A stretch of DNA of 64,000 nucleotides from Lepidodermella squamata. Its lineage: Eukaryota; Animalia; Gastrotricha. Shown here in pieces: positions 1 to 64,000 of the stretch (the stretch's first letter is position 1; each line of letters starts with the position of its first letter). The notes under the pieces were generated by a model that saw only the letters and a program-made list of their open reading frames with translations, did not search any database and was not told where the DNA came from. The position numbers were made by a program, and so were the translations under genes. The stretch is taken from positions 1,922,001 through 1,986,000 of the forward strand of contig JBLDXI010000033.1 in the NCBI GenBank assembly GCA_047495785.1, in the 5' to 3' direction.

Positions 1-1524
1 ATAAACACATGGCAGGAACAATGCAATAATAAAATAATAAATGTTGTTCTAGAGATACGGCCGCATGCAGAAAAAAGATGATGCCTCATCACTACTTGGC
101 ATGAGATAGCAATATTTTGCACACGAGGCGAACCGGCCGTCCGGCTGGCGACGTATCGAAATGAGCGCGCTCGCGCTAAGGAAAACGAACTTGTGTTTTA
201 TTAATATATTAAAGCCATGGACACATCATTTTTGCGACAGCCGATTGCGCGCTATGCGATTTCGCCGATCAATCTGAGACGCCCGTTAGATAATAAGGTC
301 GCTGTGATGATCGCATGCTGATTTTTGGTGCGATGGGCTACAACTTCTACTACTACGACACAACTATTACGTGCATCCTGCGTGCGCCCACCGGGCGGTC
401 TGCTGTAGAGTAGAAGGCGAGCGGGACTAGCCACTACTACCATCGAAAAAATTATCGACCGGCAGCGCAAAAAATCTATAATTCGCGGAAAAATGACCAT
501 GCACGTATGGTTGGCGCAGTCATACGGAAATGATGTCGGTATAAAATAATTCGACAACTAACAATCATAGCAAGCAAAAGGGACCCTCTGCAGGGAACCG
601 CCACATGCAAGCACATGTCAAATAAAATAAACATAAAATAATGTATTACTTAGTATTAATGGTCATCGCCATCATGAATGTGTATTAATAAATGCACCTA
701 CACAGAAATCGCGTCAGCCGGGCGATGATATTGTTATTTCAGAAGAGAGTAGGGCGACGGTAAACATATCAGTCGCATCGTTCTCGCTGTCTGCCGTAAT
801 TATTTCGATTTTTATTTTTAAGATTCAATATTAACGCACACTTTACGCCCTTTCGGCTAAAATGTTGAGCAAATAAGCGCAATACATATGCACGACGTGC
901 CATGTTTTTTTCAAACCGCCGTAAATATCGAAAATTCGATCCTGTGACAAAGTGTATAGGGAACTTACCGGTCTGCAATGCTTCCGGGCTGAACGGCCTG
1001 AATCCAAATACCGGAGTGCCGGCTCACAACACTAAATCCTAGGCTTATGCCTTCTTCTTTTCGCAACCGCACAGTCTAAAAATAGAAAACAGTCATTAAA
1101 CTCAGACAAATCTTCACTGTCTAAGCCTTACACGATGTATAAAATCTCTTAGCTGGAATAACTTCGTCGATAAAATATTTCTACTTGGCAATACAAAGAC
1201 GGCCCACCCGCGGAGGACATTAAGATGTTAAACTAGAGCGAAGCCATGTCAAATGAAGACGGTCCTTGACTATAATTTGACATATAACAACCTATAAGCT
1301 GAGAGCGCAAGAGCTAGCCGCACGCATCATCTGCTAACCTACATGTAGTGCTTGCTTACAGATCATGTGAAGTGCACAGTAAATCGTAAATAATACACAG
1401 CGACTATCTTAGGAGAAATAGGGTACGCATATACAGGTCATTAGTTCCATGAATTTGACTATCGCCGATAAACTTTTTTAGCCTACTTATTTTTTCCCAC
1501 TGTAAAAAATTGCGTGATTCTTAC

Positions 1525-2107
1525 CTCAAAATCGCAGCCTGGGAATAATCTCTCGAGGGTGACTCGCAGTTCGGAGCTGATACCCGGTTCCGAGTCATCC
1601 GGTTTCCTGGAAGATGGCGATGCTACGCGACTTTTCATGAGTTTCACGTGATCAGGTGACTCGTCGCGAGCGCCAGTCGAATGCGGCTCTTCAGAACCCG
1701 CGACAGCTGCCGCTACTGCCGCGCTCACAGTCTTCAACTTCAGTTCGCCGGATGAGGTTGAAATCTCAAAATCTGCTGCTGTAAGAGGAGTTTCGGAATG
1801 CTGTAGGTTCTGCAGCATTTCCAGAGAGTCTACACACACAGGGTACAAAAAAAACATAAATTAAATTACAAGGTCGCCGGCATAAGTAACGTGAAGAAAA
1901 AATTAATCATATCTCAAGATTCTTCAAGCGTAATCGATATCGTGCCGTGTGATCGAAAAAACTCACTTTGTATATTAACGAGCTGCTTGAATAGAGGGCT
2001 TTGTAAGGTGCATATCAGCTCTGCCAAATCCCTGTCGGCTGAAAGATCGCCACTGGCGCGCAGTTTGTCTCGAAGCCGAGCTAACAACGCTAAGGCTTGC
2101 TCCGCTT
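1525..2107 (-). CDS. 5' exons of a PATJ/MPDZ-like multi-PDZ scaffold (L27 domain); gene continues off the left edge
   Basis: Exons 2107-1967 (ttttcag|, |gtgagt) and 1829-1525 (tgtag|, |gtaag) splice in frame to AEQALALLARLRDKLRASGD...LQSPLFKQLVNIQNSLEMLQ...DFEI, which resembles the N-terminal L27 domain of MPDZ/PATJ (LQSPLFSQIL; fly QDSL...DFDI). The start exon is uncertain (possible ATGATGA|gttcgt near 2200). No PDZ domain was found in the window. Confidence 0.75.
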
Positions 2108-5100
2108 CTGAAAAACGCATGACGAAAAACGATCGTTAAAAACAATCAGTTAAGAATAGCGAACAAATTGATCAATAAAAAAGAAAAAATGAAACGAACT
2201 CATCATTTATTTTGGGCAAAGTGGTCGAGTACAAGAGGTAAAACGACGGAAACGAGCATAATTTGTTCCGTTGATGCTATCTCGCGAGATTTTCAAGCCA
2301 TGCGCATGTCAAAAAGTGATACATCGCAATGCGGCGGAGACGAAAAATAATACACATAAAGCGGCAGACGTTAATAAAGACACGTGGGCCCGATATGTAG
2401 CATATACGGCCGTGGTGAAGAGCCTCGCCGCGTGTCAGCTCTGCTTTTTGACACTTGACACGATATCTATGATGTGCCTATGCCTTGCAATTTGAAGAGG
2501 CGCCTGCTCGTCGAAGTGACTGAGGCTCATCAAAGCAAGGGGGACACTTGCACCTTGCTGAAAGAAACAGGCCACAAAAACAGCGATTACGACTATATTA
2601 TTTAATGAACGTAGCGCCGCCGATAAACATCAATCTTTTTGCAAAATTGTTTAACAAGACCCGCGACTAAACTACTTGTATATGTGGGGTGAAAGTGAAA
2701 AAATAATAGCCTTTGCATTCAAAAACGTAACCGAAGTGGGCGCAGAAAATTTTTGTTGGCAAATTGAACGCACAGACAAGGCACTGATAATGCAATAACA
2801 CGTAAATAAATAAATAAATAACGGCCATAAATTCAGAGAAAAAAGACCGTTAAATTCAACTGCTGAAGATGAGCAGCGCTGCTTTCATCATCTTAAGATA
2901 ACTAAATTGCATGAATAGGACCATTTATCAAAAATTTAAAGGCGTGAATAATGATTTAGGCAAAAACGGGGCGTGACTTGCCTTCTTTCAAGGACATGTC
3001 CAATTTCATAGTTTGAAATCAAGTCGTTTGAAAGCAGCCGTTGGAGCGAACAACAACACTCGGCAGCAACGTAGCGAAGAACGCCGGCGAAACGTTGTTT
3101 TCGTGTAGAACAAAATTGCGAAAAATCGGTGGCTTTTTATTAAGGCGGACTTTGTTAATTCAGCTGCAAACACGACACCGATATATTGGTAATAAATAAT
3201 AATAAGCACCACACACACACAGCTATAATCGAGCTGTTGATGTGTAAACAAATCTGCAACTTAAAATAACAACGTCTAAAATCTAGAAAAGAGCAAAGGA
3301 TCATTAACAAGTTATTAGCGTAATAATAAATCTCGTCATAATCTGAAAGCGTTGTTCGTGATTTCTTTTCTCATCACGCAATAACTGTGATAAATGATGT
3401 GACGAATTTGAAAATGCGCCACCAAATAATAAAATCCGTCGTAAAATTTGGCAGGGTTGTTGCTCATAAACAAGTCAGGAAAGGCTATCACAGGAAGGAA
3501 GTTGCCACTACTACCGCTCTAATACCCGCCACAATAGCGAGCTAGTAAGCTAGCTAGCATGAGAGAGAGAGAGAGAGTATCGTGTTGTAATGAAATTATG
3601 GACACAGTAGAAAAACTCGGCCGCGCGGCCGAATAATAAGCCGAGTATGCGCTCATTAGTATGCAATTTTGCTAGGGAATGGATGGCGCCGCACTAAAAA
3701 TCAACTCAACCAACATCCGCCCGAGCGATCATGGAGAATGGGAGCACAGGTACCAAAGTATTATAGCAAACTTGTTTTCAAGTTGCCTGTTGTTATTAAT
3801 ACTATTATTATTTATATTTATTCGCATTGCCAGTTACTGTGATGTGGTTGCAGTGTGAGTTGCAGGCTGTGTTGTGTTGTAAAATGGCCGCACAAACACG
3901 AATTTTATTTCGCATGACTTACAAATGACCGGGCAGGCATATACCAACTACACGGCGGCGTTATCCCAACGCAACTGCTGCTGCTGCTGTACAGGGCCGA
4001 AAGTTCGTGAAAATCATCATAATAAATGTTGCATGCGAAGCGCACGTGAGATACACGAACGAACGAGCGAACCCAAAGGTAGCGCGCGAGATGGACAGCA
4101 GCAGCAGCAGCGTTCAATGCGAAAACGGCCCGTTTGATGTCGTCATCGCTTAATCTCGAGACAATAACAATAAATTGATGAATCGAATCGTTATCTGACG
4201 TTTCTATTGTGCATGATCTGGGTAAGCTACTCGGCTACTTTAAGCGTGTTTCCATTTAGTTGTGGGTAGAAAACGACCACGTCAGAAGCTGTAATAGTAA
4301 TAAAACGCGCTGTTCTAGCTCGAGTGTTAATCAATGAAGAGCGAGCGCGTATATTGCCCGCGTCAACTCAGGTATAATATATATCATCGTTAGAGACAAC
4401 AAGGTGGCGACATTTTGACGATGGCGCTGCGGAGCAAGAACAAGAAGAAGACGACGACGACAACGACGACGGAAAACAAGGAGAGAGGGAAAACAAGCCG
4501 TAGCAAAGCCGCAAACTATCGCTGCGCAGTGATTATCACGGCCGGCGCTAAGAAAGCCAAGCATGTCTCTGAGCCCAGCCAGCTAGCAGTGTCAACACAA
4601 CACGGCCATCGAACTAATATTTATGTGCAAGGATAGCCATCGTGCGTGAAGTGGACGTTATTCCTATTCCTATTTATAACAGGATGGTAGGGTAGGCGCC
4701 GCAGGAATAAGAACAACGACACGATATCGAGCGGAAATTGGCAACGCGGATAACATGAGTTGTCTCCCCATTGCTGCTGATGCTGATACCTAGATGACAG
4801 GTGGGCGAAAATTGCCGTGAAGTGGGAGGGGGCGAAAAACAACGTAGAAGTCGACAGCTACGAAATTGGCCGCCGCCAGCTTATATTGCTTTGTTAAGTG
4901 CTGTAAATAAAAAGGCGAGTGAGCACGGTAATTACTTCAAAGCCAGGTAATAACAACAACAAATCGAGTGAGAAAGCCATTTGAAACCAAAACCACCACC
5001 ACCCTGTCTGACTGGTTGCATGGTCTTAGCTGTAGTTCTCTTTGCTTCACCGATCAGCCAACAAAGAAGATGAAAACAAAATAACACAATCAAGTTTCGC

Positions 5101-7443
5101 CCTCTTAGGCACGCATCCAAAACGCTGGCTCATTTACTCACTCGGCGCGCGAGTCGAAAAACGCGAGAGGCGTGAGGCGGTTAAGCTATTCAAGTACACT
5201 AATGGGCTTATATCTCGAGCCGCCGAGAATAAAACATGGCTCTTCATGCAGCCGTGAATCGCATGCAGGAATAGTAAGAGGTTTGGAACAAAATATGCAA
5301 AGATTTTAGGTTATTATCAAAGATATATCATAATATCCTATGCATACTTCTTACCGCGGTGTTGCAATCTCTCGAGCGGTAAAAAAACAAAAGCGAAAAC
5401 TGCCAGTACTTCTTACTGCTATTTAGTGTAATTGCCCGAAAAGAATTAGAAGCGAGCGTAAGGGAAGAACAATGCAAGGCCAATTGACTAGATGACACAT
5501 ACGAGAACGAATGAATTTCCCAGTAATGAAGCGTGATAATAATGTCAGCTTGCCGACAACAGAACCAAAGCCAGGAATTATAGCGCACTGAAAAACGTCA
5601 AGCCAATGTGTTGCTGCTTCTGCGGCTACTGTAATGATATAACAGCAGTAGATTTGTGAAAATTATATACACTGCCAAGACATAAACGTATAATATTTTA
5701 TTGTTAATGGCGACAGCGGAACGCAAAGACCGCTTGACGATGACGCTAAATATAATGAGCGAAATATAACACGACGAGGTTGTTAATAAGAAGTCTCCTC
5801 CGAGGACAGTGAAAACTAAATATACTACTGTGGTAATGGAAATAACAGCATAATGATGGTTATTATTATTATTATTATTATTATCATCAACACATATAGC
5901 TATAAAACTGCAACAATAACTTAACAGGGAAATTCCAACGAATTGCCGAGTAGGAAATATATGTCGATAATTATCCGTAATGCAAGGCGCAAACAATGCG
6001 GCACTATTCAAGTAGAGGACTACGCCGAAGACAAGCGCATCGATAATTGAAAACGCTGCGCATTGTATCGGCTGGACATTCCATGGTACATAGTACATAG
6101 CATTCGGCTGGTAATAACGCAACCCCCCAAGATGGGTCAAAGCGCCGGACAATCTCAACAAGCAAAAACAAGACACTCAAGGAATACACTGCCAAGATTC
6201 AGCCAACATTGCGCATATGCGTAAATAAAAAATAAGCGTTTACTTACGAATTAAGAGGTACAAGGAATTGGCGCAAATACGCGCAAAGAACAAATACACA
6301 ACGTAGGGATTTACATATAAAAACATCACAATGCTTTTGTCGTGAAAGTGGTAATCAATTTTCTCGAGCGAGAAAGTGTCGCATTGAAAAAGCTGTGAGA
6401 CCAAAAAATAAGTGAATTTGCTAGAGAATTGCTTAAAAAGCGTTATTTTGTGATAAGCGCATGCTCAACTAGTTTTGTTCGCCTCTTGGCTAAGAAGGCT
6501 CCTGTCTGATTGGTTCAGAGTAAACAATCCGCTAACCACTGGAATGGAAAATTTAAAGATATTCAAATTAAAACTCACAATAAATATTTGGACCCCGTGC
6601 GTCAAATTTGCCAATAGGGAATACCATATTTACCTACTTTCAAGACTCCATATTGAGGCGAATAAAAAACGAAATGTTAATCTCACTCATGATGTAAGGG
6701 TGATTTTGTCGAAAATAGGAAGCATAACATAGCTTGCATGCATTGCGTGCACTAAACTTCGCACTATTCTCGAATAGTTAACCTCTGTGCTAATGAGACC
6801 TGCTTTGATACAGGTTTGCAGTATATCTATGCGGTATTCCTTCATACTTGGAAAAGTGAAAATTTTGTGACTTTCATCTATATTTCTTGACAACACATTT
6901 GGCGCTAACAGAGGGGCAGAATAAATGTTATTTCAGTTACAAAGCAGCCTGAAAGGAATTAATGGCATCAGAATTGTAAAACGATAGAATAATACGTAAT
7001 CATACGGAATTAGGAACGCTTGCAACTTTCAAGATGAGATAATTTTGCACGAGTCACCCCATATTACTCCGAATAGAGAATCTGATGAGATAAGCCAATT
7101 TTGTTGGGGAAGTGCTATTGGCTTTCATTCGGTGTGGGTGCAATTTAACCCCACCCCAGCATCATTTCTCTTCAAACGAATTCTTAAAATAAGATACAAT
7201 CGTCCTAAAAAGGAGAAACCCTGATAGTTCTTCGTAAAGGTGAAACTACGTTGTGATTGAGCCGCCATTTGAGATATGTCCAAGACAAATTGATAATTGT
7301 TGAATCGGCATAAAAAATGATGCAGAATGGCAAATATATTTGTCATTTGACTGAATATTTGGCATTAGGTTGAATCCGCAGCGGTATACTGTATAAGTGA
7401 AAATTTTCGCGAATTGCCGTTTCAGATTCCATACGCCATGAAA

Positions 7444-7514
7444 TGCTTCCCAAGCAGCACGCTTAGAGAGCACTGCTTCGCAAGCATTGCTTCCCAAGCA
7501 ATTGATTGGGAAGC
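7444..7514. repeat. cluster of quasi-palindromic TGCTTCSCAAGCA units
   Basis: Copies at 7444-7456, 7474-7486 and 7488-7500, followed by an inverted partial copy (ttgggaagc). Confidence 0.6.
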
Positions 7515-7520
7515 GCTACT

Positions 7521-7770
7521 TTTTTGTTAATTAATTAATTTTATTTTATTTATCAGGCTTGTCGCACAGACATGGTTCTGGGTTCGAGAAGTCACCCCAC
7601 TAGCTCCTACTAAACGTTAAATGTTCCAAGCTCAGATTCATTTGGCTGGAGACTGGAGCAACGAGTCGTTCGGCAGTTCCAAGTCGAAAGTTGAAATGTA
7701 ATCAACTAGCAATCCCGGAATCAAGCCCGTGACCTATAAATGGTCAAAATGGTCTGCATATCTAACTAAA
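7521..7770 (-). mobile_element. possible degenerate tRNA-derived SINE
   Basis: The minus strand has a B-box-like head (ggtcacgggcttgattccggg, ~7714-7734) and ends in an A-rich ataaataaaataaaattaattaatt tail (~7525-7555). There is no second copy in the window to confirm it. Confidence 0.25.
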
Positions 7771-8931
7771 AGATTTCATGTGAAAAAAAAGTTGGCAAAT
7801 TTCTAACCCCTTCTGTCACCCGTCACCAAGAAAATAGGAGACAGCTTCAAAGGAAGGCATATAGAACAATCAAAGGTTCTTTGATCTGGCCTTCAACATT
7901 ATGTTCAGTGTACAGTAAAGAAGAATTCGGGCGTTTCGACAAAGATTTGCACGGTGAATAGCTCCATCGTTAGAATCTATAAAATGAATAAACAATAAAC
8001 CGGGAAAGAGGACGCGGCACTGAGCACGTAAGTAAGAGATAAGCCGAGGGCGCAATAAGAGAGGGAGAGAGATAGAGAGGCTAAGAGAAACCAAGAAAGG
8101 CAGGAGAAACTGAACGCGGCATTTTTTGAATTTCAATTCTTAAATGATGCATAAACTTGACAATTGTTTTGTAATAATATCGATCTGATATGACTAATTA
8201 GTAATAAATAAATCTGGAAAAATTATATTTTACATTACCCGCGTAATTTTTTTCAACCAAAGTTTTCGTTTTCGTGAGTTTTCGTCAGTCTCAGCCAGTT
8301 TTCAGTCTCAGTTGGCTCGACTAATGTGCTTTCAAGCTGAGTGTTTGTCATGCTTCATGCTGAGTCATCTTTTTAATGGATGCCAATATTTTTCGTGTTG
8401 TTTTGCCCTATCCTCATCAGCCGGTCTATCAGGGACAACCATCAAAGATGACCCTCGTCTCCTCTGGACAGCTGTGAAAGGCTTGAGCCTGTGGAAAAAA
8501 TGTCGGGAGTGCGGAGCGCGACGCCTCTTCTTTAGATTTTCCTAGTTAACTTCCAGTTTAAATGAGCGTCATTAAGCATTGAGCAATCCGAATCGATGCC
8601 ATGGATGTAATTGTTTAATTCGTCTTAGCTTTCTTCTAAGCGTTAACCTCGTGATAGAAGATTTCATGCTCTTAACAGTTAACAGTGCGTTTATTTGCCT
8701 TGATTTACCTGAAACTGCGAAACAAGCGATAGCAGATAGCATAATGAAATAGGCTATTGATGTCGAAGTTTTATTTCCGGAATCTCTGTGTTTCTCTATT
8801 AGGAATTCATGACTTCTCGTAACTTGGCTTCATTTCTTCCCAGTATGACGGCTGGAGGACGGAGTAATTTGTCTGCTATTTATGTCGGTTTTTAGGTATT
8901 TTACAGTAATTGTCAGTTATTGATCTTTGAA

Positions 8932-9540
8932 ATGACAAGCATATTGACGACTTTGAAAGTTCTTCTGGTTGGAGATTCGAATGTCGGAAAATCAAGCATA
9001 TTACTAAGATTCACCGATGATACTTTCGATAATGAAAAATGTCCCACGATTGGAGTGGATTTTAAAGTAAAATTAATATCTCTTAATGGTACCAAAGTTA
9101 AGCTGGCACTTTGGGACACGGCTGGCCAGGAGCGCTTCAGAACACTAACACCTGCCTATTATCGTGGTGCTCAGGGTGTTATTCTTGTTTACGATGTTTC
9201 CAACGCTCAGTCTTTCCGTCAGTTAGAAGAATGGCTGCAAGAAGTCGATCGTTATGCCACTAAAGCGGACATTGTAAAAATGGTCATCGGCAATAAAATC
9301 GATAAAGACTCGAGCGAAAGGGTTGTTAGTCGCGAGGAAGGCCTCAGATTTGCACGCCGTCATCGAATGCTATTTCTAGAGACATCAGCCAAGACCGCAG
9401 TTGGTGTTCAAATGGCTTTCGAAGAACTCGTCGAAAAAATAATCCAGAATCCAACGCTTTGGCAAGCTGATGAAAATTCACAAGATCGCGTAAATGTGAA
9501 CGGACAAAATGAAAATGCATCTTACTGCAACTATTGTTAA
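8932..9540 (+). CDS. RAB18: Rab18 small GTPase (coding region intronless, 202 aa)
   Basis: LTTLKVLLVGDSNVGKSS, RFTDDTFD, TIGVDFKVK, WDTAGQERFRTLTPAYYRGAQG, GNKID, AFEELVEKIIQ and a C-terminal YCNYC prenylation motif. First ATG is at 8932. Confidence 0.96.
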   Translation: MTSILTTLKVLLVGDSNVGKSSILLRFTDDTFDNEKCPTIGVDFKVKLISLNGTKVKLALWDTAGQERFRTLTPAYYRGAQGVILVYDVSNAQSFRQLEEWLQEVDRYATKADIVKMVIGNKIDKDSSERVVSREEGLRFARRHRMLFLETSAKTAVGVQMAFEELVEKIIQNPTLWQADENSQDRVNVNGQNENASYCNYC

Positions 9541-9749
9541 ACTTTTAATTTTGCTACTATTTATGCTACTATTCTCGCTAAGCAAGTGATTTATTAAGTC
9601 ATGATGTAAATAACGCGGTGTACATCGGAAGCTCTACCTACTTTGTAAAAATTGGAGACTGAATAAATTTTGACATGGCTTTGGTAACATTTGTGATAAT
9701 TTTTAAGATTTATAGCAGATGGCTTAAATTTTTAAATTTAACGGAGAAA

Positions 9750-10981
9750 ATGGAGATGCAGAAACTGATATCTCTCATTTTATATGGTGTTTCATCTTTC
9801 GCCATCACCGTGATAAACAAGATCGTGCTAACATCATACGGGTGAGGAATATACTACTGGTTTCAATTTATTAATTGCTGTACCTATACCCATTATTTAC
9901 AGATTTCCATCATATGCCTTTTTGGGCGTCTGCCAAATGTTGTTCATAATTTTTTTGCTTGGATTCCTGCACTGCACGAAACATGTGAAGCTGATAACTC
10001 TAACAACTAACAGTTTTTGGCAGATTATGCCACTGCCTCTGCTGTACCTGATGAATCTATTTTTCGGTCTGGGTGGAACTAAAGAGCTAAGGTGACTCGA
10101 TCAGAGTAACAACTGGCTGGGGATTACTAATTCTTTCTGTTCTTCTCCAGTTTACCTATGTTTGTGGTACTGCGACGCTTTGCCATTCTTTTCACTTTGA
10201 TTTTGGAATCTATAATGCTGAAGTGAGTGGCTGGAAATTATTTTTTCATGTGTAATGGCTCAATTTTCCAGGGAGAGACCATCCATGCAAGTAAAGGTTG
10301 CAGTTTTCATCATGATTTTCGGTGCTCTTGTTGCTGCTTGGTCCGACATGGGTTTCGAAATAACTTCTTACATGCTGGTCACGTTCAACAATTTGGCGAC
10401 TGCTGCGAATAACGTCTTGATTAAAATAAAACTAGTCAATAAAGTGAGGTTTCAGATCTGGTTAAAAATAAGTAGCTAACGGGTTTTTCTACAGGATGTC
10501 GACAAGCAATCTTTGGTGTTTTACAATTGCCTCTTTGGAATTTCCCCGTTATTTTTCTGGACCTTGTACAACGATGAATTCTTAGATGTGAGTTATTAAC
10601 GCTGAAAATTTCCGAAAACCATATTATTAATGATTCTAGGTTGTTGAGTTTGAAGAATGGTTCAATTATTCGTTCATCGTAGCTTTCCTCATGTCTTGCT
10701 CATCCGCTTACTTGCTGCTGATTTCTGGTGCCTGGTGTATTGAAGCGAACAGCCCGTTGACAACGACTATTGTTGGCGTCTTGAAGAATTCCATCGTAAC
10801 CTATTTGGGTATGGTTATTGGAGGTGATTATCTCTTCAACTGGCCGAACTTCATCGGTGTAACCGTCAGCTTAGCCGGTGCTCTAATTTATACTACTGCT
10901 TCATCGGCACCGAAAACGTCATCTCGTGCCAAATTAGACGACGTCAAAGTCGAAAAATCAAATAACACCTCAACTGCCTGA
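9750..10981 (+). CDS. SLC35D-type UDP-sugar transporter (frc/sqv-7/SLC35D1-2 family)
   Basis: Six exons with GT-AG junctions that keep the frame: 9750-9841, 9903-10091, 10151-10222, 10272-10443, 10495-10587, 10640-10981. Motifs: ITVINKIVLTSYGFPS, GLGGTKELSLPMFVVLRRF, NSPLTTTIVGVLKN, YLGMVIGGDY. Confidence 0.9.
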
Positions 10982-11088
10982 ATCTTTATTTGATAATATA
11001 CCTATAGTATTTGTTACGAAATAGCATGGGTAAAACAATGCTTCCCCTCTAATGTTTTTTTCTGTTTTTTTAGCTTGAATTTTATATC

Positions 11089-12253
11089 ATGGAGTGTCCG
11101 GAGATTGAAAAACTGAGAGATGAGCTTGCGCGTTTGCGATCTTCTGACGATTCATTGGTGCTGGCGAAGCAAGTTGCTGAGACGTTCGAAACCCAACTTA
11201 TGGCAACATTACAGGCTAATGCTGGCAAACCTCTTTCACTTCAACAATTGCACGATTCTCTGAAAAATTGGGGCGCGTTCCTCCAGCCGACTGTTCGAGC
11301 TGCCTCCAACCGAATCGCCGGCTGTCCGAGTTTCGGCATAGCTGAAACGGTGGTGAGCAACGTGATCCGCCGATTGTTGAGAATTATTCGTGCCGAAGCA
11401 ATTCTCATCAACGACTACCAAGCAATGTCATTCACCAGTGAGCTGGACGAACCGATTCATCGCCTGCTAACTGGCTCGGCGTTATCGACAGCCGGCGATC
11501 AACAAGAAGCACCGCCTATTGCGAACTTGGTCGAAGCTTTGACCGAGTATGGCTTTGAGTTGGATTCGCTACGCGATTCACTTGAAAATCGAGCTGCTGA
11601 GTTTGCTCGCGAATCTTCAGCTTCATCGCGCGTTCTCGTATTCGGACGAACCAGGTCGACGGCTGCGTTTCTTCGGGCGTTGTGTAAATTCCACAACAAA
11701 CGCTCGCCTGGTGCTCCCCTCTCGTTGCTGGTCGCCGAAACTGGAATGTTCAGTACGCAGGTTAACCACGATGGATCTGATGCTAATGCATTTGTCGGAG
11801 ATTTGAAACGCCTTGGAATTCAGGTGATTACTAAATTATGCAAAAAATCGGTTTAATTATTGCTTTTCTCTGCTTCAGGACGTTTCTTTGGTTGACGACC
11901 ATACCTGGTATTCGCTGCTGGTTCCGCGAGGTCATTCGCCCTCGGCCATTCGAATGGTTGTGATCAGCGCCATGGCAGTTCTAGCCGATGGATCTGTTTT
12001 AGCCGCGCCCGGTGCTTGGTTTTTGGCCCTTGCTGCTCAACGCGGCGCCTTGCCCGTTATCATAGTTGCTCCTCAGTACAAACTGACCCCGGCGTTCAGA
12101 GTCACAAATGCCGCGCCTCGTTTTGACGTTTTGAACCCGGATTTGGTGAATTTTATCGTGACTGATATTGGCACATTCTCGCCGGCCAACATTGTGAAAG
12201 CCATGGGAGAACTTTACGGACTCCCAGATAGCAGCACTTGCTTTTCGCCTTAA
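11089..12253 (+). CDS. EIF2B2: translation initiation factor eIF2B subunit beta (divergent, ~369 aa)
   Basis: Exons 11089-11823 and 11879-12253. ETVVSNVIRRLLRIIRAE matches the beta-subunit ETTVGNMVRRVLKIIREE motif; also LLVAE, VLADGSV, APQYKLTP and FD...PDLVNFIVTDIG...MGELY. Confidence 0.8.
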
Positions 12254-12334
12254 AATCGCCGAGCCTCGTTGTGCAATAAAGTTATTAAGGAGTATTGAAA
12301 ACGCGATGTTATTTAGTGTTGTTTAACATTAAAA

Positions 12335-12728
12335 ATGAGCGGCAATCCGGGTCGTTCGACAAACGAAGCTGAGCGGCAGAAGAAAATCCGAGGTGCAACT
12401 TTTGCATCTGATCCTGACAAGAATCCTTGTCTTGAGGAACATAAACTAGCGATGAAATGCTTGGATGAAAACAGCTACGACCGTGAAAAGTGTCAGTTTC
12501 ACTTTGCAAACTACAAGAGTTGCAAAAAGTTTTGGGTTTGTTGAAACTATTCGAATCAGACGCATTTTTCTAACATCCATCCGAATTCAGGCGTATGTCT
12601 CAGACCAAAGGAAGGCAAGAGGCCAGTATCCCTATCTGCCGGTAGCTAGCGAACGCGATCAAGTGCGGCAAGAAATGATGAATGAAATGGTCACTGAGTA
12701 TCAGAACAACAAAAAGAAGGCAAAGTAA
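12335..12728 (+). CDS. CHCHD7: mitochondrial twin CX9C protein CHCHD7/COX23
   Basis: Exons 12335-12535 and 12591-12728 (55-nt intron): DPDKNPCLEEHKLAMKCLDENSYDREKCQFHFANYKSCKKFW|AYVSDQRKARGQYPYLPVASERD. Confidence 0.9.
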
Positions 12729-13147
12729 ACCCTAGTAACGAAATATGTGTGCTGCTTTCATTCGCCTGTGATGCTCCATTATATTTTGTCGTCTTCCTTG
12801 ATAATTATTTGGACCAGTCGCCTTGATACCTTAGAAAAGTAAACCAAAACCATTTTTCTAATTGTTTTTGAGTTACATAAGATCCAGTTCATTGGAAATT
12901 CGCTCAGTCGAATGATTTACACAATATTTCCGATTTCAATGAAACATAAAGAGTTGAAGCAGCATACGTGTTTTATTCGAGCATAATTCGCATAATTGAA
13001 CAGTCACAGTAATAATATTTTGAAATTAATGTTTGAAATTGATGATTTTATATGCAAATCAAGATGGTTAAAATGATGAGAAAAAATCACTAGTTGCAAT
13101 AACGTTGAGTCAAATCAAATGATTTCAATCAGTTCTGATCATGATTG

Positions 13148-16100
13148 TTATTCCAAAAAGCTGACGTTGACAGTAGGTCTCGTTGCTGTGAGTTCAGAGT
13201 CTTCAATAGCTTTGCATGCGATATTGGCTGCGATCTGAGGAAGGTCAACGGGTGAATCGAGCGTTTTGCGAGTGAGAGGAATATGGCGCTCGAAAATTTG
13301 AACCATCAGGCTCACGTAACTTGTGAGAGGTATAACAAAAAGCTGAATGCTTTTGTCGCGAATTGTTCGGAGAATGACGTCTTCAGTTTTTCCGCATGGA
13401 CATCCATCTGGATAGCTGTCACTGGCTTTGCCGTTGTAGAAATGGCGGCCGTGGGGAGGGCTATCTGAGATCAAAATGATCACTTTGGAGCAGCCATTAC
13501 GCCATTGCAACTTCGATGCAGCATCCAAGCCATCAAGAACTGCTTCGCACCCGTCTCCGCCACATTGCGTGCCGATTCTATCGACAAAAGACGAAGCCTG
13601 TTGAGCATCAACGAGTCCACTGCTTTCCATGACCACAGTGTCTTCGTAATGGTCACGATAAGCGACAACTGCAAATCTGATAGACTCAGTCGTGCCGCCA
13701 AGGGCGGCGACCTGGGGAGTTGTTTCGGAAATGATTCGCTTGATTGCAGTTTTGCACGCCGCAATGTATTCGGTCATTGATAACGTCGCATCGATGCAGA
13801 AGCAGAGATCCAATCCGCTGAACGCTGGCCGCGTGAAATCGTGGCAGTCAAACACGTGATCTCGGGCGAGTTCCGACTTTGAGTGCCAAGCTGGCTGGGT
13901 GCAATAGCTAACTTCACGGCCTGCATGTTCGCCACTCGGGCAGTAGAAGTTGCAAAGTTCAACGTCATCGTCTTCAGTCGGCATGGCCCAGTTTTGAACA
14001 CGCCAATAAGTTTGACACAGGTACTTATCGTAGACGACATCAGTATCTGGGTAAAAACGTTCCGAATCACTGCAGTGCAGAACCCCATTGCCATGGACTT
14101 TCTGACCGCATTCGTCGCCACCTCGGCATTCGAGCAGATGGTAATGGGCCCTGCCTTTGCGCTTGCATTGCTGGACACACGTTTCGGCCATCAACACATC
14201 ACCGGGTTCGTAGACGCGAAGCGCCTTCTTACCAGCAACCGTGTCTTCGACAGTGATGCGACCTTCGCTGGTTTTGGCGACGCAGTAACAGAATTCCATG
14301 TTGCGATGAGTGATCGTCAGGTGAGGACCGCGATGGCCGAAGGGTTCACGGCAAAACGATCCGCACTGCATGCAACGCTGGTCGCATTTATGCTCTGAAA
14401 TACACAGAAAAAATGTCTCAAAATGGTGAAATGAGGGCGTATCTTACCTTCTGATTTGCAATTATGGCAGTCATCATGGACCCATTCACCAGGTGGCAAG
14501 ACCTCCATGCACTTCTTGCGGTTGGAAACCGGTCGAATATACTGGTACTCGAGAGGGTTGCGAGGGTGGGCCAGGTAACGGGTCTCCTCGACGTAGTGAA
14601 CCTCGCAAATACCCTCAGCTTCACATTTCTTCGGGCAGCGATGCTCTTTGCCGCACAAATGAAGCTTGACCCTACGAGTTGGACTGGCTGTGATCGAAGG
14701 GTCCATCTCAAAAGTTGGATCGTCGATTTCAATAGCCGTGTCATCATGGTCGTGATCACCAGTGCAAGGCCCGCCGCAGAAAATGCAACGTTTCGGGCAA
14801 TGCTTCTCGTTACAGCGGTGGTCTTCGTGCTTATCGACCAGCGTCTTCGAGCATAAATTAGGGCAGTACTGGCACGTAGCTGTGCATTGATGGGTCGACG
14901 AACATTTGTGACTAGCAGGATTCCCGTGACCAGCGGCGTACATGCAACGGCTAGCACAGGTTTCAGTTTCACACCTCTCGGGGCAATCATGCTGCTCCTT
15001 GTCGCAAATGTGATTGCCATCAGCGTGACCAGCAGGGTGCTTACACGGCATCGATAGGTCATCAACGGCGCAGATAGTGCATATATCGTCACATCCTATA
15101 GCATAAAAAACGATTTAACATCGAAATTGGCAACAGAGATAAGAAACTTACGATGGTTGGTGGTACAGGAACACTCCAGAAGCTTCTCAATTTTAGCCAG
15201 TTCGGCTTTCAACTTGGAATGCTGTTCGTTGGCATCGACCAAAAATCGAAGATGACTCATCCTCGAGATGAGTGAAATTTCCTGAGCTTCAAGCAGGGCA
15301 AGAATCGGCGCGATCACATCGGCAGTTCTAACATCGACGTACGCTTTCAGCTCTTCCTCGATTTCGCAGATTTGGGAAGCAAGGGTCTTTTTGTCAGCTC
15401 GAATCGCTTTGATTTCATCATTTGTTTCGTTGATCTGAACATCGATTTCCAGATAGACCAACAACGCCTCGGCTTCAGACTTCCACTCGTTGAATGCGGC
15501 GGAAATGGCCTCTTTCGCGAACTTGAAGGATTCAGCAATATCGATTTGTCTCTTCAAATCTTCGAGCTTGTTCGACAATGACGAAGCCTTCGTTTTCAAC
15601 AGCATCAACTGGTTTCCGTTAAATTGGGGCAAACGCAGCTTGCTTTCAACATCTTTCAGCAACGTTAAATTTTGTTCAAGATCAGCAACTAGCGTGCTTT
15701 TTTCTTCAGAAATCAGTTCGATTTCGGCTTTTATGATCTGATGATAAGCCTCGTCGTAAACTTCAGTCACAACAGGGACAGGGTTTTCGGCAGATTTCAG
15801 CTGCTGTTCCAAATCAGTTTTCTTCGACTGTAGAGACTCGACTTTCTCCCGGACAGCCTTCAGGGCGGTTTCGGTGACCTCTTCATCATCGGTATCCACC
15901 TTAAATTTCTCATATTTTTCCAGCTTTTCAGTTTGAGTTTGCAGGCGTCGAGTGACACTTTTCAGCTGTTGTTTCAACTCATCAACATTGGCGGAAATTT
16001 GTGATATCTCACTCGGCAAAGGCGACGTAGCTTGTTGCGGAATCATGATGAAGTCCGACGTGTCAGTATTCAGCTCAATTATGCTGCTGTTGTCCTCGGG

Positions 16101-19100
16101 AAACGGTGTAGATGAATCACGGCATTCTGAAGGCTGAGCCGCTTGTAATTTCGATAAACGCACGTCTTCCGCAGCCAAGCGCTTCGATTCATCCACAACA
16201 GCTGCCCAACGCTCGCGAATTTCCGCGATTTTTTCTTCGAAATATCGTTTGCCGTTACGCAGATTCTCGACACACGTTTCGTAGCCTGCTAACTCGTGTC
16301 GGGCAAAAGCGTGTTTCTCCGCAAGTTCGTTTGCCTCAGTAACCCGAGATTTGATCAACTCGTCAATTTCTTCGAGCAATACGGAACAGCTTCGATAACC
16401 GTCGAAGTGACTCTTGAGCTCTGAAAGCTCGATGAACGACTCATTGACCCGCTTATCAACCTGTGTGATTGAGTCGAGCCAAGTAGCACAGGCGCTGAGT
16501 CTCTTTTCAAGCTCCACTGGTAACGAATCAGCTCCAAACAATGTCGTGAAATCGAAAAACGAACGATGTAAACTGCTGGCGAGGGTGTTTTCCAACATCA
16601 GCGGTTTCAAATGTTCGCAAATGCGCAGTAGAAGATGGGCTTTCCGCTCGGGGTAAGGCAGGGCGAAATCAGCTCCACTTTCGTCCTCGTCCAGAGCTGC
16701 TTTCAACTCCGCGAGCTTCGTCATTTTCACAGCCTCTTCGGCTTGTTTTTCACTAGCTAACGATTCAAGGCGGTTGAGGCGTTGCTCCAGCTCGCTTTTC
16801 GAGATTGCATCATTCAACTCCTTCTCATGAGCGAATTTCGATTTCACAACTTCATCGAATTCAATCTTTGCGGTAGCGAGTTCTTCTTCGAATTCGGCTA
16901 TCATGAGCTGGTCATCAGGGGGCAATTTAGTCTTCAGCTCCTTGATTCGTGATTCAATCTTGACTCGATTATCGAAATTGGCCTCGTTATGGCCCTTTCT
17001 TTCAACGCATTTCAGCTGACACTTCGAGCAGTTGTTCAGGCAAAGAGCAAACTTGTTACCAAGGCTTCGGATTTTTTCGAGAACGCCGGTTTTGAAATTT
17101 TTCAGCTCTTCCGCATTGAGAACTCGATCCAATGAGCTAGCTTCGTTCATGGCGAAGTCCTGCAGAATTCCGATTCGCTGTGAGACAAATGTGCCGAGAA
17201 GTTCGTTGAAACCGATCCAAGCTTCGTTGTACTCAGCTTTTGCCACAGCTGGATCACAGGTTCCGAAATATCGGCTCGAAAGTTCGCGAGAGATCGATTC
17301 ATAAGCAATGTTGTGCTCAGATGGCTCTTCCTGTAGCTGGAATGTCACCTCGGTTTGAGCGATTGTAATTTCATCGTCGCAGCCGGGCTTTTTGAAAGTG
17401 CAAACTTCCGAGGTGCTGGTCTTGCTCATGTCACCCCAGGCCGCCATTATACGACTTTCGGCTTGGAAAATTTTAACCCGCTTGACATGCTCATCGCCAG
17501 CCTGCTCGTCGTCACGGTTCACCTGAAGCAGGACGATCTTCAGCGACTGCAGCAGCGTCATAGCATCCGGCCAACGGTTCGGCGGCAAACCGTACGTGCG
17601 GCTCAAATCATCGAAAAACGACTGCCTCAAGTCGTTCAACTCGTTGAGGAAAACATCTCGATTAGTGTAGCTGTTCAAGCACTGCAGGGTGATGGATTTG
17701 CTGAAAAGCCTGGACAAGAACTGATGATCGCCCTTTTGATTAAGCTGGACGATATTTCGCTCGAATTCCTTAGTGGCCTGTTCGTCCTCTTCAGAAGCAA
17801 CATCGCGAACAGCCATGAGGAGGAATCCTCGGAAGTAATTTTTGCCCTTCACTCGATCGACCGTGTTGTTCAGATCAGAGAAAAGTCGGGTCAAATGGCG
17901 GTTGAAAGCAAGGTCTTGGTTCAGAATCGTGATATCGGAAACAGCAGAAAGGACCGTAAGCAACTTGACTTCTTCCAACTCGTTGCGACTGATGCTGAAA
18001 AGACCCTCGCAATCCAGGATGACGAAATCGTGCTCGCTGTTGTCGTGATCGGAAATCAGTCGAGCGTAGCTGATCCAAATACCGTCAGTGCAACGAGTAG
18101 CTGCCACGCTGAACCTGGTTCCAAACAACCGGTTAAGCAGGTAGCTTTTTCCCGAAGATTGGCGGCCGATGATGCTGATGATTTTGATCGGACGGCCGTT
18201 GGCGAAGGTGGAAAGAATGCTCTCGAGATGGCCAAACGTGAGGCGATCCGCAAGATTGGCGATATCAGACGCGACGTCAGTGTTGCTAAACTGATGGCGT
18301 TTCCCATCAACAAGTGGAACGACATTGTTGTCTTCAATCGTGCCTAAAAAAAAATAAAAAATAATGTTATTTGAAATGCGAAGGTTATATCCAACGAATT
18401 AAGGATACATTTTCTATAAAGCCGATTAGGCTAACGATATTAATCAGGTCACTCCCAAAAAATAAATAAAAAACAATAAAATCAAAACGTATTCACTAAC
18501 CAAATTTCACCAAATAATTTCAACTTGTTCAACTTACATATGTGGAGAGGAACACGCGAAAGAAGAATAGCTCTTAGATGGCAGCTTTTCATAACGCAGT
18601 CCGACCAGCTAATCTTGAACTTTTCCAACAACTCGACTGAAATCGTGAGCTTGGGCGAAAAGGTTCGAAGGTACGATCGCAGAGCAACGTCGAATTTTTC
18701 GATTGAAGATCCAGCAGGCAAGACCAGGCGATAATCCACCTGCTCAGGGGATCCAATAAACCGAGCTTGGGGGCCGTATTTCAGGAAACTGGCGTAAACG
18801 ATATCGATAATCGGATTGCCGCGATATATTTCCTTGCTAGATTTCGAGTCGGAAACAGCACGCAGAGAAACATCGGAACAAAGACCGGTGAAAATATAAC
18901 ATGAAACCGCGTCTTTCTTGTCATCGTTTTGTTCGATCGCAGTCAAATAAACATTGGCATTATCGGCGAAGACTTTTACAGCTCGGCAACGCGTTGTGGG
19001 CAGCGATTTCAACAAGGTCAGATTCGGGTCGTACAAATCGATCGATGAGTCACTTCGCAGCACAAAGAAAGACGTGTTTTTCGTCACATGGACGCTTTTG

Positions 19101-21469
19101 TAAATCTCGCCATTTTTCGCTCGCAACTTCAGCTTCTTCAACTTTTTGCCGTTATTTTCACTCGGGCAAAGTTCCATGACGTCACGCTTGATCAAATCGA
19201 CGTTGTAAAGGTTACCTTGCTCAGTAAGCAGTAACATTTCTTTCCTCCCTGGGTAGATAGCAGCTGAAGCGACTTTGCCACGAACCGAATCAGATATATT
19301 GACAGTTTGCTTTTGATTGAACTTTGGAGAGTCGTTTTGAGAAAATTCGAACAGCACAACCTCCTTGTCATCGTAAATTACGCCCATCAGCGCCGTGTCC
19401 GTTGACTTCTCGCCAGCATCGTAGCAGAACAAGAGCCGATCGCTTGACCACGTTTTCACGTTTTTCAACTCGTTGTTGTTAGAAATGGTGACAGTTATGA
19501 CGTTTTGAGGCAAGCGGTCACACTTGAGTGACGCGATGAACAGCTTGCCGTTCCATAGCGCGTAACACGAAATCACGCGAAGACTGCGAATATAGTCATC
19601 TGAAAGCGATTCCTCAGATTTTTTGCCCCAGCTGAATGCTTTGGTATTGAGAATGCTATTCCGCACGGAGACTGGCAAAGCCTTTGCAAATACCTGAAAA
19701 AGAATTTTCACATTTGTACAAAGAATAAACCCAATATTATGAAAGCAAGCAACATTTTGCAGAATTAGAAAATTTTAGGAAACTTCGAGAGCTTACGCGT
19801 ATTCTTAAAAATTTCAAGTGGGTATAAAACAATATTTACCGAGAAAAACCCGATGGGAAAAGTTTTCACGATTCCGGTATTTTTCCGTTCCCGTCGACGT
19901 TCCCGGAACCACAAATTTTATGCAAGCCCAATTATTTAATAAAAAATGAAATAATAATCGATGTTCTTCGGAGATATTTTTGCTTGTTTGCAAAATTCGA
20001 GAGGCATTTTATAAACAAGTTCTTACCTCGCTATTAATTTCCGAACTCCAGTTGAGAGGCGAATACGTCATCGCTTCGTATTCTCCTTCGTTAGTTTGAA
20101 CAACATTGAGAACGCACGGGGTGATTTTTAAAACGCAGCTCGTCTTCTTGTTGCGTTGATTTGAGATGATCGCCGACTTGCATTCAGCAATCAAATCCAG
20201 CGCAGCTTTAGCCACAACTTCACATTTTCTCGTTAGAAGCTCGTGGGATCGGGATTCGTTGTAGATTCGATAAACCTCTTGGCGAAAGGTTTGGAGCGAA
20301 CACTCTCTTCCCAAATCCAATTTTTCGAAAAAGAAGTTTGCAGTGCTATCGACAAAATCGCGCAGAACTAGTTTGGGTTCCCATGAAATACAGTTCTTAT
20401 CGCTGTCATACGAATACGAATTGAGAATTGCATGAAAAAACTGTTCGACCATAAATTCGATCAGAGATTGGGCATTTGGGCCATCTTCATGAAGTTCGCC
20501 GTAGCCAAACATGCCGGTAAAACGATGCCAAAGAGATGGCTTCTGGTTTCGAAGGGAACTATTGACTTTGCCCAAGATCTGCTTCAAGCAGTAAGACAAC
20601 TGACCATCACAATCACGAATTTTTCGCTGAAAGGAGACGTGGTCCGATGCGATTCGTTTCATGCACTCCGGCGAAAGCTCATCGCAGAAAGGTTTCAAGC
20701 TGTCCAAATTAGAGCTCTTCAGCTGGCGAAGCAGAATAGGGGCAATGTTGCTTAGAACAGCGTTCACGTCCAAATGTTTCGCAGTGGCAGCTGAGTCGGG
20801 AACTTCGCAGTGCAGAAAGAATTTACTGCCGTTGTCGTTGAAAACCAGGCGACGCAATGCATTTTCTCCCAGCTCTCGTGTAAGCAAGTCGAACGTAGTT
20901 TTCAGACCCAGTTCTGTTATTTCGCTCAGAGTTTTGCGGTCTTCTAATTTGAACATCGCACGTGAGTGAGCAACCGAGGAGAACGGATTTTTCGGGCCAG
21001 GTGAGAATGAATCCACGATTTCGCGACTTGGACATAGCAAAATAGTGGGGGAGGCATCTTCGAGGTATCGGAATAGCGTGACTAATATATGCTCCTTATT
21101 GAAATTCTCTTGTTGATGCATGAATTCCGCACCAGCATCAACCAACAAAAGAACCTTTGAACCTTTGACCAACGCGTAAAACGAGCCGTATTTCGAATTA
21201 CCAGCCGGTAGAGTGATTTCGAACCGAGATACATCTGCCTCTTCAACTTCTTCGAGATTCGCATCGTTATCTTGAGCAAGAATTTCGTGAGCAGTAGAGA
21301 CGATCGAGTTACGGTCGCCGAATAAAGCCAACACTTTTGCATCCGACAACAAAGCTATTCGGCGTTGCAACTGATTCAAATCGATTAGGTTGACGCCAAC
21401 CTGTTCGAAGGAACTCTCGGCGCTGGTTACCAACTCTCCAGTGAAAGGTTGGTAAATGTGAACGCTCAT
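13148..21469 (-). CDS. giant multidomain GTPase, copy A (~2,561 aa): N-terminal domain, putative beta-propeller, GB1/RHD3-type GTPase, long coiled coil, Cys/His repeats, VWA
   Basis: Exons 21469-20027, 19693-18538, 18343-15152, 15095-14448, 14394-13148; all GT-AG, total 7686 nt, open frame throughout. GTPase motifs G1 GRQSSGKS, G2 RCTDGIW, G3 DCEG, G4 AVRD. VWA motifs DLCFCIDATLSM, RFAVVAYRDH, GGDGCEA, SDSPPHG. Confidence 0.88.
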
Positions 21470-22654
21470 TGTGTTGTAAAAAAAGAGATCTAAAGAGGCA
21501 AATTTTCAATTATGTATTGGCTTTAAGCTTTGTGAGTTTCTGACTCTTAGTATTTCATTTCTACCGCAAAAAGGGAGTTGACCGCTTCGCACAACAAAAT
21601 TTGAACCCATTTCCTGAGAAACGATCCCATTTCAAAAGCCCTAAACATTTTGAGAAGCTTTCCAGATGGCATCGTAAAGGCCCTCAAAAGTTGAACTTTA
21701 GACCAAGAGCCAAATAAACTGTAACCAATGAAAATTAGTCAAGCTAGAGGTTAGTCTCGAAATTGCGTTGTCTAAACTTCGTCTTCAAATGCGCTAATAA
21801 TTTCTGTTCCTGTTTCGTGAAATAAGAAAATAGGTAAAAATAGCGAAGTTCGAACCCCTAAATACCTTACCAGAGTTGAATCGCTACAAATGAAACTGTT
21901 AGCCGAGTTAGCCGGGAAGTCTGTAAAACAAATAAAATAAGAAGAAGTATCTAAATGGAGTCACCTTTCAAATCAGACACGCGCCCTCAAGTGAAGTCAC
22001 ACATGGATGATTACCTATTTGCACCAAAAATGTTGTAACGCCACGTACGTCAGATGGTCATCTGATTCATCAACGGCTTGGAAGCAAAGTAAAAATTATT
22101 CGATTTGTCTTCTTGACCAGAGGTTTTAATGTTTCAAGATTTCTTGATGGTTCAACTAACTGGTCAAAAATGTTCAAAGATAAATTCAAGTAAAAATGCA
22201 AATACATATGATAAACCAATCTGATTATCACAATCGAAGCCCCCAGCTGTAAATGAAACAGCTGACCATATGACACCCACGACGTTACAACCCTTTTCGC
22301 TCGTAGGCAATCAACAGAAATTAAACCCATAGTCTTCGTAGGCTGCTCGTCCCAGGTATTCAAGAACAATGAGAAAGTTATTCACAGCTTGTGTGCACAT
22401 TTGCGATGAAATCGAGTAAATATTGTCTCGATAAAAAGTCTACAAAATAAAAAAACAAGACGCTGTGATTTTATAACTAATGCATGTGTTTTATTATTCC
22501 TTTGAATAGCCGTTGAACATGATATTTGAGAAGCTTGAATAATTAGTGTTGATACTCGAAGTAATTTTTTACATGGAAGGATTTAAGAAAATTAGTAACA
22601 TCATAGTATCAGTTGCATCTGTCATTTCCAGATTCTAAAACTCCGCTCCTGAAG

Positions 22655-25600
22655 TCAGTCGAAGTCCATAGCAGCGGTATTGACTCGACGTGTGGCCGTC
22701 AATTCGGCATCTTCGAGAGCTTTGCAAGCGATGTTTGCAGCCAACTCTGGCAGATCCAGCGCAGATCCAAGTTCTTTTCGAATCAAAGGAATGTGGCCCT
22801 CAAAAACCTTGATCATTCGATTGACGTAGCTTGTCAAAGGAACGACATGGTACTTGATATGTTTGCCTTTCATTTCACCCAAAACCGACGCTTCGTTCAT
22901 ACCACACGGGCAACCACCAGGGTGATCATCGCCTGCATCGCTGAACTGCCGACCATGAGGTGGGGCATCCAAGATGTGAATTAGTAGTCGAGTGCAACTA
23001 TCGCGCCAGTTAAGCTTATTGACAGCATTGAGCCCATCAAGAACCGCCTCAGGTCCATCTCCTCCGCCCATTGCTCCGATCTTATCGACAAAGGCCGAGG
23101 CTTGATCGCTAGTCGTCAATGGGATTGATTGCAGCAAATTAGCTCCATCGCAGTGGTCACGGTAGGCAACGACTGCGAAACGGAGAGAAGAGACATTGCT
23201 GCCGTATCTGGCGACTAGAGGGGCACTTTCAGCGATAATTCGTTTGATGGCGCTTTTACATTGAGCGATAAAGGAGGCCATCGAGCCGGTCGCGTCGAAG
23301 CAGAAACACACGTCCATACCATTGAAAACAGCCTTCGAAAAGTCGTGGCAATCGAACCCATGGTCTTTAGCGAGTTCCGATAGCGTGTGCCAAGCTGGCA
23401 GGGTGCAGAATTGCGGCTCTTTCACATCATGCTCTCCACTTGGACAATAGGCGTTACACAAGTTGATTGAGTCGTCATCCGTTGGCATGGCCCAATTTTT
23501 GATTTGCCAATATTTCTCGCAAAGGTATTTGTCATAGACCACGCTGGTGTCTGGGTAAAATCGTTCGTGTTCTTTGCAGTGAACAACGCCACTTTCGTAC
23601 AACTTTTCGCCACAGTCGTCGCCACCTCGGCATTCGAGCAGATGGTAATGGGCCCTGCCTTTGCGCTTGCATTGCTGGACACACGTTTCGGCCATCAACA
23701 CATCACCCGGTTCGTAGACGCGAAGCGCCTTCTTACCAGCGACGGTGTCTTCGACAGTGATGCGGCCTTCGCTGGTTTTAGCGACGCAGTAACAGAATTC
23801 CATGTTGCGATGCGTGATCGTCAGGTGAGGACTGCGATGGCCGAAGGGTTCACGGCAAAACGATCCGCATTGCATACAGCGCTGATCACATTTATGCTCT
23901 GAAACACAGAAAAAATGTCCCAAAATGGTGAAATGAGGGCGTATCTTACCTTCTGATTTGCAATTATGGCAGTCATCATGGACCCATTCACCAGGTGGCA
24001 AGACCTCCATGCACTTCTTGCGGTTGGAAACCGGTCGAATGTACTGGTACTCGAGTGGGTTTCGAGGGTGGGCCAGGTAGCGAGTCTCCTCGACGTAGTG
24101 AACCTCGCAAATGCCCTCGGCATTACACTTCTTAGGGCAATTATGCTCCTTGCCACATAAGTGAAGCTTAACCCTAGGAACAGGACTAGCTACTGCAGCA
24201 GATGAATCGATCTCGAAAAAGGGATCATCGATTTCGATGGTAGTTTCATCGTGGTCGTGCGCACCAGCACACGGGCCACTGCAGAAAATGCAGCGTTTCG
24301 GGCAGTGTTTTTCGTTACAGCAATGGTCATCATGAGCTTCGATCAGCGAGCTCGTGCAAGTGTTGGGGCAATAACGGCACGTGGCCGTGCACTGGTGGGT
24401 AGACGCGCACTTGTGACCGGCAGGGTTTTCGTGACCATTAGCGTACATGCATCGATTTTTGCAACTTTCGCACTTGAACGGGCAGTCATGCTGCTTCTTG
24501 TCGCAAATATGGCCACCTTCAACGTGCCCTGCTGGGTGTTTACACGGAATTTCGAATCTGTCATCGCAGCAAATGTTGCAAATTTCATCACATAGATGGT
24601 TTGTCGTACAAGCACATTCGAGCAGCTTCTCAATTTTATCCAGCTCGGTTCGCAATTTCACATGCTGTTCATTCGCATCGACCAATTCTTGAAGGCGGAT
24701 AATATCAAAACGAAGCAATTCTTCGCGGCGTTCAACTTCAGCAAACTTCGGAGTAAGTTCGTCGAGATTCTGGGCATCAGATAGCAATTCGACTTCCGAC
24801 TCAAGTTCGCGAGCTTGAGAGGATAGTGTTGATTTCTCGGCTTCTACGGCTTTCAGTTCTTCTTTCAACGACTTCCATTGAACTTCCATCTGCAAGCATT
24901 TGATAATTGCATCAGCTTTTGGCTTCCAAATGATCAAAGCAGCGTCGAAAATATCACGCACGGGCTTCATCGCTTCAATCACGCCAGTATCTCGTTTCAG
25001 ATCATCAAGTTTCCGAGATATGTTCGACACTTTGCCTTTCATCACATTCAACTGATAAATTCCAAAACGAGGAGCAGAAAGTTGCTTCTCAACAGATCGA
25101 AGCTTCGCCGTTTCTTCAGTAACCGAAACCGATAGATCAGATGACTTTTTATTCATTTCGGCCAGTTGAGTCTTGATGCTCTCGTAGTAGGCTCGGTCGA
25201 ACTCCTCCACAAGATCGTGGTGACGTACCGTCAACTTTGACGATGACAACTGGCTCTCGAGCTTCTCCTTTTTATCAGCAAGAGATTTGATTTTCTCCTC
25301 GAGAGCACTGATTCTCAATTCAGTGACTTGCTCTTCATCAGAATCGATGCCATCAGCCTTGTATTTCTTCAATTTCTCGGTTTCTTTCTCAAAGCGTCGA
25401 GTCACAGTGTCGAGTTGCTTCTGCAATTCTTCCTCGGCTAGAACCAGCTGCGGACTTTTCGACGGGGGCGGTTCACAAGGCGCTTCCGATTCTTCAGAAA
25501 CAAGGCAGAAATCCATCAAATCATTTTGAATTCCGTCGATTTCAATGATTCCACTGCTGTCACCGCTACTTGGAATCGTTGGAGTGCCGCTACTGGGGAA

Positions 25601-28600
25601 TCTTTGAGTTCGAGTCGCCTCTAGTTTCGAGAGACGGGCTTCTTCAGCAGAAAGTCGTTCGATTTCCGCATTCAATTTACTGCCATCGTCTCGAGCAGTA
25701 GCAATCGACATTTCCAGCGATAGCTTCTGATTTTTCAAATTTTCAACTGTTGCTACTACGTCGTCCAAATCTTTTTGAGCAGCGTTCAACTTGACAGTGA
25801 CTTCTTGCATCTCATGGTCGTTGCCACCCAGGAGTTTGTCGCATTCCTCAAGGGCACGCCTGCAATTTTGATAGCCTTCGTAGAAACGCTGCCACTCAAT
25901 ATACTCCAGGTAGGGTTCGCAAAGCTCGCGATTCCCGCTATCAGCAATCGCGTCAAACCAGGCAGCGCAATCCAGGAGAAGTTGCTCCAGCTTAACGGGC
26001 GAGGAATCTGGGGACAGGAAAGACGTCAGCTCAGAGAATGACTTCCTCAGACTAGCAACAACGCTCGGTTCTATAATCAAGGGTTGCAGCTGGTTTGTGA
26101 TTTCAGAGAACAAATCTTGTTTTTGTTCAGCAACAGGCATTTCTGTCGACCCTTCGCTGGTCAGCTGTTCGATTTTCGCCGATTTTTCCCGCTCTTCAAT
26201 TTCTTTTTGCAAAAGAACATCACCAATGCCTTTGAGACGAGTCAGCAAATCTTCCTTGGTCTTAGCTCGAGCTATCTCTTTTTCTAGGCTGAGCAGAACT
26301 TCTTTCGCCTCTTCGTGCTGGATCTTAGCGGTCGATAGCTGATCTTCGGTATCGGCCAGCCTCAACTGTAGATCAGCCGGCAGTTTGGATTTCAGCTCTT
26401 TGAGACGCTGCTCCAACTTCGTTCGAGTCTCGAATGTACCCTCGTTGTGGCCCTTTCTTTCGATGCACTTCAGATGACAAGAACTGCACTTGTTGAGGCA
26501 CAGCGCGAATCTAGAACCAAGCCCTCGAATTTTTTCTTCAATTCCAGTCAGGAAATTTTTTCGCTCTTCCAGCGATAGGAGACGGTCCAAGGAGCTGGCT
26601 TCATTCACGGCGTATTGATTCAAGATTTCAATGCGTTGATTCACGTAGCCGACAAGCAATTCGTTGAAACAACTCCACGTTTCGTTGTAAAGAGCCTTGG
26701 AAACAATCGGTTCTCCGCTGCCAAAAAATCGAATTTTCAGCTCTTTGAAAATGGTTTCAAAGGCGATTTCTTCGGAGTGATCATTGGGGTATTGGAAGCA
26801 GATATCTAGTTGGCCAACGCAGATTTCTTCAACGCTGCCTGGTTTGGTGACACGCGTAGCAGCTTCGGTGCCAGTTTTGCTCATGTTACCCCAGGCTGAC
26901 AAAATTCGACCTTCAGCCTGAAGCATTTTGATCCGCTTGACGTGTTCATCGCCAGCTTGCTCGTCGTCTCGGTTGACTTGAAGCAGGACGATCTTCAGCG
27001 ACTGCAGCAAGGTCATAGCATCCGGCCAACGCCTTTCCGGAACTCTGAATTTAAGGCTGTAATCTTCGAAGAAAGACTGGCGAAGGTTGTCAACTTCGTT
27101 CAAGAACACGTCGCGATTCGTGTAGCTATTCAAGCACTGGCGAATAATAGCTCGACTGAACAGCCGTGTCAAAAACTGATGATCACCGCGTTGGTTGAGC
27201 TGGACAATGTTTCGTTCGAACTCTTCAGCGCTTCGCTCGTCGTCCTCGGAAGCCACGTCTCTAATGGCCATCAAAAGGAAGCCGCCAAAGTAGTTCCTCC
27301 CTTTCACTCGGTCGACAGTGCTGTTCAGATCAGCAAACAAACGATTCAAATGACGACTGAAGCTGAGATCTTGGTTCAAAATCGTGATATCGGAAACAGC
27401 AGAAAGGACCGTAAGCAACTTGACCTCTTCCAACTCGTTGCGACTGATGCTGAAAAGACCCTCGCAATCCAGGAGGACGAAATCGTGTTCAGAGTTGTCG
27501 TGATCGGAAATCAGTCGAGCGTAGCTGATCCAAATACCGTCAGTGCAACGAGTAGCTGCCACGCTGAACCTGGTTCCAAACAACCGGTTAAGCAGGTAGC
27601 TTTTTCCCGAAGATTGGCGGCCGATGATGCTGATGATTTTGATCGGACGGCCGTTGGCGAAGGTGGAAAGAACGCTCTCGAGATGGCCAAACGTGAGCCG
27701 ATCCGCAAGATTGGCGATATCCGAAATTACTTCAGCGTTATTGAACTGGTGGCGTTTACCGTCGATCAGCGGGATGACGTTGTTCTCTTCAATGGTACCT
27801 GTAAATTATTAAGATTATAGTTTCCAGATACCTCTCTCAAGGCCGCTAAGTTTCAATTTAGTGATAGTCACAAAAATGCAAGTTCAACCCGTATAGACCT
27901 GACCTTGGATCGAGTAGGGAAAATTATTCTCTCAATGGATGTAACTTTTTCGCCGAATCTAAGTAATTAAAACTGCTACACCCGATGATGTGTGTTTAGG
28001 ACAATATGGGTTGAATACATGAATACAACCAAAATTTACAGCTGAAGCTAATTTACCAAATTAAAACGGTTACCAAAGTACAGCAATTAATTTCAGGAAT
28101 GAGCAATGTGAAAACGTACAGATATGAAGAGGAACGCGCGACAGCAAAATTGACCGCAAGTGTTTGCTGTTGGATTCACAGCTGGCCCATTTTATCGTCA
28201 AGCTCTCCAGCAGCTCAGCAGAAACTCTGCCAGTTAATTTCGTAGAGAAAGTTCGAAGGTAAGACTGGAAGTTCTTGTCGAAAGTTTCGAGTCCGGAAAC
28301 TCCAACAGGTACGACTAGCTTGTAATCAACGATTTCCGGTGAGCCAATGAAACGAGCTTGAGGGCCGTACTTCGTAAAGCTGGCATAGACAATATCGATG
28401 ATAGGGTTCCCACGAAAAGCCTTCTTCGCATCCGCCGAATCATCATCCACATTCTGAAAAGATACGTCAGAACACAAGCCAGGGAAAATGAAACTGGTCG
28501 CAGTGGTTTGCTTCGACTCATTCGAGTTCAAAACGGAAATGTAAATGTTAGCGCTATCGGAGAACAGTTTCATCGCCTGTGAGCGATTGGCCTCGATCGA

Positions 28601-30922
28601 TCTCAGCTTCGAGCAGTTATCATCGTAAAAATCGACGAACGAATCGCTTCTCAAAATGAAAAACGAGTTGTTTTTCGAAACATGAACGCTTTTGTAGAGT
28701 TCCCCATTTTTAGCCATCAGCTTTTTCTTCTCGATTTTCTTACCAGTGTTCAACTTTGGACAGATTTCAGTGAATTCTTTCCTCGCAATATCAACGTGAT
28801 AGAGGTTGCCATACTCGGCCAACATCAGAGCATGTTGACGACTGGGTAGCAGCGCTGCTGAAATGATTCGCCCGCGAACTTGGCCGGGAATGCCTGCAGA
28901 TTGCTTCTCAGCTGGTTTGAAGCCATCATGCTGGGACATTTCGAAGATAGTAATCGCGTCATCGTTAGAAATCACGGCCATCGCAACAGAATCTGTCGAT
29001 TTGTCGCCGCAGTCGAAAGCGAAGGTCAACTTGTCAGTGGACCATGCTTTAACAGCTCGGATTTCTTCTTGCGAAACCGTTGCCATTATAGTTAGGCCGG
29101 GTAACTTCGTGCAGCGAAGAAAAACGATGAACAGTTTACCGCTCCACAGAGCCACGCAATTTAAGATCTTGATGCTTTCGATGTAGCCATCAGGGACCAC
29201 GCCATTGCTCTCACCTCTGTGACAAGAATCTCGCTTGATCGACTTTTGGTAGCTGGTAGGCAGCAATTTGAAAAACGTCTGAAAACAGAAAAATTGGTCG
29301 TTGTAGCTAAATAGAACGCTCGTTTATGAATTTTATGAATTTGATTAATTTCAATTCTCATTTCTATTTACTAGATTTCTCTTTGCAATGCTGAGGGAAA
29401 ATGGCCAAATCGAGTAAAAAATATATTCAAGTTAATGAATTGATGGTAGTAGTTGCTGATAAAAGCCGAATAAGTTTTTTACCTCCGCATTCAATTCAGA
29501 GCTCCAGCTCAAGGACGAGTACGTCACAGCTTCAAATTGACCATCGTTGCTCTGCACGACCTTCATAGCACATGGAGTTAATCGCACCGACGCGGACGGT
29601 CTCTTCGTTTCCCTCTCATTCGAAATTGCCGTTTTGCAGTCTGCCAACATCTTTTTCGCCGCTTCGCCAACCTGAAGGCCGGCAGCGTTAAGAGTTTGGT
29701 GAAAGCGATGTTCGTTCAGTTCGATGTAGACACTTTGTACGACTTCGTGATGGGGCATGTCCCAGGTGTTGCTGTTCACCAGCATAGATGCGGCTTTTTC
29801 GGCGAATTCTCGCAAAATGGCTTTAGAATTCCACTTCACGGTGTAGTTTTCAACGTCATAGGACTCCAAAACTGAATGCACGACATGATTACACAGAAAT
29901 TCTGTCAGCGACTGAATATGGACGCCGTCAATATAGCTTTCCCCGGAGAAGAAATTGATTGCTCTGCTTAAAACACTTTTCTTCTGACGAGCTGCAAATG
30001 AGTCTCGTGATTTCGACAAAACGAAACGAACATCGCTGGAGAATCGATCACAGATACCGCGAATTTTATCGATAAAACGCCGATGCTCGTATTGAATTGC
30101 TTGGCAGCTGTCGCTGGATAGAGACTCAGCAGCAGCTTTCAGGTCACCGCAGATATAGGAAAAATTCAAATTTCTGAACAGCACCGGAATAATTTTGATC
30201 ACAATTTCCTTGGCATCGAAACTTGACGCATTCTTCTTCTCGGACTGGAGCGCGGCGTGCAAGAAATATCGAGAGCAATTTTCGTTGAAAATCAAGCGAT
30301 TTGCAGCATCTTCACCCAATTCTCGAGTGAGCAGATCGAGCGTGGTTCTCAGGGGCAATTCAGCGATTTCCTGGACACTTTTGCAATCCTCCAAACGGTA
30401 CATAGCACGATTGTGAGCGGTTGATGAGAAAGGATTTTTCGGGCCAGGAGAAAACGTATCGATTACTGCAATATCTGGGCAAAGCAGAATTGTCGGAGCC
30501 AAGTCCTCTAGGTATCGAAACAGGGTCACTAAAATGTGCTCTTTGTTGAATGAGTTTTGCTGCCGAAGAAAATCGGGGTCGGCGACTAACATCAACAGCA
30601 GCTTGCTTCCCTTTACCGCTGCGAAGAAACCGCCGTATTTACCATCAGTGATTTCAGGCAAATTCAGTTCTTCTTCCTCGATGTCTTCATCTTCCTCCAT
30701 GCTCTCCTTCTCTCCATCGTTTTCTTCGCTGAGAAGTTTTCGAGCGGTTTCTGTGACAGAATTTCGATCTCCAAACAGAGCAGCGACTTTCAAATTCGGT
30801 AGAGAGCCGATTTCGCGTTGAAGTTGGTTCAAGTCGTGCAAATTCACGGCGACCTGCTCGAAAGAACTTTCAGCACCCGTGACAACCTCGCCGATGAACG
30901 GCCGGTATAAATGTAGCCTCAT
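22655..30922 (-). CDS. giant multidomain GTPase, copy B (~2,563 aa), tandem paralog of copy A
   Basis: Exons 30922-29483, 29278-28120, 27798-23950, 23898-22655; total 7692 nt in frame. Its three introns match copy A in position and phase. Same G1-G3 motifs, G4 AIRD. VWA motifs DVCFCFDATGSM, GGDGPEA, LDAPPHG. Confidence 0.88.
27883..28015. mobile_element. putative MITE in intron 2 of copy B
   Basis: Imperfect 18-bp terminal inverted repeats: ttcaacccgtatagacct (27883-27900) versus the reverse complement of aggacaatatgggttgaa (27998-28015), 15/18 match. The ends resemble piggyBac-type TTAA-CCC termini. Confidence 0.35.
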
Positions 30923-31189
30923 GTTTCTCTTACACTAAAATCATTAATGTCAACTAAAAATGGAAAATACATACAGCTGATTTCCTTATGAAATAAACTT
31001 CGAAGTTGAATTCGAAACGGACGAACATCGGACGACTTGAAATTGCTACCACCTTAATGAGATAACCAAGTTTGGCTATTGAGCTCTCCACCTTGGGGTG
31101 TTCAGTAAATAATTCAATATATAAAACGTTAGAAAGCATACAAATTTCCGATATAAGAAGCTATTACGAGCCGCTGCACAGCTGATATT

Positions 31190-31269
31190 ATGACTCATAC
31201 ACTGATTCTCATTGTTAAGGGTGATGGCTTTTTGCGGCACGCGCCATCGCGTATTTAAAGATGAGTCAT
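31190..31269. promoter_or_regulatory. two extended AP-1/bZIP sites upstream of GTPase copy B
   Basis: ATGACTCAT at 31190-31198 and ATGAGTCAT at 31261-31269, about 270-350 nt upstream of the ATG at 30922. Confidence 0.4.
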
Positions 31270-32425
31270 CCTTTTTCGTCCGACATTCGCGCCTTAGATC
31301 GGCGTGATCGAAACCTAACTGCTAGGTAGCTAGGAACTTCGTATGCAAGGAATAGCTTAAGAGGCATCTAGCTAATAGTTATCTTTCGATCACAGCCACC
31401 TACGAATGGGATTTTGAGCAATTATAAACGATTCAAACGCTTCAGCTCTTTGTAACCAAGTCAGGTGTCTTTAGCCCTTGTGATCCAAATCATTGATCTT
31501 CACTGTTTCTGAATCTTGCAGGATACATATCTTCTGAGCCGTTGGTTGGAGAAGGCTCACTTACTAATCCTTGATTGAATCTTCTACACTTCAGTTTCTA
31601 TTTGGCGGGAAATTCTCGGGAGCTTCTTAATAAATTTTCCCAGCTTGAAATCTCAGCAGCAAATGATTTGGTTAGTCAACTAAACATGAAAAAATCAGAA
31701 TAAAAAACGTCAAAATTGCGACAGCCTATTCAAACAGCTTTATTGTGACAAAACAAATTAGCCTGTTCGCAAAAACGATGAAACGAGAGAAGGTCGTACC
31801 ACGCTTTCTTTGCCTATGGTACAATATAATACGCGGAAAGAAGTTATCTCTTCGGATACAATAAGAATAATATAATAATATAATGTAGTAGTAATAACGT
31901 TATGACATCTGTAGTCGATTACAGTAGATGATTAGACGACACAGCAGACCGAGCCCAAAAAGAGTGAGACAGCGAAAAAATCGAACAGAAAGCGCAAAAG
32001 TTTCAATTTCACAAGTTTTTTATCAGTTAAAACCGAACGGCAAGGACTTGCGTTACGTATCGTTAAGCACATGGTTTTTCCTACCAGTCGCAGATAGAAG
32101 TCACAATTGCATGTTTTCAACAACAAGCAGTTTTGCCTATATAATAGAACACAACTTAAAACCCGCAATCTACTTGCGACTGGCGATTTGACACTTTTCG
32201 AATGATTGCAGAGATAGAACACACGAAGAAGAAAAGATAAATTGAAACCGAGTAACTTTTTAAGGCCAGAAACTTCGACTTGAAAGCCTCGTAAAGACAA
32301 TGATAATATATCTTTATTACACTATCCTAGGCCTTCAAGATCCGATTATATTTTTTCTATAAATTCGTAAACACAGGTTTTCTTCATTTAGATCGAACAT
32401 TTGTTGAGAAGCAATTGCTCGATGA

Positions 32426-34166
32426 TCACAGTTCGCCATGGTCGATAGTATCGGTCCAGAATGAATGATGTTCGATTGGCGGAGGCGGCACACTGCAAGC
32501 CGCCGGAGTCATGAAGTCCATTGCGTATTCGCAGCGATTAGGCTCAGAAACCGAGGTGATTTTGTTCTCGCCACCGCAGAGAATCTTCACGGTGATCGAT
32601 CGAGCCGGTCCATTCCAGCACGACTCGCCATGAGTATATGCTTGATAGGCGTGCTTATTGTCACCTTCCGCCCGCCACGCTTCAAATCGACCAAGATTTG
32701 TCTCGTGGTGGCCATGCTTCTGTTTCTGAGCAGCGCGGTCGAATGGGCACATCTTGTAAGTATACTCACGGTCATCCATCTCGAAACATTGGCCGCGAAG
32801 TGCGTAATACTCGCCGCTAGCACCGAAATCCGTGGCAGTAACGGAAACAAGGTCTGTGTACTCCCGATCAAGATCATCGTAGGCTTTACGAGCCTCCTCG
32901 TAAGTATTACGTGCCTGGGTGGTGAAAACGTGAAATCTTTACTAATTTAAGGAGGATTAATAAAACATACTTGATCTGCAGCTTCCATGAGTTTCTTTGT
33001 TTCCTCTGGGTATTCAGGCATTTTGAACTCTTCATCCTTCTTCTCTTCGTGGTGACGAGTATGATGAGGAGGACGAGTGAATTCGTTCATTCGCTCGTCG
33101 ATTTTCCTCTCCTCGTCTTCATCTTCCTCCTCCTCGCCGATAACAGTCGGTTCTGGCGCGGCTTCAGTTGTTGTCGAGGGTTCTGAGCCCGCTTTACGAT
33201 AGATTTCCTTGATATGAGGCCAGACTTTTTCGATGAAATGAGCGTGGTCAGCAGCACCGTCGGCTGGATCTTCCAGGTTCTCCCGAGCCTCGTCATCTGA
33301 AACAACACCGTCCCCATCAACGTCGAATTCAAGATGGGTTTGAATCTCTTGGAAAGTGATACGTCCATCCTTGTTTGTATCTAGATCTTCGAAAGCCTCC
33401 TCAGTCAAACGCTTCTGTTTTTCCTCTTCGAGGACCTTCTTCGTTTCCTCCCATTCTTTCTGGTGCTTGTCCTTCGCTTCACTTTCCAATTTCTCGACTT
33501 CCTCCTTCGTTTTCTGTAACCGCTGCTTCTCAGCATCAGCAGCCGCTCGTTCAGTTTCGATTTGCTTTAACCGCTCGCGTTTTTCGCCGATTTCGGTTTG
33601 ATATTTGGTGATGTAATCTTTGTACACTTGATGGCCTTGCTCCATGGTAGCCCGCTTCGCTTCGGCGGCTTCACGAGCAATTTTTCCGAGAGATTCGCAA
33701 GAGTTAGGACAGGGCGATGTGCCACCGGGTGTCAATTGCTCGTCACTGCCATCGCAGCAATCGCAAACACCGTCGTCGACGAACATTGAAGAGATATATT
33801 TTGGCCGAAAACCGACGTTAGGGCAGTAAAATTTTCCGTTGGGACAAGCAGAAGTGCCTAAGAATAAATTACAGGTTAATACAAGGGTTCCCATAAGTTC
33901 AAAAATATTCTAACCTGGTTCGTCGGAACCATCGGGACAGTCGCAGTAATCGTCATTAACATGTTCGAATGAGTAACTTTTAGACTTGTCAAAACACTGA
34001 AAAGGTTGGTCAGGCCTATATAGCGACAGTTCTGAAGAAAAACGTTTTCATCATTTGAAGATGATAATAATGATGCCAACTCACTTTGTTGAGCGACTCC
34101 TCGGGGTTTCAGCGATGCATTCGCATACGCTACTACAGCGAGCAACGTCAGTAATTTGAACTTCAT
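32426..34166 (-). CDS. PRKCSH: glucosidase II beta subunit
   Basis: Four exons. Signal peptide plus PRGV; [40 protein letters not shown]; EF-hands DTNKDGRIT and DVDGDGVVS; acidic tract; MRH domain EYTYKMCPF...CWNGPARS...EPNRCEY; C-terminal HGEL. Confidence 0.95.
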
Positions 34167-34569
34167 CGCGATAAAAATAAAAACACTAACGGACGAAAAA
34201 TCAAAGCAAATTGTTAAGAACTGTTTTACTTTTATAGCGCGAGCAATTCCATTTTAGCACTAAATACGTATTTGTTCTGCATGTAATCGTACTAGCATCA
34301 TTTGATGTGGATCAAGTAAGGTAGATCGTTATGACGTTTGTAACGCAAATCTGAGCAAAAAACCGATGACAAAAGGTAATGAGAACGAGTTTTGTAATAG
34401 TTTTCAAAATTTTGTTCGAGCTCACAAATATCTCGAAAGAAAAAAGAAAATACATATTAATTAGTAGGAATGATATTATAACGATATGCACCGTGAGTTA
34501 CGCGACAGAAGAAATATTCCACATTTAATTTTAATAATAATGTCTATGATTGCAGTAGGTCAGTACAAG

Positions 34570-35715
34570 TTAGCAGTTGTTTTCAGTTGAAACTGGCGCC
34601 GATTCCTCTCCATCTTCTTTCGGGGACTCCGAGCTCTCTCCGGTTTCCTCAGAAGGTTTGGATTCTTCAGATAGGTCACCTTTAGGCTCGGTCGATTGAG
34701 AATCTGACTCCTTGTGCTCCTCCTGTTCGACTGGCTTCTCAGAATCGTTCGATTGCTGTTCCTCAGGAGCAGTATCTGTTTTCGATTCAGAATCATGCTC
34801 CTCTTTCTTGTCCTCGGAGCTGATCTCATGGTGGCATTCCTCCTTATTGTCATGATGACTGTCCTCATCATGATGATCATCGCCAGCCAAATCTTGTTCC
34901 ATCTTGTCAATGTCATCAGGCTTCGGCGGCTCCACAGGGCTTGATGTGGGCTCGCCGGTGTTAACAGAAGATCCTTCCTTCAGCTTTTCCAACTTGTTAC
35001 GGAGCGCGAGAATAACCTGATCCTTGTGATGAATAACCTGATCTTTGTAAGCGTTTTGATCCTACATAACAAGATGTCATTTCACAGAACGATCCAAATA
35101 GTTCCAACAAACCTTAAGGTACAGCATGTGACCTTTCATCCGCATAATTTGCATTCGCAACTCCTTCTCAGTGTTCGATTCCTTGTCAGACTTGATGTTA
35201 GTATGAAGATTGCGATGCTTCAAATCGTTCTGTACATTCTGATCGCGGTACACAGCACCGTTGCGAAACTGACGGTTATTTGGGTTAAGGTTGTTATGAT
35301 TGTTGAAGTTGTTGTTCTGACCCTTAGGAGGCCCTGACTTGGGGCGATCTTCGTAGCTATCACTATGAGTCCGTGGTTTCCGCTGGCCTGGTGGAACCCG
35401 GGAATTAAACTGCTCACCACCTCGACCATTTCCATTGTGATTAATCCTATTATCATGCTTCGATTCCACATTACGGCCGTTGTTCACGTTGGGGCCATTG
35501 TTTTGACCATTGCTATGGCCATTGTTGTGACCGTTGTTGTTACGATTGTTAAAGGGAGCACCACGAGGTTTACGGTTGTCATTTGGAGCGTTGTATCGAG
35601 GCAAATCGTCATGGCGGCGCTTGTGTTCAGCATTGTTGCCATTCTTTTGATCCTTAGAAACACCTTCCAGCTCCTTAGCAGGAAAAGAGTCCCAGCAGAA
35701 CTCGGTAGACGCCAT
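34570..35715 (-). CDS. unknown ~364-aa disordered protein (Asn/Gly-rich N half, short coiled coil, acidic C half)
   Basis: Exons 35715-35113 and 35061-34570, joined in frame by a 51-nt GT-AG intron (…YLK|DQNAYKDQVI…). No family recognised. Confidence 0.7.
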
Positions 35716-35861
35716 TGCTTTACCAAATGTCAGATCAAATGTATAAAATACTAAAATGACAACATATCGTACATCAACTAAGATGCGGTGGCGTCTCAAC
35801 TTTATTAAAACGTCAATATTTTCTCCTCTACACAGCACCGACGACAAGAAACAATTTCCAT

Positions 35862-36119
35862 TTATCGCAGGCGCCTGGCTTCGCGCTCTGACTCGAGCAA
35901 AGTGAGGATATCACCTTCCCTAACCGGACCCTTGACATTGCGAATGATTGAGCGAGTTTCGTTCAGGATTGTGACGCGAACCTAAGAAGTCATTAAAGCA
36001 ATCAATTTGGTCATTAAACGACTTTTATCATTACAAACCTGAGTACATTGACCTTGAGAGCCAGTGCGGCCCAAAACCTTTTCAACGCGAGCCAAGAGGG
36101 GCTGAGCGGACTTGTCCAT
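35862..36119 (-). CDS. RPS28: 40S ribosomal protein S28 (eS28), 66 aa; missing from the ORF track
   Basis: Exons 36119-36039 and 35981-35862: [27 protein letters not shown]|[39 protein letters not shown]. Confidence 0.98.
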
Positions 36120-36215
36120 AATGGTTAGCTTTTAGATAAGCTCTACACCAAGACATAAGAAATATAGCAACATTCAGGTAATAAAGTGCAGAAAAATAAT
36201 TGATTGCCACCGAAT

Positions 36216-36231
36216 GAAAACAGAGGAAGAG
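36216..36231 (-). promoter_or_regulatory. TCT initiator / 5'TOP pyrimidine tract of RPS28
   Basis: Minus strand CTCTTCCTCTGTTTTC lies ~100 nt upstream of the RPS28 ATG and is followed by a probable 5'UTR intron. This is typical of animal ribosomal protein genes. Confidence 0.55.
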
Positions 36232-37240
36232 TAGCAATGAGCAATGAAAACCTCGAGCTTCCAGTTGAAAGGTTATTCTGAATAGACAGCCGATGTTATA
36301 GACACATAGCTATTGCTCGATTTTACAAGAAAACTGCAACTCAGCGGTCAGATATCGGAGAAGAGAAAATATCCGGTTAAGTTAAATGGTACGACAAGAT
36401 CGCTCCCCATGCGCCCTGGACTCTGACTGCAAATATTTTCACGAGAACTTATTGACTCGGAGGGGCTTTACGCGTTTTTCCTCTATGTTTGATAGCGAAA
36501 GAAAAAAGTTCGTAGTAATCTGACCAGTTAGACGGCTCACAAAAACATGCGAGAACTTCGTTAACGGGAACACTATTGATCATATCATTGTCTAAATGAG
36601 ATTTCAAAAGATGACCCGGTCAAACAGAATCTTTCGCTAAAACTACACCCGTCAAAGCCTTCCAACGTGGAAAAATCTTCTAACGACTTGCTCGGCGCGA
36701 CACGTCGCGCGGAGGTCAATAAAATTTCTCGAATATATATTGTGACATTTATTTTGATCAAATGATATAATCCTTCTTAGACTCACTCTTATACGCTTCT
36801 TCAAAATTTCTCTAGCTAATTGCGCATTAGTTTTTCGAATCTCCCGCGTTTACCCGGGCTGTCCGAAACGCTGAAAGTCTTGTTCTGGCAGAGCTTCAAG
36901 TGCACAGTGCTCTCTGCTCTCAAGTGCAGGGCATATTGGCTGTTGGCGGGTGTGTAAGAGTGCGTTACATGTTTCAACTAGATCTCTTGCGGGAATTCGA
37001 TTGACGCTGCTAGTTTGTGGCGTGCTGTGAACTTGTTCTTAACACAAGTATTTCGAATGTGTCTTCTCAACTTTTAATCTAAATAAGGAAGTGACGTCCT
37101 TTCTTGTTTTTATTTTTCTCCCGTTTCTCGCTGGTATTATTAACGCTAGTATTAACGCTGGATATTGACTTGATTCGTGCAATTTTTGTACAATGCGATT
37201 AATGTGTAATTGAATGCGACTCGGCGTAGGGATATTAACT

Positions 37241-38704
37241 ATGGACAACTGGACTCGGCAAAGCGTCCGAGAATGGCTGTCATTCAAAGGTTTCTCTGAG
37301 AAATATGCGTGCCTGCTCTGCGATACCCACCTCATCGATGGCAAGGCCTTGCTTGCACTGAACGAAAGTGACCTCAAAGAAATGGGCGTGACTGTTGTAG
37401 GGGATCTGAAACGTCTTTCTATTGCTATCGATGAGCTGCGAAAAGAGCACATGCCTACTTTGACTGGTTACCACAACTTCTCGTGTTTGGCGGACGGCTC
37501 TGTCTGCTGCGAAGACATGTTGGATCCCAATGAAACGAGGAAGCCTATGTCCCATAGCGTGCCTTATAGCAATTTTAAGCCGGAAATTAGCAAAGCGGTG
37601 ATTGCCTTCTTCTACTTGTTCATGGCAGCCTTTGTCACCAGTGTTGTGATGGTCATAGCGCATGATCGTGTGCCTAACGGAACTGTATATCCACCTCTTC
37701 CAGACTTGGTCCTCGAAAATGTTCCTTATATAGACTGGGCATTTGAAGGCGCCGAGGTAATTGATTACTGATAATCAAATATTATCAATTTATCCTGATT
37801 TTCCAGGTCTGCGCCATTATTTTGTTCTCTGTGTGGTTCATGGTAATGTTCGTCCACAAACACAGATTCATTTTGTTCCGTAGGCAATGCTGCCTAGCCG
37901 GGACGATATTTTTGTTGCGAAGTGTAACTATGCTGATTACTACACTTTCGATACCCGGTCGCCATATCGATTGTGCATCCACGAGACCTACCGCTGATAT
38001 TTGGTCGAAAATCCAGCGCGGAGTTAGAATATGGGCTGGTGTTGGCATGCAGCTACAAGGTGTTAGAACATGCGGTGATTATATGTTTTCCGGTCATACG
38101 GTTGTGCTGACTCTTCTCGCATTTTTTATTTGTGAATGTGAGTCACCTCCTTGAATTAAAGCTTTGCAAAACCAATTTTATACCTTGATTAAGATACACC
38201 TAGAAGCTGGCACACAGTCCATAATTTCACAACACTGCTGAATTTTTTCGGAATTTTCTTCATTCTGGCCGGTCATGAGCATTACTCGATCGACGTTTTT
38301 GTTGCTTATTACATATCTTCGAGGTAAGCACTTTTCACATTGCTATGATGATATCGATTGCAACAACTTTCCATAGGATGTTCCTTTACTACCATTCAAT
38401 GGCCAATTCCAAAGTGTTGATGCAACTCGATGATTTGCACCGGACGAAGCACTGGTTTCCTCTGTTTTCATTTTTCGAGTCACAATGCCTTGGAGTTGTA
38501 CCCAACGAATATGAATGGCCATGGGACACGTGGCGAAGAAGTCGACAAACGAATGCCGAATTCGCGAACAATCATCTGCATAGCAATGGTCGTTCTTCTC
38601 CGAACAAAAAATCTCATAGAGCGCGAATTCCGAGCGATGCATCCGGTGGTCACTCGCCAACTACTGCTTCTAACGTCGTCATGCGAGCCAATAAGCATGA
38701 TTAG
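37241..38704 (+). CDS. SAMD8: sphingomyelin synthase-related protein SMSr (ceramide phosphoethanolamine synthase)
   Basis: Exons 37241-37756, 37807-38137, 38194-38323, 38377-38704. N-terminal SAM domain ([10 protein letters not shown]...[14 protein letters not shown]...GDLKRL), then [39 protein letters not shown]. Confidence 0.93.
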
Positions 38705-41700
38705 AGAGAGATTGCATGGTATACTCAAAGCTTATCCTAATATAGCGGCAATTTATTTCATTTTCAAGTCATTTTTCTCTCCTAGTACGGTGTCATCGTT
38801 GCAACAAAGATTTATATTTTTTTTCTAAGTTTTTCCTCGAGTTGTTATTGGCTGCCTTACGAATCATGTTTTAATTGTTTAGCTCGGTTAATTTTTGTTG
38901 ATGACTTACTATGAGAGATCATCAGAGGCCTTGTGTGCGAACAGTAACTGGCTATTTAACTCGGTCTAACACACGTGATCAACGTTGATACTGAGAAAAG
39001 ATTCAAACAATAATGTGATAATATTTAATTAAATAAATAATTATGTAGTCGACATCTTTAGTAAAGTTTGTGTCATGTCTTGATTATATTTGCTTCAAAT
39101 GAATTTAATCTAAGCTCCACCTACGAATAACATAATATACTTCTGAATTACCTCTCCCCGCAATTCCCAATCATTTGCTTTGACGCATCATCATTGTAGT
39201 TTAACCGGCTATTGTAAATGTTTCAATTCTCAGCGAAGTGTACTAATTGTGCCTTTCTTTTCTGTCGGTTATGTTCGTTTCTATTTTATTTATTTGAACA
39301 TTTGAGAGAATATGCTGATAATCAATTACCATGAATTATAGGAGGTATGAGAAGCGAAAGAAAATAAAACTCATTGATGATCGATTATTTTGGTTAGTCA
39401 TCAATTTGTCATTTTTATTGTATTCTCATGCAACATATCACAAGTCATTCATAATAGTGATACCGGCTCAAGTATGGTAAATATGAGGTGAAGTGATGCG
39501 TATCGCCGGGTCCACCTGTTCCCGAGACGACGCCACTTGACAAGGTACCCGAGACAAGTGTGGAGTAAATATTTGCTCTTGCAAGTGGGCCAAGACATAT
39601 ATAGTTATCAAGATTTGACACAGATAATCTTTATCGAAGCGTCATTCGGCTAATAAGATTGCTCTAAAATACCAATGAATTATGGTGGTTTTTGGTCTTG
39701 ATACCTAAAAATTCCTTCTCGGCACGTTTTGGCGTAGGGACAGGATACAACCGCCAGGAACACCATGTGGCACCTTGCCCACTAGTGTTAGCGCGTGTTG
39801 CAATATCGCGCCTTAATTTGGTATCGCAACGAGGCAATTATTTGCACAAGTGATAGCGCAAATCGAAGTGACAGACACGCACGCGAAGTATTGCGCAGTT
39901 GCTATTTGACACGTCTCCACTCGCTCTCTCTCTCAGGCTAAGCTACCTACCTATCAATGCCTAACTCGTGAGCCCAAAAGCCACGGCTAATAAACCGTTG
40001 GGCAATCAAAATCGCGTAATTGCTTTCTTTTGTTCGACTAGTTCATGCGCAGTCTTCGACTCATTAAAAATATCGCTATTTTTTAGAGATTAAATCTTTC
40101 TCGTGCCATTGAGGTACGTTATTTACGTAGGCTTATTGTTGGATAAACAATTGTTACCTTAACACCAATAATTGCGGGAATTTATTTATCTGATTTTGCT
40201 AGGTAGGCAAATGATGTGTTAAATGACAACGCTGTTAATTGTTGTTATTTCTAATGTTGCCTTCAATGCTTCAATATATTATCGTGTGTTCAGTTAAAGC
40301 TGTGAGCGCCCTGTGGGCCGTTCAGCTGCTGCTGAGCGATAGCAATATTGAGTTATTGCTGCTATTATTATCATTACTACTATTATTTATCCCAAAAGTG
40401 TCCTTCAAGTGCGCTGCTGTCTGCTGTTGAATAAACTTCTCCCGCTAGGTTCGACACACAAAGGACAGACTAGTGTAAACAATCACCTTAATTAGTGTTA
40501 TCGAAATCACTTAAAATTATTGTCTAGGTTAATAAATATTGTTATTTATTGTTGCCGAGTGCGCCGCAGTCGTTTAGCGACAATTTCACCTTAGCCAGGT
40601 GAGTTCTGCTTCGAGACGGACGTTCGTACGTCAGCCAGCCAGCCATCAAGTAAACAATCAGCACTAAAACTGCACCGCCCGCAGTAGATAAATGGCATTA
40701 GCTTGCTATATAGCACTTGCGCGGACCTCTTTTCGTTGATAATTGCCGTAATGCCTATTTTTAGGTCGCGATCTCCGATCACGAGTCTTATTAATGTTAT
40801 TAATATGTAGATACATACCTAATTTGACAAAGTGAGCACGCTACCTTAAGCGCGAAAATGTGTGTGGGAAAGCGTCAGGAGCGCGGTATCAATATAATTG
40901 CTCAGTATTAGAATGCTAACTAATTTGTTGAAAATCACTCGCCATGCTTTTATTATTTAAACCGTTCACAACTTTTGGAATACATTAGGCGTGAGTGCGA
41001 GAGGAGGCGCAACAAAAACGAAGCGACCGCCGCTTTCCCGCCGGCTCTCGGTGGCACAAATAATATTTATTGCTGGATTTGATTTTGCGAGAATAATGTT
41101 TTCCCTCCAGGTGCCATGTGCACTCGCTACATTTTAGCAGAAAAATTATTTTATAGGCGACAAAATTGTCGGACGCACCGAGGCGTCGCATCTGAGCGTT
41201 CTTGACACAAACACAAAGAACGCACCTTCTCTGGCTGCATACCGCCGCACACTAATGACCCTGACGCGGAATACCTAGTTTTCATTTTCTTTCAGAACTT
41301 GAATTTTTCGCATCGTGTAGCTTGAAACTTTACAGTAATTATCTCCGCCCTCAACTTATTCCGGAAACAACCTTATTATCGCGCTGATTATTTATTTCAG
41401 ACTTGGTTCCGAAGAAATATTTACTCCGAAACCAGAGCCGAAACCAGTGCGGTAATGACTGAAAGCCTCTTGAGAGTTATTTTGTTACAAGCGGTTTTCC
41501 GTCCAAAAAGTCGCTACGTTACAGGGCGTGGCCGCACGGCCGCTTGACGTCTGTCACACGGTATTCGCTACTGTCAGATAGGTAGCTTGCCGGGCCCACT
41601 GCATGCGAAAAAGCCATATCAGAAGATGAGTTTTCGATAAACAACACGCCGAGAGCCATTTCCGTTACGCCAAAAATAACACGGCCTTTTTTATATGCAG

Positions 41701-44700
41701 CATGCACGCGCAAAAAGAAGCGCACACGCGCGCGCAATGTGACTCCATTATAATATCATGTCCAACAACAACAAAAACATATCATCCATGTAACAGGATA
41801 TATTGCTATTTTTGCGCTAGTATGGCCCATCTACACCTTTTTGCGGCCTGACTACTGGCATAATTTAATATTTATTAGATCATAGCCGTGTATCTACCCT
41901 CTCGACGAGAAGTGGCGCAAAATAATGCTCTTTTTCTACCGTAGGCTACCAAATGTAACGCATTATATCACTTGAAACATAGATTATTAGTTATGCCTTG
42001 GTAGGTTGGCAGGTAAAAATGCTACTCCTACGGCGAGTAATTATTTTCGATGGCCATATTTTGTTTGTTATTTTGCATGGCTGTAGTTAGTTGGACAGTT
42101 GTTTTTGTTCGCATATAAGCATGCGGCTTTTTCTTGGACTGCCCCTGTTGTTATTATTTATGACTTGGCAACCATTCGAGTTTTACAAAAATCACTCGAT
42201 AAGGTCAATGAAAGGATGCTGAAGGGACGAGATAAGGCTGCGGAACGTTCGATCGTAACGTTTCTTCGTCTATATACCTATGTTTACGCTTCTTATAGCG
42301 GAAAGAACTATCACACCTGTTTTTTCATCTTGATGATGAGGTGTGGGTCTTTATTTCCTTCGGCGAAATAATTTTGCGATCCATCAGCGTTCTTCCGGTC
42401 ATTTTGCGCATTCCTAATCAACACTGTGAAAAGGAAAAAATGAAACTCAAGTGTTATTCGCTTCGATTTCATTTTGAGCAAATTATTTGTTGATAAATTA
42501 TAGGAATGAGCAATCTGCGACGTAATAACATCGCAACTGGCCGCAAAACACAGGAAATTCAATTCGCGAACCCCGGTCATTTTTCTATTACTTTCATTGA
42601 ATCGACATTTTTAAAGAGATTTTTAAGACCGTGGACATATAAACAAATGTGTCCTCTGGAGGAAGAGCACTTGAAATTTTTTACTACTCTAAACTATGGC
42701 GACTTTCAAAAATTTTCAACAAGCAATAGGCAATCTCCCATAATTCCGTCGACTCATCTATCATCTTGCATTTTACCATTTGACGGGTGTTTGATCCCAC
42801 GATATAGAGGTCAAGCTCATAAACGGCTAAAATAATCTCTCACACTTGCTGATTTCTGCGGTTTTAATCTTTCTTCCTATTATAATAATTACTGAGATAC
42901 CAAAGTGTCCACTTCTTCTCTGCTCGGAAATCATTCTTACATTTTGTGTGAACCAGAGTTGAAGATTGAAGTGGAAGCCATGAGAACATTTCGGGCCGTG
43001 CATTTACTTCTTTAAGCGAGTAAAATTACCTACTTGTCGGCTAAACTGTTCTTCCTATATACGGCGGCGTCTTGTGCCGTGTTTACAAACCCGGATACGC
43101 GACAATTTAAGCTCAGTTCCGAGGACGAGGTGTTCGAATTTTATTACCTGTAGTAACAATATCTCAACCGTTGTACTACCAATTGTTAGCAAAGGTGGCA
43201 AAACCTGAGGACAAGCCGGGACGTGAAGTCTGCGGCGTAGACGTCTGGCCTAAGATATCGCCAGACAATGAAGGGCGGATGAGCGGCTACTAGTAAATAA
43301 TCTTAGTGATATCTCATATCGCACCCGTTCGTTTCAATTATTCTTGTTTATGTTACCCCTCTTAAGCTGGTGGGCATCTCAGTTGTACTTTCAATAATTA
43401 ACAAGTGACCATTCGAAATTTGCCTTTTGCACGCTTAGCCCTGGTAGGATAAACAAACCTGACTTGAATTCTTAGCATTGCAGTCTCGTATATCTGCGGA
43501 CAGGTGTAAGCGTTGCTCGCGCACGCGCTTTCTAGTTAGCTGTTTTTCTAACGAAGGCTGATACCATTGGGTGGTTTGCGTCCTTTGTCTTCATAATTCA
43601 TCATATTTTTGCTACCTATCGGCGCCTTGAGGCTCATTTTAGCATTTTAAGACATTATCGCTGGTGTAATAACAATAAATAATGCAACCGAGTGGGTGAG
43701 TGAGAGTGCTATTAGAACGACACTTGCCGCTATAAACCTCCATTAAGCGCATAACTTTAAGGCGGATCTCACTTAGTAGCAAAGTAGCGTAATTTCATTA
43801 AATTTTCACTCGGTCTCGTCTACGCTTGGCGCCGAAACCGGGTAAATACAGCCGCCACGCGTTCGTACTCAACTCACGCGCCCACTGGAATGCGCTAATT
43901 TTTAACCGGCGTCGTCCACTCTCAGTCCAATTTCTTACATAAGACAATATCATATCAGCACCTGAATTGAGAATCCACACGACCCAGCTGCATCGGTGGA
44001 AGGTAATTTTATTGTCATGCGGCTTTTATTGTTTGCGAAGGTTAACCTTTCGTCTCAGTGCGCGGGCTGTATATAGTTTCAAGAGTGATCTTCGCGCACG
44101 CGCAGCCAAATAGTAACCAATCAGCTTGGCAAACTTCTTCGACCTAAAAGAAGAAGGTGTCATCATCCGGCCTCCGGTCGCTGCTTTGATTATCATCCTC
44201 ATCTGTTTCCGCGCCGTTTTCGCGCGCTCGTCCTGTGCTAACAGAGTCGCACGCTCGCCCCATCTATCACTCTTCTTCTCGCATTTCACTGCGCCGAGAC
44301 CCAAAGTGACCAGCTAACCTACAAAATGGGTTATTTTAGCCGGGTAATAATCATCATAATAATAGTAATAATAATATAACAAAATGGCATCATCAAAAGT
44401 TTCTCGCACACACTCGCGCCCGCTCTCCGCCGCTCTCTTCAGGCTTATTTTTATTATCGCCACCGCCCTTTGTTTATTCTATAGTAGCAGGCAGCGAGTT
44501 TGCGGTCACTCGCTTGTCGCCGTGTAACTGTCACATTATATAACTTGGACAATATTTTTCAACGATAATCGTAGATTCACACCTTTTCACAACATTCACT
44601 TCCACCCTGTGCTTTTGCAAAACGTAATTCATTTTATTGTTATTACCAACGTGCTATATTTTAATTTCCACGGTTTTTCCCGGACATGAACCAACTACAC

Positions 44701-47700
44701 CTGTGCCTTTGTTTGAATTTAGCCTTTTAATTTGAAAACTAGTTAATTTCGAAAACCAATTAGGCCGCTGAAAAAATTGCTGGTCCATTTGCTCATTTAT
44801 CGGTCGATAATTTAGCACTACTTTGTTGTTGAAATTTTGTTGTTGTTGACTTGGCCATTTTTGTCAAAATATTGCTCACTCGTATACAACAACTGCTTTT
44901 TTAAACTTTTCCAAATTGAAAACCTCACGTACACGATTGTGATTTTAATAAATTATTTGCGTCAATTTTTGGGAGGCGAGCTGCAGTAATGCCGAGTATC
45001 CAAATTTTCAATTGCTATTTATTGCTCTTAAAAACTGTTGTGATTGATGTAAAAGATATTGTTGTTACTACTCAACGCGCTGTTTTTCAGCTCACACGCG
45101 CTGATACTTGAAGAAATTTCAAAGGACACGCGCGCGGCACACCTTTGTCACACTTCAATGCACTAATATTCGCTGTTTTTCTCAAAGCTGTTTTTAACTT
45201 TCCTAAGTCGTCGAATGAGAGGATTGTTGTGTTTTTTGCTATTTTTCAAAGCGAAAAACGGCACGATTATTAACGCTTGGCTTGACACATTTTCGATTAA
45301 TTCCTATGCGTCGAAATTCTTGTTACGCCGTGTCGCGTTCGCTCGACGATATGCGGTGTGCTTGGAACGCGTTTTATTGGATGCTGGAACCCGTTTCTCG
45401 TGCGAGCGTGTTCGCGCAACGTTGCGAAGGTGTGTTGGCCACGCCGGGCTGCGCTAACGCTTGCGTCGCCGCTTTTGTACAGCCCGGCGAGACGTTTAAA
45501 ACAAATACCGATTGAGGCGGCAATATTTACCAGTTTTAAGGCCATTATATTTCGTTTTATAAGTATTACCTGCTAATATTTATACAGTTATACGATACTA
45601 GGAGGTATTTCAGTTCTATTTAACGTTACGCTCCAACGGCGTTTACAGGGCTCGCTCACGAAAAGACGCGCGCGAATTATAAACAAAATTTTGTTGCCTA
45701 AAAAATTATCAGCTTTAACTATTTATATGTGCGACGCCTTTGAAAATATTGTTATTGCGGTATGTACCTGGAAACAGGCTAAGCGTGCAGCGGCGACGAG
45801 GCACGATTGTCAAATAACACTTGATAACAATAATAATCATCATGTCGCTCCGGCAAATAGAAAGAGACAGTGCTTACTTTTATATGGAGTCATGCAATAT
45901 CTGTGGTTTTGTTTCTGTTTCCGTTTTGTTGTTAGTTATACCTCCTCATTGTTATATTGATGTTGTATTAAACTGAGTTAACATGATACTCTAGTGCCAA
46001 AAGCAGCGCCATAGCGCGATCTATTATCTGTGCCAGGTGTAAAATACGCGATTCAGAAAGTTAATAGCGCGTTAAAAATTGTATTCACTTTTCTCTAATT
46101 TACTTTTACCTTCACTCTTTACATTAAAATTTAAAATAATAATGTGTTTAAAACAAGAAGTCGTTGTTATTTTTATAGCGGTTTTGTGAAAACAACAACA
46201 ATAGGATGACATCTTTTACTTTTTCGTCGAACACGGCGTTGCCTCAAAGATAACAACCGCCGTGGTTGTTTTTACCAATTCCAACACGTTTCGTTGTAGT
46301 AAATACGTTAAGGTGGATTTCAACGCGCGATGGCTCGAAAAATAACATTTTTTTTAAGTCAAAGCAACATTGCTCGCTTTGCGATGTAACGCGCATTTTT
46401 CACGCCTGTATCATTTTTGCCCGCGGGCTTTCAGTGATGGGTCATAAAATGAATAGCCCAGGAGCTTTTTCTTATTCTTCCGTTTTTTGTTTCCGGCCTT
46501 GTAACACGTCCCTCGCAAACGTAAACTGCGGTCGATGTGTTTGCACATTTTTACATGGATAAATACGTCACGCGATAGAAATGTTATTTTGTGCTGTCAA
46601 GCTTGTTTTGCGGAAACAATTTTTGAAAATACAATATTTTAAAAAGGCGCACTTACAAAAACAGCGCACTCTCTCCACACACAGCGCAGAACAGCCGCGC
46701 ACACAACTGGCCCGTTGCGGTTCTTGTTGTGTGTGCGTATCGTTCGTTTTTGGCGGCCGCGCGCAGCGAATGTGCGTGTCAACCGTGTCACCTTAATTCT
46801 GCGTGATCCCCACGTTTTTGGTGTTCAAAATTTCTTCCATATTTCCGCATTTGTATTTCACGGAAGGGGTTCGAACTGCTTAATGCTTAATGCTTGCATA
46901 ATGCAGTGCTCCGCTCTTCATTGTTCTAATAATTACCCCCTTCCTGTCACGTTTTTTTCTACCTGCCGATCCCAAGTTTTCAAAATATTTACCCTATACT
47001 TATTGCGTGTAACTTAACGGATACCTTGCTTGCACTCGCTGCTAATTTTTCCGACTGGTCACGTTCTTGGTGCACCTTTTTATAAAAATAAATAAACAAA
47101 ACATTATTTTGGTAGATTAACCGAGCTATTAAAAGAATTGTCATTTCGTTATTTGCCATACAGTGTTTCAATCGTTCGCTGTTCAATCTGTAGCACTTGT
47201 TTTCTGAATTTTTCACTCGCATTTTTCACACCTATATCTTTTTGTCTTTGCGCATATGATCGCTCGTGCCCAAAGGACCATGAAATTTATGCGCCATCAT
47301 TCATGCGACGTCATAAAGTGCGTTTTCGTGTAGCGGATATCCCCTGAAAATCGCTAAGCAAATAACCTGAAAGCTTGTAATTACACCTACACCATGGGTC
47401 AAAAAGGCGCTACCTGTGTGCAATAGAGCGGCGCATCCGCCTTTTGGCGCAGAAACCTTATTTAGTTACTTATTGTTTTTCGGCTGGTTTTATGCGCGCT
47501 TTATGCGCTGATGTTATATTAGACTGGTGGATCCTTTGTACCTGCATGGCACGCACGTGTAAACACGTGTTTGCGCGCGCCGCCGCCGCCGCCGCAGCCG
47601 CCGCCTCGCTTTCGGGCTCGCCCAGGGTCGGCCATGGACGATTGACGAAATGGCCACCACAACCACTGAAGATTTTCGTCGCCTTGCCGGTATAAATTGC

Positions 47701-48759
47701 TATTGTGGCAACGGTGACAAAATGAGGCAAACATACGCACAGGTTGGGAATAGGATGAGACAGTACATAATATAATAGTAAATTGTCATTGTCAATTGCG
47801 CATCCGCGCCTCCTCCTGAGACACACCCAGCGCCTATTACTATCGATATATTGTTATTATTATCGCACCTATTATTTCAGGCCAAGAAAATAACAATGTA
47901 TCGCTTGTGTTGGCCGAGACGCCTTTTAAAAGACGCTACGTTGTTTTGTGTGCGATGATACATATGGGAAAGGCTTTGGCGATTATTGTTTCCCGAAGGT
48001 TCTCCTAGCACTAGAAAATCACCCGAGACACCTTCTCGATAAATAAATAAGCGATGTATTATCGGACTCATCTCGCGCGCGCGCGTACACGGCTAAGTCA
48101 ATGATCTGCGCCGTAAATCGTAATAAAAGCATTTCGTGGGACGGGGATATGGCTTGTCACTCGTCTACTGTCAACAAATGTCAACGACGTAAGAGAGGCC
48201 ATATAACACCCGACTGTGGGAGATACATTCCTACGTTGGTATTAGCAAAAATACCATCTTCCTCGCTCTTTCCCCAACACTCGACTCCACTATTATCATC
48301 GCCTCGTTCATAAACACTTGCTCGGTAAATATAAACACTTGTTATCTTGTAGTATATAGGCATTCTTCGGCTATGGGACCTGCATTACCACGGCGCGCGA
48401 GAGCAGGAGACGGGGAAGTGCCGGCGAAGAGGCGCTCTCACTTGCGCACTTTTGCCTCTGCGATGCTGCTCGTCCCGTGTGTTTGGCGTCTCGTCATCGC
48501 GCTCCTTATTGCGCTCTCCCACGAACGCTTATTAGCCTACTCAAAAATACAACACCGAGCAATAGAAAAATCATTATTCCTAATATTTACCGCTATCATA
48601 TTTATCACAATTATCTTAGGGTGTTTTTCCTTTCTTCCTGTGTTTACTCTATCCATGGCTTCATACAACTAATTTGTTACATCTTGTTTTACAGTTGTTG
48701 TAGAATTTTAATTGTTTAGCGTTATCGTCCCCAAGCTCGGCTCAAAATTGGGGCAACCA

Positions 48760-51700
48760 ATGAAAATCGTAACATTGGAGAAGTCAGGGCTGATCAAATC
48801 AGCTTTGCTCATCCTCGTCATATTTTCCGCAGCTGGACAGGTCGACGCAATACTTGGTAATTTATAAAAAAATTGCACAGCTTAAAATTAATATTTTTCT
48901 CGACTACAGAAACTTTTGTGAATTACATCTACTGGGGCCCGGCTGGTTACACTGCGCGGGTTGGTGTGTGTCCCGGAAATGACATCGAACTGGATGCGGC
49001 CGAAGGTGGGCCGCTGTTGACGCTTCAAAACGCAGACGAATGTGCTGAAAAATGCATCGCGCTTTCTAATCAAACCGAAAAGCACCCGGCATGCGTTGGC
49101 TTCACTTATTCAACTTCGACGAAACGTTGCTTATTGAAATCGAAATCATGCGGCGCCACCGTGATCAACGGCTCGACAGATACATCGATGATGTTTGACG
49201 CATTCGGTAAATTCGCCTATTATAAATTGTGATATTTAAACTAAATTTGCTGCTCATTATTTAAGGTGGAACCGGCTGTCCAGTCGGGTTTTATGGCTGG
49301 AACTGCTCTTACTACTGCAGTTGCGCTAATAACGATGTTTGCAACCCAGTCGATGGGTCATGTCCAGGTGGCTGTTCTGATCATCATTGGGGTTGGGGCT
49401 GCAGTTTAAGTAAGATTCTTAACATTTTATTGTGTCAAATTTTTAATGATTTTTTTTTCAATTTTTAAAGTCAACAGCTGCTTTTACGACAACGAAGGTG
49501 GAGCTCATTACAAGGGCTCTCGTTACAACGCCATCAGTGGAGCCATGTGCCAGCCTTGGTATCAACGTCAGCCTCACGATCACAACTACACCGATGCAGA
49601 TATGGCTGACGGGTCGTTATTAAAGGCGAGGAATTTCTGCCGAAATCCAAAGCCTTCGAACGATAGTACCAATGCGCAACCACAGCCAACAGAACCGTGG
49701 TGTTACGTGTTGGACAAGCCGGACGGTGAACGCGAGACTTGCTATGTCAAGAAGTGCAGTAAGTTTTGTGGCATCATCATTCATCATACTGCGGTGTCTT
49801 GAAGAGAGATACCGCTCAGCATATAAAATGCAAATTGTAGCTAATTATTTGTTTACATTTCTCACGCGCGTACTGCGCGTTTTTGTTTGTTAAGCCCTTC
49901 AAAGCACATCAAAGCACTTGAAAAATCTGCTTGCTTTCAGGTTGCGAATTCGGCCGTTACGGCACTAATTGCGAGCGCGAGTGTCCCGAGGGACGCTATG
50001 GCCAGGACTGCCGGTTTACGTGCCAATGCAACGCCGATGAAACTTGCAGCAAACTAACCGGCAAATGTCAAAGTAAGCGTTGAAACAAGAATGAAGCATA
50101 ATTTGGTTCTAACTTGAATTGCTTCTAGAATGCCCGCCTGGTTTTTTCGGTTCCGGCTGTTTGAGGCGATGCCATTGTCGAGATTCGTCTGAGGTGTGCG
50201 ATTATCGGAGCGGTGCGTGTACCACCTGCGCGGAGGGATTTGGCGGCGTAGATTGCTACACAAAGCTACCTTTTTTGAGCCAACAGCCTTGGGTCTCGAA
50301 ACGCTCACCATCCTCACTAACCCTAGCCTGGCAAGGCTGGTTTGCGTGCCACGTGACAGGTGGGTGTGGCGAGGGCCCCATCAACGGTTACATTGTCGAG
50401 TACCATCCGAAGAATGCTATGATCAGCAAATGGATTCAGGCATTAGTTTCAGCCAACACGACCGAAATCGAAGTAACGAATTTACACGATGACGTCATTT
50501 ACGAGCTTCGGGTGACGCCGATTCACGCGCAATGGCTGCAGGGTTTAGCCTCGGTTCCTGTTGAATTTCAACTCTGCGGCGATCCCAAGTCTGCGCCTCG
50601 TGACGTTGAGATATCGCACAAGAATTGCAACGAACATTTTTGCGAGGCTGATATTTCTTTCAGCAAAATCGCGAATCTCACAGAGCTCAACTGCGACAGT
50701 TCGAAGGTGACTTACGTTGTATCCTACGGCGAAATGGTTCGAAGCTCCAGCGATTTGGAGGCAAAAGAACCGGCGACCTACCAGACTGTTTCATGCCACC
50801 ACAGCAGCGAGTCGAACAGATGTAAACTATCTCTTGGCAGGCTGGCTCCAGGGTCAATTTTCAGCGTAAAAGTGTGCGCATCTTCAGCAAAAAGTGCGCC
50901 AACTTTCCTGTGGAAACGTCTCAGCGAAACCATGCTCGACAAAAAGTGCGGGCCTGTTTTTGCAACCACCCTGAAAACACCGCACGCTGAGCCTAGCGCG
51001 CCTCGTAATTTGACGCTGAATCACGTCGGGCCCCGTCGGGCTTTTATTGAATGGCAAACTCCAGCAACTCCAAACGCTCCAATCAAATCGATTTACTATT
51101 CAGTTGAGTTGAATGAGCGAAGAATTCGAGCGTGTGGTTCGGTTGAAAAATCCAACGTCGTAACATTTTTCGTCAACACTACTTCAGCGTATTTGGAGCC
51201 GTTGAAACCTCATTCAGACTACACTGTAACGGTGTTCGCGCACAATCCTGACCAGAAATCAAGCCAAAATGCGTCACTGGAATTCGCCACCCAACCTGCG
51301 AATCCTGAGGCACGGCTCAGTGCACGGGTGAAACAAATCGGGCAGGATTTTGTGCAAGTCTCCATCGAAGAACCATCGTGCCGGCAAATTCATGGTGACA
51401 TGGCTGGTTTCCGGTACGAGGTTTCCTTAGTAACACCTCGAAACGGGTCAACCCTTATCAGTGGAAATTCGAATGAGAGTGACTTCCGCATCGGCGGCTT
51501 GGAGCCATTTTCAAATTACGTCCTTGTTGTTCATTTGATCAATAACAAGGGCCCAGGCGGACCAAGCTCTCCTATCAAATTCCAAACCAAGGAATCAGTA
51601 CCAGCTGAACCTCGGCGCCTTGAAGTTATGAACATTTCTTCGAATTCAATGCAAATGGCTGTTGCATTGCCACCGAATCCTCGAGCTCAAGTTAAGTACA

Positions 51701-52639
51701 TCGAAGTCAAGCTAATCGATCTAGATCTAACCGCTCCTAGCAGCACATTACAGAAAAAGGGTGCCCCCATTCTGCGCTCAGCTAACTCGACAAAGGATGC
51801 TGAGGCGAAAAAAGACATTATCCGTGTAAAAGCTAGCGCTGATGGGAACATCGCGCTGTCTGATTTGCGGCCTAACACCAAGTACCGAGTTCAAGTCAGA
51901 GCTGTCGCGGAAACTGGCGCCAGCGAATGGTCTGATCCTATCATGATTCGGACAAGGAAGGAAAACTACGGAACAAGCTTAGAAGATGCGATGGCTGCAA
52001 TCTACGACGAATCGAGCTATTTCGAATCTATGCCGTTAATTGCTGGCTGTATCGTTTCGATTTTATTTGTCATCCTGATTTTCTCCGGCGTTGCGGCGTT
52101 CGTCATCATGTGGCGACGGCGCATTTCTCGGTCGATGGTACCTGCAGCAAGCAGTAGTCTGTCGCGAAGTTGCACCTCCGGCGGCACTTCGTCACCATCA
52201 TCTTCAACCGCCGCAGACGACGTGCAAGGTCGATGGAGGACGATTCCCCATTTCCTTCAGGTAAGCAACGTCGTTCTTCAAATCCTTACACCGAAACCTA
52301 ATTTATTTTCAAAATTTTTAGGAAATGAAGGGTGAAAGTATGATCTACACGACCCATGATGTGATTGGGCTGTGTGATTCTCCGCCTACGACATTCATGC
52401 CTCTTGGACATCCTGGTCATTCGATTCAGGTCAACACTGATAACAATCACAGCACTTGCTCATCAGCATCACCCGACAGCAACAACAGCAGCAGCGGCGG
52501 CATTGTTGGAGGTGGCCTCCTTAAAAAGGTCAATGCGCCAATGCCACCTCCGCGTCCGTTGCTGCGTCCTCCTCAACTTCAAGCTAAACCCGATCCTCGT
52601 AAAACAACATCGAATTCAAGATTTAACGCCAGGAAATAG
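48760..52639 (+). CDS. single-pass receptor (~1,135 aa): signal peptide, PAN/apple, EGF-like, kringle, 2-3 EGF-like, ~5 FN3, TM, short Ser/Pro-rich tail
   Basis: Exons 48760-48856, 48910-49206, 49266-49409, 49471-49758, 49941-50072, 50129-52260, 52322-52639 (3408 nt, in frame). PAN: CPGNDI..ECAEKC..CVGFTY..CLLKS. Kringle: YKG..SGAMCQPW..NFCRNP..PWCY. EGF: CPxGxxGxxC. FN3: LxPxTxYxVxVxA. TM: IAGCIVSILFVILIFSGVAAFVIMWRRR. Confidence 0.88.
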
Positions 52640-53368
52640 ATGCTCTGGTTGTTATTGTTATTAACGGAAAGATTTTTTTTATCAAAATTTTGTTGACGCA
52701 TCATCTACCTCTCGGATACATGCTCGGATAAAAAAGCGTGTGAATTTTGTAATCTCCCGCGTTGTTGATGTCCATGATAATTATGTTCAGGCGCGAGGTT
52801 TGGCTGTTATATATTATACAGAAATGGATGGCCTCACGCTTTTACTGTATAACTTTTTCTACGTTTTTTTCACACGGATGGTCGATGCGTTCTCAATTAT
52901 TATATGCCAATATTATATGAATCAACTTGAGATGAAATCGGATTTTTTTCAAAGGAATAAAAATGTCGCTCAATCATTATATTTCTGTTTTTTTTGTCTT
53001 TTCTTTGAAATTTCGGAGGGTTCCAGTAGCGGCCTTTGTCTTTGCAATAAGTTCGACGATTGGACGATGGCTGCTATATGAGATAGGGATATCCCTTGTT
53101 ATGCGCTTTTCACTCAGAAATCAAACTTTGTGTTTGGATAGAAAGCAAGGTTTCGCTTGATGTAAGACATTTTTCGCAAGTGAACTTTTCTGACACGAGA
53201 GACCGATGGCTGCAAAATAGTTTCAGCAATCAGCCAAAGATTAAGCGATTAAAAGAGATGAGCAATTCGACACATTTTCAAAAACTTATTCATATTTTTT
53301 ATTAAATTATTTACCAAACAGCAGTAGTAAAATTTAAGCTGATTGAGAGCTGTAACTTGAAGTTGTTT

Positions 53369-54513
53369 TCATGTCCAGGCCAGTGAGTAATTTGAAACTC
53401 GAAGCTTATCCAGCATAGCTTGAAAATTGGAATGATCAGCATCGAAAGCTGTTGAAGTGATCCCAGCTCTGAAATGGAAGAATAAATATTCGAATTGGAG
53501 CATGCCACCGGCATCGATGGGATGGAATGCGATGGCCGAGTCCGAACAACAATCCACGCCTTCGACGAAGCGATACGCATCGTGAACTCGTATCCATTCG
53601 TCATCTCCGACTCCGCCAGGCAGCAGATGCTTACCAGCTTCAAAAATTAGGAAACGCTGCCGGCCTTTCGAATCCCTTGAATCTGAAGGCGTGATGTTGA
53701 TGCTTTTAAGGCATCTTCCGAGTTCCAAGTCGTATCCGTTTTTCACCTCGAAATGATTATGACTCGGAGCGCAGACTGTAGGAAGTGAAAATGCCTCACC
53801 AACCAGTAATGCCAGGGCTTTCCACGATATCACATTTGCGGAGCCGTGAGCGTAATGAACTATGTCTTTCGGATTTTTCGGAATTGAATAGGGATCATCT
53901 CCATTTATCAAATCTCTTCCAAAGTAGAACGGCTTATTCGCGTCGTAGTCGGCCAGAAATAGTCGAAGGTTATCCATGACCATGTATGTATCATTTTCAG
54001 CGATGATAAACCACTCAAAATCGCTGAGATGCTCATCGTGAGCCCATTTCAGTGCATTCCTTGTTTGAGCCCACGATTCTCCCGCACTCGCGAAGCCTAT
54101 CGATCCAATATTCAGGTCAGTTTTATCGGATATAAAGACTATTGATGTACATCGAGTTCCCCATGTCAGCTTAACGTAATTGGCAACCGAGTCGTGTAGG
54201 TCCGAAGCTGTTCGGCACATGCAAAGTATTCGTATCGAGCGTTGGAGCAGTGCAGAAACATCTTTGTTATCAAATACTGATTGCCGATTCACCGCCGCCT
54301 TAATTGATAGCAATAACAATGAAATATTCTCGGGAAATTTGCAAGATAATTTACCTCAACAGGAGACCTCAGTCTAGCAAGTGATAAATATCGGCGATCG
54401 ACAGTTACAAGTTCTTCCGAAATAAACTCTAGCTCAATTAGAATGTATGTCGCTAAACAACATGCAAAGCAAAAAGCTATCACCACGAAAAGGCATCTTC
54501 GTTTCCGTTCCAT
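53369..54513 (-). CDS. core 1 beta-1,3-galactosyltransferase-like protein (GT31), DxD motif degenerate
   Basis: Exons 54513-54355 and 54298-53369. Type II TM; IRILCM, VKLTWGTRC, WFIIAENDTYMVMDNLRLFL, PFYFG, DLELGRCL, DSRDSKGRQRF, CCSDSAIAFH are C1GALT1-family motifs. Confidence 0.85.
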
Positions 54514-55442
54514 ATATACTTGTCTTCCACAATGACTAGCAACTACCAATACCACAGCACGCCCTCCGCAAATATATGTCCCTTTGATGCGGTAATGACC
54601 GTGAGCGGCACATTGACATCGGAACGGTAATATTACGCTTGTTTCGGCGCACAATAATTGTTATATAACCTGTTTTACAGTTGTTTACTGATGCTATAAT
54701 GGTGTCGCGTTGCTCGTGAAAATGTTATTGTATCCGAGCCGCAAAAAATCCTGGCGGATAATATCATATCGATGCGAACTGAAATCACTTCGAATACAAA
54801 AGAAATAAAAGTCAACGGTAGCAAAAAATGGTTTATTGATGAGGTATAGTAAATAAGGAAGAGCAAAAAGCTTTTCATGCGAGACTAATGGCTTTTCTTA
54901 CATTATTTATCGTGCGATTTAGCTCACGTGTCGCAACACCTGCTGATCAGTGAACCGAGCTCATCATCGGTAAAATGACCCAGTGCGCTTCAACTTAGGC
55001 GAAGACCCGCATCCTATCCTGCCTATGTACCTTTCCAATAAATGCCAACAGCCTGGCCCATGACACACGACGGCGATGCGGAGAGTAAATATGCATATAC
55101 CCGAATTACTTGCATTCATAAATTTTTTCATGCCTATCACTGTGTTGCTAATAAACAGCATAACAACCCCGTCTAGGTGAGAGGGAAGGGAAGAGAGCAT
55201 CAGCATATATTGTTTGCTCGGGCGAAATCGATCGACAACGCGCTCTATGCATCGGAGCTCCAAAAATTCTACCTTGCCTGTATAAACTAAGGACTATTTA
55301 TATAAATCATAAGCACTCCGAATCGCTAGCGATGATTTTACACCCCAACTTTGATGATTTTCGATTTAGCCACCGCCTAAAAGGGCGATGATTAGAAGCA
55401 AAAAACGGCGACGCCGCAAAGTCGATAGGTTTTTTGTTGCAA

Positions 55443-57006
55443 ATGACAACCGAAGGACCGAAACGCCGACTTTACGACGGCTACCGCTACCAACTTATAA
55501 CTAGTCCTAATTTAATAACTCGACGAAATCTAACCGGTGCTCTGTTTCTTTCTGCCGTATTGTCTCTCGTGCTTATCGCCGTCGTTTATCCCGAGGTGAT
55601 TTCTTCGCACAAACGAATTTCTTGGTCTACTTTTACTGCTTGGAGCCAATCTGCAAACAATTTTCTGTTGGGAATTTTCCGACCTCAACGGCCGCAACTC
55701 TTTCACGAAATGGCCTGCGATAAGTTTTTTGTTCACAAACTCGCGAACTGCTCCAGTCAGCTTATTTCTCGAGGAAAGCAGCACGAATGGCCAGCGATGC
55801 GATCCCCGTTGAATTACTTAGATTTTAGTCGAATTCTTCTAGTCCTTCATTACAACGTGCCAAACTATGAATCTGCTGCCAAGATATATGCAGTATATTA
55901 TAAAGTATTTTCGAAGGTCGTTTTTTGTGGACCCGAGGACGATGCATCTGCGTTTTGGCCCCATTACACAAATCAGAGCGAATATTTTTTGTCAAAAGAG
56001 AAGGCACCGTTTGTGACTTATGGCTCTTACATTGGTGCGCACACAATTACGGCCTATGCTTGCCTCGCATATGCAGTCGATCGAATTCATGATGATTTCG
56101 ACGGCGCTGTAGTCATGTCAGATGACGTCATTCTAAACTATTGGAACCTGAAATCGGTTTACAACAAGTCCTTAGAGAAGCCTTGGGCTCTCAAGTCTGA
56201 AAGAGAATTTCCGTTCAGTATTGATAAGGTTCAATATGAATACGTTTTTCAATGTTTTCGAAATGTTTTCTTTTTCAACAGGCTGATTTCTGCGAAATGA
56301 AAAGCTCTAACAATTCAATTGACTGCCGTCCAGGGCTCGGATTTTGGGGCTGGCCCTCTAGCAATCGACCTCAAATTCTAAAACTCTTTGACCATCTCGA
56401 CAATTTGGCGAATGGCTCGGCATCTTGGTCTGACAGTTACGTGAAAGATCGCACGCCTGAGCAATGGCAGAGCTTTTGGCATGAAATCAAAGCTAATTTG
56501 ACAAATGCAACCGGTGGCGAGCGCCGTCTTCTTGGTTTAGCGAGCGGTGATTGCTTTTATCTACCGAAATCATATTTTCGCAACGGAATACCTGTGTTGA
56601 GACTCTTCGGGAAGTGAGTTTCATTGAATGATTTATTAAGATAGATCAAATTTAATTAAAAAATCCCAGACACAAAATATTTCTGGAAATTGGAACTGTG
56701 TCCGTACTTCGATCGCTTGCTTCGAGTAAAGAGGTGCAAACGATCAGTTTCGAAGCTCAAGATTGGGGGCAAGGCATTATTCGAGCTCACCCATTCATCG
56801 AAGCTTACAAAATGTCATATGAGCTCGTGCATCCGTTCAAAATTAGCAAACTCGACGCTCATTATTCCTTTCTGAAAAATGAAACAGAACTTGAAGTTGT
56901 GGCTGTAAAAGATCCCGTGGCTATTACAACGGCTTGCGTTTACTGCAACCTCGTCAAACTTGGAAATGCTTACGCTGAATTTTTCGCCAATCCTCCGTAC
57001 TATTGA
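55443..57006 (+). CDS. type II membrane putative glycosyltransferase resembling the C-terminal domain of DUF288/STELLO-like proteins
   Basis: Exons 55443-56228, 56282-56613, 56670-57006 in frame. N-terminal TM, then ILLVLHYN..Y...FSKVVFCG, AYACL, GAVVMSDDVILNYWNL, DCFYLP, IFLEIG, VHPFKIS. Confidence 0.65.
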
Positions 57007-57180
57007 AACGTATCATAGAGAGCTCTTACACAAAATTTATCAGATTTTCTGCTGTCAATTTTATGATTCTTATATATTTTCATGCTCAGGTACAAAAAAA
57101 TAAAGGCTTGAACGTCAGACAAGTTTTAGATTTTTACTTCTGCTAATATTTGTGTATGAAATTATACGAGTATTTAATTT

Positions 57181-57669
57181 CTAGCACAGGTAATATTTTG
57201 TGTAATTGTTGGCTTTAATGCACTCCAATTGATCGACAACTGTCCGCCATGCTACTAGCATGACTATTACACCCGCAACAACGGCTACGCCAATGCTGAC
57301 TGACGATATGATGATTGAAATTCTGTAGTACCTCAAATTATGAGGCCGCTGAAGAGCGTAGACCAGGGCTGGTATCGCTAGGAACCAGAGGCCAATTACG
57401 GCAGATATTATGCTGGTTATTATTGCAGCCCTGCGGTATCGAATTATTAGCTTATCTCGTTCCAGTTGAGCAGCATTATTCGGTGGCTCCTTCTGCTCTG
57501 ATACAAATACCGAATCGCTGTCATCCTGATCAGTCTGAGGCAAGCTTGATAGCTGTTTTTCTGTCGATGATGGCTTGCAGCAAATATATCGGTTTGATTT
57601 CAGAATTCCCGATGAAGCGCTATGCTTGTTGCTTTGTACCTCGTGTATAGTGCTGATGTCGCGCTCCAT
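57181..57669 (-). CDS. small membrane protein with two hydrophobic segments, dispanin/CD225-like
   Basis: 162-aa ORF: disordered N-terminus, then AAIITSIISAVIGLWFLAIPALVYA and ISIIISSVSIGVAVVAGVIVMLVAW. The family assignment is tentative. Confidence 0.5.
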   Translation of the reverse strand: MERDISTIHEVQSNKHSASSGILKSNRYICCKPSSTEKQLSSLPQTDQDDSDSVFVSEQKEPPNNAAQLERDKLIIRYRRAAIITSIISAVIGLWFLAIPALVYALQRPHNLRYYRISIIISSVSIGVAVVAGVIVMLVAWRTVVDQLECIKANNYTKYYLC

Positions 57670-58449
57670 GAATCTCGGTTGAGGCAGCCATATATCAGCT
57701 GTTGATGCCGGTGAAGCTGGTATTTGTGAGTACTCTTGCTCAGCACTATCAGTTCTGACCTGACTAGTTGAAGAGTTCGGCGTTTTGAGATTGAGATTTT
57801 CAACATTTTGCCCTGCAATTTAAAAATTTGAGCGATTCAACAATTCACGATGCGAAGATTTATTAGGTAGGTACCTTTCTGTGGCATTGAAAGACTTGCG
57901 TATCTGAAACGGTTTTTAACACATGAATGCGTGAAAAATTAATTCATAAAAGTGAATTCGTCATTGTCATCTTGCGCTTTGCATTGTCGACGATCCACCA
58001 CAGTTTCTATCGACCAACTTGCTCTTCGCTCATAGATATTGTAATAACGGCGCTGGGTGTGTAGGCTGCATGACTCCTAGTCGCATATCGAAACTTGAGT
58101 TTATTCAGCCGCCTACTTCGTGCATAGCTGCGTACGCTAAATTCTAGCTACACACGCTTCGATCCCTTGCATATTGATTTGCTTGGTCTTATTATCATTG
58201 CATTTTGAAGTCCTTGAGCTGAAATCTCGCTATTATTGCTCAGGGCCCTGGAACCTTTTTATGCCCGTGTTGCAATGAATTTTCATCCAGCGCAATATTA
58301 TGTTGTCAACACTTCTTTCAACAACAACTTATAGGTGTTTGCATATAAAATTCGTTCAGAAAAATATCCACGAATGTCCATGATTTTGGAACTTCTAACA
58401 CGGTGCGATAACTGTTTGTTTCGAATGGGATAGCGTATTCCATAGAATA

Positions 58450-58810
58450 GTATTCAATCTCAAATAATAACCCCCTAGAATAATAGCCCCAAAAATTCAC
58501 AGAAATACCGGGCCCGAAGGTTAATAATTGCCCGCCTCGAATTGCCAGGCGGCTGAAAAACAGGTTGAAGCTTGGAAAATCTTGTGGCCTGAAATTATTA
58601 GGAATAGCTTTTCCTACTGCGGAATCACTACTGCATGAAAGGTTTAGGTAGTTTAGATTTAGCTGGCAAAGGCCTTTTGGAGGCTGCTCATATCAGCCTA
58701 TTGAATTGATTAAAATGATGACGTGATGTTTTTCGGTTAATAATCAGTTACCTCCCTCGAATAATTGCCACTATTTTCCGACTTCGGAAAAATAATAGCC
58801 ATGACATAAT
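58450..58810 (+). mobile_element. degenerate pogo/Tigger-like DNA transposon remnant
   Basis: 58561-58638 translates to QVEAWKILWPEIIRNSFSYCGITTA*, resembling the AW..I....I.NSF..CGI end of pogo DDE_1 transposases. It is flanked by repeated (C)TCGAATAAT[AT]GCC-like motifs at ~58460-58490, ~58520-58545 and ~58755-58800. Confidence 0.55.
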
Positions 58811-59059
58811 AGCTGTTGGTTCAAAAATAACAGCACAAAAATTCCATATTCTTTTTTATTCAAAAAATTGTCGAGATAGACGAAAAGAGATGGTGGCAGA
58901 ATCCGTAATTGTTCGATTTTGCCGCAAAAATGCTGGGTACGATAATCATGCAAAAGACATCAAAGACGAAGGAATAATGAAATTCAATGAAATATCTGCT
59001 AAAATGCATAATAATGTTTTACAGTAATAAGAAGCGTGGAATAAAGTCTGGAACCAGTT

Positions 59060-62000
59060 CTAGCGAACACGTTTGCGACTAGTGGTCGGTTCGCTCGATG
59101 CTTCGCTGTTCTCACGTTCATCCTCGCGAGCTTTCTTCTTATTCGCCCCGGTAATGGCCTGACGCCCGGCGTGGCGAATGACGGTCGAAACACCGTCTTG
59201 GAACCGCGTTTGGAAAATGACATTCGCGTTCGAGAACATGCCTTCCTTCAACGAAACGATGATGAACTGCGAGGCTTTGAAGTACTCGCGGATGATACGG
59301 CCGATGTTTTGCGTATGGCTGAGATCGAGAGCCGCGTCGATTTCGTCGAGAATGTACAGTGGGGCAGGGCGGTAGCGAAGAAGGGCGAGAATCAGGGAGA
59401 GGGCAACGAGAGACCGCTGGCCACCTGATAATTCGCTTAAGCTTTCCTTCCAAGCATCGTTGCCGAAACCGATTCGAAATTCAACACCGACAAGCTCCTT
59501 ACGGCGCTGATTTGTGGCACCCGTGCTGACATTAGCCTCATTCGCAGCTAGCATCGCCCTGGCTCCGGGTAGCAGCGTGGAAAAAATATCAGCAAAATCG
59601 GTATTGACACGCTTGTACGCCGCCCATATCGCGTCATTTCTCGCCTCGTCGACTTCACTCATTGTCGAAAGAAGCTTCTCGCGATCTCGCAAAACAGTCG
59701 ACCGGCGTTCCATAGCACCTCGGTAATCGTCTTCGGTTCGTTTCAATTGAGCCATGACTTGAGGATTGAGACGCTTCTCCAATTTTTGAATCGAATTCGC
59801 AATCGTCGTCGAACGATTCTTCAAATCGTCCGGCTTGAAAGAACTCGAGTGGAAGTCGTACATCGTACCTTGTTGGCCGAAAAACCGCTTTTCAGTTTCA
59901 ACCCAATCGTGGGTTTCAGCTAACCGGACCATGATGGACATTGCCTCGCCGACCGCCTTCTCCTGACGCTGCAGGCGATGTCGCGCCTCTTCCTGCGCGA
60001 TTTCAGTTTCATTTCGCTCCTCGTCTTTGCGAGTCAGTTGAGCTGCTTTCTCACGCATGGCCGCATTGACGTCTTCCACGCTCTTCTCAGCCTCCGCCAG
60101 GGCCGATTTCGCCTTCTCGACAGCCTGTTCAGCCGCTTTCGCTTTCGCCGTTGCTTCATTGAATTTAGCCTGATGACGCTCCAAAGCAGCTGCGATTTCT
60201 TCCAATCGCTTATCATGACCGCTTATTCCAGACTGGAGAGCATCGATATCAGCTCGCACTGCATCGGCCGACGACCGCTTCTGATCGATTTCAGCCTGGA
60301 TTTTATCCAGCGCGGTTTTCGCATCTTTCAACTCCTTTTGCGCCTCCTTCAATTCTCGCTCAGGATTGTAATCGGCAATTCGCTTTTCGATTTCTACAAC
60401 TTTCGACTTCAAAGTCGCGATAGTACCGTCCGGCTTCGACAATTCTTCGATTCGGCTGCGTTTTGTCGCAACTTCGCCCTCGAGTCGTTTGACTTCAGCC
60501 TCCAGCATTCCGAACGTAGTTTGGCGAAGTCGTTCCTCGCTCAAACGCAGCTTATGTTTCGCCATTTCCAACTTATCAATAAGCGCTTGTTTCGCCTTGA
60601 ATTTCTCAGCATCAGCCTGGGCACTAGCAATTTGCTTGTTGATTGCCGCGAGCTCTTGTTGAAACGCGTGAATTTGAGCAACGGCACCGAGCACATCCTC
60701 GCGGTTACCACGAGCACCGCCTGAAATGGCACCAGACGGGTCGAAAACATCACCCTGAAGCGTGACAACTTTTCGCTGGATTCGCTCGTGATAAGCGACT
60801 TGACGCGCCACGTTCGCATCCGAGCATATCAAGGTGGAGCCGAAGACGAATTGCAGCGCTGGAACGACACGCTGGCTTTCGGGAGTTATCAAACTCATTG
60901 CCGTGTAAACACGATCGGCACCGAAGGTTTTCTGAGCAAAGCGGACAACGTCCTCTGGAATCGAATACGGTTGGATTTTGTTCAGAGGAATCATCGTGAC
61001 TCGCTGCTTGAGCTCGCCGTTTTGCAGTAGAAGTTTACCAGTTTGATCCGTATCCACAATAATGTTGTACAACTGTAATAATTCAGCTGTTAAGATGGGT
61101 CCTCTTCAATTATTCTGATGCTTACCTTGCCTCCAGCGGCTTCTTCAAGAGCCATGGAATATTTTGGATCGGTAATTTTGAACTGCTTTGCGACAACGCC
61201 GATTACTCGAGAACTGTCGAAATTGGGCTCAGGGTTGCGATAGCTGAAACCAAGGCGAGCACAACGTCCTTCGATTTGGTTGATTCGATCACGTGTTTGC
61301 TGCGCTCGTTGATTCAGCTCCTTCAAAGAACCCATGGCACTCTGATCGTCGGCCGATTGACCACCCGCTGCCTTCAACTCAGTCTGTCATTTGTGGAAAT
61401 TTAGTATGCAAAGTTACACTTATACTCAAAATATCAACCTCAGCATCAGCAACTAGTTTTTGATTAGTCGCCACTTCTTTCGTCAAATTGTCGAATTCGG
61501 CCTTAGCACGGCCACTCTTTAGTTGAGATTGGCTAGATTGCAACTGTTTTTCGTCAGATTTCAACGTATTTTGCAATGTCTTCATCTCAGTCTCGGCTTC
61601 CATCAACTGTTGGTTCAACTCTGAGGAGTAATAACAGCAATAAGATTAGACAAATCGTATTCAAAGGCTATTTACCTGCCAGGGTACCCTCCAACGAGCG
61701 ATGACTAGCCGCATTTTTCTTGCCAGCTGCAACACCAATAGTTAGCGTGTCAACGTGAGAAGACGCCGCCTCGTAGCGAGCCTGTGCCTGAGCAAATTTT
61801 TTCGCAGATTGTTCACCGCCCGTCAAGGCCTCCATCTCTTTGCTTTTAGAATCGATGGCTTTCAAATCCTTCGCCTTTTGCTTCGAGATTTTATCGTGCT
61901 GAGATTTGTCCTCGTCAAGCGTTTTTCGAGCATCATCGACGTCACTTCTACAAATTGATTGAATTTTTTCCGCCTCTTGCATAGTTTTTCGAGCATTGTC

Positions 62001-63039
62001 GAGGACACCCGAATGCCGCCTAACATTACAAAAATTAAAATAAATTGATCTGAAAATGCAGTCCTTACCTGTCGAGTTCTCGCTCAATATCGGCAATTTC
62101 TTTCTTTAGTTTAACTTTAGCCTCTTGGATCTCAGCTAACCGAGCTTTCAAAGCTTCGCAGTCGTTCTTGGCCAACTGCACTGCTGCTGTGCTGTCTGAC
62201 TTCATTTTTTCGGCATGGTAGTAACTGTAGGCAGCAACGACTCGATCAACATGCTCACGCTCGCGAGTAAGCTGTTGATACTCCAAATAAATTTGACGAT
62301 CCTTCTCCATTTTTGACATTCGGGGCTCTAACTGCTCCTTGATCAACGATTCATCGTCCTGCAGCTTCTGCGTTTTCTTCGCAATTTCACGCTTCGCCTC
62401 CTCTTTCTTGTCGTCATAAAGGCGCGTGCCTGCAGCCTCTTCGATGAGGGACAAAATTTCGGCAGGTTTCATATTCAAAACTTTGGTGATGCGTCCTTGC
62501 ATGATCAGAAAATGGGGATTGTTAACGTTCAGCTGGACTGATCGGAACAAATCTTCGACGCGATTGTTGGTCGCATTCACACCATTGACCTTGTATTTGT
62601 TCCGTCCACCAAGTACAATCTGATGAGTAGAATGCCAACGATAAAGGAGGCAAATAATACAGGTAACTTCTTACCTGACGAGAAACCGTAATTTCATCAG
62701 CATGCTGATAACCCATTGGACTTTGCTCTTTGTCAGTGTTGTCGAACGTTACGCTGACAATCGCTTTATTGATACCAGCTTGGCCATTCTTGTAGATAAG
62801 CTCTTGAAGGTTGGATACGCGTACCTAAAATTCACTTGAAATAGCGTTCAAAAAATTCTGGTTTATTTTACCTGAGTGAGGTTAGAAATTCCCAACACAA
62901 AACAAATGGAGTCCAAAATATTAGATTTCCCACTTCCATTGAGACCGGTTATAGCATTGAATTGAGGATCAAAGCCGTGAATTTCGGTTCTACTTGCATA
63001 GGATTTGAAACCCTCTATTACTATCGATTTAACATACAT
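59060..63039 (-). CDS. SMC2: condensin subunit SMC2
   Basis: Multi-exon gene. [44 protein letters not shown]; [28 protein letters not shown]; hinge [17 protein letters not shown]; [15 protein letters not shown]; [11 protein letters not shown]. Confidence 0.97.
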
Positions 63040-64000
63040 CTGAAGTCAACAAAAATACAATTAAATTGATATACCATAAATATCAGATAAATAAAAATTA
63101 TTCACTGTCCGCATCAGAAACAGCGTTACATAAAACCCAAACCCAAGCATAATCAATCATTATACAGCAGTAACAAATAATAACTGTAGAATCATGGTAT
63201 ATTTCACAAAACGGCTGTTACATTAAACAATGTGTGCGTTCGATGCAAGGATGGTAAATTGTAAGAAAAAAATTGTGATCAGCAAAAACTATTTTTCCAT
63301 CATAGCTTGTACTTTGAATTCTGTGCCAGAGTCGACCATGACTCGCTCCCAGCTCTGAAGCGACTAATTCGCAGGTCGATGTTGTCGATCTATCCGATTT
63401 AATGCTCAAAAACTACGCGGCAATACTTAGTGTTCCCTATTTGTATTAGTTGTTTTCCATGAAAAAATATAATCATGGGCTCGATAATCGATGGTGGTAT
63501 TTGTCACTACCATAGTGAACACAGCGGTCGAATGGTAATGCAACCAGCACAGGGCACAGGGTGTGATACGTTGGTTCCAGTGAGGCAAGAGTTCAACGCC
63601 CGCGTCTGTGCAAGAAGACAGCGGTTGACCGAAGTCACTGAAAAAACACAATGTCAGCGAGCGCAGGTTACACGTGCGCAGTGGCCCATTGTCACTTCCC
63701 CCGCCTCAACGGTAGCACAAGGGAGAGTCGCGGAAAAAGTTAACAGAAAGATCCTTTTATGAAAATTACGTACGAGCCTTGAAAGTAAATGCAAATTACG
63801 ATCAGCGGGATTAGTACTCATAAAAGCCGAACGTACAACATCATTACATTAGGCTTCGTAACTACGAAAGAGTCGTCGAGGGTCAAGGGTCAAAGCGGTT
63901 AGGTAGTTGTTTTGGCGTGTCGCCAATGTCTCCACCCTCCACCGAAGCGACAACCCTACTATTTTCAATATTTGACGGTAGAAGACGAGAATGTAGAATT

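What the first reader, a model, noticed from the sequence alone, without database searches (positions are those of the whole stretch)
13148..30922. Tandem pair of giant (~2,560 aa) GTPase-coiled coil-Cys/His-VWA proteins: candidate uncharacterised cell-autonomous defence system
Seen: what the ORF track shows as ~8 separate ORFs are two intact spliced genes with identical architecture and intact G1-G4 motifs (GRQSSGKS / RCTDGIW / DCEG / RD). I see no signal peptide, TM anchor or CaaX box. Known: these motifs place the GTPase in the GB1/RHD3 clan (GBPs, atlastin/Sey1, GVIN1/URGCP); the GxQSxGKS P-loop is of the Sey1/GVIN type and lacks the GBP/atlastin arginine; GBPs and GVIN1 coat intracellular pathogens. 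I know of no characterised animal protein with this domain order. Inference: an oligomerising sensor/effector with variable recognition parts (propeller, VWA) and a conserved engine. Duplication with strong divergence fits immune-gene evolution.
Basis: partly seen in the sequence, partly recalled or inferred. Interest (0 to 1): 0.9.

Follow-up and report, generated by a model that had tools for sequence, protein, structure and literature searches.

The report
Tandem giant GTPase-zinc-VWA gene pair
Two neighbouring, intact animal genes each encode a ~2,560-residue protein that joins a GBP/Sey1/URGCP-type GTPase to a propeller, a long coiled coil, a large zinc-binding array and a metal-dependent adhesion (VWA) domain. 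They belong to an unstudied family shared with ciliates and rotifers, and the proposed defence role is plausible but untested.

Summary
Two minus-strand genes, A (21469-13148, 5 exons, 2,561 aa) and B (30922-22655, 4 exons, 2,563 aa), are intact, with GT..AG introns throughout. Contigs of run X1, labelled only 'RNA?', skip all three B introns exactly; those of X2 run straight through one of them. A's splicing rests on homology only.

Domain order: unknown N-terminal region, WD40-like propeller, GBP/Sey1/URGCP-clan GTPase with G1-G4 conserved, about 590 residues of coiled coil, about 410 residues of Cys/His array with no Pfam or PDB sequence match, then a VWA with an intact MIDAS motif.

The family is not animal-specific. 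It is expanded in ciliates, Anaeramoeba and bdelloid rotifers and is unstudied in the papers I could search. The scan met it before on other DNA of this genome (s1-430962, s1-394034).

New here:
- The duplication is old (dS saturated), but two near-identical tracts show gene conversion, so the 'conserved engine' is partly an artefact.
- Differences between strains in B are mostly synonymous (29:8), which indicates purifying selection.

A defence role remains inference. Nothing tested shows induction, pathogen binding or positive selection.

The parts
22655..30922 (-). Gene B, 4 exons (30922-29483, 29278-28120, 27798-23950, 23898-22655), 2,563 aa
   Evidence: The frame is intact after splicing. 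All three introns are skipped in X1 contigs (labelled 'RNA?'). An X2 contig runs through the 321-nt intron and X2 shows no joints. Collinear with 2,500-2,650-aa homologs.
13148..21469 (-). Gene A, 5 exons (21469-20027, 19693-18538, 18343-15152, 15095-14448, 14394-13148), 2,561 aa
   Evidence: The frame is intact after removing four GT..AG introns of 333, 194, 56 and 53 nt. Collinear with B and the homologs. Not tested with reads.
29633..30922 (-). B N-terminal region (res 1-430), unknown fold. A counterpart: 21469-20177.
   Evidence: No Pfam, PDB-profile or Atlas match. Only 3 short fragments turned up among 1.84 billion representative proteins. Weakly conserved in full-length homologs over res 1-240. 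A/B identity 46%.
28481..29173 (-). B WD40-like beta-propeller (res 516-746). A counterpart: 19582-18887.
   Evidence: AF2 model m29fa5727f19f has mean pLDDT 76, with blocks of 80-95 over most of the strands. All 50 listed Foldseek PDB hits are WD40-type or other beta-propellers at E about 1e-8, TM 0.31-0.39. The Atlas feature hits are all propellers.
28121..28435 (-). B alpha/beta linker before the G domain (res 762-866), the most conserved part of exon 2 (GNPIxD, KFGP, SRVPLH). A counterpart: 18844-18539.
   Evidence: Alignment A1 has its invariant and near-invariant columns here. Modelled at lower confidence, pLDDT 45-73.
26948..27685 (-). B large GTPase domain (res 905-1150) with G1 at 27622-27599, switch/G2 at 27550-27530, G3 at 27469-27458 and G4 RD at 27268-27257. 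A counterpart: 18230-17493.
   Evidence: Pfam URGCP_GTPase, GBP and RHD3. Best solved relatives are Sey1p (E 2.5e-9) and GBP5/2/1. The motifs are conserved in at least 85% of 21 family members.
24638..26410 (-). B coiled-coil region (res 1330-1920), preceded by a single Cys knuckle CLNKCSSCHLKC at 26500-26465. A counterpart: 16952-15195.
   Evidence: E+K+Q+L+R is 46% and P+G is low. The heptad score is raised, and there are weak SMC/HMMR-type coiled-coil hits. This is the least conserved part, at 36% A/B identity.
23342..24625 (-). B Cys/His array (res 1925-2335, 18.7% Cys+His, tandem C-x3-H-x-C-x3-C-x2-C-x3-C units), interrupted by the 51-nt intron 23949-23899. A counterpart: 15182-13838.
   Evidence: There are 61 invariant columns, mostly Cys or His, in 19 homologs. 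No Pfam, PDB-sequence or Atlas match. In the AF2 model of homolog P0001, 10-residue blocks have pLDDT of 57-91 and show short beta-hairpin knuckles.
22682..23329 (-). B VWA domain (res 2340-2555) with MIDAS DATGSM (23296-23279), DAPPHG (22969-22952) and an inserted GCPCG knuckle (22915-22901). A counterpart: 13825-13169.
17933..18262 (-). Gene-conversion tract 1 (A coordinates). Covers the P-loop to G3 in both genes.
   Evidence: About 99% nucleotide identity. Third codon positions are 100% identical over 60 codons, while dS is saturated on both sides.
14124..14603 (-). Gene-conversion tract 2 (A coordinates). Covers Cys/His knuckles plus the shared short intron.
   Evidence: About 97% nucleotide identity including the intron; dS is 0.14-0.20 against saturation elsewhere.

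Best explanation
These are two functional tandem paralogs of an uncharacterised, anciently spread eukaryotic family of giant dynamin-superfamily GTPases of the GBP/atlastin/Sey1/URGCP-GVIN branch.

Shown:
- Both reading frames are intact, and B is spliced in the contigs of a run labelled 'RNA?'.
- The domain order is unknown N-terminal region, WD40-like propeller, large GTPase with all nucleotide-binding motifs conserved, long coiled coil, an array of about 60 conserved Cys/His positions (probably more than ten zinc sites), then a VWA with a complete MIDAS motif.
- The proteins look cytosolic and soluble: no signal peptide, no membrane span, no lipid-anchor box.
- Recent variation in B shows purifying selection.
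- The duplication is old and has been patched by gene conversion.

Inferred mechanism: GTP binding drives head-to-head pairing of the G domains, as in GBPs, atlastin and Sey1. The long coiled coil acts as a stalk. The propeller and the metal-dependent VWA site hold protein ligands, and the zinc array forms a rigid platform. Together these would make a nucleotide-switched, multivalent scaffold or coat.

Inferred role: most likely cell-autonomous conflict or defence. The arguments are kinship with immune GTPases, lineage-specific expansions, tandem arrays and fast-evolving peripheral parts. This step is a guess, which I put at about 0.4 taken alone.
For: - Gene models and splicing.
- Collinear full-length homologs.
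- GTPase clan and motifs.
- Propeller.
- VWA and MIDAS.
- Zinc array conservation.
- No membrane or secretion signals.
- Purifying selection in B: 29 syn: 8 nonsyn.
- Gene conversion.
- Multi-copy and tandem elsewhere. P0062 and P0057 lie on one contig. Tetrahymena paralogs carry neighbouring locus tags. Earlier scan notes report other loci in this genome.
- A and B are each other's closest relatives, then P0001, within a clade that also holds bdelloid and Paramecium proteins.
- GVIN1, a giant GTPase of the same clan, coats cytosolic bacteria and is predicted to pair through its LG domains (bioRxiv 10.1101/2025.03.24.645074).
Against: - There is no direct functional evidence: no data on induction, localisation or biochemistry.
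- Similarity to vertebrate URGCP/GVIN is weak (E 2e-5 over 8% of the query), and the best solved relative of the G domain is the ER fusogen Sey1, not an immune protein.
- Recent variation shows purifying, not diversifying, selection.
- Expression of A is untested.
- X1 is only labelled 'RNA?'. That it is RNA is inferred from its intron-less contigs and its zero depth in the 27800-27999 bin inside the 321-nt intron.
- PADLOC gave only one weak hit, mad8 at E 1e-4.
- The folds of the N-terminal region and the zinc array remain unassigned.
Confidence: 0.55

Rival explanations
1. Housekeeping membrane- or organelle-remodelling GTPase. The proteins would tether or shape internal membranes (ER, phagosomes, secretory organelles), as Sey1 and atlastin do, with the VWA and propeller docking onto organelle proteins.
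For: The closest solved G domain is Sey1p, and the P-loop is of the Sey1/RHD3 type. One homolog is auto-named 'protein sey1' in Anaeramoeba. All organisms named as carriers are phagotrophs.
Against: There is no transmembrane segment or amphipathic tail, which Sey1 and atlastin need. RHD3_GTPase scores below its Pfam cutoff, 38-39 bits against 42.4. The phyletic pattern is patchy, with many paralogs per genome and very fast-evolving N-terminal and coiled-coil parts. That is not the pattern of a core trafficking factor.
Confidence: 0.15
2. A GTP-switched zinc-array/VWA platform acting in ubiquitin/proteasome or nucleic-acid surveillance. It would resemble NFX1/ZNFX1-type zinc arrays and the VWA plus zinc-finger subunits of TFIIH (p44, p34) or Rpn10, rather than a coat on pathogens.
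Against: Pfam zf-NF-X1 was not reported at E<=5 for gene B or at E<=1 for 19 homologs. VWA neighbours of every kind score alike, with integrin beta highest. No RING, helicase or nuclease domain was detected.
Confidence: 0.15
3. Origin rather than function: the genes descend from a horizontal transfer from a protist (ciliate-like) donor into small spiralian animals and acquired introns afterwards.
For: Among named animal hits, only bdelloid rotifers carry the family. The remaining named hits are ciliates, Anaeramoeba, one fern record and marginal fish URGCP-like proteins. In the tree, the window pair plus P0001, the bdelloid clade and the Paramecium clade share one supported clade (SH-aLRT 98) with unresolved order. 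The closest homolog P0001 and the Rotaria P0089 gene are intronless, and A has an intron that B lacks. Earlier follow-up s1-430962 reached the same view on another locus.
Against: The tree is unrooted and quick, and branching inside the clade is unresolved. Ancient presence with many losses is not excluded. The flanking genes are ordinary animal genes, and base composition is not distinctive. No relative turned up in viral contigs.
Confidence: 0.4
4. Decaying pseudogenes, or an ORF-finder artefact rather than real genes.
For: Gene A shows frame breaks in the raw ORF track.
Against: Each break coincides with a canonical short GT..AG intron, and removing them gives a full frame. One of these introns is the same one seen spliced in B. 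Conserved motifs and all family-invariant Cys/His are kept in both genes. Strain differences in B are mostly synonymous.
Confidence: 0.03

Closest known systems
GVIN1 / URGCP (vertebrate 'very large inducible' giant GTPases)
   Same: Giant cytosolic proteins with a GBP-clan large GTPase domain. The Pfam URGCP_GTPase match is just above its cutoff. The P-loop is of the GxQSxGKS type. UniProt's automatic label for homologs is 'VLIG-type G domain'.
   Different: GVIN1 is described as an N-terminal domain, two LG domains, a helical linker and a C-terminal domain in 1,808 aa. It has no propeller, no roughly 590-residue coiled coil, no zinc array and no VWA. Sequence similarity is confined to about 100 residues around G1-G3 (HMM positions 182-286 of 396; E 2e-5 to a fish URGCP-like protein).
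Sey1p / RHD3 / atlastin (ER-fusing dynamin-like GTPases)
   Same: Sey1p is the best solved sequence relative of the G domain (5ca8, E 2.5e-9). The P-loop and switch regions align, and the G4 motif is of the RD type.
   Different: The window proteins have no transmembrane hairpin or amphipathic tail. RHD3_GTPase scores below its cutoff. They are about three times larger and have unrelated flanking domains.
Guanylate-binding proteins (GBP1/2/5)
   Same: The Pfam GBP domain scores above its cutoff. GBP5, GBP2 and GBP1 are aligned at E 1e-7 to 1e-5. In both, a helical region follows the G domain.
   Different: The P-loop arginine of GBPs is absent (GLYRTGKS in GBP5 against GRQSSGKS here). There is no CaaX box, and the C-terminal modules are entirely different.
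Unnamed 'VLIG-type G domain / VWFA domain-containing' proteins of bdelloid rotifers and ciliates (e.g. Rotaria magnacalcarata P0089, Adineta steineri P0007, Paramecium, Tetrahymena TTHERM_00807920)
   Same: They have the same full-length architecture and all the signature motifs. P0007 covers 99% of the query at 27% identity, and P0089 covers 98% of the C-terminal region at 34% identity. The alignment is collinear from the first Met for P0001 and from within the first 10-25 residues for P0002 and P0004.
   Different: These proteins are only predicted and none has been studied. Identity to them is 27-45%. The window genes carry 3-4 introns, whereas the P0001 and Rotaria P0089 genes have none.
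Alpha-kinase/VWA proteins (VwkA-like) carrying the same VWA_4 subtype
   Same: The VWA is of Pfam subtype VWA_4. Atlas structural neighbours align with model residues 262/270/298-620, which covers the VWA plus roughly 110-150 residues before it.
   Different: TM-scores are low (0.35-0.37 by query), so this is a lead only. Those proteins have a kinase instead of a GTPase.

Membership tests
Dynamin superfamily, GB1/RHD3-type (GBP/atlastin/Sey1/URGCP) large GTPases | G1 P-loop GxxxxGK[ST], G3 DxxG and G4 (T/A)xRD in order, and a Pfam clan match above the curated cutoff | tested here: met
   GRQSSGKS, DCEG and AIRD/AVRD are present in both genes. GBP scores 36.5 bits against a cutoff of 21.1, and URGCP_GTPase 56 against 55. 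Sey1p and GBPs are the top PDB sequence hits.
Dynamin superfamily, GB1/RHD3-type large GTPases | GTP binding and hydrolysis, and nucleotide-dependent G-domain dimerisation | not testable with these tools
   This needs biochemistry. Only conservation of the motifs is shown.
Sey1/RHD3/atlastin ER fusogens | C-terminal transmembrane hairpin anchoring the protein in the ER membrane | tested here: not met
   No hydrophobic span lies outside folded beta-strands. The top 19-residue Kyte-Doolittle score is 1.7-1.8, within the propeller or VWA. RHD3_GTPase is below its cutoff.
GBP (guanylate-binding proteins) | P-loop arginine (GxxRxGKS) acting as the internal arginine finger, and a C-terminal helical GED-like domain, often with a CaaX box | tested here: not met
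   The P-loop has Ser at that position. There is no CaaX box. The C-terminal part is coiled coil, zinc array and VWA.
GVIN/URGCP (VLIG) giant GTPases | Full URGCP-type GTPase region (Pfam PF25683, 396 positions) together with the accompanying URGCP/GVIN-specific domains | tested here: inconclusive
   Only HMM positions 182-286 match, at 56 bits against a cutoff of 55. The fish URGCP-like hits carry PF26773, PF26772, PF25974 and PF25496, none of which is found here.
VWA domain with MIDAS | Rossmann-like VWA fold with the DxSxS...T...D metal-ion-dependent adhesion site | tested here: met
WD40-like beta-propeller | Circular array of four-stranded blades | tested here: inconclusive
   The model has about 21 strands at high pLDDT, and all 50 listed Foldseek hits are WD40-type or other propellers. 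TM is only 0.31-0.39, there is no Pfam WD40 match, and the blade count and ring closure were not determined. Strands from the end of exon 1 may contribute.
NF-X1-type zinc finger array | Match to the NF-X1 finger profile (Pfam zf-NF-X1) | tested here: not met
   No zf-NF-X1 hit at E<=5 for gene B or at E<=1 in 19 homologs. The resemblance of the C-x3-H-x-C-x3-C core is recalled from memory only.

The most novel reading that the evidence does not exclude
The family is an ancient eukaryotic cell-autonomous defence machine, older than and distinct from vertebrate GBP/GVIN coats. In this reading a GTP-driven giant scaffold uses a propeller and a MIDAS-VWA to seize invader or danger ligands and a zinc array to build a rigid coat or signalling platform. 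It would be kept and tandemly expanded in bacterivorous protists and a few small animals, possibly moving between them by gene transfer.
Probability: 0.25. Interest if true: 0.8.

Novelty: new variant of a known kind. Interest (0 to 1): 0.55.

Why it matters
Giant GTPases of the GBP/GVIN clan have only recently been shown to coat cytosolic bacteria in human cells, and their deep history is unknown. This locus shows that an animal keeps, apparently expresses and selectively maintains two copies of a very different giant relative, one that adds a propeller, a long stalk, a large zinc array and a MIDAS-VWA.

The same architecture is abundant in ciliates and rotifers, yet I found no study of it. 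Tetrahymena and Paramecium are experimentally tractable. That makes the question of what these GTPases did before vertebrate interferon immunity directly testable.

The roughly 410-residue zinc array also has no Pfam family or solved relative by sequence, so it is a candidate new domain.

This is the second or third locus of the family in this genome, so the present window adds detail (a tandem pair, gene conversion, splicing evidence) rather than a first discovery.

Tried and rejected
- **N-terminal 480 residues.** Pfam, NCBIfam, PADLOC, a PDB profile search and the Atlas features search found nothing usable. An exhaustive phmmer over 1.84 billion representative proteins found three short fragments only.
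- **Zinc array.** Pfam on gene B and on 19 homologs, a PDB profile search and the Atlas features search were all blank. Structure searches of the joint zinc-array plus VWA model were filled by VWA hits, so the array's fold is untested.
- **Giant-virus origin.** A scan of viral contigs with two family patterns found no relative.
- **Orthologs for dN/dS.** A scan of metagenome contigs with B's last exon found none, so no per-domain dN/dS could be computed. dN/dS between A and B is meaningless because dS is saturated.
- **Literature.** Searches for VLIG plus VWA, GVIN/URGCP in invertebrates, vWA plus GTPase in ciliates, rotifer VLIG, a Tetrahymena locus tag, and the bdelloid infection transcriptome paper found no description of the family.
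- **Pseudogene reading of gene A.** Rejected, because every frame break is a canonical intron.
- **Host identity.** The neighbouring glucosidase II beta gene is closest to mollusc and nemertean orthologs (42-45%), and bdelloids reach only 34%. I therefore could not confirm the earlier 'probably a rotifer' guess and call the host a spiralian-type invertebrate.

Full report
**1. What is in the sequence**

Between 13148 and 30922 the mechanical ORF list shows about eight large minus-strand ORFs. Reading the junctions shows short canonical introns. Joining the ORFs at GT..AG sites yields two complete frames.

- Gene B: exons 30922-29483, 29278-28120, 27798-23950 and 23898-22655, 2,563 aa, with introns of 204, 321 and 51 nt.
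- Gene A: exons 21469-20027, 19693-18538, 18343-15152, 15095-14448 and 14394-13148, 2,561 aa, with introns of 333, 194, 56 and 53 nt.

The 51-nt intron of B is in frame and stop-free. That is why the ORF finder read straight through it. Its 53-nt counterpart in A breaks the frame, which made A look interrupted. The 56-nt intron of A has no counterpart in B.

**2. Transcript evidence**

Two public runs hold the stretch. I laid their contigs on 23800-29799.

- Run X1 is only labelled 'RNA?' and its library is not on record. Its contigs skip exactly 29482-29279, 28119-27799 (the tool gives 27794/28116 with 'cut +4') and 23949-23899, each with CT..AC on the + strand. X1 has zero depth in the 27800-27999 bin inside the 321-nt intron.
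- Run X2 has a contig (27643-28243) that runs unbroken through the 321-nt intron, and it shows no joint at any of the three.
- No further joint was reported in the 6 kb.

I read this as evidence that B is transcribed and spliced as modelled. Only one read-laying run was allowed, so A's splicing is inferred. The inference rests on canonical sites, a restored frame, an intron shared with B, and collinearity with homologs.

**3. Domain anatomy (B numbering)**

- **Res 1-430, unknown region.** There is no match in Pfam, NCBIfam, PADLOC, a PDB profile search or the Atlas. Only three fragments turned up among 1.84 billion representative proteins. Full-length homologs align weakly over res 1-240, with an LxD...CP motif.
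- **Res 516-746, propeller-like.** The AF2 model has mean pLDDT 76, with blocks of 80-95 over most of the strands, and consists of about 21 beta-strands. Its 50 listed Foldseek PDB matches are all WD40-type or other beta-propellers (E about 1e-8, TM 0.31-0.39). The language-model neighbours are all propellers too. The propeller reading is supported at fold level, but the blade number is open.
- **Res 762-866, alpha/beta linker.** This is the best conserved part of exon 2.
- **Res 905-1150, large GTPase.** URGCP_GTPase scores 56 bits (cutoff 55), GBP 36.5 (cutoff 21.1) and RHD3_GTPase 38-39 (cutoff 42.4). The best solved relatives are Sey1p at E 2.5e-9, then GBP5, GBP2 and GBP1. G1 is GRQSSGKS, followed by RCTDGIW, DCEG and RD. 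All are conserved in at least 85% of a 21-member family alignment. The P-loop type GxQSxGKS is shared with Sey1 and a fish URGCP-like protein, and it lacks the GBP arginine.
- **Res 1151-1290, helical region,** ending in one Cys knuckle at 1300-1311.
- **Res 1330-1920, coiled coil**.
- **Res 1925-2335, Cys/His array.** It is 18.7% Cys+His and built from tandem C-x3-H-x-C-x3-C-x2-C-x3-C units. Nineteen homologs share 61 invariant columns. No Pfam, PDB-sequence or Atlas match was found. The AF2 model of the homolog P0001 (overall pLDDT 81.5) has 10-residue blocks of 57-91 across the array and shows chains of short hairpins plus a small alpha/beta subdomain.

There is no signal peptide, membrane span or CaaX box.

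**4. The two copies compared**

Overall amino-acid identity is 56%, and it is strongly mosaic:

| Region | A/B identity |
|---|---|
| N-terminal region | 46% |
| Propeller | 47% |
| G domain | 87% |
| Coiled coil | 36% |
| Zinc array | 80% |
| VWA | 57% |

Synonymous divergence is saturated almost everywhere, so the duplication is old. Two tracts are nearly identical at the DNA level. The first is A 18262-17933, from the P-loop to G3, where third codon positions are 100% identical. The second is A 14603-14124, zinc knuckles including the shared intron, at about 97% identity. An intron would not stay identical under protein-level selection, so I read both tracts as gene conversion between the neighbours.

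As a substitute I classified the differences between the window and the two runs inside B. They split 29 synonymous to 8 non-synonymous (X2-fixed 19:7, polymorphic 10:1). That indicates purifying selection in the recent past and gives no sign of diversifying selection.

**5. Relatives**

Searches with the large ORF of B found 84 proteins from its N-terminal words and 13, nine of them new, from its C-terminal part. Homologs of 2,300-2,850 aa occur in these sources:
- unnamed metagenomic contigs; the best is P0001 (39-45% identity, one intronless ORF)
- bdelloid rotifers (Adineta steineri, Rotaria magnacalcarata, R. socialis, R. sp. Silwood2)
- ciliates (Paramecium, Tetrahymena)

Shorter members of 1,500-2,150 aa come from Stylonychia, Stentor, Blepharisma, Anaeramoeba and a fern record. 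Fish URGCP-like proteins appear only at E about 1e-5.

The closest homologs align from the start: P0001 from the first Met, P0002 and P0004 from within the first 10-25 residues.

A quick maximum-likelihood tree of the C-terminal 600 residues (60 rows; IQ-TREE with SH-aLRT; the midpoint root is for drawing only) puts A and B as sisters (100), then P0001 (100). These sit inside a supported clade (98) with the bdelloid clade, the Paramecium clade and two environmental groups, and the order inside that clade is unresolved.

Tandem copies recur elsewhere. P0062 and P0057 lie 4.7 kb apart on one contig. Three Tetrahymena malaccensis paralogs have neighbouring locus tags on one contig, and two T. thermophila paralogs share a scaffold. 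The Rotaria P0089 gene is a single intronless copy among ordinary animal genes.

**6. Host and context**

The flanking genes are of animal type: Fn3/DSCAM-like, Fringe, SMC, Rab, SAM and glucosidase II beta. The glucosidase II beta exon is closest to two unnamed sequences (63-67%), then molluscs and a nemertean (42-45%), with bdelloids at only 34%. The host is therefore a spiralian-type invertebrate and not a bdelloid. I could not confirm the earlier notes' 'probably a rotifer'.

**7. Earlier findings of this scan**

The family was met before on other pieces of this genome. s1-394034 is a first-reader note. s1-430962 has a follow-up that described a 2,546-residue GTPase-zinc-vWA gene of 'rotifer/ciliate type' with a likely old transfer and an unproven defence role. 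My independent tests agree with that follow-up. They add the tandem pair, the splicing evidence, the gene conversion, the propeller model and the polymorphism count.

**8. Mechanism and function**

Shown: an intact, selected, apparently cytosolic giant protein with a complete GTPase motif set, a complete MIDAS motif and a large conserved Cys/His array.

Inferred from the established behaviour of GBP, atlastin and Sey1 (and predicted for GVIN1): GTP-dependent G-domain pairing that drives assembly. The coiled coil would act as a stalk, and the propeller and VWA would act as ligand-binding ends.

The role is not shown. A defence or conflict role is the best guess. Arguments for it are clan kinship, expansions, tandem arrays and fast-evolving peripheral parts. 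Against it, the closest solved G domain is a housekeeping fusogen, recent selection is purifying, and no expression or infection data exist. Rivals are a membrane-remodelling role (weakened by the lack of any membrane anchor) and a ubiquitin or nucleic-acid surveillance platform (a resemblance of the zinc array to NF-X1 fingers, not confirmed by the profile). A horizontal origin from protists is plausible but unresolved.

**9. Verdict**

This is a new variant within the known dynamin-superfamily giant GTPases and belongs to an unstudied but already sequenced family. The family is neither animal-specific nor new to this scan, and every functional claim remains inference.

Noticed in passing
window 18262-17933 / 27717-27388 and 14603-14124 / about 24100-23625: Two gene-conversion tracts between the tandem paralogs, at about 99% and 97% DNA identity. 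The second includes the shared short intron. dS is saturated in the surrounding sequence.
   Followed up: yes
window 15151-15096: Gene A has a 56-nt GTAAGT..CTATAG intron that gene B lacks at the same codon. The closest homolog P0001 and the Rotaria P0089 gene have no introns at all, so introns have been gained or lost since the duplication.
   Followed up: partly
window 17355-18347 (+) and 26942-27820 (+): Long antisense ORFs of 330 and 292 aa lie opposite the GTPase exon in both genes. They are probably a by-product of codon composition and the conversion tract. I did not examine them.
   Followed up: no
window 26298-26504: Both runs hold two alternative contigs here, differing at 10 sites (9 synonymous). 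These could be two haplotypes or a cross-mapping paralog from elsewhere in the genome.
   Followed up: partly
window 32947-33894 (-): The glucosidase II beta exon is closest to mollusc and nemertean orthologs (42-45%), while bdelloid rotifers reach only 34%. Two unnamed database proteins reach 63-67%. The host looks like a spiralian invertebrate whose proteome is not in the databases.
   Followed up: partly
L002 523-5337 and 10001-14824: An environmental contig (JGI 3300045971) carries its own same-strand tandem pair of a shorter subfamily (1,604 and 1,607 aa) for which no VWA Pfam family is on record.
   Followed up: partly
P0001 residues about 2290-2646 (model mffe0567e9715, residues 262-620): ESM-Atlas structural neighbours with the same VWA_4 subtype are alpha-kinase/VWA (VwkA-like) proteins. 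The alignment extends roughly 110-150 residues upstream of the VWA, which hints at a shared pre-VWA subdomain. TM-scores are low, so this is only a lead.
   Followed up: no
window 8920-9540 (+), 50119-52335 (+), 53369-54319 (-), 59060-61072 (-): The neighbouring genes are ordinary animal genes: a Rab/Ras GTPase, an Fn3/DSCAM-like protein, a Fringe-like glycosyltransferase and an SMC protein. None is related to the giant GTPases.
   Followed up: partly

Follow-up and report, generated by a model that had tools for sequence, protein, structure and literature searches.

A candidate docking peptide at the predicted tip of a coiled-coil arm in two giant GVIN/URGCP-like GTPases of Lepidodermella squamata

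Giant GTPases, docking peptides and the gene pair

Human interferon-inducible GVIN1 coats cytosolic Burkholderia (10.1101/2025.03.24.645074). GVIN1 and URGCP are giant GTPases, and the two paralogues described here, A and B, resemble them in size and in a tentative match to the URGCP_GTPase family (PF25683), obtained with half-domain queries at 25 bits (E ~7×10−6), below the 55-bit gathering cut-off. Homologues of A and B carry PF25683, PF05879 and PF02263. In our two proteins the GTPase is accompanied by a zinc array, a vWA domain and a coiled-coil arm, none of which GVIN1 is known to have. A literature search on the architecture of the family found nothing relevant.

Among described docking peptides, the LIRs of ULK1 (DDFVMV) and ULK2 (DDFVLV) prefer GABARAP and lie in a disordered, Ser/Pro-rich linker, which in ULK1 is placed between the kinase and C-terminal domains. 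The FIR core recognised by the FIP200 claw reads psi-Theta-x-x-Gamma, where psi is D, E, pS or pT, Theta is I, L, V, F, Y or W, and Gamma is L, I or V; CCPG1 FIR2, the Optineurin LIR and the p62 LIR combine this core with upstream acidic or phosphorylated residues (PMC7946963). Human UBA5 carries a LIR/UFIM, EIIHEDNEWGIELVSE, which is a dual UFM1/GABARAP docking peptide, and motifs of the UFIM type can dock onto either UFM1 or ATG8 (PMC10183829).

The two genes lie in a window of 64,000 nt, positions 1,922,001-1,986,000 of Lepidodermella squamata contig JBLDXI010000033.1. Positions below refer to this window, and all features given are on the minus strand. Gene A spans 13148..21469 (exons at about 20009-21469, 18482-19711, 15152-18343, 14448-15095 and 13148-14394), and gene B, of the same architecture, spans 22655..30922. 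These tandem paralogues are old, and each encodes a giant GVIN/URGCP-like GTPase of ~2,560 residues that has a Cys/His zinc array and, at its C-terminus, a vWA domain. In gene A the order is an N-terminal region without Pfam match, the GTPase, a helical domain, a split zinc module with the arm, further Cys/His modules, and the vWA domain. The P-loop of A, GRQSSGKS (18144..18167), is found in exon 3, which starts around 18343, just upstream of the stretch matching PF25683 in the same exon.

A 56-nt intron of gene A (15096-15151) follows the second zinc half-module. In gene B, an in-frame intron of 51 nt (23899-23949) is spliced in run X2, guessed to be RNA, which includes a spliced B contig and has coverage over the whole of A. 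An X2 contig at 14394/14448 was considered as evidence of gene A splicing and rejected: all 16 of the 16 differing bases checked are those of paralogue B, so that this contig shows splicing of B's intron.

A predicted antiparallel arm inserted into a zinc module

The first zinc module is interrupted in both paralogues by a helical insert of ~605-610 residues. In A, the first half of the module, C-x3-C-x2-C-x3-C-x5-H (16989..17042), is separated from the second, C-x-C-T-T-x-H (15153..15173), by an insert at 15174..16988 (ORF residues 381-985, midpoint 683) made of two arms of ~280 residues each. The insert of B lies at 24617..26446 (ORF residues 380-989, midpoint 684.5). A word-index search with the B exon returned 18 family members with identities of no more than 39%; the zinc half-modules are contiguous in 11 homologues, and an insert is present at the same point in 5-6. 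Since the insert splits a module that is contiguous in 11 homologues, its two ends must meet, which implies that it folds back on itself in antiparallel fashion.

AF2 models of both paralogues gave long helices with pLDDT >90, and a low-confidence central loop centred on the insert midpoint. When the AF2 model was compared to the PDB with Foldseek, the matches at ranks 1-11 (E ≤ 0.001) were the arms of MukB, condensin, Rad50, Smc5/6, JetC and cohesin; the match to 5xg2 had a TM score of 0.55, normalised by target length. An intramolecular, SMC/Rad50-like antiparallel coiled-coil arm, with the motif at its tip, is thus a well supported prediction from sequence and model. The motif is placed at the tip because of the split zinc module and of the antiparallel arms matched in the PDB. 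Such a location had been proposed by the initial annotation, and split module, AF2 and Foldseek all agree with it, the disordered loop forming the apex of the predicted coiled coil. With a rise of ~0.15 nm per residue, the arm, if straight, would measure roughly 35-40 nm.

The length of the insert (~280 residues per strand) and the interruptions of its arms are comparable to those of the Rad50 zinc hook, SMC hinge and MukB arms. Base and apex differ. At the base, no ABC-type ATPase head was found, and its place is taken by a Cys/His zinc module within a GTPase-vWA protein. At the apex, neither a CxxC zinc hook nor a folded hinge domain is present in A or B, and a disordered loop bearing short motifs is predicted in both. 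A zinc hook at the tip was consequently rejected, as CxxC is absent; the Cys residues of the loop do not occupy conserved positions between A and B.

The apical loop and its two hydrophobic islands

From the translated minus-strand exon ORFs, the apical loop of A was placed at 16017..16139 (ORF residues 664-704, AF2 model residues 324-364, predicted disordered) and that of B at 25454..25603 (ORF residues 661-710, model residues 322-371, pLDDT below 50). Both are non-helical and without secondary structure in AF2, with pLDDT of 30-38 (30-45 over model residues 324-364 of A). Over their 41-50 residues, each contains 10 Ser and 6-7 Pro and has a net charge of −7, so that the Pro/Ser/acidic break reported near the insert midpoint is real. 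TP and SP sites are present in both loops, and TDTS stands upstream of DFIMI in A.

Two hydrophobic islands are found in each loop. In A, the first, IIEL (16071..16082), is SIM-like or UFIM-like and sits at the exact insert midpoint; the second, DFIMI (16041..16055), is a LIR/FIR-like core (Asp-Phe-x-x-Ile) followed by Pro, in the low-confidence AF2 loop. In B, the corresponding islands are IIEI (25538..25549) and DFCLV (25499..25513), the latter a LIR/FIR-like core with an acidic SEESE run after it. The ORF translations place all four motifs, confirming that both paralogues keep IIE[LI] and DFxx[IV]. The tip peptides are SSIIELNTDTSDFIMIP in A (ORF residues 681-697, nt 16038-16088) and SGIIEIDGIQNDLMDFCLVSEESE in B (ORF residues 677-700, nt 25484-25555). 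IIE[LI] is at the midpoint and DFxx[IV] 7-13 residues beyond it; the islands are 5-8 residues apart, and their spacing differs by 3 between A and B.

Each loop also includes a stretch of 45-47 residues devoid of Lys, Arg and His, rich in Pro, Glu/Asp and Ser/Thr, with basic residues at its borders. This composition would suit a PEST-like instability or cleavage site, regulating turnover or severing the arm. PEST composition is a weak predictor, and such a site would leave the conserved hydrophobic islands unexplained; we regard it as an extremely improbable function for the loop.

Comparison of the two paralogues bears on whether the islands are constrained. Loop identity between A and B is ~34-39%, the same as in the flanking arms, and the description of the linker as poorly conserved was not borne out. 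Synonymous divergence is saturated across the insert (pS 0.7-0.85). A sliding-window dN/dS analysis of A against B gave no usable signal: dS is saturated, and the dN of the loop does not fall below that of the arms. Compared to composition-matched shuffles, the A/B similarity was higher than expected for the central 20-24 residues (P ~0.001) and for the whole loop (P ~0.007), and the identities within the loop cluster in the two islands. Retention of the islands despite saturated synonymous sites is one point in favour of function.

The loop may nevertheless be a flexible closure of the hairpin, with LIR and SIM look-alikes arising by chance, and with an A/B similarity that reflects constraint on composition rather than on a motif. 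Shuffled loops produced an acid-preceded [WFY]xx[LIV] in ~5% of cases and [VI][VI]x[VIL] in ~7%, and post hoc any of many motif classes might have caught the eye. The loop of B does not fit the stricter xLIR pattern (see below), and loop dN equals arm dN. A variant copy of A (X1) tolerates indels in the loop: among the 40 of 213 differences listed, in-frame deletions are found at 16033 (3 nt) and 16131 (6 nt), which flank the islands on either side without overlapping them, a placement in favour of a docking peptide. As synonymous sites are saturated, however, an unconstrained loop should have randomised, and the excess similarity of the central residues and its clustering in the islands were measured against shuffles of matched composition. 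Loop length, charge and Ser/Pro content are also the same in both paralogues. On balance we find a chance closure somewhat unlikely.

Conservation in further homologues, to which the initial annotation had looked for a possible refutation, was not found. An HMM built from the tip with 100 residues on either side, run against 1.84 billion representative proteins, gave no genuine relative of the tip. Its one match, P0019, a bacterial repeat/coiled-coil protein, was discarded as spurious since the features of the family are absent from it. No Pro/Ser loop was found in the insert-bearing homologues P0001, P0002, P0003, P0006 and P0009, so that hairpin closure in distant homologues does not involve such a loop, as a chance closure would allow. 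MAFFT aligned a [DE]-Y-x-x-[LI] of P0002, P0003 and P0009 with DFxx[IV]; as the inserts contain 1-6 such patterns each and shuffles 1.2-2.5, the alignment is not significant and was set aside. The nearest homologue found, P0001 (ENA metagenome contig ERZ746982 NODE_100, 2,646 aa, 39% identity), has the same order of GTPase, split zinc module with insert, Cys/His array and vWA. Its insert of 770 residues differs from those of A and B in having a hydrophobic, aromatic-rich centre, with neither Pro/Ser/acidic loop nor IIE[LI] nor DFxx[IV]. The loop is thus carried by two related sequences only, the A/B pair.

Another use of the islands would be self-association: arms could pair tip to tip, in homodimers or A-B heterodimers, as a pared-down equivalent of the Rad50 hook or SMC hinge, or the acidic tip could dock elsewhere on the protein, for instance on the vWA metal site, building a polymer or coat. 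The arm tips of the structural neighbours Rad50, SMC and MukB are commonly dimerisation or docking modules, and two beta-prone hydrophobic stretches of four residues separated by a polar turn would fit a beta-hairpin or zipper. The D-x-T-x-S metal-site motif of the vWA domain and the coats formed on bacteria by the human relative GVIN1 (10.1101/2025.03.24.645074) point in the same direction. Against such assembly, hook and hinge are both missing, the loop Cys positions are not conserved, the spacing of the islands changes by 3 residues between A and B, and the AF2 models predict neither structure at the tip nor a contact for the islands. We consider self-association unlikely.

Candidate partners of the tip peptide

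The reading we tentatively prefer, on sequence grounds, is that the islands belong to the class of docking peptides. The ~610-residue helical insert in the first zinc module would fold back as an SMC/Rad50-like antiparallel arm, closed by a disordered loop of 41-50 residues, acidic and rich in Ser, Thr and Pro, in which the hydrophobic residues are gathered in the two islands. These would make up a short linear motif in two parts, exposed at the distal end of the arm, and docking would occur by addition of a short beta-strand to the partner, much as LIR, FIR, SIM and UFIM peptides bind ATG8, the FIP200 claw, SUMO and UFM1. Among specific partners, an ATG8-family protein and/or the FIP200 claw, bound via DFxx[IV], would be the most likely. 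Upstream Ser/Thr residues (TDTS in A, TP/SP sites in both) could act as phospho-switches.

Several features of DFxx[IV] agree with a LIR. The core [W/F/Y]-x-x-[L/I/V] is found at aligned positions in both paralogues, as FIMI in A and FCLV in B, and lies in a segment predicted to be disordered by AF2, as expected for LIRs. It is preceded by acidic or phosphorylatable residues, T-D-T-S-D in A and N-D-L-M-D in B (Asp at −1 and −4). No acid-preceded [WFY]xx[LIV] other than the tip motif occupies a common position in the two inserts. The LIR consensus claimed at the outset holds only in part for the pair: by the xLIR regular expression of iLIR (PMC5119064), SDFIMI of A fits, whereas MDFCLV of B fails at positions 1 (Met) and 4 (Cys), only the degenerate core being retained. 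xLIR matches are expected at ~1.5×10−3 per position, hence several by chance in a protein of ~2,560 residues; A has 4 and B has 2 over the whole protein, none common to both as xLIR.

The resemblance of DTSDFIMIP to the ULK1 LIR stands, as SDFIMI fits xLIR and resembles the verified DDFVMV. TDTSDFIMIP of A and the ULK1 LIR have D-F-x-M-x in common, with conservative I/V changes, and both lie in a disordered, Ser/Pro-rich, acidic context. The ULK1 flanks, an upstream DT and a following Pro, also match A. The ULK1 motif is in an interdomain linker, that of A and B at a coiled-coil apex, and B departs further from ULK1-type LIRs by its Met at position 1 and Cys at position 4, both outside the xLIR set.

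DFIMI and DFCLV both fit the FIR core, and the upstream T-D-T-S of A could be phosphorylated, as in CCPG1 FIR2, the Optineurin LIR and the p62 LIR; B differs from these in having few upstream acidic residues. LIR and FIR consensus patterns are very degenerate. ATG8 or FIP200, although the leading candidate as specific partner, is on these sequence likenesses a rather doubtful one.

The first island had been read as a SIM or FIR followed by acidic residues. A SIM consists of a [V/I]-[V/I]-x-[V/I/L] hydrophobic core with an acidic/Ser flank, and this part of the claim holds, IIEL and IIEI both having the core with Ser/Asp flanks. The FIR part holds in A only, where S-I-I-E-L fits the core if Ser682 is phosphorylated; in B, G-I-I-E-I has Gly at psi and does not fit. 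The partner could then be another ubiquitin-like protein, either SUMO, via IIE[LI], or UFM1, via the EDN..IEL of A, in the manner of the UBA5 LIR/UFIM. EDNSSIIELN of A aligns with EIIHEDNEWGIELVSE with E-D-N and I-E-L in register, a resemblance only, and such motifs can serve UFM1 and ATG8 alike (PMC10183829). A has Ser in place of the UBA5 Trp, however, and B shares only D..IE[IL]. The SIM definition used is a general one, not taken from a curated model, and ~7% of loop shuffles match it. A SUMO or UFM1 partner is very unlikely in our opinion.

If docking to ATG8 or FIP200 is assumed, a wider scheme can be drawn, in which a giant GVIN-like GTPase of an invertebrate, with a ~35-40 nm arm inserted into a zinc finger and a phospho-regulated LIR/FIR peptide, would be a self-contained selective-autophagy receptor of new geometry. 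One polypeptide would recognise its target through the GTPase, vWA domain and zinc array and, at a distance, bring in ATG8 and the FIP200/ULK complex. This scheme is improbable as a whole, and a role in xenophagy may come as a further step beyond the candidate docking.

A candidate short motif in two paralogues is a kind of prediction that often fails, and its value therefore lies mostly in the clear test that the tip motif offers. Even without a link to autophagy, the ~20 residues would give mutagenesis a well-defined target in a protein family that is still unstudied. Were the tip peptide to bind ATG8 or FIP200, very large GTPases would be directly connected to autophagy in a non-vertebrate animal, and a docking motif would be displayed in a new way, on the apex of an SMC-like arm that has been grafted into a zinc module.

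Gene structure and neighbourhood

The tandem paralogues A (about 13148-21469) and B (22655-30922) lie on the minus strand and have several exons; their mapped introns are of the GT..AG type and about 51-56 nt long. Their large exon begins upstream of the listed ORF and encodes an intact P-loop, GRQSSGKS. Pfam places URGCP_GTPase, with a score below the gathering cut-off, at the exon start and VWA_4 at the C-terminus; homologues carry PF25683, PF05879 (RHD3) and PF02263 (GBP). A 56-nt GT..AG intron (15096-15151, minus strand) is present in A and absent from B, so either A has gained it or B has lost it. It comes directly after the C-x-C-T-T-x-H half of a zinc module, and the raw ORF of A ends at its acceptor TAG. 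A second small intron is common to both genes (14395-14447 in A, 23899-23949 in B, minus strand). In B it is 51 nt long and in frame, so that the raw ORF runs on across the intron and is 17 spurious residues too long. A contig of sequencing run X2 skips this intron, and at 16 of the 16 A/B differences checked there it had the base of B; the intron of B is therefore spliced, and X2 includes spliced RNA. All of gene A is covered by X2. Between 13283 and 17581, numerous contigs of X2 contain "opposite strands" joints spaced by about 90-120 nt, which probably reflect fold-back artefacts in the assembly of short contigs and not biology.

The neighbours are ordinary animal genes: a glucosidase II beta (PRKCSH)-like protein with an EF-hand (32947-33894, minus strand), a fibronectin-III/DSCAM-like protein (50119-52335, plus strand), a Fringe-like glycosyltransferase (53369-54319, minus strand) and an SMC protein fragment comprising hinge and C-terminal head (59060-61072, minus strand).

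The coiled-coil arm and its apical loop

Eleven homologues have C-x3-C-x2-C-x3-C-x5-H and, only a few residues further on, C-x-C-x-[TS]-x-H. An insert of 605-770 residues separates these two halves in A, in B and in five or six other homologues. Since the insert splits a zinc module that is contiguous in the 11 homologues, both of its ends must meet. AlphaFold2, given the inserts and an alignment of six sequences, predicted long helices, many with pLDDT above 90, and a single long unstructured segment in each paralogue (aa 664-704 in A, pLDDT 30-45; aa 661-710 in B, pLDDT 31-38), centred in both within one residue of the insert midpoint. Foldseek against the PDB (E <= 0.001) gave 11 matches, to MukB, condensin Smc2/4, Rad50, Smc5/6, JetC and cohesin arms, and 5xg2, a fused antiparallel Smc coiled-coil segment, aligned with a TM of 0.55 by target length. 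Global TM-scores were low, as expected for flexible rods, and with a pTM of 0.38 the overall arm shape is not fixed by the model. An antiparallel hairpin with a disordered apex is the predicted fold, and is well supported. The split module, the modelled loop at the insert midpoint and the SMC-type matches bear out the initial annotation, which had placed the motifs at the tip of an arm. We conclude firmly that this giant GVIN-like GTPase-zinc-vWA protein carries an SMC/Rad50-like arm grafted into one of its zinc modules, and that the end of the arm is a disordered acidic loop bearing two conserved hydrophobic islands.

Translation of A and B confirmed the sequences and coordinates first noted for both islands. 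In A, SSIIELNTDTSDFIMIP (16038-16088) contains DFIMI (16041-16055) and IIEL (16071-16082); the interval originally noted, 16041-16084, lies on the minus strand within the 3-kb exon. In B, SGIIEIDGIQNDLMDFCLVSEESE (25484-25555, minus strand) contains DFCLV (25499-25513) and IIEI (25538-25549). The loop measures 41-51 residues, depending on where its boundaries are set; A and B agree in its length, in its net charge (-7) and in its Ser/Pro content. Thr-Pro/Ser-Pro sites flank the islands, at approximately 16089-16110 and 16017-16040 in A and 25559-25585 and 25454-25480 in B (minus strand). Their pattern is kept in both paralogues (S-x-T-P before the islands, S/A-P and P-S after), and they are possibly sites of proline-directed phosphorylation. 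With 45-47 residues devoid of Lys, Arg and His, each loop is also PEST-like; that it serves as a turnover site is nonetheless very improbable.

Motif fit, conservation and constraint

The DFxx[IV] island had been read as LIR-like, resembling the ATG8-binding consensus, in both paralogues; by the stricter pattern this likeness held for one of them. SDFIMI of A matches xLIR, the stricter expression supplied by the iLIR paper (the verified LIR of ULK1 is DDFVMV), whereas MDFCLV of B fails at positions 1 (Met) and 4 (Cys). The scanned exons (in A, those before the last one, 13148-14394) hold four xLIR matches in A and two in B, none common to both. At the iLIR paper's own chance rate, 1.5e-3 per position, several chance matches are expected per protein. 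The tip motif is the sole acid-preceded [WFY]xx[LIV] at the same position in both inserts. DFIMI and DFCLV both satisfy the FIP200-claw core, psi-Theta-x-x-Gamma (PMC7946963); IIE[LI] does so in A only, and then requires phosphorylation of Ser682. IIE[LI] also matches a SIM-like pattern, and the version in A is similar to the LIR/UFIM peptide of human UBA5, EIIHEDNEWGIELVSE. Taken together, these fits point to two short hydrophobic-acidic strands per loop, of the kind that docks onto ubiquitin-like folds. The LIR, FIR, SIM and UFIM consensus patterns are all loose, and LIR predictions from motif alone often fail.

Searching 1.84 billion representative proteins with a profile of the tip +/- 100 residues yielded no relative; the sole match, a bacterial coiled-coil repeat protein, was not counted as one. 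The nearest family member, P0001, from a metagenome contig, is 39% identical, and neither it nor the other insert-bearing homologues have the Pro/Ser/acidic central loop. Three of them, P0002 (at about aa 731), P0003 (about aa 924) and P0009 (about aa 1584), have [DE]-Y-x-x-[LI] near the insert midpoint, after Pro or Gly-Asp, and MAFFT sets it under DFxx[IV]; judged by counts of the motif and by shuffles, these occurrences are not significant. Within the limits of public data, an acidic apical loop with two islands is specific to this lineage.

Could the loop be a functionless linker bearing motifs by chance? When it was shuffled, an acid-preceded core LIR arose in about 5% of trials and a SIM-like pattern in about 7%, which is modest evidence, and the pattern was picked after the loops had been seen. 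The evolutionary argument is the better one. Synonymous differences between A and B are saturated across the insert (proportion 0.65-0.95), so the loop had ample time to randomise, yet the A/B loop alignment beats composition-matched shuffles, both over the full loop (P about 0.007) and over its central 20-24 residues (P about 0.001), with identities concentrated in D-x-S-x-I-I-E and D-x-x-D-F. Window-level dN and identity are the same in loop and arms, which counts against special constraint. On balance we consider the linker rather unlikely.

Over roughly the first 120 codons of the large exon, dS falls to 0.02-0.05; this near-identical P-loop stretch (about 17895-18254 in A, about 27340-27700 in B, minus strand) has the look of recent gene conversion between two tandem paralogues that are themselves old. 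Sequencing run X1 contains a second copy of 15004-16140, about 6% divergent and at about equal depth, which may be another haplotype or the product of a very recent duplication. In this copy the apical loop lacks 3 nt at 16033 and another 6 nt at 16131, both in frame; the two deletions flank the islands, one on each side, without removing them. Its intron has single-base insertions at 15104 and 15140.

Possible roles of the loop

A docking peptide that would add a beta-strand to a partner is the likeliest single class of function, tentatively held. Self-association of the tips, or docking of the tip onto the protein body, is unlikely. The best specific candidate partner is ATG8/FIP200, through DFxx[IV], a quite doubtful proposal as it stands; SUMO or UFM1 would be minor alternatives. 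In humans, the relative GVIN1 coats bacteria in the cytosol (10.1101/2025.03.24.645074), and this is the only link of A and B to a possible immune or xenophagy role. If real, the motif would add to the LIR/FIR class a member with an unusual location; the arm-in-zinc-module architecture is more unusual than the motif.

What the first reader, a model, noticed from the sequence alone, without database searches (positions are those of the whole stretch)
15177..16988. ~600-residue coiled coil inserted inside a Cys/His module, implying a long antiparallel hairpin
Seen in both copies: CLNxCSxCxLKCxERKGH, then ~605 helical heptad-rich residues, then ECxCTTNHxC (B: ~24617-26446). The downstream repeats have the form CxxxCxxC...CxxxxGHxxxxHxC followed by HxC, so the two flanks look like halves of one repeat. 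Inference: the insert leaves and returns to the same metal-binding knuckle, forming an SMC/Rad50-like arm tens of nm long that projects from the GTPase body.
Basis: partly seen in the sequence, partly recalled or inferred. Interest (0 to 1): 0.75.

Follow-up and report, generated by a model that had tools for sequence, protein, structure and literature searches.

The report
Coiled-coil arm inside a zinc repeat
Two neighbouring animal genes encode giant GTPase proteins in which a roughly 600-residue helical stretch has been inserted into a three-residue loop of a zinc-binding repeat, and it very probably folds back on itself into a rod about 25-30 nm long, an SMC-like arm on an unstudied, possibly immune, protein family.

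Summary
In copy A (15177-16988, minus strand) 604 residues, and in copy B (24620-26446) 609 residues, separate C-x3-C-x2-C-x3-C-x5-H from C-x-C-x3-H-x-C.

In 24 homologues the two halves are contiguous, joined by 3-6 residues (19 in Anaeramoeba). In 26 others the gap is 342-972 residues. The contiguous natural unit scores as a true copy of the downstream Cys/His repeat. The tree suggests that the insert was gained later, and one gain is not rejected (AU p 0.31).

AlphaFold2 predicts long confident helices with a disordered 51-residue loop in the middle. The best structural matches are all intramolecular antiparallel coiled coils: MukB, condensin, Rad50, a Bacillus subtilis (Bs) Smc arm fragment, the dynein stalk and chemoreceptors. 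So the hairpin reading is supported, but only by prediction and topology. I had no coordinates, so contact between the two flanks was not measured.

The host protein is a ~2,560-residue VLIG/GBP-type GTPase with a Cys/His array and a vWA domain, in an unstudied family. The Cys/His array has no Pfam or PDB counterpart. Function is inferred only. The scan's notes already list this tandem pair and a further paralogue elsewhere in this genome.

The parts
13148..21469 (-). Gene A, whole coding span (several short introns), about 2,560 aa
   Evidence: tblastn of the 2,646-aa homologue P0001 is collinear from residue 1 to 2641; ORFs
22655..30922 (-). Gene B, tandem paralogue of A
   Evidence: tblastn with P0001 is collinear; one continuous 1,642-aa ORF covers the GTPase C-terminal half through to vWA
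16989..17042 (-). A: first half of Cys/His unit 0 (CLNNCSKCQLKCVERKGH)
   Evidence: C, C, C, C and H are invariant in 21 insert-bearing homologues
15177..16988 (-). A: 604-aa helical insert (the arm)
   Evidence: 38% identical to B, against 73% in the flanking domain
15153..15176 (-). A: start of the second half of unit 0 (ECSCTTNH). The closing Cys follows the intron.
15096..15151 (-). A: 56-nt GT..AG intron directly after TTNH, absent in B. It explains the apparent ORF break in A.
   Evidence: sequence read; splicing restores ...TTNH-R-CDDICTIC..., colinear with B; depth in run X1 drops in this bin
16005..16139 (-). A: Pro/Ser/acidic non-helical loop at the middle of the insert (insert residues ~284-328 of 604)
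   Evidence: sequence; proline cluster 286-325
26447..26500 (-). B: first half of Cys/His unit 0 (CLNKCSSCHLKCIERKGH)
24620..26446 (-). B: 609-aa helical insert (the arm)
24590..24619 (-). B: second half of unit 0 (ECACTTNHLC)
25454..25606 (-). B: disordered 51-residue loop at the far end of the arm (ORF aa 660-710; model residues 361-411, pLDDT 33-36)
23324..24589 (-). B: remaining Cys/His array (units 1-5 and a further Cys/His-rich region) up to the vWA domain
   Evidence: the homologous array in P0012 is modelled at pLDDT 86
27371..27667 (-). B: core of the GTPase domain (P-loop GRQSSGKS, TRCTDG, DCEG)
   Evidence: Pfam URGCP_GTPase 59.7 bits (cut-off 55), GBP 39.4, RHD3 42.4
17919..18203 (-). 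A: core of the GTPase domain
   Evidence: URGCP_GTPase 60.4 bits
23024..23311 (-). B: vWA domain (Pfam-matched part; MIDAS-like D-A-T-G-S)
   Evidence: VWA_4 32.2 bits, cut-off 27
13418..13810 (-). A: vWA domain
   Evidence: VWA_4 33.1 bits, VWA 27.7 bits

Best explanation
The 604/609-residue stretch is a lineage-specific insertion into a loop of the first unit of a tandem Cys/His (presumably zinc-binding) repeat array. In relatives that loop is three residues long and lies between the fifth ligand (His) and the sixth (Cys/His). The array belongs to a ~2,560-residue cytosolic protein with this order of parts: an N-terminal region of unknown fold, a VLIG/GBP-type GTPase, a helical domain, the Cys/His array, and a vWA domain. 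Both half-units keep all their ligands, so the unit still closes. The insert therefore leaves and re-enters at nearly the same point. It is predicted to fold back on itself as an intramolecular antiparallel coiled coil. The model shows a proximal two-stranded segment (~11 nm), a knob of three short helices on the outgoing strand, and a distal two-stranded rod (~15 nm). At the far end lie a disordered ~50-residue acidic/Ser/Pro loop and a small helical hairpin. The total reach is about 25-30 nm. The metal-binding unit acts as the clamp at the base. The arm's length is conserved between the paralogues (604 against 609 residues), while its sequence is the fastest-evolving part of the protein. My inference, which is not shown, is that the arm is a spacer or strut. 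It would hold a variable tip away from the GTPase/zinc/vWA body, or space the molecules in a GTP-driven assembly on a target surface, as GBP1 and GVIN1 coats do.
For: (1) Exact motifs and coordinates. (2) The loop length is bimodal in the family: 3-6 aa (19 in one case) in 24 homologues, against 342-972 aa in 26. (3) The contiguous unit 0 is recognised by a profile of units 1-3 (median 14.9 bits; composition-matched shuffles median -5.5, maximum 12.1). (4) All ligands of both halves are invariant in the insert-bearing proteins, and the sixth position alternates Cys/His as metal ligands do. (5) The same relative loop of unit 4 carries a variable ~20-45-aa expansion in nearly all aligned members, so this loop tolerates insertions. 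(6) AlphaFold2 of B aa 300-1100 gives helices at pLDDT 85-95 on both sides of a disordered loop at model residues 361-411. (7) The top Foldseek hits are MukB, Smc2/4, Rad50, the cohesin elbow, JetC and Smc5/6, and there is no parallel dimeric coil among the 50 listed. (8) VIA-align matches the dynein stalk (Z 12.3), the B. subtilis (Bs) Smc arm fragment 5nnv (Z 11.7; 229 of 231 residues; model 253-605), p85 iSH2 (rmsd ~3 A) and chemoreceptor 3g67 (213 of 213 residues). (9) The tree places all insert-less outgroups outside, and one clade of insert-bearers is not rejected. (10) The gene is real and expressed: a spliced contig exists in run X1, and the GTPase motifs and Pfam domains are intact.
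Against: No coordinates or PAE were available, so contact between the flanks and the register of the two strands rest on secondary structure and on the ranges of structural alignments. The flanking Cys/His part of the arm model is poorly modelled (pLDDT ~50-70). The alignment behind the model is shallow (21 sequences). Z scores of 11-12 are within what long helical models reach by arrangement alone (note). A sequence-only test for mirrored hydrophobic patterns gave no signal. The comparison of the short (342 aa) and long (635 aa) ciliate inserts was ambiguous. A monomer prediction cannot tell an intramolecular hairpin from strand exchange between two chains. Zinc binding is inferred from the Cys/His pattern and the cytosolic context only. 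No experiment or paper bears on function.
Confidence: 0.7

Rival explanations
1. The arm is intermolecular. The outgoing and returning helices of one chain pair with those of a second chain, either as a strand-exchanged antiparallel dimer (as in the TRIM coiled coil) or as a four-helix rod. The insert would then be primarily a dimerisation device.
For: Related large GTPases dimerise (GVIN1 and GBP, from 10.1101/2025.03.24.645074 read). A monomer AlphaFold run cannot exclude this. Several weaker VIA matches are oligomeric helical assemblies.
Against: The ends of the insert are tied together by a unit whose loop is 3 residues in relatives. This favours the two strands of one chain running side by side. 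High pLDDT was obtained for the monomer alone.
Confidence: 0.13
2. The insert is a compact, multi-helix globular domain, not an extended rod.
For: The outgoing strand has three short helices (model 185-250) and the returning strand has breaks at 445-451, 483-488 and 537-542. The arm could fold at these points, as the cohesin and MukB elbows do.
Against: There are uninterrupted helices of 103, 92 and 71 residues. A 231-residue SMC arm fragment and a 213-residue chemoreceptor hairpin align almost completely. The composition is Glu/Lys/Leu-rich with 3.5-residue periodicity.
Confidence: 0.1
3. The two Cys/His flanks fold independently, and the insert is a linear linker or a parallel coiled coil between two separate metal modules.
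For: Which ligands share a metal ion was not determined. The flanks are the least confident part of the arm model.
Against: Natural homologues join the flanks with 3 residues. That unit matches the repeat profile across the junction. All ligands are retained on both sides in every insert-bearing protein. The structural matches are antiparallel hairpins.
Confidence: 0.04

Closest known systems
SMC / MukB / Rad50 coiled-coil arms
   Same: A very long intramolecular antiparallel coiled coil leaves and re-enters one globular module and is interrupted by elbow-like breaks. These are the top Foldseek and VIA matches.
   Different: The base is a small Cys/His repeat unit, not a split ABC ATPase head. 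The far end is a disordered loop plus a mini-hairpin, not a hinge or a zinc hook. There is no sequence relationship (SMC_prok_B 21 bits against a cut-off of 567). In Rad50 the zinc sits at the tip and joins two chains. Here the metal module sits at the base of one chain.
Dynein stalk, PI3K p85 iSH2, chemoreceptor cytoplasmic hairpin
   Same: These are antiparallel helical hairpins inserted between or within globular modules as spacers or communication rods. They give the best VIA Z scores and the lowest rmsd.
   Different: They are shorter (about 10-20 nm) and have no metal-binding base. Their host proteins are unrelated.
VLIG / GVIN / URGCP and GBP / atlastin / RHD3 large GTPases
   Same: The G domain passes the Pfam cut-offs for URGCP_GTPase, GBP and RHD3. 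The proteins are giant and cytosolic, and the genes are tandemly duplicated. GVIN1 and GBP1 form coats on bacteria (10.1101/2025.03.24.645074).
   Different: GVIN1 is described with two LG domains and helical linkers, without a Cys/His array, a vWA domain or a coiled-coil arm. No function is known for the family found here.
NF-X1-type zinc fingers and TRIM (RING/B-box/coiled-coil) proteins
   Same: They share closely spaced Cys/His ligands in tandem. TRIMs combine zinc modules with an antiparallel coiled coil in innate immunity. Both resemblances come from my own knowledge.
   Different: No Pfam family matches the array even at E <= 10. There is no PDB match by sequence or fold. In TRIMs the coil follows the zinc modules and pairs between chains, and it is not inserted inside a zinc module.

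Membership tests
SMC/Rad50 superfamily | Split ABC ATPase head (Walker A at the N terminus, signature and Walker B at the C terminus) flanking the coiled coil | tested here: not met
   Pfam and NCBIfam on the 1,642-aa ORF: no SMC_N; SMC_prok_B 21 bits against a cut-off of 567, over the coil only. The flanks are Cys/His half-units.
SMC/Rad50 superfamily | Hinge domain or CxxC zinc hook at the apex of the arm | tested here: not met
   The middle of the insert is a disordered Pro/Ser/acidic loop with no hinge match and no conserved CxxC.
SMC/Rad50 superfamily | Long intramolecular antiparallel coiled coil | tested here: met
   Met in the AlphaFold2 model only. The top Foldseek and VIA matches are SMC-type arms.
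VLIG/URGCP-type large GTPase (dynamin superfamily, GBP/RHD3 branch) | G domain matching the family profile above its curated cut-off, with P-loop and DxxG | tested here: met
   URGCP_GTPase 59.7 and 60.4 bits (cut-off 55); GBP 39.4 and 38.1 (cut-off 21.1); RHD3 42.4 and 43.4 (cut-off 42.4). GRQSSGKS and DCEG are present.
vWA domain proteins | vWA profile match and MIDAS-type D-x-[ST]-x-S | tested here: met
   VWA_4 32.2 and 33.1 bits (cut-off 27); VWA 27.7 bits (cut-off 23.8) in A. The sequences are DATGS in B and DATLS in A.
NF-X1-type zinc finger (PF01422) | Match to the family profile | tested here: not met
   No Pfam hit at E <= 10 for the Cys/His arrays of the window protein and three homologues.
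TRIM/RBCC | RING and B-box domains N-terminal to the coiled coil | tested here: not met
   No RING or B-box hit in any piece.
Zinc-binding repeat (generic) | Bound zinc, with defined ligand sets | not testable with these tools
   Only the invariant Cys/His pattern and the Cys/His exchange at one position are seen. No coordinates were returned and the models contain no metal.

The most novel reading that the evidence does not exclude
The family is an undescribed kind of cell-autonomous defence GTPase. In one branch (this animal, rotifers, ciliates) a ~30-nm zinc-clamped coiled-coil arm was grafted onto the protein. The arm would set the spacing of a GTP-driven coat or cage around a target, or would capture a target through its fast-evolving tip while the vWA domain locks on. 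In effect this would be an SMC-like reach-and-hold device reinvented on an immune GTPase.
Probability: 0.15. Interest if true: 0.8.

Novelty: new variant of a known kind. Interest (0 to 1): 0.55.

Why it matters
Long intramolecular coiled-coil arms are known from only a few machines, such as SMC/Rad50, the dynein stalk and chemoreceptors. Here the family supplies its own natural controls: close relatives with a 3-residue loop at the same site, and arms from 342 to 972 residues. That makes the role of the arm directly testable by swapping or deleting it. The host family (VLIG/GBP-type GTPase, an unmatched Cys/His array and a vWA domain) is unstudied, is spread patchily over protists, fungi, rotifers and this animal, and is tandemly duplicated here with a fast-evolving arm. 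These traits fit a conflict or immune role but do not prove one. The Cys/His array has no structural or profile counterpart, so it deserves a solved structure in its own right.

Tried and rejected
(1) Palindromic autocorrelation of the hydrophobic pattern, meant to find a mirror centre in 20 inserts, gave no peak near the midpoint and only noise. It is uninformative, not negative.

(2) I used the short ciliate insert (P0033, 342 aa) against its 635-aa relative as a natural truncation. Both ends align, but the low-complexity middle aligns ambiguously, so symmetric shortening could not be shown.

(3) A first alignment that mixed insert-less and insert-bearing proteins (A1) put the first half-unit of the insert-less proteins in the wrong place. 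I did not use it for folding.

(4) I considered whether copy A is a pseudogene, because its ORF stops after TTNH. I rejected this: a 56-nt GT..AG intron sits there, and the frame continues colinear with B.

(5) Attempts to name the Cys/His array all failed: Pfam at E <= 10, a profile search against PDB sequences, Foldseek PDB, VIA wide and Atlas.

(6) Four literature searches found no description of this family or of a coil inserted in a zinc module. The conflict-systems paper PMC7159879 does not mention these GTPases.

Full report
**What is at the coordinates**

The finding lies in one of two tandem paralogous genes on the minus strand. Gene A spans 13148-21469 and gene B spans 22655-30922. 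Both are collinear over their whole length with a 2,646-residue metagenomic homologue, P0001 (tblastn).

In B a single 1,642-codon ORF runs from the second half of the GTPase domain to the stop codon. In A the same region is cut by short introns. The apparent end of the A ORF just after ...ECSCTTNH is a 56-nt GT..AG intron (15096-15151). Splicing it restores ...TTNH-R-CDDICTIC..., which matches B. A second A-specific intron (14395-14447) is spliced out in a contig of public run X1 and is present in run X2. Copy A is therefore transcribed and processed.

The neighbouring genes are ordinary animal genes: fn3/DSCAM-like, Fringe-like, a Rab-type GTPase and a genuine SMC.

**The observation**

The coordinates are exact.
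- In A, CLNNCSKCQLKCVERKGH (16989-17042) is followed by 604 residues (15177-16988) and then ECSCTTNH.
- In B, CLNKCSSCHLKCIERKGH (26447-26500) is followed by 609 residues (24620-26446) and then ECACTTNHLC.

The downstream array consists of units of the form C-x3-C-x2-C-x3-C-x5-H-x3/5-H-x-C-x3-H-x-C.

The insert is Glu/Lys/Leu-rich. Its 3.5-residue hydrophobic periodicity exceeds that of shuffles (z 4.8 and 3.8). The vWA domain also reaches z 3.7, so this is a signature of amphipathic helices and not proof of heptads.

A word-indexed search and an exhaustive HMMER search with the Cys/His-vWA part found the family in several places:
- rotifers (Adineta, Rotaria)
- Paramecium
- Anaeramoeba
- a basidiomycete
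- a conifer record
- many metagenomic proteins

I measured the distance between the fifth ligand (His) and the [C/H]-x-C-x3-H-x-C motif in every long hit. The result is sharply bimodal.
- In 24 proteins it is 3-6 residues, or 19 in Anaeramoeba. Examples are CKKTCRNCLRECTKQKDH-LDN-CNCSTDHLC (P0012) and CGCKCSICFWRCALQKGH-SSD-HSCMGNHAC (P0017).
- In 26 proteins, including the two in the window, it is 342-972 residues.

A profile built from units 1-3 of the insert-less proteins scores their contiguous unit 0 at a median of 14.9 bits. Composition-matched shuffles have a median of -5.5 and a maximum of 12.1 in 960 trials. The profile alignment runs straight across the insertion point.

In the 21 aligned insert-bearing proteins, all ligands on both sides are invariant. 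The sixth position alternates between Cys and His, as a metal ligand would. The same relative loop of unit 4 carries a variable 20-45-residue expansion in nearly all aligned family members. This loop is evidently a permissive site.

**History of the insert**

I built a tree from the C-terminal 540-650 residues, leaving the insert out. All insert-bearing proteins fall in one region of the tree, together with one insert-less clade. Two further insert-less clades, including the fungal and plant-like sequences, lie outside. The label needs one to two changes on the tree. An AU test does not reject a single clade of insert-bearers (p 0.31). The root was placed at the midpoint only. On that reading the 3-residue loop is ancestral and the arm was gained later.

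Between paralogues A and B the insert is 38% identical, against 73% in the preceding GTPase/helical domain and 88% at the second half-unit. Its length is nevertheless kept (604 against 609 residues). Across the family only the first ~20 and last ~10 residues of the insert stand above background.

**Shape of the insert**

AlphaFold2 on B residues 300-1100, with 21 insert-bearing sequences, gave a mean pLDDT of 76. Model numbering is ORF residue minus 299.
- Outgoing strand: helices at 82-101, 110-180, 185-204, 209-221, 229-250 and 258-360.
- Middle: a disordered loop at 361-411 (pLDDT 33-36).
- Returning strand: helices at 412-444, 452-482, 489-536, 543-634 and 641-688.
- Most helices have pLDDT 85-95.

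- The eleven Foldseek hits with E <= 0.001 are MukB, condensin Smc2/4, Rad50, the cohesin elbow, Wadjet JetC and Smc5/6. They are followed by PrgA, an Smc arm fragment, chemoreceptors and dynein heavy chains. None of the 50 listed is a parallel dimeric coil.
- The best VIA-align matches are the dynein stalk (Z 12.3) and the B. subtilis (Bs) Smc arm fragment 5nnv (Z 11.7; 229 of 231 residues; model 253-605).
- p85 iSH2 aligns ~148 residues at rmsd ~3 A (model 289-564).
- Chemoreceptor 3g67 aligns 213 of 213 residues (model 256-600).

These ranges imply that helix 258-360 pairs antiparallel with 489-~600, giving a distal rod of about 15 nm. Helix 110-180 then pairs with ~600-688, giving a proximal segment of about 11 nm. 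That proximal pairing is my inference from the remaining lengths, because the listed alignments barely cover it. The three short helices at 185-250 would form a knob or elbow. The disordered loop plus helices 412-482 would sit at the far end. At 0.15 nm per residue the reach is roughly 25-30 nm.

In both paralogues the Pro/Ser/acidic loop lies at the middle of the insert: residues ~284-328 of 604 in A and ~281-331 of 609 in B.

There are caveats. TM-scores are low, as expected for long rods. Z scores of 11-12 can arise from helical arrangement alone (note). The Cys/His flanks in this model have pLDDT of only ~50-70.

**Why the hairpin reading holds apart from the model**

If unit 0 still folds as in relatives, which the invariant ligands argue, the two ends of the insert replace a 3-residue loop. 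They must then lie within about 1-1.5 nm of each other. A ~600-residue, almost wholly helical chain that starts and ends at the same point can only be a hairpin-type rod or a bundle. Uninterrupted helices of 103, 92 and 71 residues argue for the rod.

**The host protein**

The G domain has GRQSSGKS, TRCTDG and DCEG. It passes the Pfam cut-offs of URGCP_GTPase (59.7 and 60.4 bits; cut-off 55), GBP and RHD3. The C terminus is a vWA domain with a D-A-T-G-S motif.

The Cys/His array of an insert-less relative folds confidently (pLDDT 86). It has no counterpart anywhere I looked:
- no Pfam hit at E <= 10
- no PDB sequence match with the family profile
- best Foldseek E-value 0.99
- no VIA match with Z >= 2 among 48,161 chains
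- in the ESM Atlas, only the family's own basidiomycete members

The N-terminal ~900 residues have no Pfam match. Language-model neighbours suggest a beta-propeller for the second exon, which is a lead only.

**Mechanism**

Shown:
- the insertion site
- the conservation of both half-units
- the bimodal loop length
- helical content in the prediction
- expression of copy A

Predicted: an antiparallel two-stranded arm with an elbow and a disordered tip.

Inferred: the metal-binding unit clamps the base of the arm. The arm acts as a spacer or strut that either presents a rapidly changing tip or spaces the molecules in a nucleotide-driven assembly. The only functionally studied VLIG-type GTPase, human GVIN1, forms a coat on cytosolic Burkholderia, as GBP1 does on Gram-negative bacteria (10.1101/2025.03.24.645074). 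That protein has no arm, no Cys/His array and no vWA domain, so the analogy is weak.

**Comparison and novelty**

The arm works like an SMC/Rad50/MukB arm or a dynein stalk. It is not a member of those families: it has no ABC head, no hinge or hook, and no profile match. Relative to Rad50 the metal is at the opposite end, at the base within one chain, and not at the tip between two chains.

Four literature searches found no description of the family or of a coiled coil inserted in a zinc module. I rate it a new variant of a known kind.

The scan's own notes already list the tandem pair, a tip motif, and a further paralogue elsewhere in the genome. I did not rely on them for any conclusion.

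Noticed in passing
window 15096-15151 and 14395-14447 (minus strand): Copy A has two short GT..AG introns (56 and 53 nt) inside the Cys/His array. Copy B lacks both, and its ORF is continuous from ~27805 to 22655. This means intron gain or loss since the tandem duplication. The 53-nt intron is spliced out in a contig of run X1 and retained in X2.
   Followed up: partly
window 16005-16139 (A) and 25454-25606 (B): The disordered loop at the far end of the arm keeps two short hydrophobic motifs between the paralogues (S-x-IIE-[LI] and DF-x-[ML]-[IV]) in otherwise unalignable Pro/Ser/acidic sequence. They may be a short linear binding motif. The closest homologue, P0001, has no comparable loop.
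   Followed up: no
alignment A3, unit 4 (window B about 24130-24290): The loop of Cys/His unit 4 that corresponds to the insertion site of unit 0 carries a variable 20-45-residue, partly acidic expansion in nearly all aligned family members (in B: DHDETTIEIDDPFFEIDSSAAVASPVPRVKLH). The same loop has therefore been expanded twice.
   Followed up: partly
P0012:1678-1974 (model mc10592d2c2c3): The Cys/His array is modelled with pLDDT 86 but has no match in Pfam, in PDB by sequence, in Foldseek PDB or in VIA wide (no Z >= 2). It may be an undescribed metal-binding fold.
   Followed up: partly
window 59060-61072 (minus strand): A genuine SMC gene fragment (SMC hinge plus the C-terminal part of SMC_N) lies in the same window. 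It is unrelated to the finding and is a coincidence worth knowing when 'SMC-like' is searched for here.
   Followed up: no
window 8920-9540 (+), 32947-33894 (-), 50119-52335 (+), 53369-54319 (-): The neighbours are typical animal genes: a Rab/Ras GTPase, a glucosidase II beta-like protein with an EF-hand, an fn3/DSCAM-like protein and a Fringe-like protein. The giant GTPase genes are therefore embedded in an animal genome and are not contamination.
   Followed up: partly
window 28070-29266 and 29432-30922 (minus strand): The N-terminal ~900 residues have no Pfam match. Language-model neighbours of the second piece are all beta-propellers (score 0.90). Those of the first piece are ORC3-like (0.87). 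Both are leads only.
   Followed up: no
window 14119-14637: Contigs of both public runs differ from the window by about 3% in this stretch (8-16 changes per ~500 nt) but are identical elsewhere, for example at 15004-15453. This could be a divergent haplotype or a mis-laid paralogue.
   Followed up: no
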